Shown here: positions 1-64,000 of the stretch, one piece after another
Numbering within the stretch: the first letter of the stretch is position 1
Layout of the letters: every line of letters starts with the position of its first letter
Source of the DNA: an uncultured Acidimicrobiia bacterium
GTDB taxonomy: Bacteria; Actinomycetota; Acidimicrobiia; Spongiisociales; ZC4RG35
Length of the DNA stretch: 64,000 nt
Assembly: GCA_963772815.1 (NCBI GenBank)
Contig: CAVYYV010000005.1
Span: 318,626 to 382,625 of the forward strand
Reading direction: 5' to 3'
The notes under the pieces: model-generated
What the model saw: the letters and a program-made list of their open reading frames with translations, nothing else
Database searches by the model: none
Told to the model about the DNA's origin: nothing
Program-made: the position numbers and the translations under genes

Positions 1-516
1 GTAGGCCTCGAGGAGCCTTCCCACCTCGGATTGCTCGGCCACGAACCGGTCTGCCTCCTCATCGGTGAGCCGTTCGGGCCCGAATTCCTGGTAGCAACGC
101 AAGAACGAGTCGGTCAGAGCGTTGTGAACCCAGGCCGAGAGGGCAGGGGCATCGGCCGAATACGGCAGGCCGCGATGAGAGAAACCGGCCACGACCCGAT
201 GCGCCCTTCGCACTTTGGCCACGGCTTCCTCCACCTCGGGGATGGCACCGAAAGTCGTGGCCGTGACGTAGGCGGACGTCCGAGCGAGCCGCCCGAGCGG
301 ATCCTCCCTGTAGCGGGAGTGCTGCTCGACTCCGGCCACCACCTCGGGGTGGGCGGATTGCACGAACAGGGCGCGAACCCCGCCGACGAAGGCGGCAACG
401 TCGCCGATCACTCGCCAACTGACCGAATCCGGCCCAAACAAGCCCGGATCTCCCTCGTAGCGCAGCGAATCGGCCAGCGGATAGGAGCCATGGGCGAAAG
501 GCCCGGTCGCTGCCAT
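1..516 (-). CDS. DUF2236 / MpaB-like oxygenase family protein, partial (C-terminus beyond window edge)
   Basis: Absent from ORF track because it runs off the edge. My minus-strand translation reads MAATGPFAHGSYPLADSLRYEGDPGLFGPDSVSWRVIGDVAAFVGGVRALFVQSAHPEVVAGVEQHSRYREDPLGRLARTSAYVTATTFG...AWVHNALTDSFLRCYQEFGPERLTDEEADRFVAEQSEVGRLLEAY. There is an in-frame stop just upstream of the ATG (~514-516); alternative GTG ~564. The GPDSVxWRV...GGxRALLxQxAHPxVAAGVxxHSxYRxDPxGRL pattern is what I recall for DUF2236/MpaB. Confidence 0.5.
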   Translation of the reverse strand, partial: MAATGPFAHGSYPLADSLRYEGDPGLFGPDSVSWRVIGDVAAFVGGVRALFVQSAHPEVVAGVEQHSRYREDPLGRLARTSAYVTATTFGAIPEVEEAVAKVRRAHRVVAGFSHRGLPYSADAPALSAWVHNALTDSFLRCYQEFGPERLTDEEADRFVAEQSEVGRLLEAY

Positions 517-603
517 GATCAGGCTCTCTCTGGCTTGCTCTACGGCTCGATCGACGATTCCCACTTCCCAAGTCTCTCACGGAATCAGTCGTTGTCGGAG
601 TTC

Positions 604-645
604 GGTCACGGCCGCGACCACACCTAAACTTTGAGTGACCGGTCA
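604..645. promoter_or_regulatory. Candidate operator palindromes upstream of thiolase: GGTCACGGCCGCGACC (near-palindrome) and the perfect 10-bp TGACCGGTCA
   Basis: Seen directly in sequence ~25-65 bp upstream of the ATG at 670, which has an AGGAG RBS. The track start at 631 is a TTG inside the palindrome and is probably not the real start. Confidence 0.3.
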
Positions 646-669
646 ACTTCGCAGTCAAGGAGCGCCGAC

Positions 670-1965
670 ATGGACGAAACAGGCAACGGGCGCCGAGTGG
701 CGATCGTGGACGGCCTCCGGACCCCTTTTGCCAAGTCCGGGACCGACCTGAAAGAGGTCAGCGCGCTGCGCCTGGCGTCCACGCTGGTGACCGAGCTGGT
801 GGTCCGCTCTGGCCTCGGCCCCCATCAGGTGGACCGTGTCATCTACGGTTCGGTGGTCCAGGACGTCGCCTCGCCCAACATCGCCCGCGAGATCGTGCTG
901 GCCACCCCCCTCCCGGATACAGTCGACGCCTATAGCGTCACGCGCGCCTGCGCCACCAGCACGCAGACCTTCGTCGACGGTGCCACGGCCATCCTGATGG
1001 GCGACGCCGAGATCGTGATCACCGGCGGCGCCGACTCGCTCTCCAAACCACCCGTGACCTTCTCGGACGAGTTCGTCGAGGTGATGATGGAGGCACAGTC
1101 GGCCCGAGACCTAACCGGCCGCCTGAAGGCATTCAGCAAGCTCCGCCCCCGAGACCTCGCACCAAATCCACCCGCGATCGCCGATCGCTCCACCGGGGAG
1201 ACGATGGGCGACAGCGCCGAGAAGATGGCCAAGGTGAACGGCATCAGCCGCCAAGCTCAGGATGCCTACGCCCTGGAATCGCATCGAAAGGCTGTCGAAG
1301 CCTGGGAGAAGGGCATCTACGACCAGGAAGTCATGCCTTTTCCGGTCCCACCTGCCTTCCGCCGTGTCGTCGAGCGCGACACCATCCCTCGCCCCGACAC
1401 CAGTCTGGAGAAGCTGTCGACCCTGCGGCCCGTGTTCGATCGCAAGTACGGCTCGGTCACGGCGGGCAACTCGTCCCCGCTCACCGACGGGGCATCGGCG
1501 TTGATCCTGATGGAAGAGGGCACCGCCCGCCGGCTCGGCTACGAGGCCAAGGCATTTCTCCGCTCCTACGCATTCGGGGCCGTCGACCCCAACTGGCAGC
1601 TACTGATCGGCCCTGCCCTAGTAACTCCTGTGGCGCTCGACCGGGCTGGAATGACGCTGGCCGACATCGATGTGGTGGACGTACACGAGGCGTTCGCCGC
1701 CCAGGTCCTCTCGGTTCGACAGGCCCTGGCCTCCCGCCAGTTCGCCCGGGACCATCTCGACCGTGACGAGGCGGTCGGCGAGATCCCCGACGACAAACTC
1801 AACCTGTACGGCGGGTCGATCAGCCTGGGCCACCCCTTTGCCGCCACCGGCGCCCGCCAGCTTCTCACCATGGCCAACGAGCTGGTTCGCCGGGATGCCG
1901 GGACCGCCCTGATCACCCAGTGCGCCGCCGGAGGGCTGGGCGCCGCCGTGATCCTGGAGAGGTGA
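670..1965 (+). CDS. fadA: acetyl-CoA C-acyltransferase (3-ketoacyl-CoA thiolase)
   Basis: ORF 631..1965. Protein RRVAIVDGLRTPFAKSG...SVTRACATS...GGADSLS...GNSSPLTDGASAL...CAAGGLGAAVILE is the thiolase fold with the catalytic Cys region. Start moved to ATG at 670 (M14 of the track ORF), preceded by AGGAG. Confidence 0.85.
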   Translation: MDETGNGRRVAIVDGLRTPFAKSGTDLKEVSALRLASTLVTELVVRSGLGPHQVDRVIYGSVVQDVASPNIAREIVLATPLPDTVDAYSVTRACATSTQTFVDGATAILMGDAEIVITGGADSLSKPPVTFSDEFVEVMMEAQSARDLTGRLKAFSKLRPRDLAPNPPAIADRSTGETMGDSAEKMAKVNGISRQAQDAYALESHRKAVEAWEKGIYDQEVMPFPVPPAFRRVVERDTIPRPDTSLEKLSTLRPVFDRKYGSVTAGNSSPLTDGASALILMEEGTARRLGYEAKAFLRSYAFGAVDPNWQLLIGPALVTPVALDRAGMTLADIDVVDVHEAFAAQVLSVRQALASRQFARDHLDRDEAVGEIPDDKLNLYGGSISLGHPFAATGARQLLTMANELVRRDAGTALITQCAAGGLGAAVILER

Positions 1966-1997
1966 GCACGGTGAGCATCCCCCAACCCGCCAACCCG

Positions 1998-2105
1998 CAA
2001 CCCAGGGTTCCAGGCGTCGCCCAGCGACGCTCAGGGCCCCAACTTCGCCAAGCACCGGCGACCCTGGCCCAACCCAGGGTTCCAGGCGTCGCCCAGCGAC
2101 GCTCA
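1998..2105. repeat. Two copies of a 36-bp direct repeat (CAACCCAGGGTTCCAGGCGTCGCCCAGCGACGCTCA) separated by a 36-bp spacer; each unit has an internal hairpin GCGTCGC-CCA-GCGACGC
   Basis: Read directly in the fadA-fadB intergenic region; copies at ~1998-2033 and ~2070-2105. Produces the repeated peptide QPRVPGVAQRRS in shadow ORF 1920..2177. Confidence 0.7.
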
Positions 2106-2173
2106 CAGCCCACGGTTCGGCCCACCAACCCGATGACAACTCCACGCCACCCGTTCCCACCCACCACCCGAGT

Positions 2174-4333
2174 ATGACTACCACCCACGACCTCCAGCTC
2201 ACCCACTTCCGACTCGACGTCGACGAGGGCCTGGCCACCGTCACCATCGACAAGCAGGGAGAGACGCTCAACACACTCGATCCATCCCTGATGGAGGACT
2301 TCACCACCCTCCTGGACCGTCTCGAGTCCGACCCCGACATTCGAGCGGTGGTTCTCGTCTCCGCAAAGGAGGACGGCTTCGTGGCCGGTGCCAACCTCCG
2401 CTGGATTGCCGAGCTGACCGATGCCGCCGCGGCCAGCGAGGCGATAGGTCAGGGACGGGTGATCTACGACCGCCTCGAGGCGCTCCACACTCAGCGAGCC
2501 AAGCCGGTGGTGGCTGCCATTCACGGTGCCTGTTTGGGCGGCGGAATGGAGCTGGCCCTGGCCTGCTCCCATCGCATCGTGACGGACCATCCCAAGACCC
2601 AGCTCGGTCAGCCTGAAGTACAGCTGGGCTTGATCCCGGCCGGGGGCGGGACCCAGCGACTCCCCGAGTTGATCGGAGTGGTCCCCGCTCTCGACCTGCT
2701 CCTGACCGGCAAGTCGGTACGGCCCAAGAAAGCTCTACGTCTGGGCCTGGCAGACGAGGTGGTGCCGGCGACCATTCTGGTCGGCATCGCCCGGGATCGG
2801 GCCCGGGCCGCGATTGGGGCGGCACCCGCCGACGACGGCGGTCTGCGCCAATGGTTGTCCGGCAGCGGCCTGCAGAAGCTGGCCCTGGAGACCAACCCGG
2901 TGGGTCTAGCCATCCTCTTCCGCCAGGCCCGCCAGAAGATGCTCTCCCAGACGCGCGGAAACTACCCGGCTCCACCCAAGATCCTCGAGGCGGTCCGGAT
3001 CGGAGTGCAGGAGGGTCGAGATGCCGGCCTGGAAGCCGAAGCCCGTTTCTTCGGTGAGCTGGTCACGTCCCCCGAGTCGCTGGCTCTCAGATCCGTATTC
3101 TTCGCCACCCGGTCCCAGCCCGACACGTCCGGCGCCCATGACGTCGTGCGAGTGGGGATCGTGGGCGGCGGTCTGATGGGAGCCGGCATCGCCACCGTGT
3201 CCAGCCAGAAGGCCGGGAGCCTGGTCCGAGTCAAGGAGGTCGACGAGGACGGGGTGGCCCGTGCCCTCGCCTACGTCTCCGAGGCCCTGCATTCGCGGGT
3301 GCAACGACATCGGATGAGCGAGTTCGAGGCCGAAAAGGCAATGCTGGCGGTGACCGGCACCACCAACTGGTCTGGCTTCCCGGCCGTCGACCTGGTCATC
3401 GAGGCCGTGTTCGAAGACCTGGAGCTGAAGAAGAACGTCCTCCGCGAGGTCGAGGGTGTGGTCGGCCCCGACACGGTGATCGCCTCCAACACCTCCTCGC
3501 TACCCATCACCTCCATCGCCGCCGCCTCTTCGCACCCGGAGAGAGTGGTGGGTATGCACTACTTCTCCCCGGTCGAGAAGATGCCTCTTCTGGAGGTCAT
3601 CGTCACCGACGACACGGCCGACTGGGTAGAAGCAACCGCCGTCGCCTACGGCTTACAGCAGGGCAAGACCGTCATCGTGGTGTCCGACGGCACCGGGTTC
3701 TACACCAGCCGCATCCTCGGTCCCTACTCGACGGAGGCATTTCGCTTGCTCTCCGAGGGAGCGACGGTCGAGGACATCGACGGCGCGGTTGAAGCCTGGG
3801 GATTCCCGGTCGGCCCGCTCCGGCTGGCCGACGAGGTGGGGATCGATGTGGGCGCCAAGATCGCCGTGATCCTCACCGATGCCTTCGGAGAGCGCATGAC
3901 GCCGCCGGCCGGAATGGGCGGCCTGACCGCATCCGGCCGCAAAGGCCGAAAGAACGGCAAGGGGTTCTACACCTACGAGAACGGCAAGCGCGGTGGCGTC
4001 GACGCGACCGTGTATGAGGATCTGGGGGTGGCGGCGACGGGAGGCATCGACCGCGCCGAGATCCAGGAGCGAGTCAGCCTGGCTCTCATCAACGAAGCTG
4101 CCCGCTGTCTGGAAGAGGGCATCCTGCACTCGGCCCGCGACGGCGACATCGGTGCGGTAATGGGCATCGGATTTCCCCCCTTCAGGGGTGGCCCGTTCTT
4201 CTGGATCGATCAGGTTGGAGCCGGCCAGGTCGTCGAGCGGCTGGAACGCCTGGCCGACCGGCACGGACCCCGCTTCGCCCCCGCCGAGATCCTGGTGGAG
4301 GCGGCCGCCTCGGGGCGGAAGTTCCGGGACTAG
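2174..4333 (+). CDS. fadB: fatty-acid oxidation multifunctional protein (enoyl-CoA hydratase/isomerase + 3-hydroxyacyl-CoA dehydrogenase)
   Basis: 719 aa. N-terminal crotonase-fold region (VVLVSAKEDGFVAGANL...AAIHGACLGGGMELALAC). Central NAD-binding region VGIVGGGLMGAGIA with 3-hydroxyacyl-CoA dehydrogenase-type C-terminus. Follows the thiolase as in actinobacterial fadA-fadB. Confidence 0.88.
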   Translation: MTTTHDLQLTHFRLDVDEGLATVTIDKQGETLNTLDPSLMEDFTTLLDRLESDPDIRAVVLVSAKEDGFVAGANLRWIAELTDAAAASEAIGQGRVIYDRLEALHTQRAKPVVAAIHGACLGGGMELALACSHRIVTDHPKTQLGQPEVQLGLIPAGGGTQRLPELIGVVPALDLLLTGKSVRPKKALRLGLADEVVPATILVGIARDRARAAIGAAPADDGGLRQWLSGSGLQKLALETNPVGLAILFRQARQKMLSQTRGNYPAPPKILEAVRIGVQEGRDAGLEAEARFFGELVTSPESLALRSVFFATRSQPDTSGAHDVVRVGIVGGGLMGAGIATVSSQKAGSLVRVKEVDEDGVARALAYVSEALHSRVQRHRMSEFEAEKAMLAVTGTTNWSGFPAVDLVIEAVFEDLELKKNVLREVEGVVGPDTVIASNTSSLPITSIAAASSHPERVVGMHYFSPVEKMPLLEVIVTDDTADWVEATAVAYGLQQGKTVIVVSDGTGFYTSRILGPYSTEAFRLLSEGATVEDIDGAVEAWGFPVGPLRLADEVGIDVGAKIAVILTDAFGERMTPPAGMGGLTASGRKGRKNGKGFYTYENGKRGGVDATVYEDLGVAATGGIDRAEIQERVSLALINEAARCLEEGILHSARDGDIGAVMGIGFPPFRGGPFFWIDQVGAGQVVERLERLADRHGPRFAPAEILVEAAASGRKFRD

Positions 4334-4412
4334 CGGGGCCGAAGCCTGACGCCTCGGCTTCACCCGACCCCTGCGGGGTCGCCCCCTACCCCGCAGCCTC
4401 CGGCTGCGGGGA

Positions 4413-4546
4413 CCCTTCCCCCTCTCGCTTTGCTCGTGGGGGACAAAGGTCCCTGCCGGCGGAGCGTAAGCCGGACCGTGCACTCACCGCTGGAATTCGC
4501 CCCCTTCCCCCTCTCGCTTTGCTCGTGGGGGACAAAGGTCCCTGCG
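4413..4546. repeat. Two direct copies (~4413-4457 and ~4502-4546) of the element CCCTTCCCCCTCTCGCTTTGCTCGTGGGGGACAAAGGTCCCTGC in the convergent fadB / ABC-exporter intergenic region; third related copy at 27827-27916
   Basis: Exact 44-bp duplication read in sequence, with an internal GGGAC-AAAG-GTCCC hairpin. Copy 1 continues GTCCCTGCCGGCGGAGCGTAAGCCGGA, which is also conserved in the 27.8-kb copy. Confidence 0.7.
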
Positions 4547-4569
4547 GGAGGTCGGGGGGAGTGCCTGGA

Positions 4570-6558
4570 CTAACCGGCTGCCACGGCCGGGCCCGGCTCC
4601 GGTCCGCCGCTGAACTGAGACTGGTAGAGCTCGGCGTAGGCCCCACCGGCCGTGAGGAGCCCGTCGTGAGTGCCTTGCTCGACGATCTGGCCGTCATCCA
4701 TCACCAGGATCAGGTCGGCGTCGCGGATGGTGGAGAGTCGGTGGGCGATGACGAAACTGGTGCGCTCACTGCGCAGGGCGGTCATCGCATGCTGCAACAG
4801 TGCCTCGGTCCGCGTGTCCACCGAGCTGGTGGCCTCGTCCAGGATCAGCAAAGCAGGGTTGGCCAGGAAAGCCCGAGCGATGGTGATGAGCTGTTTCTCG
4901 CCCGTGCTGACGTTGTCACCCTCGTCGTCGATCACGGTGTCGTAACCCTCGGGAAGGCTGTGCACGAACCGATCGACGAACGTGGCTCGGGCGGCCTCCA
5001 GGATCTCCTCGTCGGTGGCGTCGGGCCGACCGTAGGCGATGTTGTCACGAATGGATCCCTTGAAGAGCCAGGTGTCTTGGAGAACCATCCCCACCCGGGA
5101 CCGAAGATCGCTTCGCTTCACCCGGGAGATGTCGACCCCATCCAGCGTGATCTGCCCCCCGTCGAGGTCGTAGAAGCGCATGATCAGGTTGACCAGGGTG
5201 GTCTTGCCTGCGCCGGTGTGGCCCACGATGGCCACCATCTGGCCCGGCTCCACCGTCAGCGACACATCCTCGATCAAGGATTGCTCCAGGTCGTAGCTGA
5301 ACGAGACGTCCTCGAACGCAACCCTCCCCGCGCCACCATCGACCAGCGACCCGGCTTCCTCGTCGGACGGCTCCTCCTCGGCATCGAGCAGCTCGAACAC
5401 ACGCTCAGCTGAAGCCACGCCCGACTGGAGCAGGTTGAGCATCGAGGCCACCTGCGTAACCGGCTGGGAGAACTGGCGCGAGTACTGGATAAATGCCTGG
5501 ACATCGCCCAGGCTCATGGTGCCACTCGCCACCCTCAACCCTCCGATCACTGCTATCAGGACGTAGTTGAGATTCCCAATGAACATCATGATGGGCATGA
5601 TCAGCCCGGACAGGAACTGGGCCTTGAAGCTGGCCTGGTACAACTCCTCGTTGTCGACCTCGAAGGACTCCTGAACCTCGCGGTGGCGGCCGAACACCCT
5701 GACCAGCGCGTGACCGGTATAGGTCTCCTCGATCTTCGAGTTGAGAGTCCCGGTGCGCCGCCACTGGGTAATGAACTCGCTCTGGGAGCGGCGCATCACG
5801 AGGCCCGCTACGAATATCGTCACCGGGATGGTGATGAGGGCGATCAGGGCCAGGGTGGGTGAGATCCAGAACATCATCGCCACCACGAACAGCACGGTCA
5901 GCACCGACGACAGCATCTGGCTCATCGTCTGCTGGAGGCTCTGTGAGACGTTGTCGATGTCGTTGGTGACCCGGCTCAGCAGCTCGCCCCGCGGCTGGCG
6001 GTCGAAATAGCGCAGCGGCAGGCGGTTGAGCTTGTCCTCCACCTGGGCCCGCATGTCCAGGATCGTGGCCTGGACGACGTCATTGAGCACGTAGCCCTGG
6101 AGGTATCGCAGCAGCGAGGAGCCCAGGTACAGGGCGAGCACGATCAGCAACACGCGGCCCACGGCCCCGAAGTCGATGCCCCGGCCGGGCACCAGGTCGA
6201 TGCCCCTCAGCAGGTCGGCGATCTGGCTCTGGCCCCGGGCGATGGCGGCCTGAATGACCTGGTCCTTGGTCATTCCGGCCGGGAGGTTCTTGCCGATTGC
6301 CCCGGCGAAGATCAGATCGGTCGCCCGCCCCAGCACCTTGGGGCCGATGGCGGTGAGGGCCACACCGACGACGCCGGCCACCAGCACCACCGTCACTCTG
6401 ATTCGCTGTGGGCGCAAGTATCCCAGCAGCCGCCGCCCAGAAGTTCGGAAGTCGAGCGCCTTCTGGCCCACCATGCCTCCGCCGAAGGGGCCGTGCCGGC
6501 CCGGGCCGCCCTGGCCCTGGATTCGCTCCGTGGTCTTCATGGTGCGGGGAGCGGTCAT
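4570..6558 (-). CDS. ABC transporter, fused permease/ATP-binding exporter half-transporter
   Basis: ORF 4570..7065 is a read-through. Real start is the internal ATG (M170, MTAPRTMKTTERIQ...) at ~6558, overlapping the upstream gene's stop as ATGA. Six-TM exporter domain followed by Walker A GHTGAGKTT, signature LSGGQRQR-type region and Walker B ILDEATS. Confidence 0.8.
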   Translation of the reverse strand: MTAPRTMKTTERIQGQGGPGRHGPFGGGMVGQKALDFRTSGRRLLGYLRPQRIRVTVVLVAGVVGVALTAIGPKVLGRATDLIFAGAIGKNLPAGMTKDQVIQAAIARGQSQIADLLRGIDLVPGRGIDFGAVGRVLLIVLALYLGSSLLRYLQGYVLNDVVQATILDMRAQVEDKLNRLPLRYFDRQPRGELLSRVTNDIDNVSQSLQQTMSQMLSSVLTVLFVVAMMFWISPTLALIALITIPVTIFVAGLVMRRSQSEFITQWRRTGTLNSKIEETYTGHALVRVFGRHREVQESFEVDNEELYQASFKAQFLSGLIMPIMMFIGNLNYVLIAVIGGLRVASGTMSLGDVQAFIQYSRQFSQPVTQVASMLNLLQSGVASAERVFELLDAEEEPSDEEAGSLVDGGAGRVAFEDVSFSYDLEQSLIEDVSLTVEPGQMVAIVGHTGAGKTTLVNLIMRFYDLDGGQITLDGVDISRVKRSDLRSRVGMVLQDTWLFKGSIRDNIAYGRPDATDEEILEAARATFVDRFVHSLPEGYDTVIDDEGDNVSTGEKQLITIARAFLANPALLILDEATSSVDTRTEALLQHAMTALRSERTSFVIAHRLSTIRDADLILVMDDGQIVEQGTHDGLLTAGGAYAELYQSQFSGGPEPGPAVAAG

Positions 6559-8286
6559 GACGCCGCCACCCTGAGCTGGGACTCGACGATCTCGACGTAG
6601 GTGGGGCAGGTATCGAGCAGCTCGTGGTGAGTGCCCATTCCCACCACCAACCCGTCCTCCAGAACCACGATCCGGTCGGCATCCATGATGGTGGATACCC
6701 GCTGGGCCACCACGACCACGGTCGACTGAGCCGTCACCGGACGCAGGGCCCGCCGCAGTCGGGCATCGGTGGCCACGTCCAGGGCGGAGAACGAGTCGTC
6801 GAACAGGTACAGCTCGGGCCGGCGGATCAGGGCCCGGGCTATCGCCACCCGCTGGCGCTGGCCACCCGACAGCGTGGTCCCTTCCTGGGACACGGGGGCG
6901 TTGAGGCCCTCGGGCATGGCCTCCACGAAGTAGCGGGCCTGAGCGATCTCCAGCGCCTCCCACATCTCTTCTTCGGTGGCGTCGGGCTTGCCGTACGCGA
7001 GGTTGGAGGCGATGGTGCCCGAGAAGAGGAATGCCTTTTGAGGAACCAGTCCGATCTTGGCCCACAGCGCCTCGGGGTCGTACTCCCTCACGTCCACCCC
7101 GTCGACCAGCACGGCTCCTCCGGTGACATCGAACAAGCGCGGGATCAGGCTGACCAGCGTGGTCTTTCCGGCCCCGGTCGAGCCGATGATGGCGGTGGTC
7201 TCACCCGGGTCGGCGACAAAGCTGATGTCGCGTAGCACCGGGTAGCTGGCCCCCGGATACTTGAACTCCACCTGGCGCAGCTCCAACTCGACCGCGGGCT
7301 GCAGTCGTGGTGATGCCGGCGGTGGGAGGGACTACCGAAGACTCCGTGTCGAGCACCTCCCCGATGCGGTCGGCCGAGACCGAAGCGCGGGGAACCAGCA
7401 TGAACATGAAGGTGGACATCATCACTGCCATCAGGATCTGGATCAGATAGGACAAGTAGGCAACGACGGATCCGATCTGCATGGCCCCGGCCTCCACCCT
7501 GATCCCGCCGAACCACAAAACGGCGACGCTGGACAGGTTGAGGACCAGGAACACCGTTGGAAAGATCGCCGCCATCCAGCGGCCCACGGTGATGGCGACA
7601 TCGGTCAGCTCGCGATTGGCCAGACCGAACCGATCGGTCTCGAATGGCTCTCGGACGAAGGCCCGGATCACCCTGATCCCGGCGATCTGCTCGCGCAACA
7701 CCTGGTTGACCCGGTCTATGCGCCCCTGCATGAGGCGGAAAGCCGGCACCATGCGCGAGACGATCAGCCCTATGGCTCCTGCCAGCAGCGGGACCGCCAC
7801 TGCCACCAACCACGACAGCCCCACGTCCTCGCGCAGCGCCATGATCACGCCCCCAACCATCATCACGGGTGCCGGGATCAGCATGGTGAAGGTCATCAGG
7901 ACCAGCATCTGGACCTGCTGGGGATCGTTGGTGTTGCGGGTGATGAGCGACGGGGTTCCGAAGTGAGCCACCTCCCGGCCGGAGAAGTCCCCCACCGTCC
8001 GGAAGACGTCGAGCCGCAGGTCACGACCGAATGCCATGGCCGTGCGGGCCCCGAAGTAGACGGCAGTGATGGTGCAGGCCACCTGTAGAAGCGAGAAGGC
8101 CAGCATCCAGGCACCCACCCGGATGATGTAGTGGGTGTCGCCTGTGACGACACCGTTGTCGATGATGTCGGCATTGAGAGTGGGGAGATACAGGGCGGCC
8201 AGGGTGCCAATCAGCTGCAGCCCCACGATCAGCGAGATGACTCTCCGATAGGGTCGGAGATAACGCTTGAGGATCCGGACCAGCAT
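6555..8286 (-). pseudogene. ABC transporter permease/ATP-binding exporter, disrupted by a frameshift between the TMD (7201..8379 frame) and NBD (6555..7286 frame)
   Basis: The TMD ORF ends ...RIGEVLDTESSVVPP and then goes out of frame. The NBD ORF (ELRQVEFKYPGASYPVLRDISF..GSTGAGKTT...LSGGQRQR...LFDDSFSALD) is in another frame and opens only after a stop at ~7332. A 1-bp change in the CCCTCCC run at ~7322-7331 would fuse them as ...SSVVPPPPASPRLQPAVELELRQVEFKYPG. Start ATG ~8286 overlaps the tetR stop as ATGA. Confidence 0.7.
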
Positions 8287-8915
8287 CAGGCCCCACCCAC
8301 CCGAGTGGATTCGGCCACGCCAAACAGGAATATGTCGACCATCTCGGCGATCCCGAGATGCTGTTTGAGATCCGTCCACGAGATGCCCCGGGCAGAGACC
8401 AATCCGGCGAACACGGCCGCCGCCGTGGCCGGGGGAAGCCGGAGCCGATCGCTGTGGAGCTCGAAGAGGGTGGTGAGGGCGGCAGTTATGGAGGTGTTGG
8501 CGGCAGCCATGCGCGCCTGACCTTCGGCCATGTGCTCGGAGGAGATTGGGAGGGAACGAATCAGCGGAGCCAGGGAAAAGAAGACCTCGAGCCTCTCCAG
8601 CAGGATGCGAGCGGCTTCTGCCAGCTGAACCTCGATTGAGGCTCCGTCATGGATTTCCGACAATGCCCTGACCACCACGCCCGGGTCCATGGCCGTGGCC
8701 AACGCCGCCCGAATCAGGGCCGTCTTGTCTTCGAACACGCTGAAGATGGTTCCCTCGGCCACACCCGCGGCCTCGGCCATCTCCCGTGTGGTGACGGCCG
8801 ACCCGCGTCCGGCGAGCAGCGGGATCACCGCTTCGACGATGGCGCGGCGGCGCTCCTCGGGAGGAAGTGGATCTGCTCGGCTCACGGCGTGCACTCTAAC
8901 TGAGTGAGTACTCAC
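8286..8915 (-). CDS. TetR/AcrR family transcriptional regulator
   Basis: 209 aa. N-terminal HTH region (RRRAIVEAVIPLLAGRGSAVTTREMAEAAGVAEGTIFSVFEDKTAL) typical of TetR; stop overlaps the downstream ABC gene start. Called GTG start lies inside a palindrome; alternative GTGs at ~8894 and ~8885. Confidence 0.8.
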   Translation of the reverse strand: MSTHSVRVHAVSRADPLPPEERRRAIVEAVIPLLAGRGSAVTTREMAEAAGVAEGTIFSVFEDKTALIRAALATAMDPGVVVRALSEIHDGASIEVQLAEAARILLERLEVFFSLAPLIRSLPISSEHMAEGQARMAAANTSITAALTTLFELHSDRLRLPPATAAAVFAGLVSARGISWTDLKQHLGIAEMVDIFLFGVAESTRVGGA

Positions 8916-8917
8916 TC
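8902..8917. promoter_or_regulatory. Perfect 16-bp palindrome GAGTGAGTACTCACTC at the tetR start; candidate TetR operator
   Basis: Read directly. It overlaps the annotated tetR start codon region and is upstream of the tetR-ABC-ABC operon. Confidence 0.4.
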
Positions 8918-9006
8918 ACAAGTCCATTGGTCGAACCGGGATTCGGTCCTCTACCAATTGAATCATCTTTCGAGTGTTACGAACCTGTCTGTGCCCCCGC
9001 AGGTCG

Positions 9007-10830
9007 TCAGGACATCGCCACGGTGCCCCGTCTCCACGACTCGTACAGATGCCCGTATACACCGCCCTCCGTCAGGAGCTCCTCATGGGTGCCGTCCTGG
9101 ACCAGTCGGCCGTGGTCGAAGACGAGGACCCGGTCCGCCTTCTCGGCGGTGGACATGCGATGGGCGATGGTGACCACGGTCCTCCCGCTGGCCAGCTCGT
9201 CCATGGCCCGGGCGATCCGGACCTCGGTGGCCGGGTCCACGGCCGAGGTCGCCTCATCCAGAACCAGCAGATCCGGGTCGGCAATGGCGGCCCGCACCAG
9301 AGTGACCAGTTGCCTCTCTCCCACCGAGAGGGCGCTGCCCCGCTCGCCGACGGGGGTTCCCAGCCCGGCAGCCAGCTCATCCAGCCAACCCTCCAGGGCC
9401 AGTGCCTCGAAGGCGCCTCGCACGTGCTCGTCAGAGGCGTCCGGACGGCCCATCCTCACGTTGTCAGCGATCGTGCCGGAGAACAGCATCCCTTCCTGGG
9501 GCACCATCACCACCCGGTCCCGCAAGGAGTCGAAACGAACCGTTGACACGTCGACGTCCCCCACTCTGACCACTCCTTCGGTCGGATCCATCAGCCGGGT
9601 GAGTAGCTTGGCGAAGGTGGTCTTTCCGGACCCGGTCTCACCCACCACAGCCACCTTCTGGCGGGGCTCGATGCGGACATCGAGCCCCGTGAGCGCAGCA
9701 GAGCCGGTGGCGGCCTCGGCCGACTCGCCCGGCTTGGGATAGCGAAACGTGACTCCGGCGAAGGTCACTCCGAGCGGCCAGTCGGGTAGGGCCACTCCTT
9801 TCGCTCCCGGATCGGCCACGTCGGGGGGAATTCCCAGGATGTCGAGAACCCGCCGCCATCCGGCCACCGCGGTCTGAGCCTCGTTCACCGCCTCGCCCAG
9901 GACCTGGACCGGCTGGATGAACAACTGGACCAGGAACAAGAAGGCCACCACCCGGCCCACCGTGGTCAGGCCGTGAACCGCCAGCAGAGTCCCCACCACC
10001 ACCACCCAGGCCAGGACAAAGCCAGACAGGATCTCACCGGCCCCGGAGAACGCAGCCGAGAGGCTCCCGGCCTCTACTCCGGCTCGGCGATGCTCCTCGA
10101 TCGCCAGCCCCAGCCGCCGCTGGATCCTGCCCTCGATTCCGTAAGCGCGAATCACCGGGGCCCCGACGACGACCTCGGCCAGCACTGCCAGCATCCGGCC
10201 CACCTTCTCACGCACGATCAGGTAAGCCCTGTCGAGCCTGCTCTGAAACCAGCGCATGGTCAGCACGATGATCGGTAGGGACGCCACCACCACCCCGGCC
10301 AGCGGAGGCGAGTAGAACACCATCACGACCAGCGCCAGGAGGGCCTGGCCTCCGTTGGTGATCAGCATCAACCCGGCCCACTGCATGAAGCGGCTGATCT
10401 CGTCGACATCGGAGGTGACCCGGGAAACGAGGGACCCCCTCTGCTCCGAGGCCTGATGGAGCATGGAGAGGTCGTGGATGTGCCGAAAAGCACGGATACG
10501 CAGGCCTGAGAGGGCCGTCTCCGACACCTTGGCCAAACGCACGTTCATCCACCCAGTCGCCCCGGCCGTCACGATCACCGCCCCCAGCGCCAGGAGGCAC
10601 ATCCTGATGACGAACTTCATGTCGACCTGTCCCGCACTCAGACCGCCGTCCAGTATCTGTTGGATGGCGATGGGGACCACGACCCGGCCCGCTGTCGCCA
10701 CCAGAGCCAGAAGCAACGTTCCCGGCAGCCCACGACGCAACTCCGGGGAGAGGCGGAGACCCCGCTTGATCGTCTTCCAGGCACCGGAACGGGCCCGGCC
10801 GGAGTTCCTCGGGGCCGCCACAGCCGTCAC
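9007..10830 (-). CDS. ABC transporter, fused permease/ATP-binding exporter
   Basis: 607 aa. TM domain followed by GETGSGKTT Walker A, LSVGERQL signature-like and LVLDEATSAVD Walker B. Start overlaps the upstream ABC gene by 4 bp. Confidence 0.82.
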   Translation of the reverse strand: MTAVAAPRNSGRARSGAWKTIKRGLRLSPELRRGLPGTLLLALVATAGRVVVPIAIQQILDGGLSAGQVDMKFVIRMCLLALGAVIVTAGATGWMNVRLAKVSETALSGLRIRAFRHIHDLSMLHQASEQRGSLVSRVTSDVDEISRFMQWAGLMLITNGGQALLALVVMVFYSPPLAGVVVASLPIIVLTMRWFQSRLDRAYLIVREKVGRMLAVLAEVVVGAPVIRAYGIEGRIQRRLGLAIEEHRRAGVEAGSLSAAFSGAGEILSGFVLAWVVVVGTLLAVHGLTTVGRVVAFLFLVQLFIQPVQVLGEAVNEAQTAVAGWRRVLDILGIPPDVADPGAKGVALPDWPLGVTFAGVTFRYPKPGESAEAATGSAALTGLDVRIEPRQKVAVVGETGSGKTTFAKLLTRLMDPTEGVVRVGDVDVSTVRFDSLRDRVVMVPQEGMLFSGTIADNVRMGRPDASDEHVRGAFEALALEGWLDELAAGLGTPVGERGSALSVGERQLVTLVRAAIADPDLLVLDEATSAVDPATEVRIARAMDELASGRTVVTIAHRMSTAEKADRVLVFDHGRLVQDGTHEELLTEGGVYGHLYESWRRGTVAMS

Positions 10831-12659
10831 GAGACCGCTTCCGACTCGTAGGCGTCGATGAGGTCGGCGTAGGCAGCGAGGCTGGCATAGAGCTCCTCGT
10901 GAGATCCGCGACCGGTCACTCGTCCGTCCTCGACGAAGATGACTTCGTCGGCCAGGACGATCGAGGATCGCCGATAGGCAACGATGACCACCGTGGTCTC
11001 CAGGCCGGCAAGGCCGGCCAGGATGTCAGTCTCCACGGCCGGATCGACTGCCGAGGTGGCATCGTCGAGAACCAGCAGCCGGGGACGGCGGATCAGGGCC
11101 CGGGCCAGGGCGATCCTCTGGCGCTGACCTCCCGACAGAGTGGCCCCCCGTTCCCCGACATGAGATTCATAACCGTCGGGCAAATCGGTGATGAACTGGT
11201 GCGCCCGGGCGATCCTGGCCGCCCCGACCACATCGGCGTCGTCGAATTCGCCACCGAGGGTGATGTTGGCCCGAATCGTGTCGTCGAAGAGGAAGGCCTC
11301 CTGAAACACCAGCGCGGTGGAGTCGGCCAGCGCATCACGGCCCAGGTCGACCAGACCCCGACCGTCGAGGTCGATGCGACCTCGATCGGGATCGAACAAG
11401 CGGACCAGTAGTTGGGCGATGGTCGACTTCCCCGAGCCGGTGGGACCCACGAGCGCCACCGTCTTTCCTGGTGCGACCTCGAGCGTTACCGACTCGATCC
11501 CCCGCCGGTCGGCCTCGGCCCCCCGGTCGATCACCTCCTCGGCATCGGCCAGATCGGCCACCGACGTCTCTGGATACAGGTATCCGACATCGTCGGTGGC
11601 GGCCGAGGCGCCCCCCTGGCCCAGCAGGCTGTCTGGTCCGTACCCCACTTCCTGTCGGGTGTTGAGGACTCCTTCGACCCGGTTCCAACCCACGACAGCC
11701 CTGGGCAACTCGCCCAGCAGCCAGCCGAAGACGCGCATGGGAATGGCCACCAATCGGAACAGGAATGCAAACGTCACCAGGTCGCCGGCGGACAGGAACC
11801 CTTGGTCTACCCGCCACGAGCCGACTGCGAGGATGGCGAGGATGGCGATGTTGGGCAACGCTTCCACCACCGGGTCGAAGGCCGCCCGCAGCCTGCCCAC
11901 GTCCACCATCCGATCGCGCAGCAGGTCCGAGCGGGCTCCGAATCTGCCCACCTCGGCATCCTCTCTCCCCAGGGTCTTGACCACCAAAGCGGCATCGAAA
12001 GACTCGTGTGCGATCTCTGCGACCTCGGCCCGGAGGCGCTGGGCGGTGGCGGCCGCCGCTCTCATGCGACGCTGATAGAGAAAATTCACGACGCCTATGG
12101 CCGGCCCCGCGGCGAAGCCCACCAAAGCCAGGTAGGGGTCTGTCAGGACGAGCAGGATCGCCGTAGTGATCAGCATCACCAGAACCCCGAAGGCCATCGG
12201 GAGGGGATTGGCGATGAAGGCAGCGGACTCCACATCGGCGTTCGTGTTGGATAGGAGCTGGCCGGTCGGATGGCGTCTGTGCCACTCGATGGGAAGCCTC
12301 AGATACCGATCCGTCACCTCGACCCGGTCACGGGCCTGCAGTCGATAGTTGGCGGCGTAGGCACCTAGGCGGCGGCCGGTGATACCGATGCCCCGGGCGA
12401 CGGAGATCCCGAACACGGCCATTCCTGCTCCAACCAGCGTGGAGACGGCAACCTCGCCCGACTTGACCGCAGGTAGGAGAACGGAATCGGTGATCCAGCC
12501 CAGGACGAACGAAGACGCCACCGTGGCGGCGGCGAACAGCAGCGTTCCGATGCCTCCCACCACGAACTGGCGAGGGGCGCGTCGCAGCTGGCGACGGATG
12601 AGGGCCCACCCCCGGCCACGCAGGCCACTGGCGGCGGGATCTTCGAGGACACGGCTCAC
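10827..12659 (-). CDS. ABC transporter, fused permease/ATP-binding exporter (partner of 9007..10830)
   Basis: 610 aa. TM domain followed by GPTGSGKST, LSGGQRQRIALARAL, LLVLDDATSAVD. Confidence 0.82.
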   Translation of the reverse strand: MSRVLEDPAASGLRGRGWALIRRQLRRAPRQFVVGGIGTLLFAAATVASSFVLGWITDSVLLPAVKSGEVAVSTLVGAGMAVFGISVARGIGITGRRLGAYAANYRLQARDRVEVTDRYLRLPIEWHRRHPTGQLLSNTNADVESAAFIANPLPMAFGVLVMLITTAILLVLTDPYLALVGFAAGPAIGVVNFLYQRRMRAAAATAQRLRAEVAEIAHESFDAALVVKTLGREDAEVGRFGARSDLLRDRMVDVGRLRAAFDPVVEALPNIAILAILAVGSWRVDQGFLSAGDLVTFAFLFRLVAIPMRVFGWLLGELPRAVVGWNRVEGVLNTRQEVGYGPDSLLGQGGASAATDDVGYLYPETSVADLADAEEVIDRGAEADRRGIESVTLEVAPGKTVALVGPTGSGKSTIAQLLVRLFDPDRGRIDLDGRGLVDLGRDALADSTALVFQEAFLFDDTIRANITLGGEFDDADVVGAARIARAHQFITDLPDGYESHVGERGATLSGGQRQRIALARALIRRPRLLVLDDATSAVDPAVETDILAGLAGLETTVVIVAYRRSSIVLADEVIFVEDGRVTGRGSHEELYASLAAYADLIDAYESEAVS

Positions 12660-12707
12660 GCCGGGTGAGGGTATCCGCCCTTCTCAGGGGGCGGTAGTCG
12701 AGCCTTC

Positions 12708-13616
12708 TCAGGCCTCGATCATCATTCCCATGTCTACCGGGATGGTCGTGGCCTCCCAGTAGGAGCCGATCCGGGCCACGAACCGCCCCGGCTTCTCCGC
12801 ATAGACCCGGGTTCCCAAGATCTGAGCGGCTCGCTGCAGCTCAGCTCTCCGATGCTGGGCCAGGGCGGCGAAGAGGGCACGGTCGACATCATCGGGACTC
12901 AGACTGGGATCGACCGACAGGAGGGAGAGCAGCTCGGCAAGGTCGTGCTCCTCCCCGAGGATCGCGCCCAGGCGATCCAGGGCAGCGGCGTTGGCGTCCA
13001 TGACCTCGGGCCAGAGGGGGTTCAGGACCTCGATCTGGTGGCGCAGATACTTGACCCGCTTGCGCCACAGGTGGAAGTTGCGGGCCTTGGGACGGCTCAG
13101 GGCCTCGTTCATCTCCGCCCGCCCTCTGCCGTAGGTTTGCTCGAGGCCGGGAGCGATCGCCTTGAAGCTGTTGCGGATGGCCGATCCGTAGACCTTCCTC
13201 TCCCTCTCGCCCACCGGCCACCCGGCGAAGCGCGCCCGGGCCCGCTCCAGCACCGCCACAACCCGATCGACGGCATCGCTCTCGTAGATCACCCGATGAC
13301 GAATGTGGAGGGCTCTTTCGTCGAGCCGCTCGGCCAGATCGTCGAACACGTCGATGGGTAGGGAGCCTTCGAAACGGGCGGCCAGGTTGGTCACGGTCTC
13401 GACGGCCACGGCGCTGGCCCGAACACCGGAGATCAACCGGCCGGCGTCCCGAAGGGTGCGGTTCTCGTAGCGGTAGGCCTTGTCGCCGATCTCGGATCGG
13501 ACGAGGCGCAGGATGGCTCTGAGCCGCTTCAGTGACTTGCGAGCTTCGTGCAGGGCCTTGTCCACGTCGCCACCTCGATCCCTGAGCAAGCGTGTGGCCG
13601 ACGTCAGCTGGCTCAT
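12708..13616 (-). CDS. CHAD domain-containing protein
   Basis: ORF 12708..14357 has an implausible low-complexity N-terminus. The conserved part starts at M248 (MSQLTSATRLLRD...) and contains HEARKSLKRLRAILRL and FHLWRKRVKYLRHQIEVL, the basic/His helical motifs of CHAD domains. Confidence 0.65.
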   Translation of the reverse strand: MSQLTSATRLLRDRGGDVDKALHEARKSLKRLRAILRLVRSEIGDKAYRYENRTLRDAGRLISGVRASAVAVETVTNLAARFEGSLPIDVFDDLAERLDERALHIRHRVIYESDAVDRVVAVLERARARFAGWPVGERERKVYGSAIRNSFKAIAPGLEQTYGRGRAEMNEALSRPKARNFHLWRKRVKYLRHQIEVLNPLWPEVMDANAAALDRLGAILGEEHDLAELLSLLSVDPSLSPDDVDRALFAALAQHRRAELQRAAQILGTRVYAEKPGRFVARIGSYWEATTIPVDMGMMIEA

Positions 13617-13826
13617 GCTCAGCCGCTGCAACCCCTCACCAAGCGGCTCGCCTGCACGCAGGAGGAATGCTTCTGAAGACACTGCGGGAAGGTAGCGGCC
13701 CCGGTCGGGGTCGAGGTGGCGCTGCACCCCCCAGATGGTAATGAGGGCGGTTCGGCCCGCGCTTGACAACCCCTGGTCCCGTCCACATGATCGGCCTGAA
13801 GATCGGGGAGATCGCATGGGACGCGC

Positions 13827-14276
13827 ATGATGAAGTCGGCCGGAGTTCTGCCGTACCGCCAAAACTCTCGCTTGGAAGTCCTGGTGGCTCACCCGGGTGG
13901 CCCTTTCTGGGCAAACAAAGACGAGGGCGCCTGGTCTGTGGTCAAAGGCCTGATCGAGGAGGGGGAAGACCCCCGCGCCACGGCCCGACGGGAGTTCACC
14001 GAAGAGACGGGATGGCGGCCGCCTGGCCCACCCTGGGTCGAACTGGGCGAGGTGCGCCTGCGGTCCGGCAAACACGTCGTCGCCTGGGCGGCCGCCGCCG
14101 ACTACGACCCCGCCACCCTCCAGCCGGGTGAGTTCACCACCACCCTGCGCGGCCACCAGGTGAGCTTCCCCGAGATCGACCGGGTGGCCTGGTTCGACCT
14201 GACCGCGGCCAGACGCAAGCTGAACCCTGTTTACGGAGAGTTTCTCGACCGCCTGGAAGCCCATCTGGCCCGATAG
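13827..14276 (+). CDS. NUDIX hydrolase
   Basis: 149 aa with a Nudix box GxxxxxExxxxxxxREFTEETG (ARREFTEETGW). Confidence 0.75.
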   Translation: MMKSAGVLPYRQNSRLEVLVAHPGGPFWANKDEGAWSVVKGLIEEGEDPRATARREFTEETGWRPPGPPWVELGEVRLRSGKHVVAWAAAADYDPATLQPGEFTTTLRGHQVSFPEIDRVAWFDLTAARRKLNPVYGEFLDRLEAHLAR

Positions 14277-14316
14277 CGTTGAATCAACCGAGAACCGGAC
14301 CATTTGAAGGAGAGCC

Positions 14317-14721
14317 ATGATCCCCAAGACCGAGGCCGACTGGCGTGAGAAGCTCAACCCGGAGCAGTATCAGGTGTTGCGCAAGTCGGGCACCGAACGG
14401 GCCTTCACGGGCCGTTACTGGGATGAGCACGCCGATGGCGTTTACCGATGTGCCGGGTGTGGAGAGCCGCTCTTCTCGTCCCAGACCAAGTTCGAGTCCG
14501 GATCCGGCTGGCCCAGCTTCTACCAGCCGATGCCAGACGCCGGAATCGAGGAGTCGGAGGATCGTTCCTACGGGATGGTCCGCACCGAGGTCAAGTGTGC
14601 CAAGTGTGGAGGACACCTGGGTCACCTGTTCCCGGACGGACCCAAGCCCACCGGGCTCCGCTACTGCATCAACTCGGCAGCACTTGACCTAGAGCCAACT
14701 GAGGAAGAAGCCGAAACCTGA
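14317..14721 (+). CDS. msrB: peptide-methionine (R)-S-oxide reductase
   Basis: 134 aa. [13 protein letters not shown]...[13 protein letters not shown] contains the two CxxC zinc motifs and the catalytic region of MsrB/SelR. Confidence 0.9.
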
Positions 14722-14806
14722 TCTCAGTGGCCGGGCGGTGACACCCCGCCAGGGTGATAGATGATCCACTTGCCTCTGGCGGCCGCACAGCACCGATCCG
14801 TCGGAT

Positions 14807-15706
14807 TCAAGGCAGGGTGATGGGCGTTTCGGGCACCGCAACTCGGACCGTGGCGACTGTTCCCGAAACAGACACCGTCGTTCCCTGGTCGGAGGTGATG
14901 CTGGGGCAGTCGACCGTGACCGACCACACTCCCACCTCCTCCCGCTCGGCCACGAGTTCAGTTGTCACCGAGCAATTGGATTCCTCACCCGACCAGAACT
15001 CGTTTCCGGCGGCGAATTGGTCGAGATGGAACGGCTGCCCCGGGTCTGCGCGAAGGGTCATGGTGGCGAAGTCGAAGTCGCCGAACTTGCCGATGAAGTA
15101 GATCACGGAGCCCTGATCGGCGTCGGTCCATCTCGCCGTCTGAATTGGCGCCTCGAGACTCATGTCGCCTGCCACGACCAGGGTGCCACCCAGCTCGACG
15201 GGGGGTCGCCGGACAAAGTCCACCGGAAGGCGAATGGCTCCCTCCATGCTGATCGTGTGCTTCTGGTGGATGTCTGTCACGACGGGACAGGACACGTCGA
15301 CCACCACGGTCGCCTTCTCGACACCCTTGGCCGGCTGCATGTCACAATCGGAAGGATCCGGGAAGAAGTCCAGGCCCGGTAGGTGCACCTGGTCGACGTA
15401 GGCCCCATGGGCGGGGTCCACGGCCACATCGACCTCGCCGAGACTCAGAGAGTCGGTGCTCTTGAACGCCTGGTAAGCCCCTTCGCCCTCGAAGACGAGG
15501 GTCGTGGCGACATCGCCCGTGATGTCGATTTCTCCAATCGTCATCTCGGGTCCCTCGACCTCGGTCGTTGGCTCACCCTCAACTCCGATCCCGGTTCCGG
15601 CCGTTCCGAGCAGCCACCGACCCAGCCCGAACGCCGCCAGGAGTGTGAGCAATGCAACTCCTCCTAGAACCCCCACCGCGCTGGCGCTGCGCCGGTTACT
15701 TCCCAC
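14807..15706 (-). CDS. hypothetical membrane-anchored/secreted protein
   Basis: 299 aa. N-terminal hydrophobic segment (VLGGVALLTLLAAFGLG). Acidic, Thr/Val-rich beta-type composition. No domain recognised. Confidence 0.55.
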   Translation of the reverse strand: MGSNRRSASAVGVLGGVALLTLLAAFGLGRWLLGTAGTGIGVEGEPTTEVEGPEMTIGEIDITGDVATTLVFEGEGAYQAFKSTDSLSLGEVDVAVDPAHGAYVDQVHLPGLDFFPDPSDCDMQPAKGVEKATVVVDVSCPVVTDIHQKHTISMEGAIRLPVDFVRRPPVELGGTLVVAGDMSLEAPIQTARWTDADQGSVIYFIGKFGDFDFATMTLRADPGQPFHLDQFAAGNEFWSGEESNCSVTTELVAEREEVGVWSVTVDCPSITSDQGTTVSVSGTVATVRVAVPETPITLP

Positions 15707-15775
15707 CGGGCTTCTGCTCTTGGGTATAGGCGATGAAGTTCATGTACCTGAAAGGGTGAAAGTTTCGCAGTTCGC

Positions 15776-15991
15776 TCACTGGCAGCACTGCCTCATGGCA
15801 GGTCGTCGAGGTATTGGACGACGTTCGTATGTCCGTTGTCCAGAGCGGCTCCCACCCGGGGGCGTCTTGTACTCGCGGGGAGCGACCTCATCGATGTAGT
15901 CGTCGTACTCGTTGGAGCGTCTCCACAGCCAGTAAGAGCCCACGACCACCACGACCAGGAACCCGATAACGATCCACCAGGCAGCATCCAT
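15776..15991 (-). CDS. small hypothetical membrane protein
   Basis: 71 aa starting with one TM helix (MDAAWWIVIGFLVVVVVGSYWLWRR). GC3 is high in the first half, but rare codons in the second half make the real extent uncertain. Confidence 0.3.
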   Translation of the reverse strand: MDAAWWIVIGFLVVVVVGSYWLWRRSNEYDDYIDEVAPREYKTPPGGSRSGQRTYERRPIPRRPAMRQCCQ

Positions 15992-16189
15992 GATTCACAG
16001 TCTTACAGACAGTGAGGAACAACGCTCGAACTCGTGCGGAATGTGCAGGCAGCGACCTGCACCGGGGAGTGGTCCCCATTTCTGTCTGATCCAACAGAGT
16101 TGATCATGTCGGTCGGCCGTGACCCGAGAACCGCACGGAACGTCGGTGCGTAATGGCAGGCAAGTCGATCACGAGAGAAGGGAAGATCG

Positions 16190-16702
16190 ATGAAGAGACG
16201 CACGATGTTGACGGTGATGCTGGCGGCGATCCTCATCGCCGGGTCGATTTCGGCGGTTGGCGCCGACGAGTCGAAGCTGCTGGACACCAATGCCATGGTC
16301 GGCGTACCCCGTCCCTACACGGGTGCGACGAACGCTATCCGCGGTGTGCCCGGCGGCGGTCTCCCTTGGGTGATCGATTTCGGCAAGGCGAAGGTCAGCC
16401 CCGAGGGCAGCGTGGACGTGCAGGTCAAGGGATTGGTGTTCGATCCGGATGATGAGGCTGTGATCGGACTGGGCATTGGCGGCACCAACACCGTTCCCAA
16501 CTTCAAAGCGATCGTCAGCTGTCTCAGCAAGGACGCAGATGGGAATCCCGTCACAGTCAATGTCTCGACCGGCCTCTTCCCGGCCGACACCAACGGTAAC
16601 GCTCACATCGATGACGAGGTTTCCCTCCCGGAGCCCTGCATTGCCCCGGTCGTCTTCGTGACCAGCCCCGGTGGCGCCTGGTTCGCTTCGACCGGTTCAT
16701 AA
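16190..16702 (+). CDS. hypothetical secreted protein
   Basis: 170 aa with a signal peptide (MKRRTMLTVMLAAILIAGSISAVGA). No domain recognised. Confidence 0.55.
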   Translation: MKRRTMLTVMLAAILIAGSISAVGADESKLLDTNAMVGVPRPYTGATNAIRGVPGGGLPWVIDFGKAKVSPEGSVDVQVKGLVFDPDDEAVIGLGIGGTNTVPNFKAIVSCLSKDADGNPVTVNVSTGLFPADTNGNAHIDDEVSLPEPCIAPVVFVTSPGGAWFASTGS

Positions 16703-16731
16703 CCCGCCGGCGAGGTGACGGGACGACCCGG

Positions 16732-17316
16732 TCAGCGCACGGCCCGGGCTGCTCCCACCACGTCGAGAAGCAGGTCAGGGTCTACGGGCGGTGATGGGAC
16801 GTTGGCCACGGCAAGCCTTCCGTGGGCGATTCCGTCGGTCATCTCCACCTCGGCTCCCAGCTCGTCGAGAATGGACCGCATGGGTCCGTTGTCGGAGAGG
16901 ACCTCGAACTCGAGGGTCCCAAACCCGACATTGGCCGCCACCACTGCCAGCGCTAGCACCAGGAACCGGCCCAAACCACGGCCCTGGTAGTCATCCAGAA
17001 CCGTGACTGCCACTTCCGCCGCGGTCGGGTCGGTGGAGGTCTTGGCGTATCGACCCACGGCCGCCGCGTCTCCCTCGACCAGCAGGCCCCAGGCGAACCG
17101 ATCGAACATGTCGAGATCGGTGAGCTGGGTCAACTCGTGCTCGGAGAGCGAGGTGACGGGGGAGAAGAAGCGGTAATAACGCGACCGCTCCGACAGGCGG
17201 GTGAAGGCCTCGCTGAGCAGGGCGCGATGATTGGGACCGAGCGGGATCAACTCAACGGGCGCACCGTTGAGGTTGAAGGAAGCTGTCTTGGGGGGGCGCC
17301 AGATCTCAACCGACAT
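16732..17316 (-). CDS. GNAT family N-acetyltransferase
   Basis: ORF 16732..17583 is a read-through. Conserved part from M90 (MSVEIWRPP...) has an acetyl-CoA binding region (VTVLDDYQGRGLGRFLVLALAVVAANVGF) typical of GNAT. Confidence 0.7.
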   Translation of the reverse strand: MSVEIWRPPKTASFNLNGAPVELIPLGPNHRALLSEAFTRLSERSRYYRFFSPVTSLSEHELTQLTDLDMFDRFAWGLLVEGDAAAVGRYAKTSTDPTAAEVAVTVLDDYQGRGLGRFLVLALAVVAANVGFGTLEFEVLSDNGPMRSILDELGAEVEMTDGIAHGRLAVANVPSPPVDPDLLLDVVGAARAVR

Positions 17317-17567
17317 TTCGTCTCTCTGCTTGCAACTGCAAGCATACCGCACGCGGGTTTCAAAGCCAGGCTCAGTAGAGACGCCGGTTACGAAAGAGAT
17401 CCCCTCCCTGCCCCTGTCTCCTCCCCCGAAGGGGGAGGTGGCGAACGCAGTGAGCCGGAGGGGATCCGGAACACCCGGAGACACGCAGGAAGCTCCCCCG
17501 TCGGGGGGAAGAGAACGAGGGGTTCCGACTTCGCGGGACTGGGTGGGCTCGCTTAGCCTGCTGGCGC

Positions 17568-18756
17568 GTGTCACGGCGTCCACCTCTCGTCTTCATCTTC
17601 ACGATCACGCTGACCGGGATCCTCAACAACACCCTGGTCACTCCGGCCATACCCGACATCCTGGCCGAGTTCGGCGTCCCAGATCAGCGAGCCGGAGTGC
17701 TGGTTGCGGCAGGATCGGTGGCGGGAATCGTCGTCGCGCCGTTGATCGGAATCTTGGCGGACCGGTATGGCCGCCGCCTGGTGCTGACGACTTGCCTGGG
17801 CCTGTTCGGCGCCTTCGGGGGCGTGGCCGCCATCTCACCCTCCTTCACGATCCTGCTGTGGTCGACGCGTCCTCCAGGGGGTGGGATCGGCGGGTTTGAT
17901 CAACCTGGCGGTGGTCCTGATCGGCGATCACTGGGACGGAGCCATGCGCACCCGGCTGGTGGGGCGCAACTCAGCCATCCTCACAGTGGGCCTGGCCTCG
18001 CTGCCCCTTCTGTCGGGAACCGTGACCGAGGCTGCAGGCTGGAGGGTGACCTTCGCCATCTACACGATCGCCCTTCTGATGGCGGTCTTAACCCTGGTGG
18101 TGCTGGACGAGTCCCGACCTGAGAACCCTCCCCCCATTCGCCGGCAGCTGAGCGGAGCCGGCGAGGTCGTGCGCCAGCCTGAGGTGGTGGTCACCTTCGT
18201 GATCGGCTTCGTGGTGTTCATCATGATCTTCGGGTTGCTGCTGACCGTGTTCCCGCTCCATCTCGAGCAACGATTCGGGATGTCGGCCGCTACCCGCGGC
18301 CTGATGATCTCAGTGCCGGCCGTCACCTCGTCGCTGGCGGCGTTCAACCTGGGACGGATCCGGGCACATCTCTCGCCCCGCACCATCGTCATCGCCGGGT
18401 CGACGATCTTCATAGCCGCGTTCCTGATCCTGGGTGCCTCGACGGTGGTGCTGTTCACGGTCCTGGGAGCTCTCCTGTATGGATGCTCGGAGGGGATGTT
18501 CATCCCCACCATCCAGGATCTGGCCATGGCCACCTCGCCCAACGAGCACCGGGGAGCGGTCGTAGCGGTGTGGGTGGGTGCCGCCCGACTCGGACAGACC
18601 GTAGGTCCGCTTCTGGCCGGACTGGCCCTGGCAGCCTGGGCCCCGGGGACCACACTGATGATCGGGTCCGCCCTGGCGGGCCTGATACTCCTCATCGGGC
18701 TCTTCGGCCCTCTCTCTCGGTCCACAACCCCGGCCGCACCGAGGCAGCGGCACTAG
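17568..18756 (+). pseudogene. MFS transporter disrupted by a frameshift (ORFs 17568..18122 and 17881..18756)
   Basis: First ORF ends ...ADRYGRRLVLTTCLGLFGAFGGVAAISPSFTILLWSTRPPGG and then goes out of frame. The second frame reads RRVLQGVGSAGLINLAVVLIGDHWDG..., the expected continuation after MFS motif A. A 1-bp change near ~17856-17860 restores ...SFTILLGRRVLQGVGSAGL.... Confidence 0.7.
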
Positions 18757-18887
18757 CCTCTCGTTCAGCATGGCCCGCATTTCCACATCGACTCGAGCCT
18801 TCGGCTCGGGGAGGACGCGAGAATCACGACGCCTCCGGGTTCTACGGGCGATTCGCCCCTCCTCGCATCTCCGACGACGCCGAGGTG

Positions 18888-19706
18888 CGCTCCCCGGCCA
18901 CCACCGACCGGATCTTCTGTGGCGAGGCGGCCACGATGACTCAGACGCAGGTGGCGGACAAGTCGGTGGCCCTGGTGGTCACATCGCCGCCTTATTTCAC
19001 CGGCAAGGAGTACGAGCAGGATCTCGGCTCGGGCCACGTGCCGGCCAGCTACGTGGAGTACCTCGAGTCTCTGTACGAGACCCTGGCCGTGTGCGTCGAC
19101 AAGCTCGAACCGGGAGGCCGCATGGCGATCAACGTGGCCAATCTGGGCCGCAAGCCGTACCGGTCCCTGTCCGCCGACTTGATCGCGATCCTCCAGGATG
19201 ATCTGGGCCTACTCATGCGGGGTGAGATCGTGTGGCAAAAGGCCAAAGGAGCGGGCGGCTCGTGCGCCTGGGGATCGTTTCGCTCACCCGCCAACCCGGT
19301 CCTGCGGGACCTGACCGAGCGGGTTCTGATCGCCTCGAAGGGCCGATTCGATCGAGCTCTGAGCCGTCGGCGGCGCCAGGAACTGGGCCTGCCCCATGTG
19401 GCCACGATCGAGACCGAAGACTTCCTTCAGGCCACCCTCGACGTGTGGGAGATACCGGCTGAATCGGCCACCCGGATCGGCCACCCTGCTCCCTTCCCGG
19501 TCGACCTGCCCCGGCGCCTCATCGAGCTCTATACCTACCAAGGAGACCTGGTCCTCGACCCCTACATGGGATCGGGTTCGACTGCCGTCGCCGTCGTTGC
19601 CACGGAACGCCACTACGTCGGCTTCGACACCAACCCCGACTACGTGGCACTGGCGGAGGAGCGCCTCTCCCATTTTGGCGCGACATCCAGGCCATCGACG
19701 CCCTGA
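18888..19706 (+). CDS. DNA methyltransferase (beta-class amino-MTase, SPPY motif; N4-cytosine or N6-adenine)
   Basis: ORF 18483..19706. Conserved part ...TDRIFCGEAATMTQTQVADKSVALVVTSPPY (motif IV SPPY) and C-terminal DPYMGSGSTAVAA (motif I FxGxG-like), i.e. the circular-permuted beta-class order. Start assigned to the GTG at ~18888 upstream of RIFCGEAA; ATG at 18936 is an alternative. Confidence 0.7.
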   Translation, partial: RSPATTDRIFCGEAATMTQTQVADKSVALVVTSPPYFTGKEYEQDLGSGHVPASYVEYLESLYETLAVCVDKLEPGGRMAINVANLGRKPYRSLSADLIAILQDDLGLLMRGEIVWQKAKGAGGSCAWGSFRSPANPVLRDLTERVLIASKGRFDRALSRRRRQELGLPHVATIETEDFLQATLDVWEIPAESATRIGHPAPFPVDLPRRLIELYTYQGDLVLDPYMGSGSTAVAVVATERHYVGFDTNPDYVALAEERLSHFGATSRPSTP

Positions 19707-20186
19707 ATGTCGCGCGAAAAGCTCTTGCGGGTCCTGGTGGTGTGTCTGGGCAACATCTGTCGGTCGCCGGCCGGTGAGGCTGCGCTGATCGAGGCCGCCG
19801 CCGACGCGGGAATGGACCTGGAGGTGAGCTCGGCCGGGACCGGTGCATGGCACACGGGCGACGGCAGGCATCCCCAGATCATCGCCGCCGGGCGCCGGGT
19901 CGGCCTGGACATAGGGGGAAGGGCCCGTCAGATCGCCACGCCCGAGGAGCTGGCCCCCTTCGACCTGATCTTGGTGATGGACCACTCCAACCTGGTTGCG
20001 GTCGAATCCATGGCCCCCGAGCTGGCCGCTCGGGTGCACTATTTCCGCGCCTTCGACGGCACCGATCAAGATGAGGTCGAGGACCCCTACGGCCGCGCCG
20101 ACCACGCCTACGACGAGACCGTACGGGTGGTGCGCGCGGCCGCCAGGGGGATCGTCGCCGCCATCACCGACGGCCGACTTCCGTGA
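19707..20186 (+). CDS. low-molecular-weight protein-tyrosine phosphatase
   Basis: 159 aa. P-loop VCLGNICRSPAGEA (CX5R-S) and the DP motif (EDPYG) of LMW-PTPs. ATG immediately follows the methyltransferase stop. Confidence 0.88.
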   Translation: MSREKLLRVLVVCLGNICRSPAGEAALIEAAADAGMDLEVSSAGTGAWHTGDGRHPQIIAAGRRVGLDIGGRARQIATPEELAPFDLILVMDHSNLVAVESMAPELAARVHYFRAFDGTDQDEVEDPYGRADHAYDETVRVVRAAARGIVAAITDGRLP

Positions 20187-20908
20187 GCTGGGCCCGGATG
20201 AGCCGCTCCACTGTGGGCGGCCGCCCGGTGGTGGTCAAGGAGACCGACTACCAGGCCCACCTCGAAGCGGATGGCTTGCGGGCTCTCCGGGAGGCCGGTG
20301 CTCCCGTTCCCGACGTGATAGAGGTCTCAGCCACTCGCTTGGTCATCGCCGAGGTGGGGGGACCGCCCGACTGGGAGGGATTGGGCCGGGCTCTTGCCCG
20401 ATGCCACGGCGCCACGGCCGATGCCTATGGATATTCGGCCGACAACGTCATCGGCCCTCTCCCCCAGGTCAACACCTGGACCACGGATTGGGCAGATTTC
20501 TACGGCCACCATCGTCTCGGACCTCACCTGGAAGCCCTTCCATCAGACCTTCGCCACCGACTCGGCGCGGCGATCGAGGATGGGAGGCTGGCCGGCCTGC
20601 TCGAGCACGGGCAACCACCGTCCCTGATCCACGGGGACCTGTGGTCGGGCAACATCGTCTCCGGACGATGGCTGATCGACCCGGCGGTCTGTTTCGCCGA
20701 CCGGGAGATGGATCGGGCATTCGCCGACCTGTTCGGCGGCATCCCCCCTTCTATGTGGGACGCCTACGAACAGGTCTGGCCTCTCGACCCGGGCTGGGAG
20801 CTACGCAAGCCGGCCCTCCAGCTGTATCACCTCCTGATCCACGTGAGCCTGTTCGGCGGTGGATACGGGTCGATGGTCGCGCAGCGACTGGATCGGCTCG
20901 GTTGGTGA
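20183..20908 (+). CDS. fructosamine/ketosamine-3-kinase family protein
   Basis: 241 aa with IHGDLWSGN catalytic loop and DxxxxF(A)D region of the aminoglycoside-phosphotransferase-like fructosamine kinase family. Overlaps the PTP stop by 4 bp. Confidence 0.75.
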   Translation: MSWARMSRSTVGGRPVVVKETDYQAHLEADGLRALREAGAPVPDVIEVSATRLVIAEVGGPPDWEGLGRALARCHGATADAYGYSADNVIGPLPQVNTWTTDWADFYGHHRLGPHLEALPSDLRHRLGAAIEDGRLAGLLEHGQPPSLIHGDLWSGNIVSGRWLIDPAVCFADREMDRAFADLFGGIPPSMWDAYEQVWPLDPGWELRKPALQLYHLLIHVSLFGGGYGSMVAQRLDRLGW

Positions 20909-20914
20909 GTCTGC

Positions 20915-21334
20915 CTACTCCCGGTCGGCCAGGGGGATGGCAGTGAAGGGAAGTGCCGGTCCCATGGTGACCGCCACGGGAAGGGCCACACGGACCAGCA
21001 CCGTGATCAGTACCGCCACGATCCCCGCCGCGATCCAGCGGCGGCCCAGACTGTTGGGGTCGTCGCGCCTGACCGTCACGATCGCCCCCACGGCAAAGGC
21101 GCTGATCAGCCCGCTCAGGGGATCCAGGAGGATGGCCAGAGGCCATCCGATCAGTATGGCCAGCCCCATCGCCTTGACCACTGCCATCGGCCAGTCTGGG
21201 CGGCGACTACCGAAAGCGGCCACAGCGAAAGCCAGTGGTACCAGGGCGAGGCCCAGAGCCACCCCTCCAGCCCCCTGGCCCTCAACAGAGGAGGCTAAGG
21301 GGATGAGGGTGGCCCACACCGACACCACCACCAC
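20915..21334 (-). CDS. hypothetical integral membrane protein
   Basis: 139 aa, four predicted hydrophobic helices. No domain recognised. Confidence 0.45.
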   Translation of the reverse strand: MVVVSVWATLIPLASSVEGQGAGGVALGLALVPLAFAVAAFGSRRPDWPMAVVKAMGLAILIGWPLAILLDPLSGLISAFAVGAIVTVRRDDPNSLGRRWIAAGIVAVLITVLVRVALPVAVTMGPALPFTAIPLADRE

Positions 21335-21406
21335 TCCAGTGGCACCGGTGACGGTCAGCCAGATGCGTCTCCTCGCCGATTTGCTGGCAGGTCCAGCCAG
21401 GGGCGA

Positions 21407-22354
21407 TCAGCCCTTGACGGCGCCGGCCGTCAGACCACGGACGAAGAACCGCTGCAAGGAGAAGAAGACCACCATTGGCAGGATCATCGTGATGAAAGCG
21501 CCGGCCGTGAGCAGATACCAGGACTGACCGCGCGAACCGTTCAGGGCGTTGAGGAACACCGTCAGCACCTCGACCTGCGGTGCTCCCCCCAGGAACACGT
21601 ACGCCACCAGAAAGTCGTTGAACACCCAGAGGAACTGGAAAATGGCGAAGGCGGCCAGGGCCGGCACCGAGAGAGGAACGATGAGACGGGTGAAGATCGT
21701 GAAGTGATCCGCCCCGTCTATCTCCGCAGACTCGATGATCGACGACGGCAGCGATCCGATGTAGTTGCGTAACAGGTAGATCGCCAGCGGTAACCCGAAT
21801 CCGGTGTGGGCCAGCCACACCCCCAGGAACGTGTGGTTCAATCCCAGAGCCGGGAAGATCGGTACGCCGCCGATGTTCGCTCCCAGGTTGTAGAGACGCA
21901 GGATGGGAATCAGGGCCATCTGCAGGGGCACGACCAGCAGGGCCACGACCACCACGAACAGCCATTGCCGCCCCGGGAACTCCATCCAGGAGAAGGCGTA
22001 GGAAGCGAAGGCGGCGATGGTGATGGGGATCACCGTGGCCGGGACCGCTACCACCAGGGTGTTGACGAAGGCGTTGCCGGCTCCCTCGTCGATGACGGTT
22101 CGGTAGTTTTGCAGGGTCCATTGGGTCCTGTCACCCAGGCTGCCGAACACGGTCCACCAACCCGACGTGTTGATGGCATCGGGGGTGCGGAACGAGCTGA
22201 TCAGGAGGCCGACGGTGGGAACCAGCCACAGCAGCACGACCACCAGGATGATGAAGCGGACCACCCATACACCGGCGCCCTCGCCGACGTTTCCTCCCTT
22301 GACGTCCTTGGGCGCCTGCACCTCTTTGGTGACGGGAACATCGCGGGTGGTCAT
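21407..22354 (-). CDS. carbohydrate ABC transporter permease (MalG-type)
   Basis: 315 aa, six TM segments, EAA-loop region (IESAEIDGADHFTIFTRLIVPLSVPALA). Confidence 0.85.
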   Translation of the reverse strand: MTTRDVPVTKEVQAPKDVKGGNVGEGAGVWVVRFIILVVVLLWLVPTVGLLISSFRTPDAINTSGWWTVFGSLGDRTQWTLQNYRTVIDEGAGNAFVNTLVVAVPATVIPITIAAFASYAFSWMEFPGRQWLFVVVVALLVVPLQMALIPILRLYNLGANIGGVPIFPALGLNHTFLGVWLAHTGFGLPLAIYLLRNYIGSLPSSIIESAEIDGADHFTIFTRLIVPLSVPALAAFAIFQFLWVFNDFLVAYVFLGGAPQVEVLTVFLNALNGSRGQSWYLLTAGAFITMILPMVVFFSLQRFFVRGLTAGAVKG

Positions 22355-23496
22355 CGGACGGCCTCCTCTTCACGAAACCGTCGGACGTTGAGGATCATCA
22401 CCGGTATCACCGCTATGAACATGAATACGGCGATGGCGGCGCCGTGCCCCCATTGTCGAGAGGTGAAGAACTGTTTGATCATCTCCTGGGCGACGATCTC
22501 GGTCCCGAACTGGCCCCCGGTCATCACGAACACGATGTCGAAGATCTTGAGGACGTTGATCACCATCGTGGTCAAGACCACGACGATGGTCGACATGATG
22601 TTGGGGACGACAACCCTCCAGAACACCTGGACCTCGCCCGCTCCGTCGATCCTGGCCGCCTCGATGATGTCTGTGGGCACACCCTTGATGGCGGACGACA
22701 GGATGACCATGGCGAACCCGGTCTGCATCCAGATCATGATCACCATCAGCAGCAGGTTGTTCCACGGCTCCTGTTGCAACCAGGGAACCGGATTGGCACC
22801 GACGCTGACCATGAAGCCGTTCAGCAAGCCGATCTGCTTGCCGAAGCCCTCGGGCCGGAAGTTGTACATGAACCGCCACACGATGGCGGCTCCCACGAAG
22901 GAGACTGCCATGGGAAGGAAGATCATCGACTTGGAGAACGCCTCGGTCCGCTTGAGCTTGTCGGCCAGGACTGCGAATCCCAAGCCGATCGCCGTGGCCA
23001 CGACCGGCACCACGATCACCCATCCCAGCGTGTTGCGGATCGCCCGCAACATCTCCGCGCTGCTAAACACGAAGGCGTAGTTGTCCATCCCGACGAAGGT
23101 GTCGCCGTGCGGCCCCTGGAAGCTCAACCAGATGGTGTTGATGGCCGGATAGACCAGGAAAATGATCAGGATCACCAGGGCGGGTCCCACGAATGCAAAC
23201 GGCCTGATACGGGCACCGACGTGCTCGGGGAGCAGCTTGATCAGCAGATCCATGCCCCAGTAGAGAGCGAACACACCGAATACCCCCACCACCAGGGCCA
23301 CGACGACCACCAGCAGCTTGCTGGCGTTCTGGTCTCTGAGGAAGTTGAACGACCAGGCCAGTAGGGCGAACGCAACGATAGGCACCGCCAAGGAGACGAC
23401 GATCCGTAGCAGCCCTACTCCGACGCCCTTGCCGGCGCCTCCTCCTGGAGGTGGCTTCGGCGGGGCCGGTTCCACCTCGACCGCTGGTTCAGTCAT
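22351..23496 (-). CDS. carbohydrate ABC transporter permease (MalF-type)
   Basis: ORF 22351..23541. EAA loop IEAARIDGAGEVQVFWRVVVPNIMSTIV. Start probably M16 (MTEPAV...) at ~23496. Confidence 0.82.
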   Translation of the reverse strand: MTEPAVEVEPAPPKPPPGGGAGKGVGVGLLRIVVSLAVPIVAFALLAWSFNFLRDQNASKLLVVVVALVVGVFGVFALYWGMDLLIKLLPEHVGARIRPFAFVGPALVILIIFLVYPAINTIWLSFQGPHGDTFVGMDNYAFVFSSAEMLRAIRNTLGWVIVVPVVATAIGLGFAVLADKLKRTEAFSKSMIFLPMAVSFVGAAIVWRFMYNFRPEGFGKQIGLLNGFMVSVGANPVPWLQQEPWNNLLLMVIMIWMQTGFAMVILSSAIKGVPTDIIEAARIDGAGEVQVFWRVVVPNIMSTIVVVLTTMVINVLKIFDIVFVMTGGQFGTEIVAQEMIKQFFTSRQWGHGAAIAVFMFIAVIPVMILNVRRFREEEAVR

Positions 23497-23600
23497 GTTT
23501 GCGCTCGCTCCTTCCGCCTGGTCTGCGATCCTAACCAACACGGGGCGGCCGTGACGGCCGCCCCGTGTCAGTTCTCATCGGCTCATCGACTGAGTGGCAC

Positions 23601-24941
23601 TCAGCCTGAGAAGCCGGACTGTGCCTTTTCCATCGCCGCCTGCAGGCTGTCGGGTCCGCCGGTGGCGTAATCGATCATGGCCTGCCAGAAGGTTCCCTGC
23701 CCCACGGCGGGATCCATCAGGTCGGAAGCGTCAAAGCGAGCAACCCCCTCTGCCAACGCCTGGGTGATCGTGTCGGCCGCCTGGCCGATCAACTGATCCC
23801 TGTAGCAGTCGGAACCCACCTCGATGTTGGGCGAGATGCGGGCGATGCCCTCGATCGAGCCCTGGGCGCACTGGACGTCCTTGGAGACGAATCTCTGGAC
23901 GAAGTCCAGCACCTCGGGCCGGTTGTTGAGCACCCCGGCCAGCTCGCCACCGATCAACGCTCCACCATTCCCATCGATAGTCGGGAACGGGAAGAAGTTG
24001 TAGTCCTGCAACGCCGTCACGCCTTCGGGGAAGAAGTTGGTGATGAACGTCCACAGGCCGGTCATGTAGCACGAGGGTGGATCATTGAACATCGGATCCG
24101 GCGCGTCACGGAAGTCGATCGACGGCACCTGGGCGGCGCCACCGAGGACGAATTGGTCGTTGTCGCCGAACAGAAGGTCGCCGAACGTCTTGCCGGCATC
24201 CATGATCGGCTGATCCGTGAACTTGACGTCGTTAGTGACCCACTGGTCATAGACGTCGGGACCGGCCTGACGAAGAACGATGTTCTCCATCCAGTCGGTT
24301 CCCGGCCAGCCGGTGGCAGCATCAGAGCCGAAGCCGATGCACCACGGCGTATTGCCATCCTGGACCATCTGGTCACTCAGGGCGACCATGTCGGCCCAGG
24401 TCTCAGGCGGCGTGTAACCGGCTGACTCCCAGGCTGGAACGTTGTACCAGATGGCGCTCTTGAAGTTGACATTGGTCGGGATCCCGTAGTGCTTCCCGTT
24501 GTACTCGCCGAGTGAGACGAGGTAGTCACCAAAGATCGACGTCAGGTCGTCGATGTTGTACCCGAGATCTTCCAGGGCCACCAGATTGCCGTTCTTGGCC
24601 TGCTCCACGACGGCGCCGGGCTGTGGCCAGATGGCGATGTCGGGCGGCGAACCACCCTCGATCTGGATCTGGATCTGGGACTCGAACGAGTCCGAGCCCT
24701 CGTAGGTCGCCGTGTAGTCGACCTGGTTGTTGATCTGCTCCTCGATCACCTGCTGGATGGCATCACCCTCGGCACCGGTAGGAGCACCGAAGACCGAGAC
24801 TTCGCCGGTGTTGGCACCGCCGCCACCGGTAGTCGCAGAGCCACCACTTCCGGTGGTCGTATCTGTGGTGGTGCCACCACAAGCGGCGATGACCATGGCG
24901 AGAACCACGGCCACGGCCCATAATCTGGACCTCTTCCGCAT
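23601..24941 (-). CDS. sugar ABC transporter substrate-binding lipoprotein
   Basis: 446 aa. Lipoprotein signal MRKRSRLWAVAVVLAMVIAACGG followed by a Gly/Thr linker. Family 1 extracellular solute-binding protein-like composition. Confidence 0.8.
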   Translation of the reverse strand: MRKRSRLWAVAVVLAMVIAACGGTTTDTTTGSGGSATTGGGGANTGEVSVFGAPTGAEGDAIQQVIEEQINNQVDYTATYEGSDSFESQIQIQIEGGSPPDIAIWPQPGAVVEQAKNGNLVALEDLGYNIDDLTSIFGDYLVSLGEYNGKHYGIPTNVNFKSAIWYNVPAWESAGYTPPETWADMVALSDQMVQDGNTPWCIGFGSDAATGWPGTDWMENIVLRQAGPDVYDQWVTNDVKFTDQPIMDAGKTFGDLLFGDNDQFVLGGAAQVPSIDFRDAPDPMFNDPPSCYMTGLWTFITNFFPEGVTALQDYNFFPFPTIDGNGGALIGGELAGVLNNRPEVLDFVQRFVSKDVQCAQGSIEGIARISPNIEVGSDCYRDQLIGQAADTITQALAEGVARFDASDLMDPAVGQGTFWQAMIDYATGGPDSLQAAMEKAQSGFSG

Positions 24942-25024
24942 TCTTCCTCCTCGTTGTGTCTAGTTTCTCGGCTCGAAGAGCCGCGCTCAGAGATCGTAGA
25001 TCTCCCGCCCGTCGCGAAGACGCG

Positions 25025-25040
25025 CTGTAAGCGTTTTCGG
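25025..25040. promoter_or_regulatory. Candidate LacI-family operator half-palindrome CTGTAAGCGTTTTCGG upstream of the solute-binding protein gene
   Basis: TGTAAGCG resembles the left half of TGTAAGCGCTTACA-type LacI/CcpA operators. A second TGTAAGCC lies in the lacI-glucosidase divergent region (~26160). Confidence 0.25.
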
Positions 25041-25125
25041 ACACTATGTGGACCACCGCCCCGACGTCAAGTGGGACCGGACCCCCGGCGGCCTGGCGAT
25101 GCCCCACGAGAGGCCGGACTCCTGA

Positions 25126-26142
25126 TCAGCGACGAACGCGAGCCGGCCCGGTCGATCCCCGCACGGTCAACTCCGTCGCCAGCACTGCTCGGCGAGGGAT
25201 ATCTGACTGCTCTGCCACCCTTGCCAACACCATGTCGGCCGCCCGAGCCGCCATCCCCGAAACCGGCTGGTGGACCGTGGTCAGATCGACCGCTCCCGCC
25301 ACCGAATGATCATCGAAGCCGACCACCGAGATATCGTTGGGAACCTCTAACCCCGCCCGGCGAATCGCCATCAGCGCCCCGATGGCCATCTCGTCCGAGG
25401 CGCAGAACACGGCGGTGGGAAGGTCGGGACGGCTGAGAAGCTCGGCCATCGCTTCACATCCTCCCTCGACGCTGAAACCGCCGGCCAGTTCGGTCAATTC
25501 CCCACCTCCCACCGCCTCCAGGGCTTCCATGAGCCCCTGGCGGCGGAGGGCGGCCGACTCGAACTCGAGGGACTCGTCCACACCGCCGCCGATGAAGGCC
25601 AGGCGCCGATGCCCCAAGTCCAGGAGATGCTCGGCCGCCATTCGGGCCGAGGCGACATTATCGATCAGCACCGCGTCGAACAGCCCGGTGTCGACGCCAA
25701 CCGTGGCCACGGCCATCCCGCTGTCGGCCAGGGCCTCCCACATGTCGTCGTAGAGGAAGAGGTCTATCACGACCAGGCCGTCCACCTTCTTGGAGAGAGC
25801 GGGCAAATCGGACACGAACCGCCTCATCGCCTCGGGGCCGTCGACCGTGAGCAGATGCATGTCGAGCTGGTCTCCGGACACCGCCGCCTCGATGCCCGCC
25901 AGGATGTTGCCGTAGAACCACGAGTTGACGATCGGGAGCGCCACACCGATCGTCCCGCTGCGACGGGCGGCGAGCCGGGCGGCGTGCGGATTGGCCCGGT
26001 AGTCGAGCTGATCGGCAATCTGCTGCACCCGAGCCCTGGTGCTGGGGGAGACATGAGGTAGGCCACGCAAGGCCCGGCTGACCGTCGCAACCGAGACCCC
26101 AGCCTTCTTGGCTACATCCTCGATGGTGGCGACGTCGGTCAC
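25126..26142 (-). CDS. LacI family transcriptional regulator
   Basis: ORF 25126..26259. HTH VTDVATIEDVAKKAGVSVATVSRALRG, then a periplasmic-binding-fold effector domain. Start probably the GTG at V40 (~26142). Confidence 0.85.
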   Translation of the reverse strand: MTDVATIEDVAKKAGVSVATVSRALRGLPHVSPSTRARVQQIADQLDYRANPHAARLAARRSGTIGVALPIVNSWFYGNILAGIEAAVSGDQLDMHLLTVDGPEAMRRFVSDLPALSKKVDGLVVIDLFLYDDMWEALADSGMAVATVGVDTGLFDAVLIDNVASARMAAEHLLDLGHRRLAFIGGGVDESLEFESAALRRQGLMEALEAVGGGELTELAGGFSVEGGCEAMAELLSRPDLPTAVFCASDEMAIGALMAIRRAGLEVPNDISVVGFDDHSVAGAVDLTTVHQPVSGMAARAADMVLARVAEQSDIPRRAVLATELTVRGSTGPARVRR

Positions 26143-26242
26143 CGTTGAGCGCTCATTCAGGAGTCGGAATGTAAGCCCGGACCCAAAGGGGGTCAAGAGA
26201 ACAATCCAGGACGACAAGGCCCGACCGGTACTCTCACGGACC

Positions 26243-27800
26243 ATGAACTGGTGGGCCAACGCCGTCGGCTACGAGGTGTACATCCGGTCCTTCGCCGACG
26301 GAAACGGTGACGGAATCGGCGATTTCGCCGGCATGACCGAGCGGTTGGGCCATCTCGCCTGGCTGGGTGTGGACGTGATCTGGGTCACACCCTTCTACCC
26401 GTCCCCGCAAGCCGACTTCGGCTACGACGTGATGGACTACACCGACGTCGACCCCCAATTCGGCGACCTGGAGACGTTCGACCAGGTGGTGGGGCACGCC
26501 AAGGAGCTCGGCTTGCGAGTAATGGTCGACATCGTTCCCAACCACACCTCGGATCGACACCCCTGGTTCATCCAGGCCCTGGCCGATCCCAACAGCCCAT
26601 ACCGCGACTACTACATCTTCCGCCCCCCGGGTCCCGATCGGGGGGCCTCCCAATAACTGGATCTCCAACTTCGGCGGCCCCGCCTGGACCCTCGATCCGG
26701 CCAGTGGGGAGTACTACTGCCATCTGTTCTTGCCCCAACAGCCCGACCTCAACTGGGCCAGCGAGGCGGTGCGGGCCGAGTTCGACAGCATCCTCACCTT
26801 CTGGATGGACAGGGGCGTCGACGGCTTCCGGATCGACGTGGCGCATGCCCTGATGAAACATCCCAGCTTCGCCGACAACCCTCAGATCGAGCCGTTGTCC
26901 CCGAACCCCACTCCCCGGCAGGCCTACAAGGCGTTCGACCATCTCTATGACCAGGACCAGCCCACCAATCTCGACATCTATCGCCGCTGGAAGAACCTCC
27001 CCGGCGGTTCGGAGATCTGCCTGGTGGGTGAGGTCTACCTGACCAATGCCGAGCGCAGCGCGGCATACATGAACGTGGGAGGGCTCGATTGGGCCCTGTT
27101 CTTCGCGCTCAACCGCCGGCCCTGGGATCCCGCCGCCTTCGCCGACGAGATCCGCCACTGGGTCGAAGCTGCCCCAACCGGATTCGCCTGGTCGATCGCC
27201 AGCCACGACGAGCACCGGCCCGCCACGCGCTTCGGCGGAGGCGAGGAGGGCCGTGCCCGCGCCCTGGCCCTGTGGTCCGCGTTGTCCATGCTGCCCGGCA
27301 TGCCCTTCCTGTATCAGGGGGAGGAGCTCGGCCTGGAGAACGGCCAAGTAGATCCGGCCGATGTCCAGGATCCGGTCGGCATGGAGGCGTACCAGGAGGG
27401 ACGCGATCCGTGCCGGACCCCGATGCCGTGGGAGTCGGGTCCCGGTCAGGGCTTCACGACAGCCGAGCAGGCATGGTTGCGTTGTGCTGACCGACCACCT
27501 CAGGAGACAGTGGTCGCGCAGCGCCATGATCCCGGCTCCACGCTGCACCGCTACCGGGAGCTACTGGAGGTGCGCCGAAATCTCCGGGTGGGCAGTCGGG
27601 GCACCCCAACCTGGCTCGAGGCCGGCCCCGGGGTGATCGCGTTCGAACGCCAGGACCTGGCGGCCGTGGCCAACCTGACCGACTCTCCGGTCGAATCCAA
27701 CCTCGACCCGACCTACACGCTCATCTTCGACACCGGCGTCCAAGAAGCCGCCGACGAGACGGCGGTCCCTCCACGCACTACGCGGATCTACACCCGTTGA
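26243..27800 (+). pseudogene. GH13 alpha-glucosidase / oligo-1,6-glucosidase-like, disrupted by a frameshift (ORFs 26108..26656 and 26730..27800)
   Basis: N-terminal ORF has MNWWANAVGYEVYIRSFADGNGDGIGDF...GVDVIWVTPFYPSPQADFGYDV...DIVPNHTSDRHPWF...YRDYYIFRPPGPDRGASQ-stop. The next frame reads PPNNWISNFGGPAWTLDPASGEYYCHLFLPQQPDLNW...GVDGFRIDVAHAL.... A 1-bp change in the G6 run at ~26636-26645 joins them. Start moved to ATG at 26243 (MNWW...). Confidence 0.75.
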
Positions 27801-27826
27801 GGGTGAAACACCCCCCTACCTCCCGC

Positions 27827-27916
27827 CTCCGCTTCGCTCCGGCGGCAGGGACTTTCCCCCTGCAAGCAGGGGGGCAAAGCTTTGTCCCTCACGAGCGGAG
27901 CGAGAGGGGCAAGGGG
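27827..27916. repeat. Third, inverted and extended copy of the 4413/4502 repeat element, between the convergent glucosidase and lon genes
   Basis: Reverse complement reads CCCCTTGCCCCTCTCGCTCCGCTCGTGAGGGACAAAGCTTTGCCCCCCTGCTTGCAGGGGGAAAGTCCCTGCCGCCGGAGCGAAGCGGAGG. Compare CCCTTCCCCCTCTCGCTTTGCTCGTGGGGGACAAAGGTCCCTGCCGGCGGAGCGTAAGCCGGA at 4413. Extra hairpin CCCCCTGC-TTGCA-GGGGG inserted. Confidence 0.65.
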
Positions 27917-27924
27917 ACGTCAGC

Positions 27925-30222
<2,298 letters not shown>

Positions 30223-30364
30223 AGGTTCCTCTGTGGATCTGTTTCATGGATTTCGTGGTGCCCCCCAACTCGATTTCGGACGCATCTCACCGGAGAGCAC
30301 ACAGGCCAAACGTCTCGTGAGTGGGCGATATTCCTATCCGTCACCGTCCTAAGCAAGAATCCTA

Positions 30365-30403
30365 CCTGAGACATTTATGAAATATGACATGGGGGGACTC
30401 AGG
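30365..30403. promoter_or_regulatory. Inverted repeat CCTGAGA-N25-ACTCAGG in the lon/dnaK divergent promoter region; possible HspR (HAIR-like) or other repressor site
   Basis: Arms resemble HAIR half-sites (CTTGAGT / ACTCAAG), but the spacer is 25 bp rather than 7. RBS AAGGAAAGGAA precedes the dnaK ATG. Confidence 0.25.
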
Positions 30404-30462
30404 TTGTACTGTGTGTCACGTTCTCCAATCACTCTTAGGAACCAAGGAAAGGAATCGACATC

Positions 30463-32301
30463 ATGGCTCGAGCAGTAGGCATCGACCTCGGCACCACCAA
30501 CTCGGTCATCGCCACCCTCGAGGGAGGCGACCCGACCGTCATACCCAATGCAGAGGGAGCCCGCACCACCCCGTCGGTGGTGGCCTTCAAGGACGGTGAG
30601 ATCCTCGTGGGCGAGGTGGCCAAGCGCCAGGCCATAACCAATCCCGACAAGACCGTCCGCTCCATCAAGCGCCACATGGGCGAAGACTGGAAGATCGAAG
30701 CCGACGGCAAGACCTACACCCCCCAGGAGATCTCGGCCCGCATTCTCATGAAGCTGAAGCGGGACGCCGAGTCGTATCTGGGTGACACCGTCACCGATGC
30801 CGTCATCACCGTGCCGGCCTACTTCAACGACGCCCAGCGCCAGGCCACCAAGGAGGCCGGCCAGATCGCCGGGCTCAACGTGTCCCGGATCATCAACGAG
30901 CCCACCGCCGCCTCACTGGCCTATGGGCTGGACAAGGAGGGCGACCAAACCATCCTCGTCTTCGACCTCGGGGGCGGCACGTTCGACGTCTCCGTCCTGG
31001 AGATCGGCGAGGGCGTGTTCGAGGTCAAGTCGACCATGGGCGACACGAAGCTGGGAGGCGACGACTGGGACCAGGTCATCATCGACTGGCTGGTCAAGAC
31101 ATTCGACAACGACCACGGCGTCGACCTGAGCAAGGACCGGATGGCCGTCCAGCGGCTCAAGGAAGCGGCCGAGAAGGCCAAGATCGAGTTGTCCTCGGTT
31201 TCCGAGACCGAGATCAACCTGCCCTTCATCACCGCCACGGCCGAGGGACCGCTGCATCTCCAGCAGAAGCTGACTCGCTCGGAGTTCGAGAAGATGTCGA
31301 CCGACCTGCTCGACCGGACCAAGCCGCCCTTCCGGCAAGCAATCAAGGATGCCGGGATCGATGTCTCCAGCATCGACCACGTGGTCCTGGTGGGTGGCTC
31401 CACCCGCATGCCCGCCGTGCAGGAGGTAGTTCGCGAGCTGACCGGAAAGGAGCCGCACAAGGGCGTCAACCCCGACGAGGTGGTGGCAGCCGGTGCCGCC
31501 ATCCAGGCCGGTGTCCTCAAGGGGGACGTAAAGGACGTGCTCCTACTCGACGTCACGCCCCTCACTCTCGGCATCGAGACCAAGGGCGGGGTCATGACCA
31601 AGATGATCGAGCGCAACACCACCATCCCAACCCGCAAGTCCGAGATCTTTACAACGGCCGAGAACAACCAGCCCGAGGTCGAGATCCACGTCCTCCAGGG
31701 TGAGCGAGCCATGGCCCCCGACAACAAGAGCCTGGGCAAGTTCCGCCTCACGGGCCTGCCACCCGCACCGATGGGTGTTCCCCAGATCGAGGTCACCTTC
31801 GACATCGATGCCAACGGCATCGTGAACGTGAACGCCAAGGACAAGGCCACCGGCAAGGAGCAGGCCATGACCATCACCGGTGGATCGGCCCTCGCCGACC
31901 AGGACATCGACCGCATGGTCAAAGATGCGGAATCCTACGCCGAGGAGGACCGCAAGCGGCGCGAGGCGGTGGAGACACGCAATCAGGCCGAGCAGCTGGT
32001 CAACCAGACCGAGAAGGTGCTCTCCGAGCAGGGCGACAAGCTGACCGACGACGAGAAGTCTCCCATCGAGACTGCCATGTCCGACCTGAAGGAGGCGGTG
32101 GCCTCTGAAGACACCTCGACCGAGGATCTGCGCTCCAAGATGGAGCACCTCGCCCAGGTCTCCCAAGGTGCCTTTACCCGGATGTATCAGGAGGCCGCCG
32201 AGCAGGCACAGGCCTCCGGCGCCGGCCAGGCCACTGAGGGCGTCACGGACGACGAGGAGGTCGTGGACGCCGAGATCATCGACGAGGGTGACGAGTCGTG
32301 A
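30463..32301 (+). CDS. dnaK: molecular chaperone DnaK (Hsp70)
   Basis: 612 aa. [28 protein letters not shown] signatures. Confidence 0.97.
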
Positions 32302-32353
32302 TCGAGCTGGCAATCGGTTCCGCCCTCGGGCCGGGCGACGGCCCCTATCGGGT

Positions 32354-32962
32354 GTGGTGGTCGACGTGACCGAGCGCGAGCAAGAAGCCGCCGTGGAGGC
32401 GGAAGTGGTCTCCGAAGGCCACCCCGAGGTGGTCACCGCCGAACCGCCCACCGCCGACGACCTGGGACTCGACCTGCCCGAGGATTCCCAGGCAGCGCGG
32501 GAGCTGTTGTTGACCAAGCTGGCCGAGGCCCGCGAAGAGGCATCGTCTTATCTGGATGACCTCAAACGCGTGGCGGCCGACTTCGACAACTTCCGTCGCC
32601 GCGCCATCCGCGAGCAAGCCGAGACCACGCAGCGAGCCGCAGAGCGGGTGGTGGCAGACCTCTTGCCTGCCCTGGACAGCTTCGACGCCGCGGTTGCGGT
32701 GGAGGCCTCGACCGAAGCTGAGAGGAAGCTTCTGGCCGGCATGTTGCGCACCCACGACCAGCTGCTGGGGATCCTCGCCAACCAGGGCCTAGAAATCGTC
32801 CCGGCCGCAGGCGAGCCATTCGACCCCGAGATCCACGAGGCCGTGGTTTCTCCCTCGGAAGGAGAAGGCCGCCTCATGGTGAGCGAGGAGCTGAGGCGGG
32901 GTTACAAGCTCAAGGACCGGCTCGTCCGCCCCGCTCTGGTGGCGCTCGAGTACCAAGACTGA
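32354..32962 (+). CDS. grpE: nucleotide exchange factor GrpE
   Basis: ORF 32168..32962. Conserved part [18 protein letters not shown]...LLPALDSFD...[11 protein letters not shown] is GrpE. GTG start at ~32354 just after the dnaK stop. Confidence 0.88.
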
Positions 32963-32969
32963 GGAGCCC

Positions 32970-34112
32970 ATGAACCGCGAATGGGTCGAGAAGGACTTCT
33001 ACTCGGTTCTGGGCGTGGCTGAAGACGCCCCCCAGGACGAGATCAAGCGTGCCTATCGCAAGCTTGCCCGGAAGCTGCATCCCGACGCCAACCCCGGCGA
33101 CACCACCGCCGAGGAGCGGTTCAAGGAGGTTTCGGAGGCCTACGCAACTTTGTCGGACCCCGAGCAGCGCAAGGAGTATGACCAGGTGCGGAGGCTCGCC
33201 TCGTCCGGCGGGTTCGGGGCCGGAGGCTTCGGTGGAGGCGGCTTCGGCGGCCAGCAGGTGCGGGTCGAGGACGTCTCAGACCTGTTCGGAGGTCTCGGTG
33301 GCCTGGGCGATCTATTCGGCGGAGCCGGGGCCCGGGGAGGCCGGCGAGCCGGGGCTGCGCCCGTCCGCGGCACCAACACGTCCTCGGACCTGACCATCTC
33401 CTTCGACGAGGCCTTCTCCGGACTCACCACCTCCCTACAGCTGCGCGGCCAAGCCGCCTGCTCCCACTGCGGAGGGACGGGGGCCGAACCACCCGGTCGG
33501 CCCAAGAGCTGCCCGACCTGCGGGGGAACGGGTTCGGTGGCGCGCAACCAGGGTTTCTTCTCCTTCAGCGAGGCCTGCCCGCAATGCCGGGGCTCGGGCG
33601 CGATCATCGACGAGCCGTGCACGGTGTGCCGCGGATCGGGCTCCGAGGTGCGAACCCGCTCCATCAGGGTGCGCATCCCGGCCGGGGTCAAAGACGGCGC
33701 CACCATCCGCATCACGGGCAAGGGCGGGCCGGGCCGCAACGGAGGGCCTCCCGGGGACCTGCTTGTCAAGGTGCATGTGACACCTCATCCGATCTTCGGA
33801 AGGTCGGGAAACAACCTGACGGTGACGGTCCCCATCTCCTTTTCGGAGGCGGCTCTGGGCACCAAGCTGGCCGTACCCACGATGAACGGGCCGGTCAGGA
33901 TCAAGATCCCGGCCGGCACCCAATCCGGGAAGGTGTTCCGGGTTCGCGACAAGGGTGTGACGGGAGGACGAGGCCACTCCGGCGATCTGATGGCTCGGGT
34001 GGAGATCCAGGTCCCCGAGAAGCTGTCCAAGGACGAGAAGAAGCTGCTCGAGCAACTCGACACGTACGAGACCGCCGACATGCGCGGTCACTTCGAGCCG
34101 TACCTGGAATGA
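32970..34112 (+). CDS. dnaJ: molecular chaperone DnaJ
   Basis: 380 aa. J domain with HPD ([10 protein letters not shown]), G/F-rich region, four CxxCxGxG zinc-finger repeats ([32 protein letters not shown]). Confidence 0.95.
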
Positions 34113-34122
34113 TGGTGGCGTC

Positions 34123-34518
34123 ATGAGCGACAGGTCCCGCAGGCGAGCCCTCTTCGTGATCTCGGTGGCCGCCGAGTTGGCGGGCATGCATCCCCAAACG
34201 CTTCGCATATACGAGCGTCGCGGGCTGATCGAGCCTTACCGCACTCCCGGAGGCACTCGACGCTACTCGCAGGAGGACATCGAGCGTCTGCGCCTCATCG
34301 CCGAACTGACCGGCCAGGGCTTGAACCTGGAGGGGGTCAAGCAGGTGATGGAGCTGCAAGACGAGATCGACCGTCTCAAGGGCGAAGTCGAGAAGATGGA
34401 GGATAAGATCGACGAGCTCAGCGCCGAGGCGGACGAGAAAATACGCGAGATCCACCGTTCGTACCGTCACGAGATCGTGCTCCGCTCCAACCTGCTCCCC
34501 GACGTTCCCCGCAAGTAG
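34123..34518 (+). CDS. hspR: heat-shock repressor HspR (MerR family)
   Basis: 131 aa. MerR-type HTH (FVISVAAELAGMHPQTLRIYERRGLIEPYRTPGGTRRYSQEDIERLRLI) plus a coiled-coil C-terminus. Immediately downstream of dnaJ, as in actinobacterial dnaK operons. Confidence 0.85.
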   Translation: MSDRSRRRALFVISVAAELAGMHPQTLRIYERRGLIEPYRTPGGTRRYSQEDIERLRLIAELTGQGLNLEGVKQVMELQDEIDRLKGEVEKMEDKIDELSAEADEKIREIHRSYRHEIVLRSNLLPDVPRK

Positions 34519-34591
34519 AGAGCCGCTGGATCGCCCAAGTCCGATAAGGACATCTACGCTCATTCCGTTCACCGACCGAGGACTATCCACC

Positions 34592-35380
34592 TTGTATCTA
34601 CAGATTCACGGCGCCCGAGGCTCGATGCCGGTCGGCACATCCGAGTTTGCTCGCTACGGAGGCGACACAACCTGCTACTCGCTTCACCACGACGACGGTT
34701 CGGTGATAGCCATCGTGGACGCCGGTACCGGCTTGCGCAGCATCTTGCCCGATGTCCCCGGGGTCGGTGCTACCTACAACATCGTGCTGACTCACTACCA
34801 CTGGGATCACATCCAGGGCCTGTCCATGTGTGCCCCGATGTGGCGGCGTGACATCACCCTTCGTATCTTCGGTCCCGATCACCCGGCCCGCGCCATCGGC
34901 GACGCCATCACCCCTCCCTGGTTCCCGGTCTCGATCCGGGACGCGGACGTCGAGTTCGAAGCTTCTCCCGAGTCCTTCGAGATCGACGGTGTCTCCGTTA
35001 CGAGCTTTCCGCTCCATCATCCCCAGGGAGGACTGGGATATCGCTTCGACTTCGAGGGTCAGGCCATCGTTGTGGCGACCGATCACGAGGCCGGAACCGA
35101 CGCCGATCGGGTACTCGTGGAGATGTCCCACGACGCCGACATCCTGGTCCACGACGCGCAGTACCTCCCCGAGGAGATCGAGCAGAAGAAGGGGTGGGGA
35201 CACAGCACGTGGGAACAGGCCACCAAGATCTCGGCCGAAGCCGGCGTTGATCATCTGCTCTTCGGCAGTCACGACCCGAGACGCTCCGACGATGAGGTGG
35301 ACCGATTGGTGAAACAGGCCGGCGAGCGCTTCCCCAACGTCTCCGCCGCCTCCCCCAACCAGTCCTTCGTTCCCAACTGA
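34592..35380 (+). CDS. MBL-fold metallo-hydrolase
   Basis: 262 aa with HxHxDH motif (LTHYHWDHIQG) and downstream His/Asp ligands (VATDHE, HDAQY, GSHD). Confidence 0.75.
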   Translation: MYLQIHGARGSMPVGTSEFARYGGDTTCYSLHHDDGSVIAIVDAGTGLRSILPDVPGVGATYNIVLTHYHWDHIQGLSMCAPMWRRDITLRIFGPDHPARAIGDAITPPWFPVSIRDADVEFEASPESFEIDGVSVTSFPLHHPQGGLGYRFDFEGQAIVVATDHEAGTDADRVLVEMSHDADILVHDAQYLPEEIEQKKGWGHSTWEQATKISAEAGVDHLLFGSHDPRRSDDEVDRLVKQAGERFPNVSAASPNQSFVPN

Positions 35381-35487
35381 CTCCGACTACGGACATCGAC
35401 ACCCTGGGATCGCCGCCGGTCATCCTCGGTCTGTTTGTCGATGTAGCCTCAGATCACACCTAGGTCGAGCAGGCGGGACGCCACCGA

Positions 35488-38400
35488 GTGAACCCTTATC
35501 AGCGCTATCTGCCCCGACTGGTTCGCTATTGGGACGAGGACGCGCCGGGCAACCTGCACCAGGCCATCGACGGATCCATGGTGTTCGTCGACATCTCCGG
35601 ATTCACCAAGATGTCGGAGCGCCTGGCTCGCCATGGCAAGGTGGGAGCGGAAGAGGTGACGGGTGTCATAGACGACACCTTCGGGGAGCTCCTGCCGGAG
35701 GCCTACTCATTCGGGGCGAACCTCCTCAAATTCGGTGGTGACGCCCTGTTGCTGTTGTTCAACAAGGACGGTCACGCCTCCAGAGCCGCTGCGGCCGCCT
35801 ACGCCATGAGGGAAAAGCTGAAGGAGGTGGGCACCTTCCAGACCACGGCGGGACGGGTCTCGCTACGCATGTCCGTGGGTGTCCATTCCGGCAGCTTCGA
35901 CTTCTACCTCGTAGGCGCATCGCACCGTGAGCTGATCCTGGCGGGGCCGGCGGCCACCAGGGTCGTGGAGATGGAAGGTGCCGCATCCGCCGGACAGATC
36001 CTCCTCAGCCCGGAGACCGCCGCATCGCTTTCCCCCGCGTCTCTCGGCGCTGAGAGCGGGCCGGGCACCCTCCTGCGGTCGCCGCCTGAGGTGGAGCGGT
36101 TGGAGTTCCGGGCAGCCTCCAGCCCCCCGCTAGATCTGGCCCAGTTCGTCCCAACCGGCCTGCGTGGAATCCTGGCCGAATCCAGCATCGAGCCGGAGCA
36201 TCGTCCGGCTGCGGTTGCCTTTGTTCACTACACGGGGTTCGATCGCCTACGGACAGCCAATGACGGAGAGGCGACCGCTGCAGTCCTTCAGGGATTGGTC
36301 CGTTCGGTGCAGGAGGCGGCCGATCGCCACGGGGTGACGTTCCTGGCGACAGACGTGGCACCCGACGGGGGCAAGTTCATACTCACTGCCGGTGTTCCCG
36401 AGAGAAGTGGCAACGACGAGGAGCGAATGCTGCTCGCCATGAGAGAGATAACCGACAACGGGCCCCTGGAATTCGCTCTCCAGATCGGGGTCAACTGGGG
36501 CCCGGTCTTCTCGGGGGCGGTGGGACCGGCGTATCGCCGGACCTACACCGTCATGGGCGACGTGGTGAATCTCGCCGCCCGTCTCATGGCCCAGGCTCCG
36601 GCCGGGGAGATCTACGCCACCCGTGCTGTGCTGGACGGCTCACGAACCACTTTTCAGCTGGCCTCCCCAAAACCATTTCGGGTCAAGGGAAAGAAGTTGC
36701 CCATCCAGGCGCACTCGGTGGGTGACCCGGCGGGAAGTCGGGATACGACCCACCAAACCGATGTCGAGCTCATCGGCCGCCACGAGGAGCTGACGGCGCT
36801 CACTGCGATCTGGAAAGAGGTCGAGCGCGGAGCGGCCATGGTGGCCGAGGTCTCTGCCGAGGTGGGGATGGGCAAGAGCCGGCTGCTGGCGGAGTTCACC
36901 CACCGTGCCCGACCCGGTGCAATCGTTCGGGCGGAGTGCCGCCTGTATCAGAGGGCAACTCCCTACTTCCCGTTCCGGTCTCTCCTGTCAGGTCTGTGGG
37001 GTCTGAATGGCGAGGATCCGGCGGGGGACCTTGGGCGTCTGAGAAGCCTCATCAGGGCGAAGTCCCCCGAGCTCGAACCCTGGCTGGCACTCATCGGCGT
37101 GCCCGTGGGCCTGGATGTCGAAGAGTCGCCCGAGGTCATGGATCTGGAGAGTCAGTTTCGCCCCGGCCGCACCTTGTGGGCCGTTGCCAGCCTCATGCGA
37201 GCCACCATCGACGAGCCCACGCTGCTCGTGCTCGAGAACGCGCAATGGATGGACGATGTCTCCGCCGAGCTCCTCACCGGATTGGTTACGACGATGGAGA
37301 GTGAGCCGTGGATGATCCTGATCACCCGCCGACCCGGCAAGGAGGGCTTCACCGCACCGGACTCGCCCGACCTCACACGAATCGAGCTCTCACCACTCTC
37401 GTCCGAAGAAGCCACACTGTTGATTCTCGAGGCCACCGAAGACGCTCCGCTCCGCCCCAGGGATGTCGAGACCCTGGTCGAAAGGGCCGAAGGAAGGCCC
37501 TTCTTCCTCCTGGAGCTGCTCAAGGCGCTCCGCAGCGGCAGTGATGTGGAGGCTCTGCCCCACTCCGTGGAGGGTCTGATCGGTGCCCGCATCGACCAGC
37601 TCGCCCCCCAAGATCGCCACCTGCTGAGGCGACTGGCGGTACTCGGGCCCGGTTTCCAGATCGACCACACCGCCGCCGTTCTGACCGACGAGGAACGCCG
37701 ACCGGGGTGGCGAGCAAGAGCGCTCGACCGCCTGAGTGAGTTCGTTTACCCGGAGAACTCGGGCTGGACCCAGTTCCGCAACACCCTCATCAGGGACATC
37801 GCATACGAGGGCCTTCCGTTCAAGACCCGTCTGGATCTCCACGCCAGGATCGGAGACTCGATACGGCTCGAGGCCGAGCCCCATCCGGAGTCGGAGGCCG
37901 AGCTCCTGTCTCTGCACTACTTCGAGGCAAGGAGATGGAGGGAAGCCTGGCGCTACTCCTTGCTGGCTGGGAACTCGGCCAAGAACGTGTTCGCCAACCT
38001 GGCAGCAGCCACCTTTTACAGACGGGCTCTGGCTTCCGGTCGCCATGTGGATCTGGAAGCCGACCAGCGTGCCGAGGTTGCCCAGCTGCTGGGTGATGTC
38101 CTCGAGCAAGCCGGGCTCTACGACGAGGCCCTCGACGCATACCGGCGGGCAGGAACGTGGGTCGACAAAGGAGGACCGGAGCGAGCCGGCCTGTTGCTGA
38201 AACGAGCTCATGCGCGGATGAGGAAGGCCTCGTATGCCCAGGCTTTGCGTGATGCATCGGCCGGCCTTCGTCTTCTGGGCGACAAGCAATCCGTGGAGGC
38301 AGCCAGGCTCAGGGCCCAGCTGAGAGTGTTTCGCGCCACGGTTCGAATGGCACAACAACGGCCCAGAGAGTCCCTCGAGATAGCGGAGCGTGCTGCGGCC

Positions 38401-39282
38401 GACGCCCTGAAGGCGAGCGAGAAGGCCGCGCTCGCCCGGGCCTACGCCATCATGGACTGGGCCAACTTCGTCATGGGTAACCCCGAGCAGGCCACCCGCT
38501 CCCCCCAAGCCGTCGAGATCTACGAATCGCTGGGACTTCTCGACAAGGCGGCCGACGTGATCAACAACATGGGCGGCTTCTGCTTCTACCTGGGCGACTG
38601 GAAGGAAGCCACAGCCTGGGCCTCCAAGAGTCGGGACACCTATCTACGGGCGGGAAACGACGTCCAGGCGGCCATGGTCGGATCCAACCTGGGCGAGTTG
38701 CTGGTCAGTCAGCGAAGGCTGGAGGAGGCCGAACAGATCCTGATCGACTCGGTGAGGATGCTCCGTGCGGCAGGAAACCAGGACGACGCCGTGAACGCAG
38801 AGCTGCAGATGGCCCGGCTGATCGCCAAGCGGGGCGAGATCGACCAGGCCGAGGAGCGATTTCGTCGGGTTCGCCATGAAGCGCTCGAGTTGGGGCAGAC
38901 TCAGATCGCCTACGAGGCTGCCCTCCATCTAGCCGAGTGTCACGTCGAACAGGATGACAATACGAGAGCCCTCGACGAGATCACGGCAGCCCTCGAACGG
39001 GTCGACGAGGAAGCGGAATTCTTCGAGGCGAAGCGGGGGCGTATCGCCGCTGCGGCGATGCTGAACCTGGGTCGGGTAGACGAGGCGCGCGCCGAGCTGG
39101 ATTCCGCCCTCGAGGCCGCCCTGGAGCTAGGTCTCGTCTACGACGAGGCCCTGATCAGGATCGATCGTCTCCAGATGGCCAGGCGGTTGGGAGAGACGCC
39201 CGACCCCGAGGAGGCCGACGTTGCGATCCGCCTGCTCGACCGCTTGGGGATCGAGCAGGCGGTACCGGTTCCTCAGAGCTGA
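35488..39282 (+). CDS. signal-transduction protein with tandem class III adenylate/guanylate cyclase homology domains, a STAND/AAA ATPase and C-terminal TPR repeats
   Basis: 1264 aa. CHD1 ~res 30-200 (FVDISGFTKMSE...LKFGGDALLL...VGVHSG). CHD2 ~res 235-400 (VAFVHYTGFDRL...FLATDVAPDGGKFILTAG...IGVNWGPV). P-loop EVSAEVGMGKSRLLAEF, then a long helical TPR-like region. Resembles the mycobacterial cyclase-ATPase-TPR family but has no C-terminal LuxR HTH. Confidence 0.8.
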   Translation: MNPYQRYLPRLVRYWDEDAPGNLHQAIDGSMVFVDISGFTKMSERLARHGKVGAEEVTGVIDDTFGELLPEAYSFGANLLKFGGDALLLLFNKDGHASRAAAAAYAMREKLKEVGTFQTTAGRVSLRMSVGVHSGSFDFYLVGASHRELILAGPAATRVVEMEGAASAGQILLSPETAASLSPASLGAESGPGTLLRSPPEVERLEFRAASSPPLDLAQFVPTGLRGILAESSIEPEHRPAAVAFVHYTGFDRLRTANDGEATAAVLQGLVRSVQEAADRHGVTFLATDVAPDGGKFILTAGVPERSGNDEERMLLAMREITDNGPLEFALQIGVNWGPVFSGAVGPAYRRTYTVMGDVVNLAARLMAQAPAGEIYATRAVLDGSRTTFQLASPKPFRVKGKKLPIQAHSVGDPAGSRDTTHQTDVELIGRHEELTALTAIWKEVERGAAMVAEVSAEVGMGKSRLLAEFTHRARPGAIVRAECRLYQRATPYFPFRSLLSGLWGLNGEDPAGDLGRLRSLIRAKSPELEPWLALIGVPVGLDVEESPEVMDLESQFRPGRTLWAVASLMRATIDEPTLLVLENAQWMDDVSAELLTGLVTTMESEPWMILITRRPGKEGFTAPDSPDLTRIELSPLSSEEATLLILEATEDAPLRPRDVETLVERAEGRPFFLLELLKALRSGSDVEALPHSVEGLIGARIDQLAPQDRHLLRRLAVLGPGFQIDHTAAVLTDEERRPGWRARALDRLSEFVYPENSGWTQFRNTLIRDIAYEGLPFKTRLDLHARIGDSIRLEAEPHPESEAELLSLHYFEARRWREAWRYSLLAGNSAKNVFANLAAATFYRRALASGRHVDLEADQRAEVAQLLGDVLEQAGLYDEALDAYRRAGTWVDKGGPERAGLLLKRAHARMRKASYAQALRDASAGLRLLGDKQSVEAARLRAQLRVFRATVRMAQQRPRESLEIAERAAADALKASEKAALARAYAIMDWANFVMGNPEQATRSPQAVEIYESLGLLDKAADVINNMGGFCFYLGDWKEATAWASKSRDTYLRAGNDVQAAMVGSNLGELLVSQRRLEEAEQILIDSVRMLRAAGNQDDAVNAELQMARLIAKRGEIDQAEERFRRVRHEALELGQTQIAYEAALHLAECHVEQDDNTRALDEITAALERVDEEAEFFEAKRGRIAAAAMLNLGRVDEARAELDSALEAALELGLVYDEALIRIDRLQMARRLGETPDPEEADVAIRLLDRLGIEQAVPVPQS

Positions 39283-39289
39283 GCTCGGA

Positions 39290-40525
39290 TCACTTGAACC
39301 GCCAGTCGCCGAAGAACAAGACGTCCCAGGTGGTGATGCCGTCGTAATCCTGGACGACGGACACGATGCATCCCTGGTCGCCGGTGGGAATCACGGAAGC
39401 ATCCTGGCTGGCGGCTGTCTTTTCTCCAGGAGTGTCCGTACAGGGGGGCATCTCCTTGAATTGCGTATAGCCGTCGCTCCCATCCGGGTCGTAATTGAGC
39501 ACGGCATCGAACAACCCGGCCACGGGACGTTCGAAGGTGATGTCTGCCCGGTACAGAGCCACCTGGCTCGGGTCGCCCAGCTCGAAGGTCACCGTGTCCT
39601 CACCCGTCGCCGAATCGACCGCCTTCAGTGAGTAGGCCTTGGGAGTGCATGTCGGCCCATCGAGGTTCTGGTGCCGTGTGATGTTGGCGCTCGTATTCCC
39701 ATTCGTCTTGAGCCCGGTGCTTTCGCCACAATCCAGGAAGCCGTCGAAGTCCGACAGGTAGAAGATCGTGTCGTTAGCCGGGTTGTTACCGAAGTCACCA
39801 CTTCCCTCCAGAGACATCTCGCCGGCCAGAGGTTGAACCTTGATCCCGTCGAACGGACGCGCCGAATCGACCGTGACCCGGCAGTTGTCCCGGCTGCCCG
39901 CATCTGGGCCAGAATCCGAGGCAATCCTGCAGTTGGCGATCGACTCGTCGATGCTCGTGCCAGGATCGTCGGTTTTCGCCAGAGCCGTGTACGGATCGCC
40001 CGACGACCCATCCACTCCAACACCGGGTACCACCTGAGCCCCGGATCGAACCTGGAAGGTGCCGGCCACCACGCTGCCCTGGTAGGCGGTGATCAGGATC
40101 TTGGCGTCGCCCTTCAGTTCGAGGTCAAGGTCGGCCATCGACGCGAGCGGAACACCCACGAGAGTGACGGTCAGATTCTCGCTCGTGTCGATCCGACCAC
40201 ATGGCGTCCCCTGTGCCCCGCCCGACTTGACACCTATCCCGTCGTCCGACAGGCCCGGGCCCTTGGCATTACCCGTCACCTTCGCGTATGGCCCGGTGAT
40301 GGTCAGCTCGCAGCGATTGGGGCTCGCGATCGTCTGCGGAGTGTGAACGCTGCCGTCGCCATCCGTGTAGACGAACTGTCTTTGTCCGTCTGAGCCCAGA
40401 TGCAGATGCAAGGTGCCGGCGTCGTTGGGCAGATGATCCCCCAGGGCGGGAATCATCGCAATCAACATCGCCAAAGCTGCCACAACTGACAGCGCCAGGT
40501 AGACGGGACGAGATCCTCTACGCAT
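39290..40525 (-). CDS. hypothetical exported protein
   Basis: 411 aa. N-terminal membrane anchor/signal (VYLALSVVAALAMLIAMIPALG). Gly/Asp/Thr-rich with several Cys pairs. No domain recognised. Confidence 0.6.
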   Translation of the reverse strand: MRRGSRPVYLALSVVAALAMLIAMIPALGDHLPNDAGTLHLHLGSDGQRQFVYTDGDGSVHTPQTIASPNRCELTITGPYAKVTGNAKGPGLSDDGIGVKSGGAQGTPCGRIDTSENLTVTLVGVPLASMADLDLELKGDAKILITAYQGSVVAGTFQVRSGAQVVPGVGVDGSSGDPYTALAKTDDPGTSIDESIANCRIASDSGPDAGSRDNCRVTVDSARPFDGIKVQPLAGEMSLEGSGDFGNNPANDTIFYLSDFDGFLDCGESTGLKTNGNTSANITRHQNLDGPTCTPKAYSLKAVDSATGEDTVTFELGDPSQVALYRADITFERPVAGLFDAVLNYDPDGSDGYTQFKEMPPCTDTPGEKTAASQDASVIPTGDQGCIVSVVQDYDGITTWDVLFFGDWRFK

Positions 40526-40636
40526 TTGATGGCCTCCCAGACCCTCAGCCCACTGAAAGGGCAGACCGGGGGTCCGCCCTGTTACGAAGAGAACGGTACT
40601 CGCAGAACGAGGACTCTGCGCCGAATAGGGGCCCTC

Positions 40637-42283
40637 CTATCCCACCACTTCCAGATCCGCCCCGTACAACTCCAGGGTGCGAGCGGTTCGCCGCCACGAG
40701 GCGACGTTGTGGCCGGCGGCAGGGAGGATGCGGTAGGTCGCCCCTTCCACCCAGGTCGGGTAGGCGCGCACATTGCGCGCCACCCACCTGCCGTTCCGTG
40801 GGGCGAACTCGACGGTCATGATCACCCCGTCCTGGGTCTCGGGCAGGAAACGCTGCCCGGAGAGGACATTTCCCAGCCCGTAGAAGATGTACTCACCGTT
40901 CACCTCCTCGACCGGGGAGACGACGTGGGCGTGATGGCCCACCACCAGGTCGACGTCGGGCGAGGCGATCAGAGCCCGGGCCACCTCCTTCTGATAGGCG
41001 GTGGGCGCGGCCTGGTATTGCACACAGCAATGCATGCTCACCACCACCACGTCGGCCCCTTCCTCCCTGGCCCGGTGGGCCTCGGCCAGAATCTGGTCCA
41101 GGTCCAGCATCTGCACCAGCCACGGCTTGTCCTCCGGCAGCCGCAACCCGTTCAGCCACCAGGTGGCGGCGATATGGGCCACCGTCACGTCGCCCACCCG
41201 ATAGAGCGTGGCGTGACCCGCCTCGGACTCCGTGGTTGCCATCCCCGCCTGCAACAGGCCGGCGTCGTGTAATCCCTGCACCGTCGCCTCGATGCCACTT
41301 AGGCCCTGGTCCCAGGAGTGGTTCGATGCGGTCGAGCAGCCGTTGTAGCCGGCCTCGGCCAGGCCGTCGGCCACCTCGTGGGGGGTGTTGAAGCGGGGAT
41401 AGCTCGAAAGGTCCCGGTCGGTGGCGGACAGGGGCGTCTCCAGGTGGCAGATGGCGACATCGACCGAGCCGATGATGTGGGCTACTGGGGCGAACATGGG
41501 CCCGAAGTCATATGCCGCTCCGTAGGCGGCCGCCTTGCGCCATAGCTGGCTGTGGATCAACACGTCGCCCGTGAATGCCATCGTCACAGTGGGTCGTGGC
41601 GGGGGCGACGCGGGAGTCAGGCCCAGGGCGCGGGAAAGGAACGACGCCATCTGGTCCCGCAGCACTGGCCGGGTAGGGCAAAACCGGTCGTCGGCGGGAG
41701 GGTTGCAGCCCTTGGTGATACCGGCTGTGGCCAGAGCCGCGATGTCTGCAGAGAACGGTGACTCCCCGTCGTCGACGAACGGATCCTCTCCAGCCGGCGC
41801 CAGGTGGAGTGCCCGATTGAGGAAGGCGGCCATCTCTTGGCGCGTGACCACCCGATCTGGACAGAAGAGGTGTGGCCCGCAGCCACGGGTGATTCCGGCC
41901 ACGGCAATCGCCTCGATATCTGACTCGAATATCGAACCGTCGTCGTCGGTGAACGTGTCACCGTGGGCCGCCGGCAGATGCAGAGCACGAGCGAGGAAAG
42001 CCGCCATCTGGCCCCGGGTGACCGAATCCGCCGGACAGTAGAGGTCGGCCTCTCTACAGCCGCGGGTGATTCCGGCAACCACGATCGCTTCAATGGCGCC
42101 TTCATGGACGTCTCCGTCGTCATCGAAGAAGGTCCCTCCCGGGCTCGAGGGCGAGGGGAAAACGATCGCGCCGTCAGCAGCCGACGCCACTGCGGCTGCG
42201 TTGGGGCTGATCAGATCTATCCCCTCAGTTCCGCTCCCGGCGACGGCAACGAAGAGCGCGAGGACCATTGTTGCCGGGCCCAT
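40637..42283 (-). CDS. CapA-family (poly-gamma-glutamate synthesis/metallophosphatase-like) protein with three N-terminal S-layer-homology (SLH) repeats
   Basis: ORF 40637..42463. Three ~50-aa repeats (FxDDDGxxHExAIEAIxxAGITxGC...xCPxxxVTRxQMAAFLxRAL) fit the SLH pattern. They are followed by CapA-like regions (MAFTGDVLIHSQLW, VAICHLETPLS, VVVSMHCCVQYQ, VVGHHAHVVSPVE, IFYGLGNVLSGQ). Start likely M61/M66 (signal-like MVLALFVAVAGSG), since the upstream 180 bp has poor GC3 on this strand. Confidence 0.7.
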   Translation of the reverse strand: MGPATMVLALFVAVAGSGTEGIDLISPNAAAVASAADGAIVFPSPSSPGGTFFDDDGDVHEGAIEAIVVAGITRGCREADLYCPADSVTRGQMAAFLARALHLPAAHGDTFTDDDGSIFESDIEAIAVAGITRGCGPHLFCPDRVVTRQEMAAFLNRALHLAPAGEDPFVDDGESPFSADIAALATAGITKGCNPPADDRFCPTRPVLRDQMASFLSRALGLTPASPPPRPTVTMAFTGDVLIHSQLWRKAAAYGAAYDFGPMFAPVAHIIGSVDVAICHLETPLSATDRDLSSYPRFNTPHEVADGLAEAGYNGCSTASNHSWDQGLSGIEATVQGLHDAGLLQAGMATTESEAGHATLYRVGDVTVAHIAATWWLNGLRLPEDKPWLVQMLDLDQILAEAHRAREEGADVVVVSMHCCVQYQAAPTAYQKEVARALIASPDVDLVVGHHAHVVSPVEEVNGEYIFYGLGNVLSGQRFLPETQDGVIMTVEFAPRNGRWVARNVRAYPTWVEGATYRILPAAGHNVASWRRTARTLELYGADLEVVG

Positions 42284-42339
42284 TACAGGAGTGTGGCACG
42301 GGGCGAAGATCCGAGCGGGCATAATGGCGGCCAAATGGA

Positions 42340-42604
42340 CAGCTACTCGGGACCGGCTCGCATCCTCGACTCCAACGGGATACTGCTGACCGTGGGCAGC
42401 GTCGAACTCGAATCCAAGCCCGAGACCCGCTCCTGGGGCGGCCTCCTGAGGGTGATCGCCCACACGGGTGTGGCGGGCAAGGCGCTGAGCATCAAGCTCG
42501 ACCTCGGGCAGGGGAGAGTCGGTGATGCCGCCCTGGATCCCCTGTCACAGGAAGACGGGGTGGCCTTCTCCGAGGTAGCCGGGATCGGCCCCCAGCCATT
42601 CTGA
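42340..42604 (+). CDS. small hypothetical protein (88 aa)
   Basis: Part of track ORF 41963..42604. From ATG ~42340 (MDSYSGPARILDSNGILLTVGSVELESK...) GC3 is ~84% on this strand versus ~68% for the opposite-strand frame. Convergent with kynureninase. No homology recognised. Confidence 0.3.
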
Positions 42605-42627
42605 GCTTCGTCGCCCTCTGCTCTCCT

Positions 42628-43926
42628 CTAAGCCACCGGACCGGCAGGCGAGATCGCTTTCCGCCACTCCTCCCGGTTCATCACCTGCCTCAACTCCTGT
42701 ACCGCATCCCACACGTCCACGTGCCGCTGGAAAGAGGGACCTAGCCCGAAACGCAACAAATTGGGAGGCCGGACATCGCCGATGACCCCCCGAGCGATGA
42801 GGGCAGACATGATGGCGGAAGCCTCATCGTGAGCGAGACTGACGTGGCTGCCCCTCCCGGCCACCTCCCTGGGCGTGACGACCTCGAACTCGGGAAGCAA
42901 ATCGTCCACCATGTCGATGAAGTTGGCCGTCAACAGCTCGGACTTGGCGCGGAGCTGAGCTGTTTCCACATCGGCGAAAGTGTCCAGGGCTGAGTCGAGC
43001 GCCGCCATCGAAAGGATCGGCTGGGTGCCCACCAGGGCCCGTCTGCGCCCAACGGCAGGCTCGAAGTTCTGGCTCATGGCGAAGGGGTCGACGTGCCCCC
43101 ACCAGCCGGCCACTGGGTTGACAAATTGCTCCCAGAGATCAGGGCGGACATAGGTGAAGGCCGGCGCTCCCGGGCCCCCGTTCAGGTACTTGTAGCCACA
43201 GCCGACTGCCATATCGGCTTCACCAAGGTCCAGATCCATCGCTCCCACCGAGTGAGAAAGGTCCCACACCACGACTGCTCCGACTTCGTGTGCGGCATTC
43301 GTGATCGTATCGAGGTCGTGACGGCGACCGCTCCGGTAGTCGACGTGGGTGAGCGAGACCACCGCCACCGACTCGTCCAATCCGCCTACGACCTGATCGG
43401 GCTCCGCAACCCTCAGCCGCCGGTTGGTCTGAGAGGCGATGGCCCCCATCGTGTAGATGTCGGTGGGGAAGTTTCCCGAGTCCGTGACGATGGTCGGTCG
43501 GTCCGGCCGCATCCGGGCGGCGGCGGAGACGGCCTTATAGATGGCCACGGTGGTCGTGTCGGCGGCTATCACGGAGCCGGGCACTGCGCCGATCAGCGGG
43601 GCGATCTTGTCACCGACTCGCTCGGCCAGCCTCCACCAACCGTTCTTGCTCCAAGAGGTGATGAGGTCGTCACCCCATTGGCGCAGAACCAGGTCCTCGA
43701 CCACCTCGGGCACGTGTTTGGGGAGGGGGCCGAGGGAATTTCCGTCGAGGTAGACGACGCCTTCGGGGAGGTTGAACCGGGCCACCAGGAAAGCAAGCGG
43801 GTCGGCCTCGTCGAGTGCCTCGAAATGGGTGCGGTCGAGCATCGCCCGCCAAGCTAGTGGTCCGTCGCTCAACTGTGGTGCACGTAGCTCCGAGTCATCG
43901 GTGTCATCTGGCAAGGAGAAGGGCAC
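42628..43926 (-). CDS. kynU: kynureninase
   Basis: 432 aa. VYLDGNSLG N-terminal motif, PLP-fold core, ...DLSHSVGA...GCGYKYLNGGPG. Start may be the internal M28. Confidence 0.85.
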   Translation of the reverse strand: MPFSLPDDTDDSELRAPQLSDGPLAWRAMLDRTHFEALDEADPLAFLVARFNLPEGVVYLDGNSLGPLPKHVPEVVEDLVLRQWGDDLITSWSKNGWWRLAERVGDKIAPLIGAVPGSVIAADTTTVAIYKAVSAAARMRPDRPTIVTDSGNFPTDIYTMGAIASQTNRRLRVAEPDQVVGGLDESVAVVSLTHVDYRSGRRHDLDTITNAAHEVGAVVVWDLSHSVGAMDLDLGEADMAVGCGYKYLNGGPGAPAFTYVRPDLWEQFVNPVAGWWGHVDPFAMSQNFEPAVGRRRALVGTQPILSMAALDSALDTFADVETAQLRAKSELLTANFIDMVDDLLPEFEVVTPREVAGRGSHVSLAHDEASAIMSALIARGVIGDVRPPNLLRFGLGPSFQRHVDVWDAVQELRQVMNREEWRKAISPAGPVA

Positions 43927-44197
43927 AGTCGCAGCCGGGGAGCCGCAGCGAGCACCTCGACACAGCCAGGCGCGTCGAGGGCCGGAGACACCGCGCCATC
44001 ATTTGGGCGACGCACCACCAGCGGTCGGTGCCGGGCCGAACCATCCCGGCGATGGATCACTGAGGCTTTGCTCGGCTTCCGTGGGAGCGCTCCCGGGTGA
44101 GGATCGAATCAATTCCCGCTTCAACCGACCCGGCGCCAGGCAGCTGGTTAGTGTGCGATTGCCCCCCCGGCCACAGAGACGAGTAGGAGGAAGCTCA

Positions 44198-45385
44198 ATG
44201 GACCGGCGCGAATTTCTCAAGACGGCAGGATTTGGAGCTGCCGGAATCGCAGGTGCGGCTTTGCTGGCCGCCTGCCAGACCGAAGGCGGGACGGTGGCGA
44301 CTACCGGTGGTGCGACGGGCGGGACGGGCGCTCCTGCCACCACCGGCAACCCCGATCTCGACACCGCCCTCCAGGCAACAGATCTGCCAGAGGTCAGCTG
44401 GAACCTGGCCACGAGCTGGCCCACCAACCTGGACACCATCTTCGGCGGCGCCACCACCTTCGCCGATCGGGTGAGTGCCATGACCGGCGGCCGGTTCACC
44501 ATCGACGCCCGGGCAGGCGGGGAACTGGTGCCCCCTCTGGAGGTCCTCCAGTCCGTCCAACAGGGTGCCGTCGACGCCGGGCACACCGCCTCGTACTACT
44601 ACCTGGGCCTCGGCCAATGGCTGGCTTTCGGGACTGCGTTGCCGTTCGGCCTCACCGCCCGCCAGCAAAATGCGTGGCTGTATTACGGAGGCGGCCTGGA
44701 CATGCTCCAGCAGCTCTATGCCGAGAGGTTCAACGTCATCCAGTTCCCGGCCGGGAACACGGGCGTACAGATGGGCGGGTGGTTCAACAAGGAGATCAAG
44801 AGCCTGGCCGACATCCAGGGTCTCCGCTTCCGTATCCCAGGTCTGGGAGGGTCGGTGATGGACAAGCTCGGCGCAGCCGTGCAGGTGATCGCCGGCGGTG
44901 AGATATTCCAGTCGCTTCAGACCGGTGCCATCGACGCCGCCGAGTGGGTTGGCCCCTACGACGACACCAAGCTCGAGTTCCAGACCGTGGCCAAGTACTA
45001 CTACTACCCCGGATGGTGGGAGCCGGGTCCGACCCTGGAAGTCCAGATCGGGCTCGACAAGTGGAATGCCCTCCCCGAGGAGTACCAGGAAGTGGTCAAG
45101 TCGGCCGCCGCCCACGCCAATGTCGACATGATGGCGTCTTACGACGCCAAGAACCCGGTTGCCTTCAACGACCTCGTGAACGGATCGGACGTGCAGGTCC
45201 TGCCCTTCCCCGAGGACGTGATGCAGGCGGCCGAGCAAGCAGCCTTCGAGATCTACGACCAGAACGCTGCTGACGATGCCGACTTCAAGTCGATCTTCGA
45301 CTCCTGGAAGCCTTTCCGGGATTCAGCCAACGCCTGGTTCAAGATCGCCGAGGCGGGCTTCGTGAATTACGAGCCTCAGGTGTAA
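44198..45385 (+). CDS. dctP: TRAP transporter substrate-binding protein (DctP family) with Tat-type signal
   Basis: Track ORF 43772..45385. Real start ATG ~44198 (MDRREFLKTAGFGAAGIAGAALLAAC) after a GGAGGA RBS. Twin-Arg signal and DctP-like fold. Confidence 0.75.
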   Translation: MDRREFLKTAGFGAAGIAGAALLAACQTEGGTVATTGGATGGTGAPATTGNPDLDTALQATDLPEVSWNLATSWPTNLDTIFGGATTFADRVSAMTGGRFTIDARAGGELVPPLEVLQSVQQGAVDAGHTASYYYLGLGQWLAFGTALPFGLTARQQNAWLYYGGGLDMLQQLYAERFNVIQFPAGNTGVQMGGWFNKEIKSLADIQGLRFRIPGLGGSVMDKLGAAVQVIAGGEIFQSLQTGAIDAAEWVGPYDDTKLEFQTVAKYYYYPGWWEPGPTLEVQIGLDKWNALPEEYQEVVKSAAAHANVDMMASYDAKNPVAFNDLVNGSDVQVLPFPEDVMQAAEQAAFEIYDQNAADDADFKSIFDSWKPFRDSANAWFKIAEAGFVNYEPQV

Positions 45386-45462
45386 GGACAACATCTACCA
45401 AAGCCAGAGGGGCCCCCGGTTCGCCGGGGGCCCGTTTTGGCGTCTCGCCAGCGTTCGCTGAT

Positions 45463-46821
45463 CTAACCGGCGCCCAGCCCCCCGCCCAATCCGGCCAGAT
45501 GCACCATCCAGGTCACGCTGGCCGGGATCAGGGCCACCAGGATCAGCCCCACACCCTGCAAGGCCATGAAGGGGAAGGCTCCGAGGTGTATGTCCTTGGT
45601 CTTGATCTCGGGTGGAGCCACCGACTGGAGGTAGAAGAGCGAGAACCCGACCGGGGGCGAAATGAAGGCGATGTTGAGGTTGATCGCCATCATCACCGTG
45701 AACCAGACCAGGTCCACCCCCAGCGCCTGGGCGGCGGGCACGAACAGGGGCATGACGATGAAGGAGATCTCGAGGAACTCGAGGTTGATGCCGAGGAGGA
45801 AGACGATCACGTTGGCGGCGACGATGAATCCCCACTTACCTCCGGGAAGGTTGAGCAGCCAACCCGTGATCAGGTCCTGGCCGCCGAGACGATCGAAGAG
45901 GAGGGCGAAGAAAGTGGAGCAAAACAGGATCTGGAGCACCAGGGCAGTGATCTGGGTGGTGGCGACCGCGGCTTCCCTGATCATCTTCCAGGAGAAGTTG
46001 CGGTAGCCGATCGCAAGGAGGACCGCACCCAGGGCACCGACCGATCCCGCCTCGGAGGCGGTGGCCAGACCGAAGAAGATCGAGCCGAGGACCGCGAAGA
46101 TCAGCGCCAGTGATGGCACGATGGAGAGGAAGGCCTCCTTGGCCAGCGCCGCTCCCGCCAGGGTGCGCTCTTCCTTGGGGATGGGTGGGGCAGTACCGGG
46201 CCGCAGGTAGGCGATGATGACCGCATAGGCGGCGTAGAGGATCGCCAGCATGATCCCGGGAATGAGGGCACCGGCGAAGAGCTGACCCACCGAGACGGGC
46301 AAGAAGGTGGCCAGCACGATCAGCACCAGACTGGGAGGAATGAGCTGGGCCAGGGTGCCTGAGGCGATGATTACGCCGGTGGCCAACTTGTGGTCGTAGT
46401 TGTAGCGCACCATCACCGGCAAGGAGAGGATGCCCATGACGATGACAGTCGCTGCCACGACACCGGTCGCGGCGGCGAGCAGGGTGCCGACGAACACCAC
46501 CGCGATGGCCATGCCGCCCTTGATCGGGCCCATCAACATGCCAATCGAGGTGAGCAATCGCTCGGCCAGGCCCGATTTCTCGAATACCGCCCCCATGAAG
46601 ACGAAGAAGGGGATGGCGAGGAAAGTGAAGTTGGCCATCGAGCTGGCAAACCACTTGTTGAACAGGCCATTCAAGATCGCCGGGTCGAGAGCGCCTGTGA
46701 AATAGCCGAGGACGAAGAACACGAAGGCAGTTCCGGCGAACGAGAAGGCGACCGGGTAGCCCAGCATGATCACCACCATGAAGACGAGGAACATGATGAT
46801 CGCCAGCCACTCAGCACTCAC
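45463..46821 (-). CDS. dctM: TRAP transporter large permease (DctM)
   Basis: 452 aa, ~12 TM helices, typical DctM composition. Confidence 0.85.
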
Positions 46822-46840
46822 GCTCGGCTCCCTCTCCCGA

Positions 46841-47451
46841 TCATTCCACCCGCACCGGGGCCTTGGACACGTCGTAGCGCTCCTTGCCCCGCAGGACCCG
46901 GACGAGCTTGATCATCTCGGCCAGCGTCTGGAGGGAGAGGAGGGCGAAGGCCACCAGGATCACGCTCTTGATCGGATAGCACGCGGCAGCCCGCTTGGAT
47001 CGGGCGAGCCCTCCTTCACCTGCCAGGAGAAGAGGATCGGGCTGATGGAGACCCAGATGCCGATGACGCAGAAGGGAATCAGCCCGATCAGATGGCCCAC
47101 GAAATCGATCAAGGCCTTGGTCTTCTCGCTCCGATTGGCGAACCAGAAGTCCACCCGCACGTTGACCTGGTTCTTGAGAATGTAGGCGAAGGCAAACAGG
47201 AAGATCAGCGAGTAGAGGTACCACTGGCCTTCGATGAGAGCATTACTGGTGAGCTGCTGATGCACCGAGGCGCCCACCCGGCGTAGAACCACGTTGACAA
47301 AGCCCATCAAGATGGTGGGGACGACCAGCCACACCGAGACCTTGCCGAAGAACTCTGATATGGCTTCGATGCCGTTGATGAACCAACCGTGATCGAGCGG
47401 AGCTCCCGCCTTGTCTCTCCGCCGTCCGTCCTCGGGAATGTCGGTGGCCAT
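46841..47451 (-). pseudogene. dctQ: TRAP transporter small permease (DctQ), disrupted by a frameshift near its 3' end
   Basis: ORF 46960..47451 ends ...ILFSWQVKEGSPDPSGLPRAIRSRA-stop. The conserved DctQ C-terminus ...[37 protein letters not shown] is in another frame (tail of ORF 46841..47224). A 1-bp change at ~46975-46985 joins them. Confidence 0.65.
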
Positions 47452-47500
47452 CGCTCGGGGACCCTACCGCCCCGGATTGCCCCGAGGCGGCCAAACCGCC

Positions 47501-48067
47501 CTACTCGTTGACCGCCGCCCCTCCCCATCGTCTCACCAGGTCGACGGCGGCCGGGGACAGGTCAATGTCGCTTACGTGGATTATCCGCTCACCGCGAACC
47601 ACCTGCACCACGGTCTCGGCGAACTGTTCGGAGGGAGTATCGAACCACACGTCTCCCTGATGCCAATCCTGATCGGGCGGAAAGCCCTGGATAGCCATGA
47701 ACCTGGCCCCGATCTCATCCACGACCGGGCAGGAGGCTTCGAGATGATGGCCGAACTCGTGCATGAGCGATTCGGGGAAACGGCGGGGCGAGGTGGGTAC
47801 CAGGACACGGATGACGTGATCGGAGAAGCTGTAGGAGGCGTCGCCGTCGGGAAGCTCGCTCACCGCCACCAGGTCGACGTCACCCAGGCAGTCGCGCTGG
47901 TTGGGGAAGGCGGCCACGAAGTCGGCCCAGGAATCCTCGATGATCGTCATCGCCTGCGGAGGAAACTTCTGGCTGAGACGCAGCACCGGTCCTCCCCCAC
48001 TATTGGCCCACAGAACCCCCCCAATCACCCCCACCACCACTACCGCCAAGACCACCGACCTGCGCAC
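47501..48067 (-). CDS. putative secreted zinc metallopeptidase (HExxH)
   Basis: 188 aa. Signal/anchor MRRSVVLAVVVVGVIGGVLWA and the motif HEFGHH. Confidence 0.5.
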   Translation of the reverse strand: MRRSVVLAVVVVGVIGGVLWANSGGGPVLRLSQKFPPQAMTIIEDSWADFVAAFPNQRDCLGDVDLVAVSELPDGDASYSFSDHVIRVLVPTSPRRFPESLMHEFGHHLEASCPVVDEIGARFMAIQGFPPDQDWHQGDVWFDTPSEQFAETVVQVVRGERIIHVSDIDLSPAAVDLVRRWGGAAVNE

Positions 48068-48113
48068 CTATGTGTTTTTATCAGCAAAACGGGACCCAGG
48101 AGGGTCCGTTTTG
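48064..48113. repeat. Palindromic terminator-like repeat element, copy A (GTTTTTATCAGCAAAACGGGACCCAGGAGGGTCCGTTTTGCAGGGGAGAA)
   Basis: Perfect AAAACGGGACCC / GGGTCCCGTTTT inverted repeat with conserved flanks TTTATCAGC and CAGGGGAGAA. Same element at ~54.0, 59.7 and 60.3 kb. Confidence 0.75.
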
Positions 48114-48125
48114 CAGGGGAGAATC

Positions 48126-49568
48126 TCAGACGGGGCGATTCTCACGAGACTTGTGGATCTGATGGATCTGTCGGGCCTGGTGAGACCCGTCCGACGCTGG
48201 GCCGGTTGCGGGCGGGGCCGGAAGGGCCACCTCCACCACCAGCCCCCCCTCCTGAGCGTCTTGCAGGGTGACGGTACCGTCGTGGGCATCGGCGATCGCC
48301 TTGACGATCGAAAGCCCGAGGCCGCTACCGGCCGATGAGTTGTCGCCCCGCCAGAACCTATCCAGCGCCCGGCGCTTCTCCTCGTCCGAGAGGCCAGGGC
48401 CGGAGTCTGCAACAGACAGGATCAGGTTTTCCTCACGCCGGTCCAGCGAAACCGCGATGTTGCCCCCGGCGGGGGTGGCCGCGATGGCGTTGTCGATGAG
48501 GTTGTCGAGGATCTGGTCGATCGCGCCCGGTATGAGGAGTACCGGTGCGATCGGCTCGTGCTGAACGGATCGCAATGTCACCGAGGTCTCAGCCGCGACA
48601 GCGGACCAGATCTCCACTCGGTCCTCGACCACCTCCTCCACCGGCACGGCCTCCCGATCGGGCTGCAGGTCGGTCCGCGCCAGCCGCAGAAGCTGACCGA
48701 CGAGGGCGCCGAGCCGTTCGGTCTCTTCGATGGCTGCGTTGATCTCAGCCTCCTGTCCGGGCCGGACATCGGCCTCGGCCAGGTTCTCGAGGCGAAGGCG
48801 CAGCGCGGTCAGTGGTGTCCGAAGCTGGTGAGAGGCGTCGGCGACGAAGGCGCGCTGAGCTCGGAGCATCTCATCCAGGCGACGCGCCATCCCGTTCAGG
48901 GTCTCGGCCAGCTCTACCACCTCTGGCGGGGCGTCCCTCGGGGCCGGCTTGGCGCCGAGGTTTCCCGACGCAAACGAGTGCGCCGCATCCTCCAACTCGC
49001 GAAGCGGCCGCGAAACCGAGCGAGCCAGCGTGGATCCCACGGCCGCTACCGCCACCAGGATGACCCCGGCCACGGCCGCCAGGCCAAACCAGAATTGGTG
49101 AATCCGACTCTCCACCTGGGTGATGGGGAGGGTCAGCCGGAGTGCACCGTGGACCACGCCTCCCGAGGCCACCGGCACCGCCACGTAGAGGAAGTCGATC
49201 CCCAGCGTGTCGGAATGACGGGTGCCCTGGGACCTCACGCCCGTGAGGGCTGTGGCGATCTCGGGACGGGTGGAGAAGTCGCGGTCCACCGGTGCGTCCG
49301 TGTCGAGCAGCGCTATGCCGTTGGTGTCCACCAGGACGACCCTGGCTCCGGTGCGAGCCCGATACTCCTCGGCGGCGGTGGGGCGTAGAGGCGCTCCCGA
49401 GTCCAGAACGTCCTCGTAGGTAGTGGCCAGCACCGCTGCGTCCGATGCAACGGCATTTGTGAACCGGTCCCGTTCCCGGGTAGCGAAGAAGAAGGCGAGA
49501 GGTATCTCCAGCACCAGGATGATGAACAGTGCCAGGGTGAGATAACTGATCAGGATGCGGCGGTTCAC
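48126..49568 (-). CDS. sensor histidine kinase (HAMP-HisKA-HATPase)
   Basis: 480 aa. N-terminal TM, periplasmic segment, second TM. H-box ADASHQLRTPLTAL. N, G1, G2 boxes (DNLIDNAIAAT, ADSGPGL, GSGLGLSIV). Confidence 0.88.
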   Translation of the reverse strand: MNRRILISYLTLALFIILVLEIPLAFFFATRERDRFTNAVASDAAVLATTYEDVLDSGAPLRPTAAEEYRARTGARVVLVDTNGIALLDTDAPVDRDFSTRPEIATALTGVRSQGTRHSDTLGIDFLYVAVPVASGGVVHGALRLTLPITQVESRIHQFWFGLAAVAGVILVAVAAVGSTLARSVSRPLRELEDAAHSFASGNLGAKPAPRDAPPEVVELAETLNGMARRLDEMLRAQRAFVADASHQLRTPLTALRLRLENLAEADVRPGQEAEINAAIEETERLGALVGQLLRLARTDLQPDREAVPVEEVVEDRVEIWSAVAAETSVTLRSVQHEPIAPVLLIPGAIDQILDNLIDNAIAATPAGGNIAVSLDRREENLILSVADSGPGLSDEEKRRALDRFWRGDNSSAGSGLGLSIVKAIADAHDGTVTLQDAQEGGLVVEVALPAPPATGPASDGSHQARQIHQIHKSRENRPV

Positions 49569-50231
49569 TGCGCGGCGGGCTCCGCCGCCACCCTGAAGCC
49601 GACACCGCGGATCGTTTCGATGACTTCAGCGCCCAGCTTGCGCCGCAACGAGGCCACGTGAACGTCGAGGGTCTTAGTCGATCCCCACCAGTGCTCGTCC
49701 CAGACGGATTCGAGGATTCGCTCCCTGGAAAAGACCGCTCCCGGGTCGCTCGCCAGGAAGACGAGCAAGTCGTATTCCTTGGGAGTGAGCGAAACGGGCT
49801 CGCCATCCACGGTCACCTCCCGCGTGCGTCGGTCGACCGTCACGCGCCCCAGGACCTGGGTCGTGGTCGTGACGGGGGCTGCCGACGCGCGGCGCAGCAC
49901 CGCCCTTATCCGGGCGACAAGCTCGCGATACCCGAATGGCTTCACCACATAGTCATCCGCCCCGATCTCGAGCAGTGTGACACGGTCGATCTCGTCGCCC
50001 GCGCGCCGTGACCACGATGATCGGCACCTCGGACCTCTCCCGCAGCCGCCGGGCCACGGTTTGGCCGTCGAGATCGGGAAGACCTAGGTCCAGGAGTACC
50101 AGATCACCCGGGTCCGCCTCGAGGGCAGCCGCACCCGTTTCGGCCAGAGCAACCGTGAAACCCTCCCGCTCCAGGCCACGACACAGAGGGTCCGAGATCG
50201 TGTGATCGTCCTCGACCACCAGCAATCGCAT
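49565..50231 (-). pseudogene. OmpR-family response regulator split by a frameshift between receiver (49953..50231) and winged-helix (49565..49948) domains
   Basis: Receiver MRLLVVEDDHTISDPLCRGLEREGFTVALAETG...DLVLLDLGLPDLDG...VPIIVVTARG, then out of frame. The other frame reads ...DEIDRVTLLEIGADDYVVKPFGYRELVARIRAVLRR...EYDLLVFLASDPGAVFSRERILESVWD...TLDVHVASLRRKLG. One extra G in the GCGCGGGCG run (~50011-50021) explains it. Confidence 0.7.
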
Positions 50232-50358
50232 GCAGATAGCTTGGCATCCAGGGTCGGAGTAGTCGTATTTCTTAACCGATTCTTGGTTTTCGCTTGACTC
50301 CCTCTTTCCAACCCTTCTCGTAGGTTGTACACCGCCAAGCCACTTCGAAAGGGTTCCA

Positions 50359-50940
50359 ATGAAGCACCGGACAGGACTAATCACCGCCGCTTCGGTAGTG
50401 GGTGTGCTGGCGGCAGGCTCGGTCGCAATAGGTGCCAACCTAGGCATCCTCAACGCTTCCGGCAGCGATGCCGTGGGCTCTCTGAGCGTTGCCACAACCC
50501 AGCCGAGCGCCCAGGTGGAACAGGTGGTTGATGACGCTCAGGCCACCTCGACCAGCAGCACACAAACCACCCAGGCCCAGCCCAACCAGTCCGACTATCA
50601 GGTGGAAGACGCCGGGACGGTCAGCGTCAGCTGGGACCAGACCGGGATCATCGACGCCACTACCCAGCCCGCGGCGGGCTGGTCGTCCACGATCGACGCC
50701 CTTGCCCCCGACGGGGTGGCGATCAGCTTCACGGACGGCAGCACCACTTACACCTTCACCGCCCAACCCGATGAACAGGGCCAACTCACGGTCGACGTCG
50801 TCCAGCCCATTGTGGAGATCGTTACCCAGCCGGCGACCAATTCCTCGGGCAGCGTTTCGCCTCCCGCCAACACCAGCTCCAACCAGGGCGAGCACGAGGA
50901 CGACTATGGGGAGCACGAGGGTCGCAATGACGACGACTGA
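50359..50940 (+). CDS. hypothetical secreted protein
   Basis: 193 aa. Signal peptide MKHRTGLITAASVVGVLAAGSVA. Thr/Gln-rich. Acidic C-terminus. Confidence 0.55.
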   Translation: MKHRTGLITAASVVGVLAAGSVAIGANLGILNASGSDAVGSLSVATTQPSAQVEQVVDDAQATSTSSTQTTQAQPNQSDYQVEDAGTVSVSWDQTGIIDATTQPAAGWSSTIDALAPDGVAISFTDGSTTYTFTAQPDEQGQLTVDVVQPIVEIVTQPATNSSGSVSPPANTSSNQGEHEDDYGEHEGRNDDD

Positions 50941-51421
50941 GAGAAAACCCCTCACTCCCGAGGAGCGGGCGGCCCGACTGGAGGCGCTCCGTCAACGGCG
51001 TCAACCCCGGTCCCAGACCGAGTCCAAATCCACCTTGGTCGATGCCGCACCCTCTCCGGAGCGCAAGACCAGAAAGCGCAAAGCCCATCCCGCCCGCAAC
51101 TCCCGAGCCGCTGCCACGGGCCTGGCGGGAGGCCTGACTGTCGGATTGATCGCAGGCTTGGCCGCTACCGGCGCCGCCTCCTCTCCCGTTGCCCAGGTGG
51201 TTGAGGCGCCGGTAGCGGCCACGACGAACCAGCCTGCCGCAACACCACCTCCGACGACGCAGGCTCCCCAGACCACAGCCGCCCAGCCCTCGACGACGGC
51301 CCCCTCCACCACCCAGGGCCCGGTGGCTCTCACGGCCCGTCGTCAGGTCCAGACTCGAGTGGTCCAGGTGCAGCCCGCCACTCGTCCAGCGGCAGTGAGC
51401 CGGACAAATGGCAGTCGTTGA
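50927..51421 (+). CDS. hypothetical membrane-anchored Pro/Thr-rich protein
   Basis: In-frame part of ORF 50489..51421 starting MTTTERKPLTPEERAARLEAL.... One TM (GLAGGLTVGLIAGLAATGAA) followed by a Pro/Thr/Ala-rich region. Confidence 0.45.
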   Translation: MTTTERKPLTPEERAARLEALRQRRQPRSQTESKSTLVDAAPSPERKTRKRKAHPARNSRAAATGLAGGLTVGLIAGLAATGAASSPVAQVVEAPVAATTNQPAATPPPTTQAPQTTAAQPSTTAPSTTQGPVALTARRQVQTRVVQVQPATRPAAVSRTNGSR

Positions 51422-52310
51422 GGCACGCCACCGGGCCATGGCATCGGCGGTGCACGTAGCGGTGGTGGGCGGTTCGGCCGACCTGGCCGATCACGCCCTG
51501 ACCCGGCTCGACTATCTCGAGCAGAAATGGAGCAGGTTCCTCACGGGCAGCGACATCGACCGGCTCAACCATGCCGACGGCGCCTGGACGGAGGTCGACC
51601 CATCGACGGTCACTCTCCTCACCGCCATGCGCCGAAGCTGGTCCATGACTCAGGGTCTGGTTGACCCAACCATCCTGCCCTCCCTCGTGGCGGCCGGATA
51701 CGCGGCGAGCATCGACGATCCGACCCGGATTACCCACCTGCCCGAAGGGCGGTCTTCCGGTGCCGGCCTGGCCGATCTGGAGATCGACGAGGAGGGCCGG
51801 GCCCGCATCGGTGGCAGCGTCGGCCTGGATCCGGGTTGCATCGGAAAAGGCCTGGCTGCGGACATCGTCTCTGAGGAGCTGATCCTGGCCGGAGCCGATG
51901 CCGCCCTCGTCAACGTCGGCGGCGACCTGAGCATGTCGGGCATGGCCGACCCCGCTTGGCATGTGGAGGTCGAGCACCCGATCAACCCCGAGCTCACCTC
52001 TCTGACTCTGTCGCTTGTGGCGGGCGGCGTCGCCACCTCCAGCACCCGCACACGCACCTGGGAGCAGGACAGAGTGAGGCGTCACCACACCATCGATCCG
52101 AGGACCGGCCTGCCCGCCACAACCGATGTGGCGTCTGTGACCACCATCTCCGACATGGCTGCCGATGCCGAAGCATGGGCAACGGCGGCGCTGATTGTCG
52201 GCGCCGGTCCCGCCTATGAGATGCTCGTGGCTGCCGGCGTGGACGGGATCATCGGCACCGCATCCGGAGCGGTTCTCCAGACCCCCGGCCTGATCGCGAA
52301 GGCATCATGA
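51408..52310 (+). CDS. apbE: FAD:protein FMN transferase (ApbE family)
   Basis: 300 aa with the ApbE hallmark LDPGCIGKGLAADIV and C-terminal conserved region. Confidence 0.8.
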   Translation: MAVVEARHRAMASAVHVAVVGGSADLADHALTRLDYLEQKWSRFLTGSDIDRLNHADGAWTEVDPSTVTLLTAMRRSWSMTQGLVDPTILPSLVAAGYAASIDDPTRITHLPEGRSSGAGLADLEIDEEGRARIGGSVGLDPGCIGKGLAADIVSEELILAGADAALVNVGGDLSMSGMADPAWHVEVEHPINPELTSLTLSLVAGGVATSSTRTRTWEQDRVRRHHTIDPRTGLPATTDVASVTTISDMAADAEAWATAALIVGAGPAYEMLVAAGVDGIIGTASGAVLQTPGLIAKAS

Positions 52311-52891
52311 ACGGCCAGTTCTGGTGGTTCCTGGCCCGCTCGAGCGGCATAACGGCCCTGGTGATGGTGGCGGCCAGCGTGCTTTGGGGCCTTTTCCTCT
52401 CGTCACGACTTCTGCAGAGCAAACGTCGGCCTGCCTGGCTGCTCGACCTGCACCGCTGGCTGGGCGGGCTCTCTGTTCTGACGGTGGGCGCCCACATCCT
52501 GGCGATCGCCGCCGATTCGTATGTCCCGTTCTCACCCGCCGCCCTATTCGTACCAGGTGTTGCCAGCTGGCATCCGGTGGCCGTGGCTTGGGGAATCGTG
52601 GCCTTCTGGCTGTTGGCCGCAGTCCAGATCACATCGTTGATGATGCGTCGGCTGCCTCGCAAGTGGTGGCGCCGGATCCATTTCACGTCCTATGTTGTGT
52701 TCTGGGCAGCGGCGATCCACGGGGCGATGGCGGGCAGCGACTCGGGCCTGCCTGGTTATCGAATCGTCGCCGTGAGCCTGATCCTCATCGTCTCGTTCGC
52801 CACCGTGTATCGGGCAATCACCACGAAAAGTGCCAACCACTCACGAAAGCCCGCAACGGTGCGCAGCATCACGGAGGGTCGGGCAGCCTGA
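52307..52891 (+). CDS. ferric-reductase-like transmembrane domain protein (MsrQ/YedZ-like heme b membrane protein)
   Basis: 194 aa, 5-6 TM helices with conserved His residues (HRWLGGLSVLTVGAHIL, IHFTSYVVFWAAAIHGA). Translationally coupled to apbE. Confidence 0.65.
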   Translation: MNGQFWWFLARSSGITALVMVAASVLWGLFLSSRLLQSKRRPAWLLDLHRWLGGLSVLTVGAHILAIAADSYVPFSPAALFVPGVASWHPVAVAWGIVAFWLLAAVQITSLMMRRLPRKWWRRIHFTSYVVFWAAAIHGAMAGSDSGLPGYRIVAVSLILIVSFATVYRAITTKSANHSRKPATVRSITEGRAA

Positions 52892-53935
52892 TCAGGGCCG
52901 GCCGGCCAGATAGCGATCCTCGGCGAAGTAGTCGAGCATCGGTCCGAAGTACTCCTGGTCGAGACCATCGAGTGTGGAGAGGCCGGCTTCGACTCGCGCC
53001 CTGTTGGCCAGCCACTCCAAAGACTCGGCCACCGTGGAGGCGTAGTCGCCGACCGGCGCATATCCCAAGCGGGTCGCTGCGGTCGTGTCCAGGACGATCG
53101 GGAAGGCGGTCTCCCAGGGGTGGCGACCCAGGGCGGGGTGGGTGCCGTCATCGAGGAGGATCTCCTCCCGGTCGTGGCGGAGGAGGCGGGCGATGATGCG
53201 CGATATCTCGAGAGCGCTGGGCGCGTCGGGGTCGGCGCAGTTCAGCACCCGCCGGCCTGGCCGGCTCGCGACCACCTCGATGAGAGCAGCCAGGTTGGAG
53301 GCGGCCGTCGTGTGGTCAACGCCCGAGCCACGAGCGGCCAGGAACACAGCCTGGCGCTTGTCGAGCGCCCGTTTTACGAACACCCACTCCCGGGGCCTGG
53401 AACCACCAGATCCGTGCACCTTCGATGCCCGGATCACCGTTACAGGTCCGGCACTGTCCAACAAGACCTGCTCGGCGGCCACTTTGTTGGCTCCGTATCC
53501 GTCCGGAGTCGTGTAATCACCGTCGCCCGGGGCCAGGGTGGGCTGTGTCTCTCTGATCCGATCTGGGAAGTGCGGAGCGGCCGCCGAGTTGACGTGGTTC
53601 CCCGCCTCGTCCACATAGACAGCCTTGCTCGAGATCATCACACAGGAGCCGAACCCGGGCAGCAGGGGCAGCAGGGGCAGCAGTCTACGGGCGTCTTCGG
53701 CCGTGTAGCACACGCAGTCGACCAGCAGATCGCCTCCGTCGGCAGCTATCTCCCCGAGGCGGTCGGGCTGGCGGGCGTCGGCGGCCGCGAAGATCACCCC
53801 AGCCGCGGCCAGGTCGGACGGAAAGTGCGAGGGGTTCCGACCGACTACCCGGACGCTCCATTCCGACTGCACCAGGCGCGTGGCCGTGGCGCGACCGATC
53901 GTCCCGGTGCCACCCAGGATCAGGGCCGTGGGCAT
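52892..53935 (-). CDS. NAD-dependent epimerase/dehydratase family protein (SDR)
   Basis: 347 aa. N-terminal Rossmann motif LILGGTGTIGRA and a YxxxK-type region (YGANKVAAE). Contains a short LLPLLPLLP coding repeat (GCAGCAGGG x2.5 at ~53655-53680). Confidence 0.75.
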   Translation of the reverse strand: MPTALILGGTGTIGRATATRLVQSEWSVRVVGRNPSHFPSDLAAAGVIFAAADARQPDRLGEIAADGGDLLVDCVCYTAEDARRLLPLLPLLPGFGSCVMISSKAVYVDEAGNHVNSAAAPHFPDRIRETQPTLAPGDGDYTTPDGYGANKVAAEQVLLDSAGPVTVIRASKVHGSGGSRPREWVFVKRALDKRQAVFLAARGSGVDHTTAASNLAALIEVVASRPGRRVLNCADPDAPSALEISRIIARLLRHDREEILLDDGTHPALGRHPWETAFPIVLDTTAATRLGYAPVGDYASTVAESLEWLANRARVEAGLSTLDGLDQEYFGPMLDYFAEDRYLAGRP

Positions 53936-53992
53936 GGAGGGAGGCTACCTGGAGGCGTTGCGAACCCGGGCCTTTGGGGGTGGAGTCGCATT

Positions 53993-54044
53993 CTCCCCTG
54001 CAAAACGGACCCTCCAGGGTCCCGTTTTGCTGATAAAAACGCGA
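53993..54044. repeat. Palindromic terminator-like repeat element, copy B (inverted orientation)
   Basis: TTCTCCCCTGCAAAACGGACCCTCCAGGGTCCCGTTTTGCTGATAAAAACGCG, the reverse complement of the copy-A consensus. Lies between the epimerase and clpB genes. Confidence 0.75.
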
Positions 54045-54058
54045 GAGGGGGGGCCGGG

Positions 54059-56626
<2,568 letters not shown>

Positions 56627-56646
56627 TTGATCACTCCATTAGGAAA

Positions 56647-56667
56647 TCTGAGTCCAATCATATCAAG
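56647..56667. promoter_or_regulatory. Candidate HspR operator (HAIR-like) TCTGAGT-CCAATCA-TATCAAG upstream of clpB
   Basis: On the clpB strand it reads CTTGATA-TGATTGG-ACTCAGA versus the HAIR consensus CTTGAGT-N7-ACTCAAG (11/14 matches, correct 7-bp spacer). ~25 bp upstream of the clpB start. Confidence 0.45.
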
Positions 56668-56734
56668 GTCGTAGAGCGGGCGTGTATTCCGAGATTTCCC
56701 CGGATTCGCCCAGCGGGCTTCGGGCGTGGCCGGC

Positions 56735-57115
56735 TCAGAGGATCAGGGTGAGCCGGCGGTTGAGAGCATCGAGGACGGCCCGGGCCGTGGCCAGAACGGT
56801 GTCCCCTCGGCGGATGAGTGCCGAGCCGACGTACACGTCGGGACGCCCCGGCTCGGCCACCTGCACTAGGGCGATCGTTACACCGTCTATGGTGGAGGTG
56901 CCGACCGCGCTCAGTTCGAAACGGGCCGATCCCGTCACCGACTCCAGGGCCCGAAGGGTGGCCTCTCCCACCACCCGGGGACGAAGAGCACGATCGGCGG
57001 CGCCCTCCGCCCGGCCGTGATGCTCCTTGCCCTCCGCCTCGAGCACCACCGAAACGGCCACGTGATCTCCGAGCTCCACGTCGACGGAGCGCAACACCGG
57101 TCTGTCGAAGTCCAT
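56735..57115 (-). CDS. hypothetical protein
   Basis: C-terminal 126 aa of ORF 56735..57250 (from MDFDRPVLRSVDVELGD...) has high GC3 and protein-like composition (…ATLRALESVTGSARFELSAVGTSTIDGVTIALVQV…ARAVLDALNRRL). The upstream extension conflicts with the mscL remnant on the opposite strand. Confidence 0.45.
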   Translation of the reverse strand: MDFDRPVLRSVDVELGDHVAVSVVLEAEGKEHHGRAEGAADRALRPRVVGEATLRALESVTGSARFELSAVGTSTIDGVTIALVQVAEPGRPDVYVGSALIRRGDTVLATARAVLDALNRRLTLIL

Positions 57116-57187
57116 CGCCCTGACGATAGCCAGCAGATACCGGTGGTAGCCTCGCCAGCACTCGATCGACCCGAAAGGGAAAGAGCG

Positions 57188-57417
57188 ATGATCAAGGAAC
57201 TCAAGGAGTTCATCAGGCCACCGGCCTTCCCGCCGGATCAGTGGGAGCATTCATCGGCGCATTGATAGAGTTCATCGTCATCGCCTGGGTCCTGTTTCTG
57301 GTGGTCAGGGCCTACACCCGCACGCGCCCGGCACCCGAAGAAGCTCCTGAGCCCGGCCCCTCCGAAGAGGTGGTTCTCCTGACCGAGATCCGCGACAGCC
57401 TGTGCCAGGGCTGAAGA
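57188..57417 (+). pseudogene. mscL: mscL remnant: MscL N-terminus (MIKELKEFIR) joined out of frame to MscL TM2 plus C-terminal helix, with TM1 and the periplasmic loop missing
   Basis: Frame 2 from ATG ~57188 reads MIKELKEFIRPPAFPPDQWEHSSAH-stop. Frame 1 from ~57241 reads (V)GAFIGALIEFIVIAWVLFLVVRAYTRTRPAPEEAPEPGPSEEVVLLTEIRDSLCQG-stop, matching the MscL TM2 and C-terminus (compare EEVLLTEIRDLL in E. coli/M. tuberculosis MscL). No RGNVVDLAVGVIIG segment in any frame. Confidence 0.6.
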
Positions 57418-57551
57418 TCGGGCACCACGAAGACCTGGGTTCGGCACCGGAATCGGGCCGCGTCTCGACCTCGATCCAGCGGTTGACTACCTGTTGGCGC
57501 CTGCTACCGTTCTATGCATGATAGCTGGCAGCCTAAGGTAGGCGACAGCCG

Positions 57552-57905
57552 ATGGTGGACAGTGCCGTGCGACCAGACCGAGGTACACAGCTCCTCAAAG
57601 GCGTGCTCGACATGTGCTTGCTGTCCATCATCGGAGAGGAGCCGTCATATGGATACGAGATGGTGCGAAAACTCCAGGACCGGGGGCTCAGCCTGGTCAG
57701 CGAGGGGTCGATCTACCCCCTGTTGTCGCGTCTGCAGAAGGGCGGTCTCCTCGACGGGTTCCTGGTGCAGTCGTCAGAGGGCCCGGCCCGCAAGTACTAC
57801 CGGATCACCGATTCGGGCACGGGTGCTCTGGAAAAGTGGACCCAGGAGTGGAATCGGTTTCGCGACGGCGTCGAGGACGTGCTGAGGGGTGGGGACGATG
57901 ACTGA
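57552..57905 (+). CDS. PadR family transcriptional regulator
   Basis: 117 aa with the PadR winged-helix signature (LLKGVLDMCLLSIIGEEPSYGYEMVRKL...GSIYPLLSRLQKGGLL...KYYRITDSG). Confidence 0.88.
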   Translation: MVDSAVRPDRGTQLLKGVLDMCLLSIIGEEPSYGYEMVRKLQDRGLSLVSEGSIYPLLSRLQKGGLLDGFLVQSSEGPARKYYRITDSGTGALEKWTQEWNRFRDGVEDVLRGGDDD

Positions 57906-58686
57906 CATCGACGCCCTGGTCGAGGATTGTGCCCGCTACTGGGCCCAGACCGGTGTGCCCCGCGGGGCGGTGCAGGAAATGACCCTCGAACTGACCAACC
58001 ATTTATGCGACGCCGAGAATGAGGGCAGGCAGGCCACGGCCGTCATCGGGCCGGACGTGGCCGAGTTCGCCGAGGCGTGGGCGTTCGAACGTCGACGGGG
58101 CCGCCCCCGGGCCAGCTGGGAAGATGTCATGAGCGGTCGAACCGAGAGGGACAAGCGGAAGCGACGCGAGCTCGTCGCATACGGAGCCGGAGCCGCGGCC
58201 CTAGTCGCGGCCGTGGCGGTGATCGGGAAAGGAGCCAACGAAATGGACAACGAGATTTGGCGCTGGCTGTGGACTGGGCTGGCGGTGGTGATGGCGATCG
58301 GCGAGATGTTCACAGCCGGGTTCTTCCTCCTGCCGTTTTCCATTGGAGCTGCTTGCGCGGCCGTCCTCGCCTGGATCGGAGTGGGGGTCCTGGCCCAATG
58401 GCTGGTCTTCTTCGGCGTGTCGGGGCTCGCCCTGGCCTATCTGCGCCGCTACATCACCCGCCAGGACGAAGGCGAACAGCCCCGGGTGGGCGCCAACCGC
58501 TGGATCGGCTCCACGGGAGTGGTGCTGGAAGCGATCGACCCGGACACGGCCAGCGGCATGGTGCGGGTCGAGAACGAGGAGTGGAGAGCAGCGTCCGAGC
58601 ACGGGAGCATCATCCCCGCCGGATCGCGAATCCATGTCATCAGAGTGCGCGGAGCCCGACTGGTGGTCGAGCCGTATGAGAACTGA
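57889..58686 (+). CDS. NfeD-like membrane protein with an N-terminal soluble helical extension
   Basis: 265 aa. ~110-aa soluble N-terminus, two to three TM helices, then a C-terminal OB-fold-like segment (WIGSTGVVLEAIDPDTASGMVRVENEEWRAASEH...IHVIRVRGARLVVEP) typical of NfeD partners of SPFH proteins. Overlaps the padR stop. Confidence 0.6.
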   Translation: MGTMTDIDALVEDCARYWAQTGVPRGAVQEMTLELTNHLCDAENEGRQATAVIGPDVAEFAEAWAFERRRGRPRASWEDVMSGRTERDKRKRRELVAYGAGAAALVAAVAVIGKGANEMDNEIWRWLWTGLAVVMAIGEMFTAGFFLLPFSIGAACAAVLAWIGVGVLAQWLVFFGVSGLALAYLRRYITRQDEGEQPRVGANRWIGSTGVVLEAIDPDTASGMVRVENEEWRAASEHGSIIPAGSRIHVIRVRGARLVVEPYEN

Positions 58687-58737
58687 ATTCTTCCCACAAC
58701 TTCATACATTTACGTCGAGAGAGAAAGGTAGGAGGCA

Positions 58738-59709
58738 ATGCCAGCAGTAGTCATCCTGTTCGCGGTCCTGGCGCTGGCGATCATCCTGATCGCAGCCGCA
58801 GGCTTCAGGGTTGTGCGACCCTTCGAGAAGGGCCTGATCGAGTTCCTGGGCCGTTACGAGAAGACGGTCGATTCTGGGCTGCGATGGGTCATGCCCTTCG
58901 TCAAGAGGATCATCAAGGTCGACATGCGTGAGCAGGTGGTCGACGTTCCGCCCCAGGAGGTCATCACCAAGGACAACGTGGTCGTAACCGTGGACGCGGT
59001 CATCTACTACGAGGCCACAGACCCGGTGAAGCTGAAGTACAACGTGGGCCAGTTCATCCTGGCCGTCACGAAGCTGGCCCAGACCAACCTCCGTAACGTG
59101 GTGGGCGACCTCGACCTCGACGCGGCCCTCACTTCGCGGGAGGTCATCAACGCCAAGCTGCGCCAGATCCTCGACGATGCCACCGATAAGTGGGGCGTCC
59201 GTGTGGTTCGGGTCGAGATCCAACGCATCGAGCCGCCCGCCGACGTCACCGACGCCATGCACCGCCAGATGAAGGCGGAGCGGGATCGGCGGGCATTGGT
59301 CACCGAGGCCGAGGGCGCCAAGCGGGCCGCCATCCTGCGTGCCGAGGGCGTCAAGGAGTCCCAGGTGCTGGAGGCGGATGGTCAGGCCGAGGCCATCAAG
59401 CGAGTGGCCGATGCCGAGCGCTACCAGAAGGAAACAGTGGCCGAGGGCGAGGGCCGGGCCATCGAGCGGGTCTACTCCGCCATCCACACCGGGGATCCCA
59501 CCCCCGACCTGATCGCCATCCGTTACCTGGAGGCCCTCCAGGGCGTGGCCAACGGGAAGGCGACCAAGATCTTCCTGCCCCTCGACACCTCAGGAGTTCT
59601 TGGCTCGGTGGCCGCCATCAGCGAGCTCTTCAAGGAAGACGGCCAACCCCCCACCACCACCGACGGCGGCTCCGCGTCCAGCGGCTCGGGTCCCTCCTAC
59701 GGGGGCTGA
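58738..59709 (+). CDS. SPFH/band-7 (stomatin/prohibitin-like) family protein
   Basis: 323 aa. N-terminal TM anchor, SPFH core ([32 protein letters not shown]...[16 protein letters not shown]), coiled-coil Ala/Glu-rich tail. Confidence 0.88.
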
Positions 59710-59711
59710 TC

Positions 59712-59768
59712 CGCGTTTTTATCAGCAAAACGGCCCCTCAGAGGGGCCGTTTTGCAGGGGAGAACGCG
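59712..59768. repeat. Palindromic terminator-like repeat element, copy C
   Basis: CGCGTTTTTATCAGCAAAACGGCCCCTCAGAGGGGCCGTTTTGCAGGGGAGAACGCG. Stem AAAACGGCCCC/GGGGCCGTTTT (compensatory change relative to copy A). Terminal CGCG...CGCG. Directly after the SPFH stop. Confidence 0.75.
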
Positions 59769-59789
59769 TCCAGCTCCCCGCCGACCCGG

Positions 59790-60242
59790 TCAGCGCGAGC
59801 TCCCCTCGGTCAGCATCTCCACCGTCTGGCCAATTCGCCGCGCCCGCGTCTCGTCCCGCTTGGCGTCGGTGATCCACTCCACATACTCCCGCTGGTGGGT
59901 GTAGGAGAGCCCATCGAAGTGCTTCCCCGCCTCAGGGGCGGCAGCCAAGGCCTGGGCCAGGTCCTGGGGAACCTCTACTTCACGTGGGTCGAGATCCAGT
60001 TCAACCACGACATCGACCACCTCGCCGGCCTCGACCGCGGCCGCCTCTCGATTGGCGCGGGATAGGGGCAGGAAAAAGCCCCCGCGATAGGGAGCGATGG
60101 TGCTGCGATAGGTGTGGCCTCCCACGGTTACCTTGACTGGCGGACGCTTTCCCGACCCGAGTTGCTCCACCACTTCTTCGGGCACCCGGATGCCTGTGGC
60201 GGTCTTGCCGCTCAACTCGATCTCCGCCTCGAAACGCTCCAT
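59790..60242 (-). CDS. DUF1905 / YdeI-OmpD-associated family protein
   Basis: 150 aa. N-terminal beta-barrel-like DUF1905 region (IRVPEEVVEQLGSGKRPPVKVTVGGHTYRSTIAPYRGGFFLPL) and C-terminal YdeI-like region (HFDGLSYTHQREYVEWITDAKRDETRARRI). Confidence 0.65.
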   Translation of the reverse strand: MERFEAEIELSGKTATGIRVPEEVVEQLGSGKRPPVKVTVGGHTYRSTIAPYRGGFFLPLSRANREAAAVEAGEVVDVVVELDLDPREVEVPQDLAQALAAAPEAGKHFDGLSYTHQREYVEWITDAKRDETRARRIGQTVEMLTEGSSR

Positions 60243-60260
60243 GCTCGGATCAAGCCTATC

Positions 60261-60317
60261 CGCGTTCTCCCCTACAAGACGGTCCCTGCAGGGTCCCGTT
60301 TTGCTGATAAAGACGCG
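60261..60317. repeat. Palindromic terminator-like repeat element, copy D (inverted, slightly degenerate stem)
   Basis: CGCGTTCTCCCCTACAAGACGGTCCCTGCAGGGTCCCGTTTTGCTGATAAAGACGCG. Located between the ydeI-like gene and the lipoprotein gene. Confidence 0.7.
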
Positions 60318-60320
60318 GAA

Positions 60321-60870
60321 TCAACCCGCTACGCGGGTCATCCCGGCCAGGGTCTGTTGGACCTCTTGGGGGGAGACGGGGGGATAGAAGACCATGGTGT
60401 AGAGGTCGCAGCGGGCGCCGGGGTCGTTGTACCAGGTGACCACCCAGCGGCCGTCCGGGTAGGGGCCGGCCACTGCCCGAGTGCCGGCGACATCCACCTC
60501 TCCCTTCTCGCTTGGGTATTGACTGGGGGGCAGAGTGCCGCGGATCAGGGCAATGGCGGGGTCGCCACCGTGGCCGACCCAGAGCGTCGTGTTGGTCCCG
60601 CCGATTGACGTGAATTCGTCCGGTTCAGCCAGGACGTCCCCGTTGGCGGGGGCCACCTCCGTGGGAAGCGAGCCCAGCTGATAAGGAGCCGGCGGACAGG
60701 GAGGCGGAGGCTCGGTGGTGACGGCGGCAGACGTGGAGGCGGCGACGGTCGAGGGAGGGGTCGACGAAGGCGCCGCCGACGAGGTCGCGGTGGTCGAGGC
60801 TGAGCAAGCTCCAACCAACCCGGTGATGAGGAGCAGGCCGAGAAGGGCGAGAGAAACCCGGGACCGCACG
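60321..60870 (-). CDS. hypothetical lipoprotein
   Basis: ORF 60321..61073. Plausible start around VRSRVSLALLGLLLITGLVGAC (lipobox LVGAC). Ser/Thr/Pro-rich linker, then a globular C-terminus. Confidence 0.5.
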
Positions 60871-60978
60871 AGGCGCGATGGTACCCCCGGCCGCGATTTT
60901 GTCGGCGGAGCCCGGGAAAGGCGCCCACCCCGGGGCAGAAGTCGGGGCCGCCGGTTACCGTGACTGAGAGCCTGAGGA

Positions 60979-62133
60979 GTGATCGAACTGCCCGATAAGA
61001 AAGAGATGGCTCGCAGGAGGGTCGCCGAAGCCGCCGCGGACCTGCGCCGGATAAGCCATTGGATGTATGACAACCCTGAGCTCGCCTACCAGGAGTTCAA
61101 GAGCTCGGCTCGCCTGGTCGAATTCCTCCGCGAAGCGAGCTTCGAGATCGAGTACCCGGCTTACGGCCTGGACACCGCCTTCGCCGCCCGCCTCGGCACC
61201 AGCGGCCCCCACGTGGTGGTGTGTGCCGAGTACGACGCCCTGCCTACGATCGGCCAAGCCTGCGGGCACAACATCATCGCCACCGCCGCCCTCGGCGCCG
61301 GCTACGCCCTCGCCCCGCTGGTGGACGAGTTGGGAATCCGTCTCACGGTCCTGGGGACTCCGGCGGAAGAGAACTTCGGAGGCAAGGTGGACCTCATCGA
61401 GGCGGGCGCCTTCGACGACGTGCAAGCAGCAATGATGATCCATCCGTCTACGGCTGACGTGGTCGACCCCAACGTCATCGCCGTCGCCCATCTCGACGTT
61501 CACTACCGGGGCAAGGCGGCCCACGCCTCTGCCTATCCCCAGCAGGGAATCAACGCACTGGATGCCGCGGTCCAGGCCTATGTCAGCGTGTCCACACTCC
61601 GCCAGCACATCTACCCCACCGACAAGGTCCACGGCATCATCGCCCAGGGCGGCGATGCTCCCAACGTGATTCCCGACTACACACGCTCCTCCTGGTACGT
61701 ACGCGCTCAAGATCGGGACAGGCTCGACGTGCTACTCCCCAAGGTCACCGCCTGCTTCGAGGGTGCAGCCACCGCCACAGGCTGTGCACTCGAGGTCGAG
61801 AGTGTCGGCCATGTCTACGACGAGCTGACCTCCAACCCAACCATGGTGGAGCTGTTCGCCGCCAACTCTGCCCGGCTCAACCGACCGATGCTGCGCGGCG
61901 ACGAGCTGCCTCCCTCCCAGACCGGTTCGACCGACATGGGCAACGTCTCCAAGGTCACGCCGACCATCCATCCCATGTTGGGCATCAACTCCGCTCCGGC
62001 CGTCAACCACCAGAAGGAGTTCGCCGCCCACACCATCACGCCCGACGGGGACCGGGCCATCACAGATGGGGCATTGGCCATGGCCTGGACCGTCATCGAC
62101 CTGGCTGATCAGGATCGCTGGAACGAGCTCTGA
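60979..62133 (+). CDS. M20 family amidohydrolase / peptidase (aminoacylase-like)
   Basis: 384 aa with metal-binding motifs of the M20D family (VVVCAEYDALPTIGQACGHN, GTPAEE, HPSTAD...). Confidence 0.8.
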   Translation: MIELPDKKEMARRRVAEAAADLRRISHWMYDNPELAYQEFKSSARLVEFLREASFEIEYPAYGLDTAFAARLGTSGPHVVVCAEYDALPTIGQACGHNIIATAALGAGYALAPLVDELGIRLTVLGTPAEENFGGKVDLIEAGAFDDVQAAMMIHPSTADVVDPNVIAVAHLDVHYRGKAAHASAYPQQGINALDAAVQAYVSVSTLRQHIYPTDKVHGIIAQGGDAPNVIPDYTRSSWYVRAQDRDRLDVLLPKVTACFEGAATATGCALEVESVGHVYDELTSNPTMVELFAANSARLNRPMLRGDELPPSQTGSTDMGNVSKVTPTIHPMLGINSAPAVNHQKEFAAHTITPDGDRAITDGALAMAWTVIDLADQDRWNEL

Positions 62134-62183
62134 CCCGGAGTCTCGAACAGATGACTGCCTGAAAATCGCGTTCTCGGCCACAA

Positions 62184-63329
62184 TTGGGGTCTGTGCACAT
62201 AGGGTCGAAGCTGAGAATGGCAGTCGTGACGGCCGGAGGCGTCCTCCTCGGGCTGTCCATCTTCGTTCTCACTGGCCCCGCCAGCGGGTCCTTGGCCGAT
62301 GCCACGGCCACGACCCTTGCCACCACCCCGACATCCCCCACCACCGCGACATCCCCCACCACCGCGACATCCCCCACCACCGCGACATCCCCCACCACCA
62401 CCGCGACATCACCCACCACCACCGCGACTTCCCCGACCGCCACGACTACAACCCGGCCCCCGCGGGGGACGCTTGTGATCGACGCCGTTGGCGACGTCAC
62501 CACCAGCACCAGCTACATCCCCGCTCTGACCGAGAAGGGCCTCGGCTACGCCTGGACCGGGGTCAAGGGCCTTTTCACACGCGACGACCTCACCCTGGTC
62601 AACCTGGAGTGCACTCCGTCCCGCCTGGGCGAGCCCCTGGACAAGGAATTCGTGTTCCGTTGTGACCTCGACTCGCTCCCGGTGATGAAGGCTGCCGGCG
62701 TCGACGTCGCCAACATGGCCAACAATCACAGCCAGGACTATGGCAAGAAGGCTCTCCGCGATGGTTGGAGCAACGTGGCCGAGGCCGGACTGTCTCCGGT
62801 TGGCGTGGGCGCCGACGCCGCCCAGGCTGCCACCCCGGCCCTGTTCGACATCGATGGATGGAGAGTGGCGGTATTGGGCTTCGGGGGGGTAGTTCCCAGC
62901 CCCAGCTGGATCGCCACCGCCGACCGGGCCGGTATGGCCGACGGTGACGACGGTGATTCCATGGCGGCGGCGGTCCGCGCCGCCGCCGACCAGGCGGATC
63001 TGGTCGTAGTGATGATCCACTGGGGAGTGGAGCTGCAGACCGAGCCCACCGAGGGTGACCGAATACTCGCTAAGAAGATGATCGACGCCGGCGCCGACAT
63101 GATCTTCGGTCATCACTCGCATCGGCTGCAGCCCCTCCAGGAAGTGGAAGGGGTCCCGGTGGCCTGGAGCCTCGGCAACTTCGTTTGGCCCAACTTCTCC
63201 GTGGCGGGGTCCACTACTGCCGTCGCCCGGGTCATCGTTTCCCCCGACGGGACCACTCAGTCCTGCCTCTTGCCGGTGTTCATCTCCGCCCCCGGCCACC
63301 CCGAACTGACAGGAGATGCCGACTGTTGA
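62184..63329 (+). CDS. CapA-family protein with signal anchor and (TSPTTA)n linker
   Basis: 381 aa. N-terminal TM (VVTAGGVLLGLSIFVLTG), Thr/Pro repeat linker, CapA-like core (LVIDAVGDVTTSTSY, LTLVNLECTPS, VVVMIHWGVELQTEPTEGDR, IFGHHSHRLQPLQE, WSLGNFVWP). Confidence 0.75.
   Translation: MGSVHIGSKLRMAVVTAGGVLLGLSIFVLTGPASGSLADATATTLATTPTSPTTATSPTTATSPTTATSPTTTATSPTTTATSPTATTTTRPPRGTLVIDAVGDVTTSTSYIPALTEKGLGYAWTGVKGLFTRDDLTLVNLECTPSRLGEPLDKEFVFRCDLDSLPVMKAAGVDVANMANNHSQDYGKKALRDGWSNVAEAGLSPVGVGADAAQAATPALFDIDGWRVAVLGFGGVVPSPSWIATADRAGMADGDDGDSMAAAVRAAADQADLVVVMIHWGVELQTEPTEGDRILAKKMIDAGADMIFGHHSHRLQPLQEVEGVPVAWSLGNFVWPNFSVAGSTTAVARVIVSPDGTTQSCLLPVFISAPGHPELTGDADC
62331..62444 (+). repeat. Tandem 18/21-bp coding repeat ACATCCCCCACCACCGCG x ~6 encoding (TSPTTA)n
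   Basis: Read directly: four near-identical 18-bp units followed by two 21-bp and one degenerate unit, inside the CapA paralog. Confidence 0.8.
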
Positions 63330-63357
63330 GGCCGGTGGACGCCATCATTGGTTCGCC

Positions 63358-64000
63358 ATGACCCATCGCGCCCCCAATCCCCGAGCACCGAACCGGACCT
63401 CCCGGTTCCGGGTCGTGGTGCTGGTTCTGGGGCTGGGTGTGGTGCTTGTGGGCGCCGCCCGCCTGCTCTCGCCCCCACCCGATGGCAACGGCCCATCAGG
63501 AGTCCAGGCTGCCGCGGCGGATACCACCCGGCCTGCGGGGACATCGCTCACCACCACGCCATCGTCGACCCTGGCCGCACCCGTCACCACAACGACCATC
63601 GCCGCCACCACCACGACCACCCTCCCGTCACGACCCGCCAATGTGGTGCCGGCCTGGACGGTGGGCCGACCCTGGGGACAGGTGATCGGGTTGACCATGT
63701 TCAGGGGCAACCCGACCCGGACCTGGTACGGGGAAGGACCGGTTCCCTCGGATCCCACCAACCTGTGGCACTTCCCCGACTCCGGAGGCATGTGCGGCGA
63801 CTCGAGCGTGGGCGGCGTGTCCAAGCTGTGGTGCGGCTCGGGATGGACCGGACAGCCCGTGGTTTGGGAGAGGCCGGACGGGACGACCGAGGTCATCTTC
63901 GGCGCCTACGACAAGGCGGTTCACTTCCTCAACGCGGCCACGGGCCTCCCCACCCGCCCCTCGTTTCCCACCGGCGACATCATCAAGGGCTCGGTGACGC
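63358..64000 (+). CDS. hypothetical membrane-anchored protein, possibly beta-propeller (PQQ-like repeat), partial (continues beyond window end)
   Basis: Not in ORF track (no stop before the window end). My translation from ATG ~63358 reads MTHRAPNPRAPNRTSRFRVVVLVLGLGVVLVGAARLL...Thr-rich linker...TWYGEGPVPSDPTNLWHFPDSGG...GSGWTGQPVVWERPDGTTEVIFGAYDKAVHFLNAATG. The last segment resembles PQQ/WD-like beta-propeller repeats. Confidence 0.4.
   Translation, partial: MTHRAPNPRAPNRTSRFRVVVLVLGLGVVLVGAARLLSPPPDGNGPSGVQAAAADTTRPAGTSLTTTPSSTLAAPVTTTTIAATTTTTLPSRPANVVPAWTVGRPWGQVIGLTMFRGNPTRTWYGEGPVPSDPTNLWHFPDSGGMCGDSSVGGVSKLWCGSGWTGQPVVWERPDGTTEVIFGAYDKAVHFLNAATGLPTRPSFPTGDIIKGSVT

Follow-up and report, generated by a model that had tools for sequence, protein, structure and literature searches.

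A lineage-restricted family of hairpin elements at gene ends in Acidimicrobiia, with a probable role at mRNA 3' ends

The 64,000-nucleotide stretch of Acidimicrobiia DNA analysed here (the window) carries the same terminator-like palindrome in four intergenic gaps within 12 kb, in both orientations. Such a repeat raises the question of whether it is propagating DNA of the REP or MITE kind, as the original prediction suggested, or a working part of the transcripts at whose ends it lies. The element belongs to a small, lineage-restricted, previously undescribed family of a fairly ordinary kind, which most likely marks mRNA 3' ends.

Copies of the element in the window

A covariance model search of the window (filters off) recovered four copies of a hairpin-forming element of ~57 nt, scoring 65-81 bits (Table 1). 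All four sites originally predicted carry the element; the earlier limits of copies C and D stand, those of copy B are corrected, and copy A lies at the position given in Table 1 and not at 48064-48113. The 16-mer TTTATCAGCAAAACGG occurs four times (0.09 occurrences expected by chance), as does the right flank CCGTTTTGCAGGGGAGAA when up to two mismatches are allowed (0.06 expected), and the family is the source of several of the window's most stable 3'-end hairpins. The core hairpin, initially described as perfect, is so in copy C alone; copies A and B share a one-base asymmetry (CGGGACCC opposite GGGTCCG), and copy D has three mismatches. The compensatory stem reported for copy C (GGCCCCT/AGGGGCC) is real, and the supposed CGCG brackets are the outermost base pairs of the hairpin, absent from copy A and several other copies.

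Table 1. Element copies and neighbouring genes in the window (for the copies, the strand is that of the forward sequence; except for the 65.8 bits of copy A, bit scores are from a model search other than the one with filters off)
Feature	Coordinates	Strand	Placement and details	Orthologous copies
Copy A	48071-48127	+	Conserved core 48075-48123; model 72 bits, and 65.8 bits with filters off; 2 nt past histidine-kinase TGA, 7 nt ahead of next gene's GTG	Sister genome L067 11440-11500, same layout
Copy B	53987-54043	-	Model 82.3 bits; about 15-19 nt past ClpB stop, 51 nt ahead of epimerase start	Behind ClpB: L013/L067; L064 5326-5386; L066 3966-4026
Copy C	59712-59768	+	Model 86.1 bits; -39.8 kcal/mol, z = -7.0; 2 nt past SPFH/Band-7 TGA, 21 nt from stop of convergent DUF1905 gene	L025 4706-4766; L060 10930-10991
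Copy D	60261-60317	-	Model 71.8 bits; most degenerate copy; 3 nt past conserved-hypothetical TGA, 18 nt ahead of DUF1905 ATG; base 60312 differs between two assemblies of the host population	L025 4157-4217; L064 10963-11021; L060 12102-12162
188-aa membrane-anchored protein, HEFGHH motif	47501..48067	-	GTG start 7 nt past copy A	
Histidine kinase gene	48126..49568	-	Pfam HAMP/HisKA/HATPase_c; stop codon abuts copy A	
clpB	54059..56626	-	Pfam Clp_N, AAA, AAA_2, ClpB_D2-small; upstream of copy B	
SPFH/Band-7 gene	58738..59709	+	Pfam Band_7, homologues found; upstream of copy C	
DUF1905/OmdA gene	59790..60242	-	Pfam; between inverted pair C and D	
Conserved hypothetical gene	60321..60656, ORF to 61073	-	Gene call in L001; upstream of copy D	

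As predicted, every copy sits in a gene-end gap: copies B, C, and D come straight after stop codons (of the ClpB, SPFH, and conserved hypothetical genes), and copy A, which is reversed relative to both flanking genes, occupies the entire 58-nt gap between the histidine-kinase stop and the next start codon. The genes around copy A have counterparts in the sister genome (83% identity for the histidine kinase orthologue; 89% for the 188-aa protein, whose GTG start is conserved), and the conserved hypothetical protein is 63% identical to an L060 protein through its last residue. The slot between copies C and D holds other genes in other genomes (e.g., two unrelated ORFs in L060), or none at all (L064, where a single element is present).

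Distribution, age, and fold of the family

Searching related genomes showed that the element recurs beyond the window sites, with about 26 copies across seven Acidimicrobiia populations. Among 185,579 species representatives, family members were found in Acidimicrobiia only, and searches of plasmids, phages, and viral contigs returned no copies. The sister genome assembly contains 6 copies according to an exact-pattern scan and 10 with the model; copy number looks low, at ~10 detectable per genome. No Rfam family matched the whole window at gathering score, and permissive settings gave only chance matches to microRNA-precursor hairpins. Family members score 48-81 bits, compared with at most 29 bits for unrelated hairpins fitting the same search pattern, which bears out the earlier view of one homologous family rather than independently evolved terminators; the flanks, too, have far more in common than generic terminator composition would give.

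A sister species of ~82% DNA identity carries an element at each of the four window positions, indicating that the copies are old and not recent insertions, and sites B, C, and D are also occupied in more distant genomes. Copies from the same genome share 81% identity on average and copies from different genomes 67%, with distant orthologues reaching only 56-70%. Copies A and B of the window genome, for example, are identical at 46/47 positions, window A and sister A at 37/47, and sister A and sister B at 40/47. Since paralogues in one genome are closer to each other than distant orthologues are, the copies have evolved in concert, and the homogenising process is presumably gene conversion.

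The whole element forms one long hairpin, in which 14 of the 27 pairs show compensatory changes, in agreement with the selection on structure originally proposed. Paired cells amount to 82.5% and drop to 41-55% once the partner columns are slid, none of 500 shuffles reached the observed covariation score, and the stems can be wholly different between genomes (e.g., GGGACCC, GGTGCGC, CGTCGTG, GGGGCGG). The distance from TTTATC to GAGAA is constant at 47 nt (17 copies from four genomes, aligned gap-free), and in a 25-copy alignment the length differs by at most 1-2 nt, in two copies. Selection is also visible in the ClpB gap, where an indel-free island formed by the element (41/47 identical) lies within flanks full of indels.

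The two strands are not equivalent, and the earlier description of the hairpin as perfectly bidirectional was too strong. Canonical pairs make up 82.5% on the forward strand versus 71.3% on the reverse (forward higher in 23 of 25 copies), and model scores are 65-81 bits and 17-40 bits, respectively. The forward RNA folds from end to end (-32.9 and -39.8 kcal/mol), while the reverse RNA forms the core hairpin only, a difference resulting from three conserved G·U pairs that vary to U-A or C-G only. Some strongly conserved flank bases lack complementarity (e.g., an A·G mismatch at pair 12/50); folding alone does not explain them, and they count against a purely RNA-hairpin interpretation.

Possible roles at gene ends

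Amongst 15 assessable independent loci (a sixteenth, L030b, is uncertain), 12 have a forward copy just past, or overlapping, the stop codon of a gene on the same strand, and several copies overlap stop codons. The distance from stop to T-run at these rule-following loci is 2-8 nt, or the stop lies inside the element, with ClpB copy B at about 15-19 nt. Forward copies occur on both DNA strands within 12 kb, and their orientation thus tracks gene direction and not replication direction. The rule is broken at three loci, two of which (copy A with its orthologue, and L055b) have the element reversed 6-7 nt before a start codon, while the third (L046/L029b) has it between divergent genes.

The reading adopted here, at a little better than even probability, is that the elements form a homologous family of RNA hairpins that act in cis at the 3' ends of genes, serving as weak-U-tract intrinsic terminators or mRNA stabilisers and kept uniform via gene conversion; the termination or stabilisation itself is what we infer. 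Read in the forward sense at the end of the upstream gene's transcript, the element would form a ~25-bp rod, the core of which (a G+C-rich 7-8-bp stem between A4 and U3-4) could serve for intrinsic termination from either side, though with a weak U-tract, while the full rod may shield the mRNA 3' end against exonucleases. At most loci the stop codon lies 2-8 nt from the hairpin foot, so that the outer 5' arm would be hidden under a terminating ribosome and the terminator core alone would be free to fold. All copies would descend from one ancestral sequence, held at the same gene ends through speciation, with gene conversion keeping them alike inside each genome.

Most copies have 3-4 adjacent U residues after the hairpin, followed by bases that are not U-rich, and in L065 the AAAA/UUUU is replaced by AAGG/CCUU, leaving no U-tract. 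Intrinsic termination needs at least three adjacent U residues and usually involves a U-tract of 7-9 nt, and the RNA polymerase of mycobacteria fails to terminate where there is none (PMC3993855); in some genomes, therefore, only a stabiliser or processing role would be left. A simple terminator scan flags three copies (A, B, and D), in each case on the reverse strand alone. Since these three copies lie between co-directional genes, with gaps of 7-51 nt to the next start, terminating efficiently at these sites would call for a promoter or read-through.

Several features of the family recall REP-like mobile DNA, that is, non-autonomous palindromes whose folded single strand is read by a Y1 (RAYT-type) transposase, itself single-copy, which copies or re-seeds them, in which case the terminator-like position would merely be where insertions are tolerated. 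Homogeneity inside genomes combined with divergence between genomes at shared sites is REP/RAYT behaviour, and such systems are described as vertically inherited and long-lived (10.1101/2022.05.22.493013). The strand-specific hairpin with its G·T pairs would suit single-stranded DNA recognition, a G(T/C)AG motif adjoins the core stem in most copies, inverted pairs are frequent (at L030 just 59 nt apart, REPIN-like), some loci are occupied in a single genome (e.g., the mscL copy of L064), and three copies lie away from 3' ends. However, in ~190 kb of annotated neighbourhoods (L001, L059-L068) the called genes include no Y1 (RAYT-type) transposase or integrase, and the ORFs adjoining elements include no RAYT (Y1 transposase, PF01797). 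The roughly 10 copies detectable in the sister genome compare with the >100 per genome usual for REPs (PMC2817692). REPs are defined by an unpaired GTAG or CGTC tetranucleotide 5' of the stem-loop (PMC3733652), whereas the GYAG here is 3' of the stem, with three of its four bases pairing with the left flank, and there is no unpaired 5' tag; for Actinobacteria, the same survey names no REPs of either the GTAG or the CGTC type. Although extragenic and palindromic, the element measures 57 nt, and only its core hairpin with the A and U tracts (27 nt) falls within the REP size range. Together with the conservation of all four window sites in the sister species and an orientation that follows gene direction on both strands, these points make REP-like mobility an unlikely explanation, and they provide no evidence for the current REP/MITE-like propagation originally envisaged. 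The suggested check for target-site duplications revealed no consistent duplication, and no direct repeat in the flanks beyond the element. The element does not have the form of a MITE, being a single hairpin without an internal segment or target-site duplication.

Conservation is higher in the flanks than in the stem, and the length hardly varies, as might be expected of a DNA-level binding or recombination site, in duplex or cruciform form, for a lineage-specific protein (for example, one marking the borders of exchangeable gene slots), with hairpin potential being secondary. Inverted pairs do enclose variable cargo: the slot from SPFH to the 171-aa gene contains DUF1905 here, two other ORFs in L060, and no cargo with one element in L064, and behind ClpB an ECF sigma factor and partner gene lie between two elements in L066, with one element in L065. 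Such a role is nevertheless highly improbable, given that the flanks are asymmetric as DNA and covary as RNA-type pairs including G·U, and that both members of a pair adjoin stop codons of the conserved outer genes, neither being linked to the cargo. Variable genes between convergent conserved genes are also common without any special site (L061 is an element-free case), and no integrase or recombinase was called in the neighbourhoods. The AAC...GTT triplets resemble integron attC core sites, but the element does not fit an attC/CALIN identity: GCAAAAC and GTTTTGC match the RYYYAAC...GTTRRRY cores at 5/7 positions each, orientation alternates, unlike in attC arrays, the neighbours are syntenic housekeeping genes, and the neighbourhoods contain no called integrase. 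Dual use is quite unlikely as well; here the reversed GCTGATAAAAA arm would provide a leaderless gene downstream with an extended -10-like promoter, and the element would end one transcript and start the next. TGATAAAAA does end 6-7 nt before a start codon in copy A, its sister orthologue, and L055b (a GNAT gene), with no Shine-Dalgarno sequence in between in all three cases. The actinobacterial promoter consensus, though, is TANNNT, and the hexamer TAAAAA lacks the final T; a promoter scan of 44.5-64 kb found no sigma-70-type site, the spacing is seen at two independent loci only, and most copies are in forward orientation with no start codon at 6-7 nt.

A more speculative and rather doubtful proposal is that the element is the cis partner of a putative trans-acting factor which, on the single strand in its folded form, recognises the conserved flanks with their asymmetry (UUUUUAUCAGC ... 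GYAGGGGAGAA). Such a factor, perhaps a Y1-type transposase that has been domesticated or else a protein that binds dsRNA and acts in termination or processing, would co-evolve with every copy in a genome. Such a partner would explain the divergence of orthologues alongside the uniformity of paralogues, as well as the conserved length and mismatches and the reversed copies 6-7 nt before start codons. If true, the Acidimicrobiia would gain their first described terminator system of a REP/RAYT-like or factor-dependent kind.

Relation to known systems and significance

The closest analogue, by description and not by homology, appears to be the mycobacterial TRIT (Tuberculosis Rho-independent terminator), a sequence-conserved palindromic terminator motif hugging stop codons in Mycobacterium (Gardner et al. 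2011, PMC3152330). Both are hairpin motifs conserved in sequence as well as structure, palindromic and hence largely bidirectional, confined to one actinobacterial lineage, and very tightly constrained in position relative to the stop codon, in many cases reaching into the coding sequence. Both are also conserved in sequence beyond the needs of folding, for which a binding factor was proposed in the case of TRIT (PMC3152330). TRIT differs in its host (Mycobacterium versus Acidimicrobiia) and in its abundance, with 147 copies per genome that make up most of the stable 3' structures versus ~10 detectable here, and the present element has a clear strand asymmetry and orientation bias. Like REP, BIME, and REPIN sequences (PMC2817692, PMC3733652, PMC3116915), the element is a short imperfect palindrome outside genes, mostly placed downstream of them, with G·T pairs that hint at a role as RNA or single strand; inverted dimers, a consensus sequence particular to each genome, and long vertical persistence are further common features. 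It differs in length (57 nt versus 20-40 nt for REPs), in its low copy number, and in having neither the unpaired 5' GTAG or CGTC tag nor a RAYT found nearby. Canonical bidirectional terminators have a similar layout (A4, a 7-8-bp G+C-rich stem, a 3-5-nt loop, the returning stem, and U3-4) and a similar location behind stop codons and between convergent genes. The U-tract of the element is, however, far below the usual 7-9 nt (PMC3993855), and missing in one genome. A further ~11 conserved bases per side lengthen the helix on one strand only, and the copies are homologous and not just alike in composition.

Canonical U-tract terminators are scarce in high-G+C Actinomycetota, and transcript ends in these bacteria are consequently poorly understood. 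A second stop-codon-clamped, sequence-conserved hairpin family besides TRIT suggests that the design is a recurrent one in this phylum. The family is a compact test case (~57 nt, forward/reverse asymmetry, natural variants with and without a U-tract) that could discriminate between termination, mRNA stabilisation, and factor recruitment, and the covariance model could improve the annotation of gene ends in Acidimicrobiia MAGs. The family also shows clearly that short dispersed repeats can evolve in concert even though their positions are vertically inherited.

The repeat family in the window and in other populations

The same element is present at all four intergenic sites of the original prediction (see the table below). 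Copies are oriented by the "forward" strand, CGCG-TTTTTATCAGC-AAAA-CGG...CCG-TTTT-GYAGGGGAGAA-CGCG, which is the strand able to fold from end to end. Two covariance models, of which the second was used with its filters off, each detected exactly four copies in the 64 kb, scoring 65-86 bits on one strand; there are four occurrences of the left-flank 16-mer TTTATCAGCAAAACGG versus 0.09 expected, and the right flank CCGTTTTGCAGGGGAGAA, at up to two mismatches, four times versus 0.06 expected. Copy A had been placed too far to the left, the perfect core stem described for the family is found in copy C only (A and B have a one-base asymmetry, and D has three mismatches), and the CGCG brackets of the consensus are missing from copy A.

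Refined coordinates of the four element copies (window positions; strand is that of the forward orientation)
Copy	Position	Strand
A	48071-48127	+
B	53987-54043	-
C	59712-59768	+
D	60261-60317	-

The window is part of a contig of ~65% G+C from an uncultured Acidimicrobiia population, and a 468-kb ENA contig (sample ERZ25039549) is 99.7% identical to it. Relative to L001, the ENA contig of this population, window positions 49778-64000 (14.2 kb) show 15 substitutions and the same number of indels; copy D differs by one substitution (60312), and clpB is split in the ENA gene calls by one indel.

Among 185,579 species-representative genomes there were 48 matches to the exact pattern, of which only seven have the conserved flanks: six in a sister-species MAG from the same sample (MFD05684.bin.1.262, hereafter M) and one in an Acidimicrobiaceae MAG (hereafter S). 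The other 41 were rejected because their flanks are not conserved and their scores do not exceed 29 bits; matching in the central hairpin only, they are ordinary A-tract/U-tract terminators from many phyla. A scan of JGI metagenomes placed true members on a single contig (L055), which carries two copies, and a search of viral contigs, plasmids, and phages gave zero matches to the element. Model searches of the matched loci, together with syntenic loci reached through homologues of the SPFH, histidine-kinase, and dimethylglycine-dehydrogenase genes, bring the total to ~26 copies in seven populations (W, the genome of the window; M, with ~10 detectable copies; S; and T, U, V, and J). The same model searches found no element in five related genomes (L059, L061, L062, L063, and L068). 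Rfam searches at gathering-score and permissive settings returned only chance matches to microRNA-precursor hairpins, and the window contains no tRNA or tmRNA. The element family is real and previously uncatalogued.

Two other hairpins in the window resemble the element vaguely and were not accepted as additional copies. A 55-nt hairpin at 23526-23580 (-42 kcal/mol), located 20 nt past the stop codon of the gene at 23601-24941 (-), has a 3' flank, GTGTTGGTTAGGA, similar to the flank GTTTTGGTTAGGAGAA of variant elements at loci L060 and L066, and reaches only 13.5 bits (E = 0.85) with the family model. A second, at ~45400-45462 (-), directly after a DctM-like gene (45463-46821), begins with AAAACGGGCCCC, as family members do, and folds as GCCAAAACGGGCCCCCGG-CGAA-CCGGGGGCCCC (-35.6 kcal/mol); the model does not match it. 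Direct-repeat pairs at 4413-4462/4502-4551 and 1998-2039/2070-2111 (42-50 nt, 95-96% identical, 72-89 nt apart) are unrelated to the element. Tandem 18-21-nt repeats resembling CCACCACCGCGACATCCCCCA at 62284-62454, located towards the 5' end of a PGA_cap (CapA-like) gene, show several indels versus the other assembly of the population, in which the gene is called as two fragments.

Pairing, covariation, and strand asymmetry

An essentially ungapped alignment of 25 copies, in which length differs by at most 1-2 nt (two copies), contains 27 nested pairs from end to end; 17 gap-free copies from four genomes all measure 47 nt from TTTATC to GAGAA. Canonical pairs fill 82.5% of cells, as opposed to 41-55% after a shift of the partner columns by 1-3 positions, and both sides have changed in 14 pairs, with the observed covariation score reached by none of 500 shuffles. 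The central stem is wholly different among genomes (e.g., GGGACCC, GGTGCGC, CGTCGTG, GGGGCGG), and compensatory changes are not limited to it: A-U is replaced by G-C in the A/U tract, and in the outer flank pair 16/46 has changed from G-C to C-G and pair 14/48 from C-G to G-C.

The original prediction described a bidirectional, terminator-like core; an A4/stem/U3-4 core does exist, but the element as a whole is asymmetric. Pairing reaches 82.5% on the forward strand versus 71.3% on the reverse, and is higher on the forward strand in 23 of the 25 copies, because the outer helix contains three U·G pairs, nearly invariant (variants are only U-A or C-G), that become C·A mismatches on the opposite strand. 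The predicted fold of the forward RNA is a full rod (-32.9 kcal/mol for B and -39.8 kcal/mol for C; z = -6 to -7), and that of the reverse RNA is the core hairpin only. An alternative hairpin between the stop-codon context GCTGAT and ATCAGC in the left flank was dropped, as genomes with the ATGACC variant have no such complementarity.

Placement at gene ends and in inverted pairs

Counting orthologous sites once, there are 16 loci, of which 15 can be assessed (L030b is uncertain). At 12 of these 15, the forward strand matches the coding sense of a gene that has its stop codon either 2-8 nt ahead of the T-run or inside the element; the genes include those for the SPFH protein, a 171-aa protein, a nitroreductase, an HD-associated protein, dimethylglycine dehydrogenase, a CO-dehydrogenase flavoprotein, and mscL, as well as ClpB, for which the distance from the stop to the T-run is 19 nt in the window's genome (copy B). 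Stop codons inside the element include the TGA of ClpB in the variant flank TTATGACC (L066), the TAG of GTAGG ending an ORF (L064), and a TAA in the right flank (L065). The flanking proteins are conserved at the C-terminus right through to the last residue. Both DNA strands carry forward copies within 12 kb of the window, and therefore orientation follows gene direction and not replication.

The exceptions are a locus between divergent genes (L046/L029b) and the reversed copies, namely copy A, its orthologue in M, and L055b, where GCTGATAAAAA ends 6-7 nt before a start codon. In these reversed copies (window 48068-48125; L067, in M, 11444-11504; L055 2201-2261), TGATAAAAA lies 6-7 nt before GTG/ATG with no Shine-Dalgarno sequence between, a geometry that would suit a leaderless transcript beginning at the start codon. 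A promoter consensus scan of window positions 44.5-64 kb gave no match.

Copies are often paired and point towards each other across spacers of 59 nt, 492 nt, 615 nt, ~1 kb, or 5.9 kb, and the genes enclosed vary among genomes. Between the SPFH and 171-aa genes, W and M carry a DUF1905 gene, L060 carries two other ORFs, and L064 is empty with a single element; behind ClpB, two copies enclose an ECF sigma factor pair in L066, and a single copy is present in L065. An endonuclease-like AbiEi_4/DUF559 gene is conserved in two genomes (L029 5208-6185; L046 7700-8000), lying between an inverted pair in S; the L046 locus ends before any second copy. Most pairs consist of copies that each adjoin the stop codon of a conserved outer gene (L029b is the exception); read most simply, every convergent gene possesses a 3' hairpin of its own, with accessory genes settling between the hairpins. 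The repeats may alternatively take part in cassette exchange. A reading as integron attC sites was rejected in view of the orientation of the copies, the housekeeping genes around them, and the finding of no integrase among the called neighbourhood genes.

The SPFH gene end carries a different long palindrome in the element-free genomes L059 and L063. The two palindromes are mutually related (GTTTTCGCGCAyGArTTGCG...CGCAAyTCrTGCGCGAraA) and directly follow the gene (L063 2708-2790; L059 4393-4450), which suggests that several such hairpin families exist in the class Acidimicrobiia.

Descent and possible function

M, 81-83% identical across the syntenic 16 kb, has an element at each of the four window sites, and more distant genomes likewise have elements at sites B, C, and D. 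In the ClpB gap, the element forms an indel-free island (41/47 identical) within flanks that are barely alignable. Between W and M, the most similar pairs are the orthologues C and D (91% over 57 nt), and copy B is 89% identical to its paralogues and 88% to its orthologue. Copies A and B of W agree at 46/47 positions, those of M at 40/47, and copy A of W and that of M at 37/47; in distant genomes, orthologues are only 56-70% identical, compared with 82-89% for paralogues within a genome. As judged from these identities, the pattern is one of concerted evolution, which would proceed by gene conversion or by repeated replacement from a master copy.

The initial proposal of a propagating REP/MITE-like element is not supported by the neighbourhood data. 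No target-site duplication was found in the element flanks, and the called genes of ~190 kb of neighbourhoods include no Y1 transposase and no integrase, the sole transposase being an IS481 in L059, a genome without the element. An unoccupied site was sought at the dimethylglycine-dehydrogenase locus; the database offers no close orthologue from W, and the divergence of the nearest genome (L068) is too great for insertion borders to be defined. REP/RAYT systems have genome-specific uniformity and long persistence in common with the element; however, the element lacks their defining GTAG tag geometry, it appears to be present in few copies (~10 detectable in M), and the called neighbourhood genes include no RAYT.

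The RNA-type covariation, strand asymmetry, gene-linked orientation, stop-codon attachment, and conservation in fast-evolving spacers fit a homologous family of RNA hairpins that presumably act in cis at gene 3' ends. The core (A4, a G+C-rich stem, and U3-4) is similar to a bidirectional intrinsic terminator whose U-tract is weak; termination requires at least three adjacent U, and suboptimal U-tracts are used by mycobacterial RNA polymerase with NusG (PMC3993855). The loss of the U-tract from the L065 element and the length of the rod point to a possible role in 3'-end stabilisation or processing, in addition to termination or instead of it. The closest analogue is the Tuberculosis Rho-independent terminator motif (TRIT) of Mycobacterium, a palindromic, lineage-restricted family of 147 copies with conserved sequence and tight stop-codon placement, for which a binding factor was suspected by its authors (PMC3152330). 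Unusual features of the present family are that its copies evolve in concert at sites passed on vertically, that its two strands are asymmetric, and that reversed copies lie immediately before start codons.

Follow-up and report, generated by a model that had tools for sequence, protein, structure and literature searches.

An uncultured Acidimicrobiia bacterium carries what is best read as a recent, non-functional remnant (pseudogene) of mscL, produced by a single 160-nt deletion; a probability of about 0.85 is given to this reading. MscL is the large-conductance mechanosensitive channel, which acts as an osmotic safety valve, and the bacterium is of a soil type. The locus lies in a stretch of 64,000 nucleotides (64 kb), all of which was analysed and which is called the window below; positions refer to it unless another contig is named. 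The remnant is 227 nt long, compared with 387 nt in intact orthologues. The finding is ordinary in kind, a young pseudogene from a single non-homologous deletion. The features of the locus are as follows.

57188-57414, plus strand: probable mscL pseudogene in full, bounded by the ancestral ATG and the ancestral TGA stop (57412-57414) (alignments, BLASTN, Pfam and NCBIfam)
57188-57215, plus strand: 5' piece, codons 1-9 (MIKELKEFI, amphipathic N-terminal helix) and the first base of codon 10
57215-57216, plus strand: deletion junction, TTCATCA joined to GGCCACC, 160 nt absent relative to intact orthologues
57217-57414, plus strand: 3' piece, codons 64-128 and the stop (translation, Pfam, protein alignment)
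57188-57265, plus strand: frameshifted 25-aa ORF, MIKELKEFIRPPAFPPDQWEHSSAH and a stop (translation from the ancestral start)
57241-57414, plus strand: 57-aa ORF with TM2 and the C-terminal helix, GTG start, called as protein P0001 in the public annotation
56735-57115, minus strand: conserved 126-aa gene (MDFDRPVL...), function not assigned, divergent from mscL and without overlap with the remnant
57116-57187, no strand: divergent intergenic region of 72 nt between the small gene and mscL

The window and the relative L001 are collinear in BLASTN over ~12 kb at 82-83% nucleotide identity, with one break, of 160 nt, inside mscL. At the edges of the BLASTN segments window position 57215 equals L001 position 5903 and also L001 position 5743, and therefore exactly 160 nt are missing. 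The identical gap is found against L167 and L168, each with an intact 387-nt gene. The deletion begins at base 2 of codon 10 and ends at base 2 of codon 63, and the frame is shifted because 160 (3 x 53 + 1) is no multiple of 3. The lost residues, mapped via the L001 protein aligned to the E. coli MscL structure 9tiv (residues 4-130, E-value 2.6e-21), are the end of the N-terminal helix (RGN), TM1 in its entirety and about two-thirds of the periplasmic loop. TM1 of MscL lines the pore and forms the gate. Nine residues at the N-terminus survive, as do the final eight of the loop (ATGLPAGS) and, beyond them, TM2 and the C-terminal helix. The 5' piece can be aligned base for base with the intact mscL start in L001, L167 and L168; the DNA alignment and the synteny, and not the nine-residue match alone, indicate that its nine codons are orthologous to that start. 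The junction reads TTCATCA joined to GGCCACCGG, where intact genes read TTCATCA-AYCGNGG...ATCGACGA-GGCCACCGG. The two ends share one base (A), a positional ambiguity or microhomology of 1 nt, and no direct repeat is present at the deletion endpoints in the intact gene, for which reason a repeat-mediated deletion or a collapsed repeat was rejected. A 9-nt inverted repeat with one arm from the right endpoint has its partner 25 nt inside the deletion and explains nothing.

From the ATG at 57188 the frame reads MIKELKEFI and then, out of frame, ...RPPAFPPDQWEHSSAH, with the stop TGA at 57263-57265. The frame of base 57190 reads ...ATGLPAGSVGAFIGALIEFIVIAWVLFLVVRAYTRTRPAPEEAPEPGPSEEVVLLTEIRDSLCQG up to the stop at 57412-57414, and its first start codon is the GTG at 57241. 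Read in the -1 frame with respect to the ATG, the 3' piece encodes the last part of the periplasmic loop, then TM2 and the C-terminal helix of the cytoplasmic side (EEVVLLTEIRDSL), and its 65 retained C-terminal codons are free of stops and indels. A Shine-Dalgarno-like GAAAGGG (57173-57179), which is ancestral, is retained 8 nt upstream of the ATG at 57188. At the GTG the sole Shine-Dalgarno-like bases are GGA, 3 nt upstream, a poor match; this GTG is the valine codon of GSVGAF, which is also GTG in the intact L168 gene and GTC in L001 and L167. The 25-aa frameshifted peptide is most likely the sole product that would be translated efficiently, and expression of the 57-aa peptide is speculative. 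Antisense to the remnant lie two further ORFs, 57238-57447 and 57312-57428, both of them shadow ORFs of the kind ordinary in high-GC DNA.

Much of this agrees with the first-pass annotation. Its internal-deletion scar in mscL is borne out by the single break against the collinear intact orthologues L001, L167 and L168, whose alignment at the same locus located the 160-nt gap, and its MIKELKEFI start followed by TM2 and the C-terminal helix in a different frame is confirmed by translation, PF01741 and the DNA alignment. It had counted ~70 absent residues including TM1; the loss of TM1 stands, but 160 nt correspond to about 54 aa (residues 10-63). A 58-aa peptide had been proposed from the GTG at ~57241: the ORF is there, but it encodes 57 aa. 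The end of the remnant had been set at 57417, 3 nt too far.

The 57-aa ORF matches the Pfam family MscL (PF01741) with an E-value of 1.6e-10 and 41.8 bits (gathering cut-off 27.4). The match is confined to profile positions 71-122 of 123; the remnant thus has both TM2 and the cytoplasmic C-terminal helix with its LLxEIRD motif. All eight NCBIfam MscL equivalog models (TIGR00220 and NF0018xx / NF0105xx) score far under their cut-offs, and they match over no more than the C-terminal ~55 positions of the profiles; the highest score among them is 51.8 bits versus a cut-off of 159, and TIGR00220 reaches 33.3 bits versus 71. In tblastn, for which E. coli and M. tuberculosis MscL served as probes only, the remnant can be aligned to residues 76-129 of the former and 69-123 of the latter. 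The same searches found neither a TM1-like sequence elsewhere in the 64-kb window nor a second mscL within it. TM1, the pore-lining helix with the hydrophobic gate, is absent from the remnant, as codons 10-63 are gone. A continuous frame of about 120-150 codons is likewise absent, given the -1 shift between 57215 and 57216 and the end of the ATG frame after 25 codons. Over what is retained, identity to the intact MscL of the nearest Acidimicrobiia relatives is 81-86%. As the tests for TM1, for an unbroken frame and for the equivalog thresholds all came out negative, the remnant would not qualify as a member of the MscL family in the sense of a functional protein, and appears to be the leftover of one.

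The deletion is genuine and not a mis-assembly, as seen from the assembled contigs, because the same junction is present in a second assembly and in an independent Logan contig. The PadR protein encoded just downstream has exact copies on three other contigs (L161, L162 and L163). L161 (ENA ERZ25039549 contig_24653, 468,606 bp) shares 99.8% identity with the window across 6.3 kb and has the same junction; it differs by seven SNPs and five homopolymer indels, none inside the remnant. L162 (2136 bp, a Logan contig from run ERR11523667) matches 56066-58201 at 100% identity, the junction among it, and L163 (JGI) ends short of the junction. No intact allele with the private substitutions of the window was found among the closest full-length MscL proteins in a collection of 5.8 billion proteins, and therefore no intact allele of the window species was seen. 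A scan of metagenome contigs with the small gene found no contig of the same species, the best being 74% identical. That the gene is intact in the organism, and that the 160-nt gap stems from mis-assembly of the metagenome-assembled genome, is highly improbable. The window is a metagenome-derived contig, and the homopolymer indel errors of L161 imply that such assemblies are not error-free. Yet L161, an assembly with SNPs of its own, has the identical junction, as does L162, which was built independently from the reads of ERR11523667; the breakpoints offer no collapsible repeat; and the protein collection gave no intact allele of the species. The mis-assembly that the first-pass annotation had named as fatal to its reading is contradicted by these two contigs. 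The indels of L161 relative to the window (55607, 56820, 58104-58105 and 58148) split clpB into two calls and shift the frames of the small gene and the nfeD-like gene; the five are probably long-read consensus errors and not biology.

Relatives of the locus were found by a scan of genome contigs with the protein of the minus-strand neighbour, which gave 80 loci, mostly from metagenome-assembled genomes of Acidimicrobiia and other Actinomycetota. In the closest loci an intact mscL adjoins the small gene in divergent orientation, with products of 128 aa (L001), 118 aa (L002), 120 aa (L003), 121 aa (L005), 119 aa (L006) and 128 aa (L007); mscL is also intact at the locus in L081 and L082. A protein search seeded with the L001 MscL gave closer full-length relatives (P0154-P0158), whose contigs L167 and L168 share the gene order. 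In L001, L167 and L168 a 128-aa mscL lies beside the same small gene, with padR on its other side in L001 and L168. Eleven other sampled relatives keep mscL intact and under purifying selection, and an architecture of the remnant type is absent at the locus from every other species sampled. Two types of periplasmic loop occur among the Acidimicrobiia MscL proteins aligned, a longer one, STASLDTWLTFGKIDEATGLPAGS, and one shorter by eight residues, PGIDDLAGIGTFAENGS (L001, L007 and L010 were compared with L002-L006); their distribution is out of step with the similarity ranking of the neighbouring small gene.

On the side of the small gene, a minus-strand ORF of 171 aa (56735-57250) reaches the remnant only via an upstream extension. 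The 123 relatives of the small gene found by tblastn begin to match at query residues 1-46 and none matches in the extension, and the six closest (L001-L006) match from residue 1, the ATG at 57115. In L001-L003 in-frame stops lie 13-22 codons upstream of the start of the small gene, and the extensions show no sequence relationship. The unmatched extension and these stops are the reason why 56735-57115 (126 aa) is taken as the true gene. The overlap with the upstream extension of a minus-strand ORF, noted in the first pass, thus exists at the level of the ORF, but the conserved gene starts 72 nt away from the remnant; the description of the remnant as antisense to a small gene does not hold, as the extension is unconserved. 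Public calls over-extend the small gene, to 171 aa in L162 and, with a frameshift, to 197 aa in L161. Its dN/dS versus L001 is 0.03, a sign of strong purifying selection. The protein has no match in Pfam, NCBIfam or the PDB. In the window the gene lies between clpB and mscL; it adjoins clpB in the closest relatives checked (L001-L007 and L010), and its homologues are widespread among metagenome-assembled genomes of Acidimicrobiia and other Actinomycetota. A TATCGT hexamer resembling a -10 element, 7 nt before its ATG, suggests a leaderless mRNA.

The intergenic region contains two conserved blocks, ACGATAGCC (57123-57131) and TGGTAGCCTCG (57144-57154), whose columns are invariant in the alignments with L001, L167 and L168; they are probable -10 regions of the two divergent genes. 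A scan for sigma-70 consensus promoters and for terminators found nothing, and the Rfam scan gave no match. Downstream of the remnant, 57552-59709 on the plus strand encodes a regulator of the PadR family, a protein of 265 aa whose C-terminal domain is NfeD, and a protein of the SPFH/Band-7 type. These three genes look like one operon because the first two overlap by 17 nt. The order mscL-padR-nfeD is kept in L001, L004 and L168. A well-conserved block before padR, at about 57490-57535, has small inverted repeats (CTACC...GGTAG) around TATGCATGATAGCTGG and could be an operator or promoter of padR.

Pairwise dN/dS was calculated on the 74 retained codons, with all dS within 0.4-1.1. The values for the window are 0.19 versus L001, 0.07 versus L167 and 0.20 versus L168, and pairs of intact genes give 0.08-0.21. 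A raised dN/dS is not seen in the remnant, that is, there is no measurable relaxation at this scale, and the idea of a clearly relaxed selection detectable in these ratios was rejected. Such values are expected of a young deletion, and equally of continued constraint on the fragment. With a dN/dS in the range of intact orthologues, the remnant probably goes back to a recent deletion. Six private substitutions (F5L, N81E, I84V, K94R, N97T and R126C) fall at sites invariant in six intact relatives, versus 0-3 per intact sequence, and the 'perfect' TM2 of the first-pass annotation was an overstatement. When the amino acid differences between window and L001 are polarised by six outgroups, 10 are derived in the window versus 2 in L001 (p = 0.04 against 1:1). 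The same polarisation gives 34:24 in five neighbouring genes, and relative to these the asymmetry of the remnant is not significant (p = 0.07-0.10). The count of private substitutions hints at some decay, and the polarised asymmetry, which is borderline, leans the same way. The deletion would date from after the split from the sampled relatives and from before the window and L161 diverged by 0.1%.

A second lesion of mscL was found in L004 (5650-5934, minus strand), whose small gene is 78% identical to that of the window. There mscL encodes only 75 aa, namely the N-terminal helix, TM1 and the loop, and homology ends where TM2 begins. Directly after the truncation point lies a copy of a ~55-nt hairpin repeat (GCGTTTTTATCAGCRAAACGG...CCGTTTTGC...), in place of TM2 and the C-terminal helix. 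This lesion, seen on one co-assembly contig, is independent of that in the window and suggests that mscL is dispensable in the clade. The ~55-nt intergenic repeat (CGCGTTCTCCCCTGCAAAACGGnCCCTCCAGGGnCCGTTTTGCTGATAAAAACGCG) has four copies in the window, versus 0 expected by chance, at 48071-48091 (minus strand), 53986-54044 (plus), 59712-59769 (minus) and 60261-60320 (plus), and occurs in L001 at 2659-2717, 3209-3266 and 9099-9156. It forms a hairpin of -26.6 kcal/mol with a compensatory stem change (GGACCC/GGGTCC versus GGCCCC/GGGGCC) and lies just past gene ends (clpB and the SPFH gene). These features suggest a REP/MITE-like element or a terminator that belongs to this clade of Acidimicrobiia.

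Proteins of the shape of the 57-aa ORF were sought in public data. HMMER, run exhaustively over 1.84 billion cluster representatives, gave 838 matches, the best being a 130-aa intact MscL at 69% identity, and the matches include a number of 58-65-aa proteins that start just before TM2. Three short TM2-only matches were looked up, and all are on contigs of less than 2 kb. P0012 is cut by the contig edge. P0009 is on a 701-nt contig with about 110 nt upstream, where a 21-aa partial gene is called on the same strand. P0016 (L164, ENA ERZ23499083 scaffold_304798, 260-472) is a 61-aa ORF with the loop end, TM2 and the C-terminal helix on an unrelated metagenome scaffold, and the 260 nt upstream hold no TM1-coding sequence in any frame. 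This shows that 5'-truncated mscL remnants recur and that public data commonly contain remnants or fragments of this sort. The idea that TM2-only 'mini-MscL' proteins form a conserved family was rejected, the short matches examined being contig-edge, short-contig or remnant cases. When the 57-aa fragment was put through a word-index protein search, the fragment itself and one of 48 aa were the only matches, and in an exact look-up neither P0001 nor the 126-aa protein of the small gene was on record.

The following course of events is proposed from these comparisons. Illegitimate recombination of the end-joining type would have removed the 160 nt. The retained promoter and ribosome-binding site would now yield mainly the 25-aa nonsense peptide, whose transcription and translation are likely because the conserved intergenic blocks and the ribosome-binding site have been kept. 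The part for TM2 and the C-terminal helix would still be open in the other frame, and not yet decayed, because there has been too little time. No channel would be made from the locus, since each MscL subunit must contribute TM1 to the pore, and the cell presumably depends on other channels for osmotic release, or its habitat is one where sudden hypo-osmotic shock is rare. That the locus yields no mechanosensitive channel is the best-supported part of this interpretation, which is drawn from sequence comparison.

A functional product of the locus is the chief alternative. The 57-aa ORF could encode a small membrane protein, either a self-associating helix bundle or a modulator of an MscL encoded elsewhere; its open frame free of indels and stops, a dN/dS as low as in intact genes, its report by gene callers (P0001) and the many 58-65-aa TM2-only MscL-like proteins in the representative library would all fit. 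It is nevertheless unlikely to be functional: the Shine-Dalgarno sequence at the GTG is weak, the GTG itself is an ordinary valine codon found also in intact L168, private substitutions at conserved sites are in excess, the three short library matches examined, all on contigs below 2 kb, show no conserved family, and the architecture was not found at the locus in other species. The TM2 half by itself forms no channel, according to the account of Park 2004 given in PMC4786117. The two frames could also be joined by recoding, as the C-terminal frame is -1 relative to the ATG frame and overlaps it for 48 nt; a programmed -1 frameshift between 57215 and 57263 would give a 74-aa single-pass protein with the N-terminal helix and loop, TM2 and the C-terminal part. 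The chance of this is close to nil, as no slippery X XXY YYZ heptamer occurs in the stretch ATC AGG CCA CCG GCC TTC CCG CCG GAT CAG TGG GAG CAT TCA TCG GCG CAT, Rfam gives no structured RNA family, the arrangement is an accident of the 160-nt deletion absent from all relatives, and the 74-aa product would still be without TM1.

The inactivation of MscL could have been selected and not merely tolerated, for example if an open channel offers a route for entry or leakage. Two independent lesions in sister lineages would then be accounted for, and two different lesions do occur among the syntenic relatives, the 160-nt deletion in the window and the loss of TM2 and the C-terminus in L004. But simple dispensability predicts two losses equally well, the eleven other relatives sampled keep mscL intact under purifying selection, and L004 is a single co-assembly contig; adaptive loss is accordingly rated improbable. 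A broader proposal, with only a small chance of being right, is that the locus holds either a newborn 57-aa membrane micropeptide kept by selection (a pentamerising helix bundle or a dominant modulator of a second MscL), with which the intact frame and the low dN/dS are consistent, or one case of repeated adaptive mscL loss in the clade.

Under the preferred reading, a non-functional remnant of a single deletion, P0001 is a 57-aa 'MscL' with a Pfam MscL domain that should be regarded as a dead-gene fragment and not be counted as a mechanosensitive channel. The value of the finding is chiefly one of annotation: two automatic gene calls would be corrected, P0001 and the 171-aa call on the opposite strand, an over-extended 126-aa gene. 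MscL would be dispensable in at least one environmental Acidimicrobiia lineage, and probably in two. This is a small data point on how protection from osmotic downshock varies among uncultured soil and sediment bacteria, and it opens no new question.

Among known systems, the remnant shares the orthologous locus and the promoter region with MscL (PF01741, TIGR00220; structures 2OAR of M. tuberculosis and 9TIV/28OA of E. coli). It keeps nine residues at the N-terminus, eight at the end of the loop, all of TM2 and the LLTEIRD-bearing C-terminal helix, but differs from MscL by the lack of residues 10-63 with all of TM1, by its broken frame and by scores under every NCBIfam equivalog cut-off. The 57-aa ORF corresponds closely to the engineered C-terminal half of MscL (Park, Berrier, Martinac & Ghazi 2004), which consists of TM2 and the C-terminal helix. 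As reported in PMC4786117, this engineered half makes no channel alone and is active only when combined with the TM1 half; in contrast to that system, tblastn detects no TM1 half encoded in the 64-kb window. Truncated or frameshifted mechanosensitive-channel loci are also described for Francisella tularensis subspecies (bioRxiv 10.1101/198184). They resemble the present case as lineage-specific truncations or frameshifts of mechanosensitive-channel genes with intact copies in relatives, but the Francisella loci are of the MscS type and belong to a host-adapted pathogen, whereas here mscL of an environmental member of the Acidimicrobiia is affected by one clean deletion of 160 nt.
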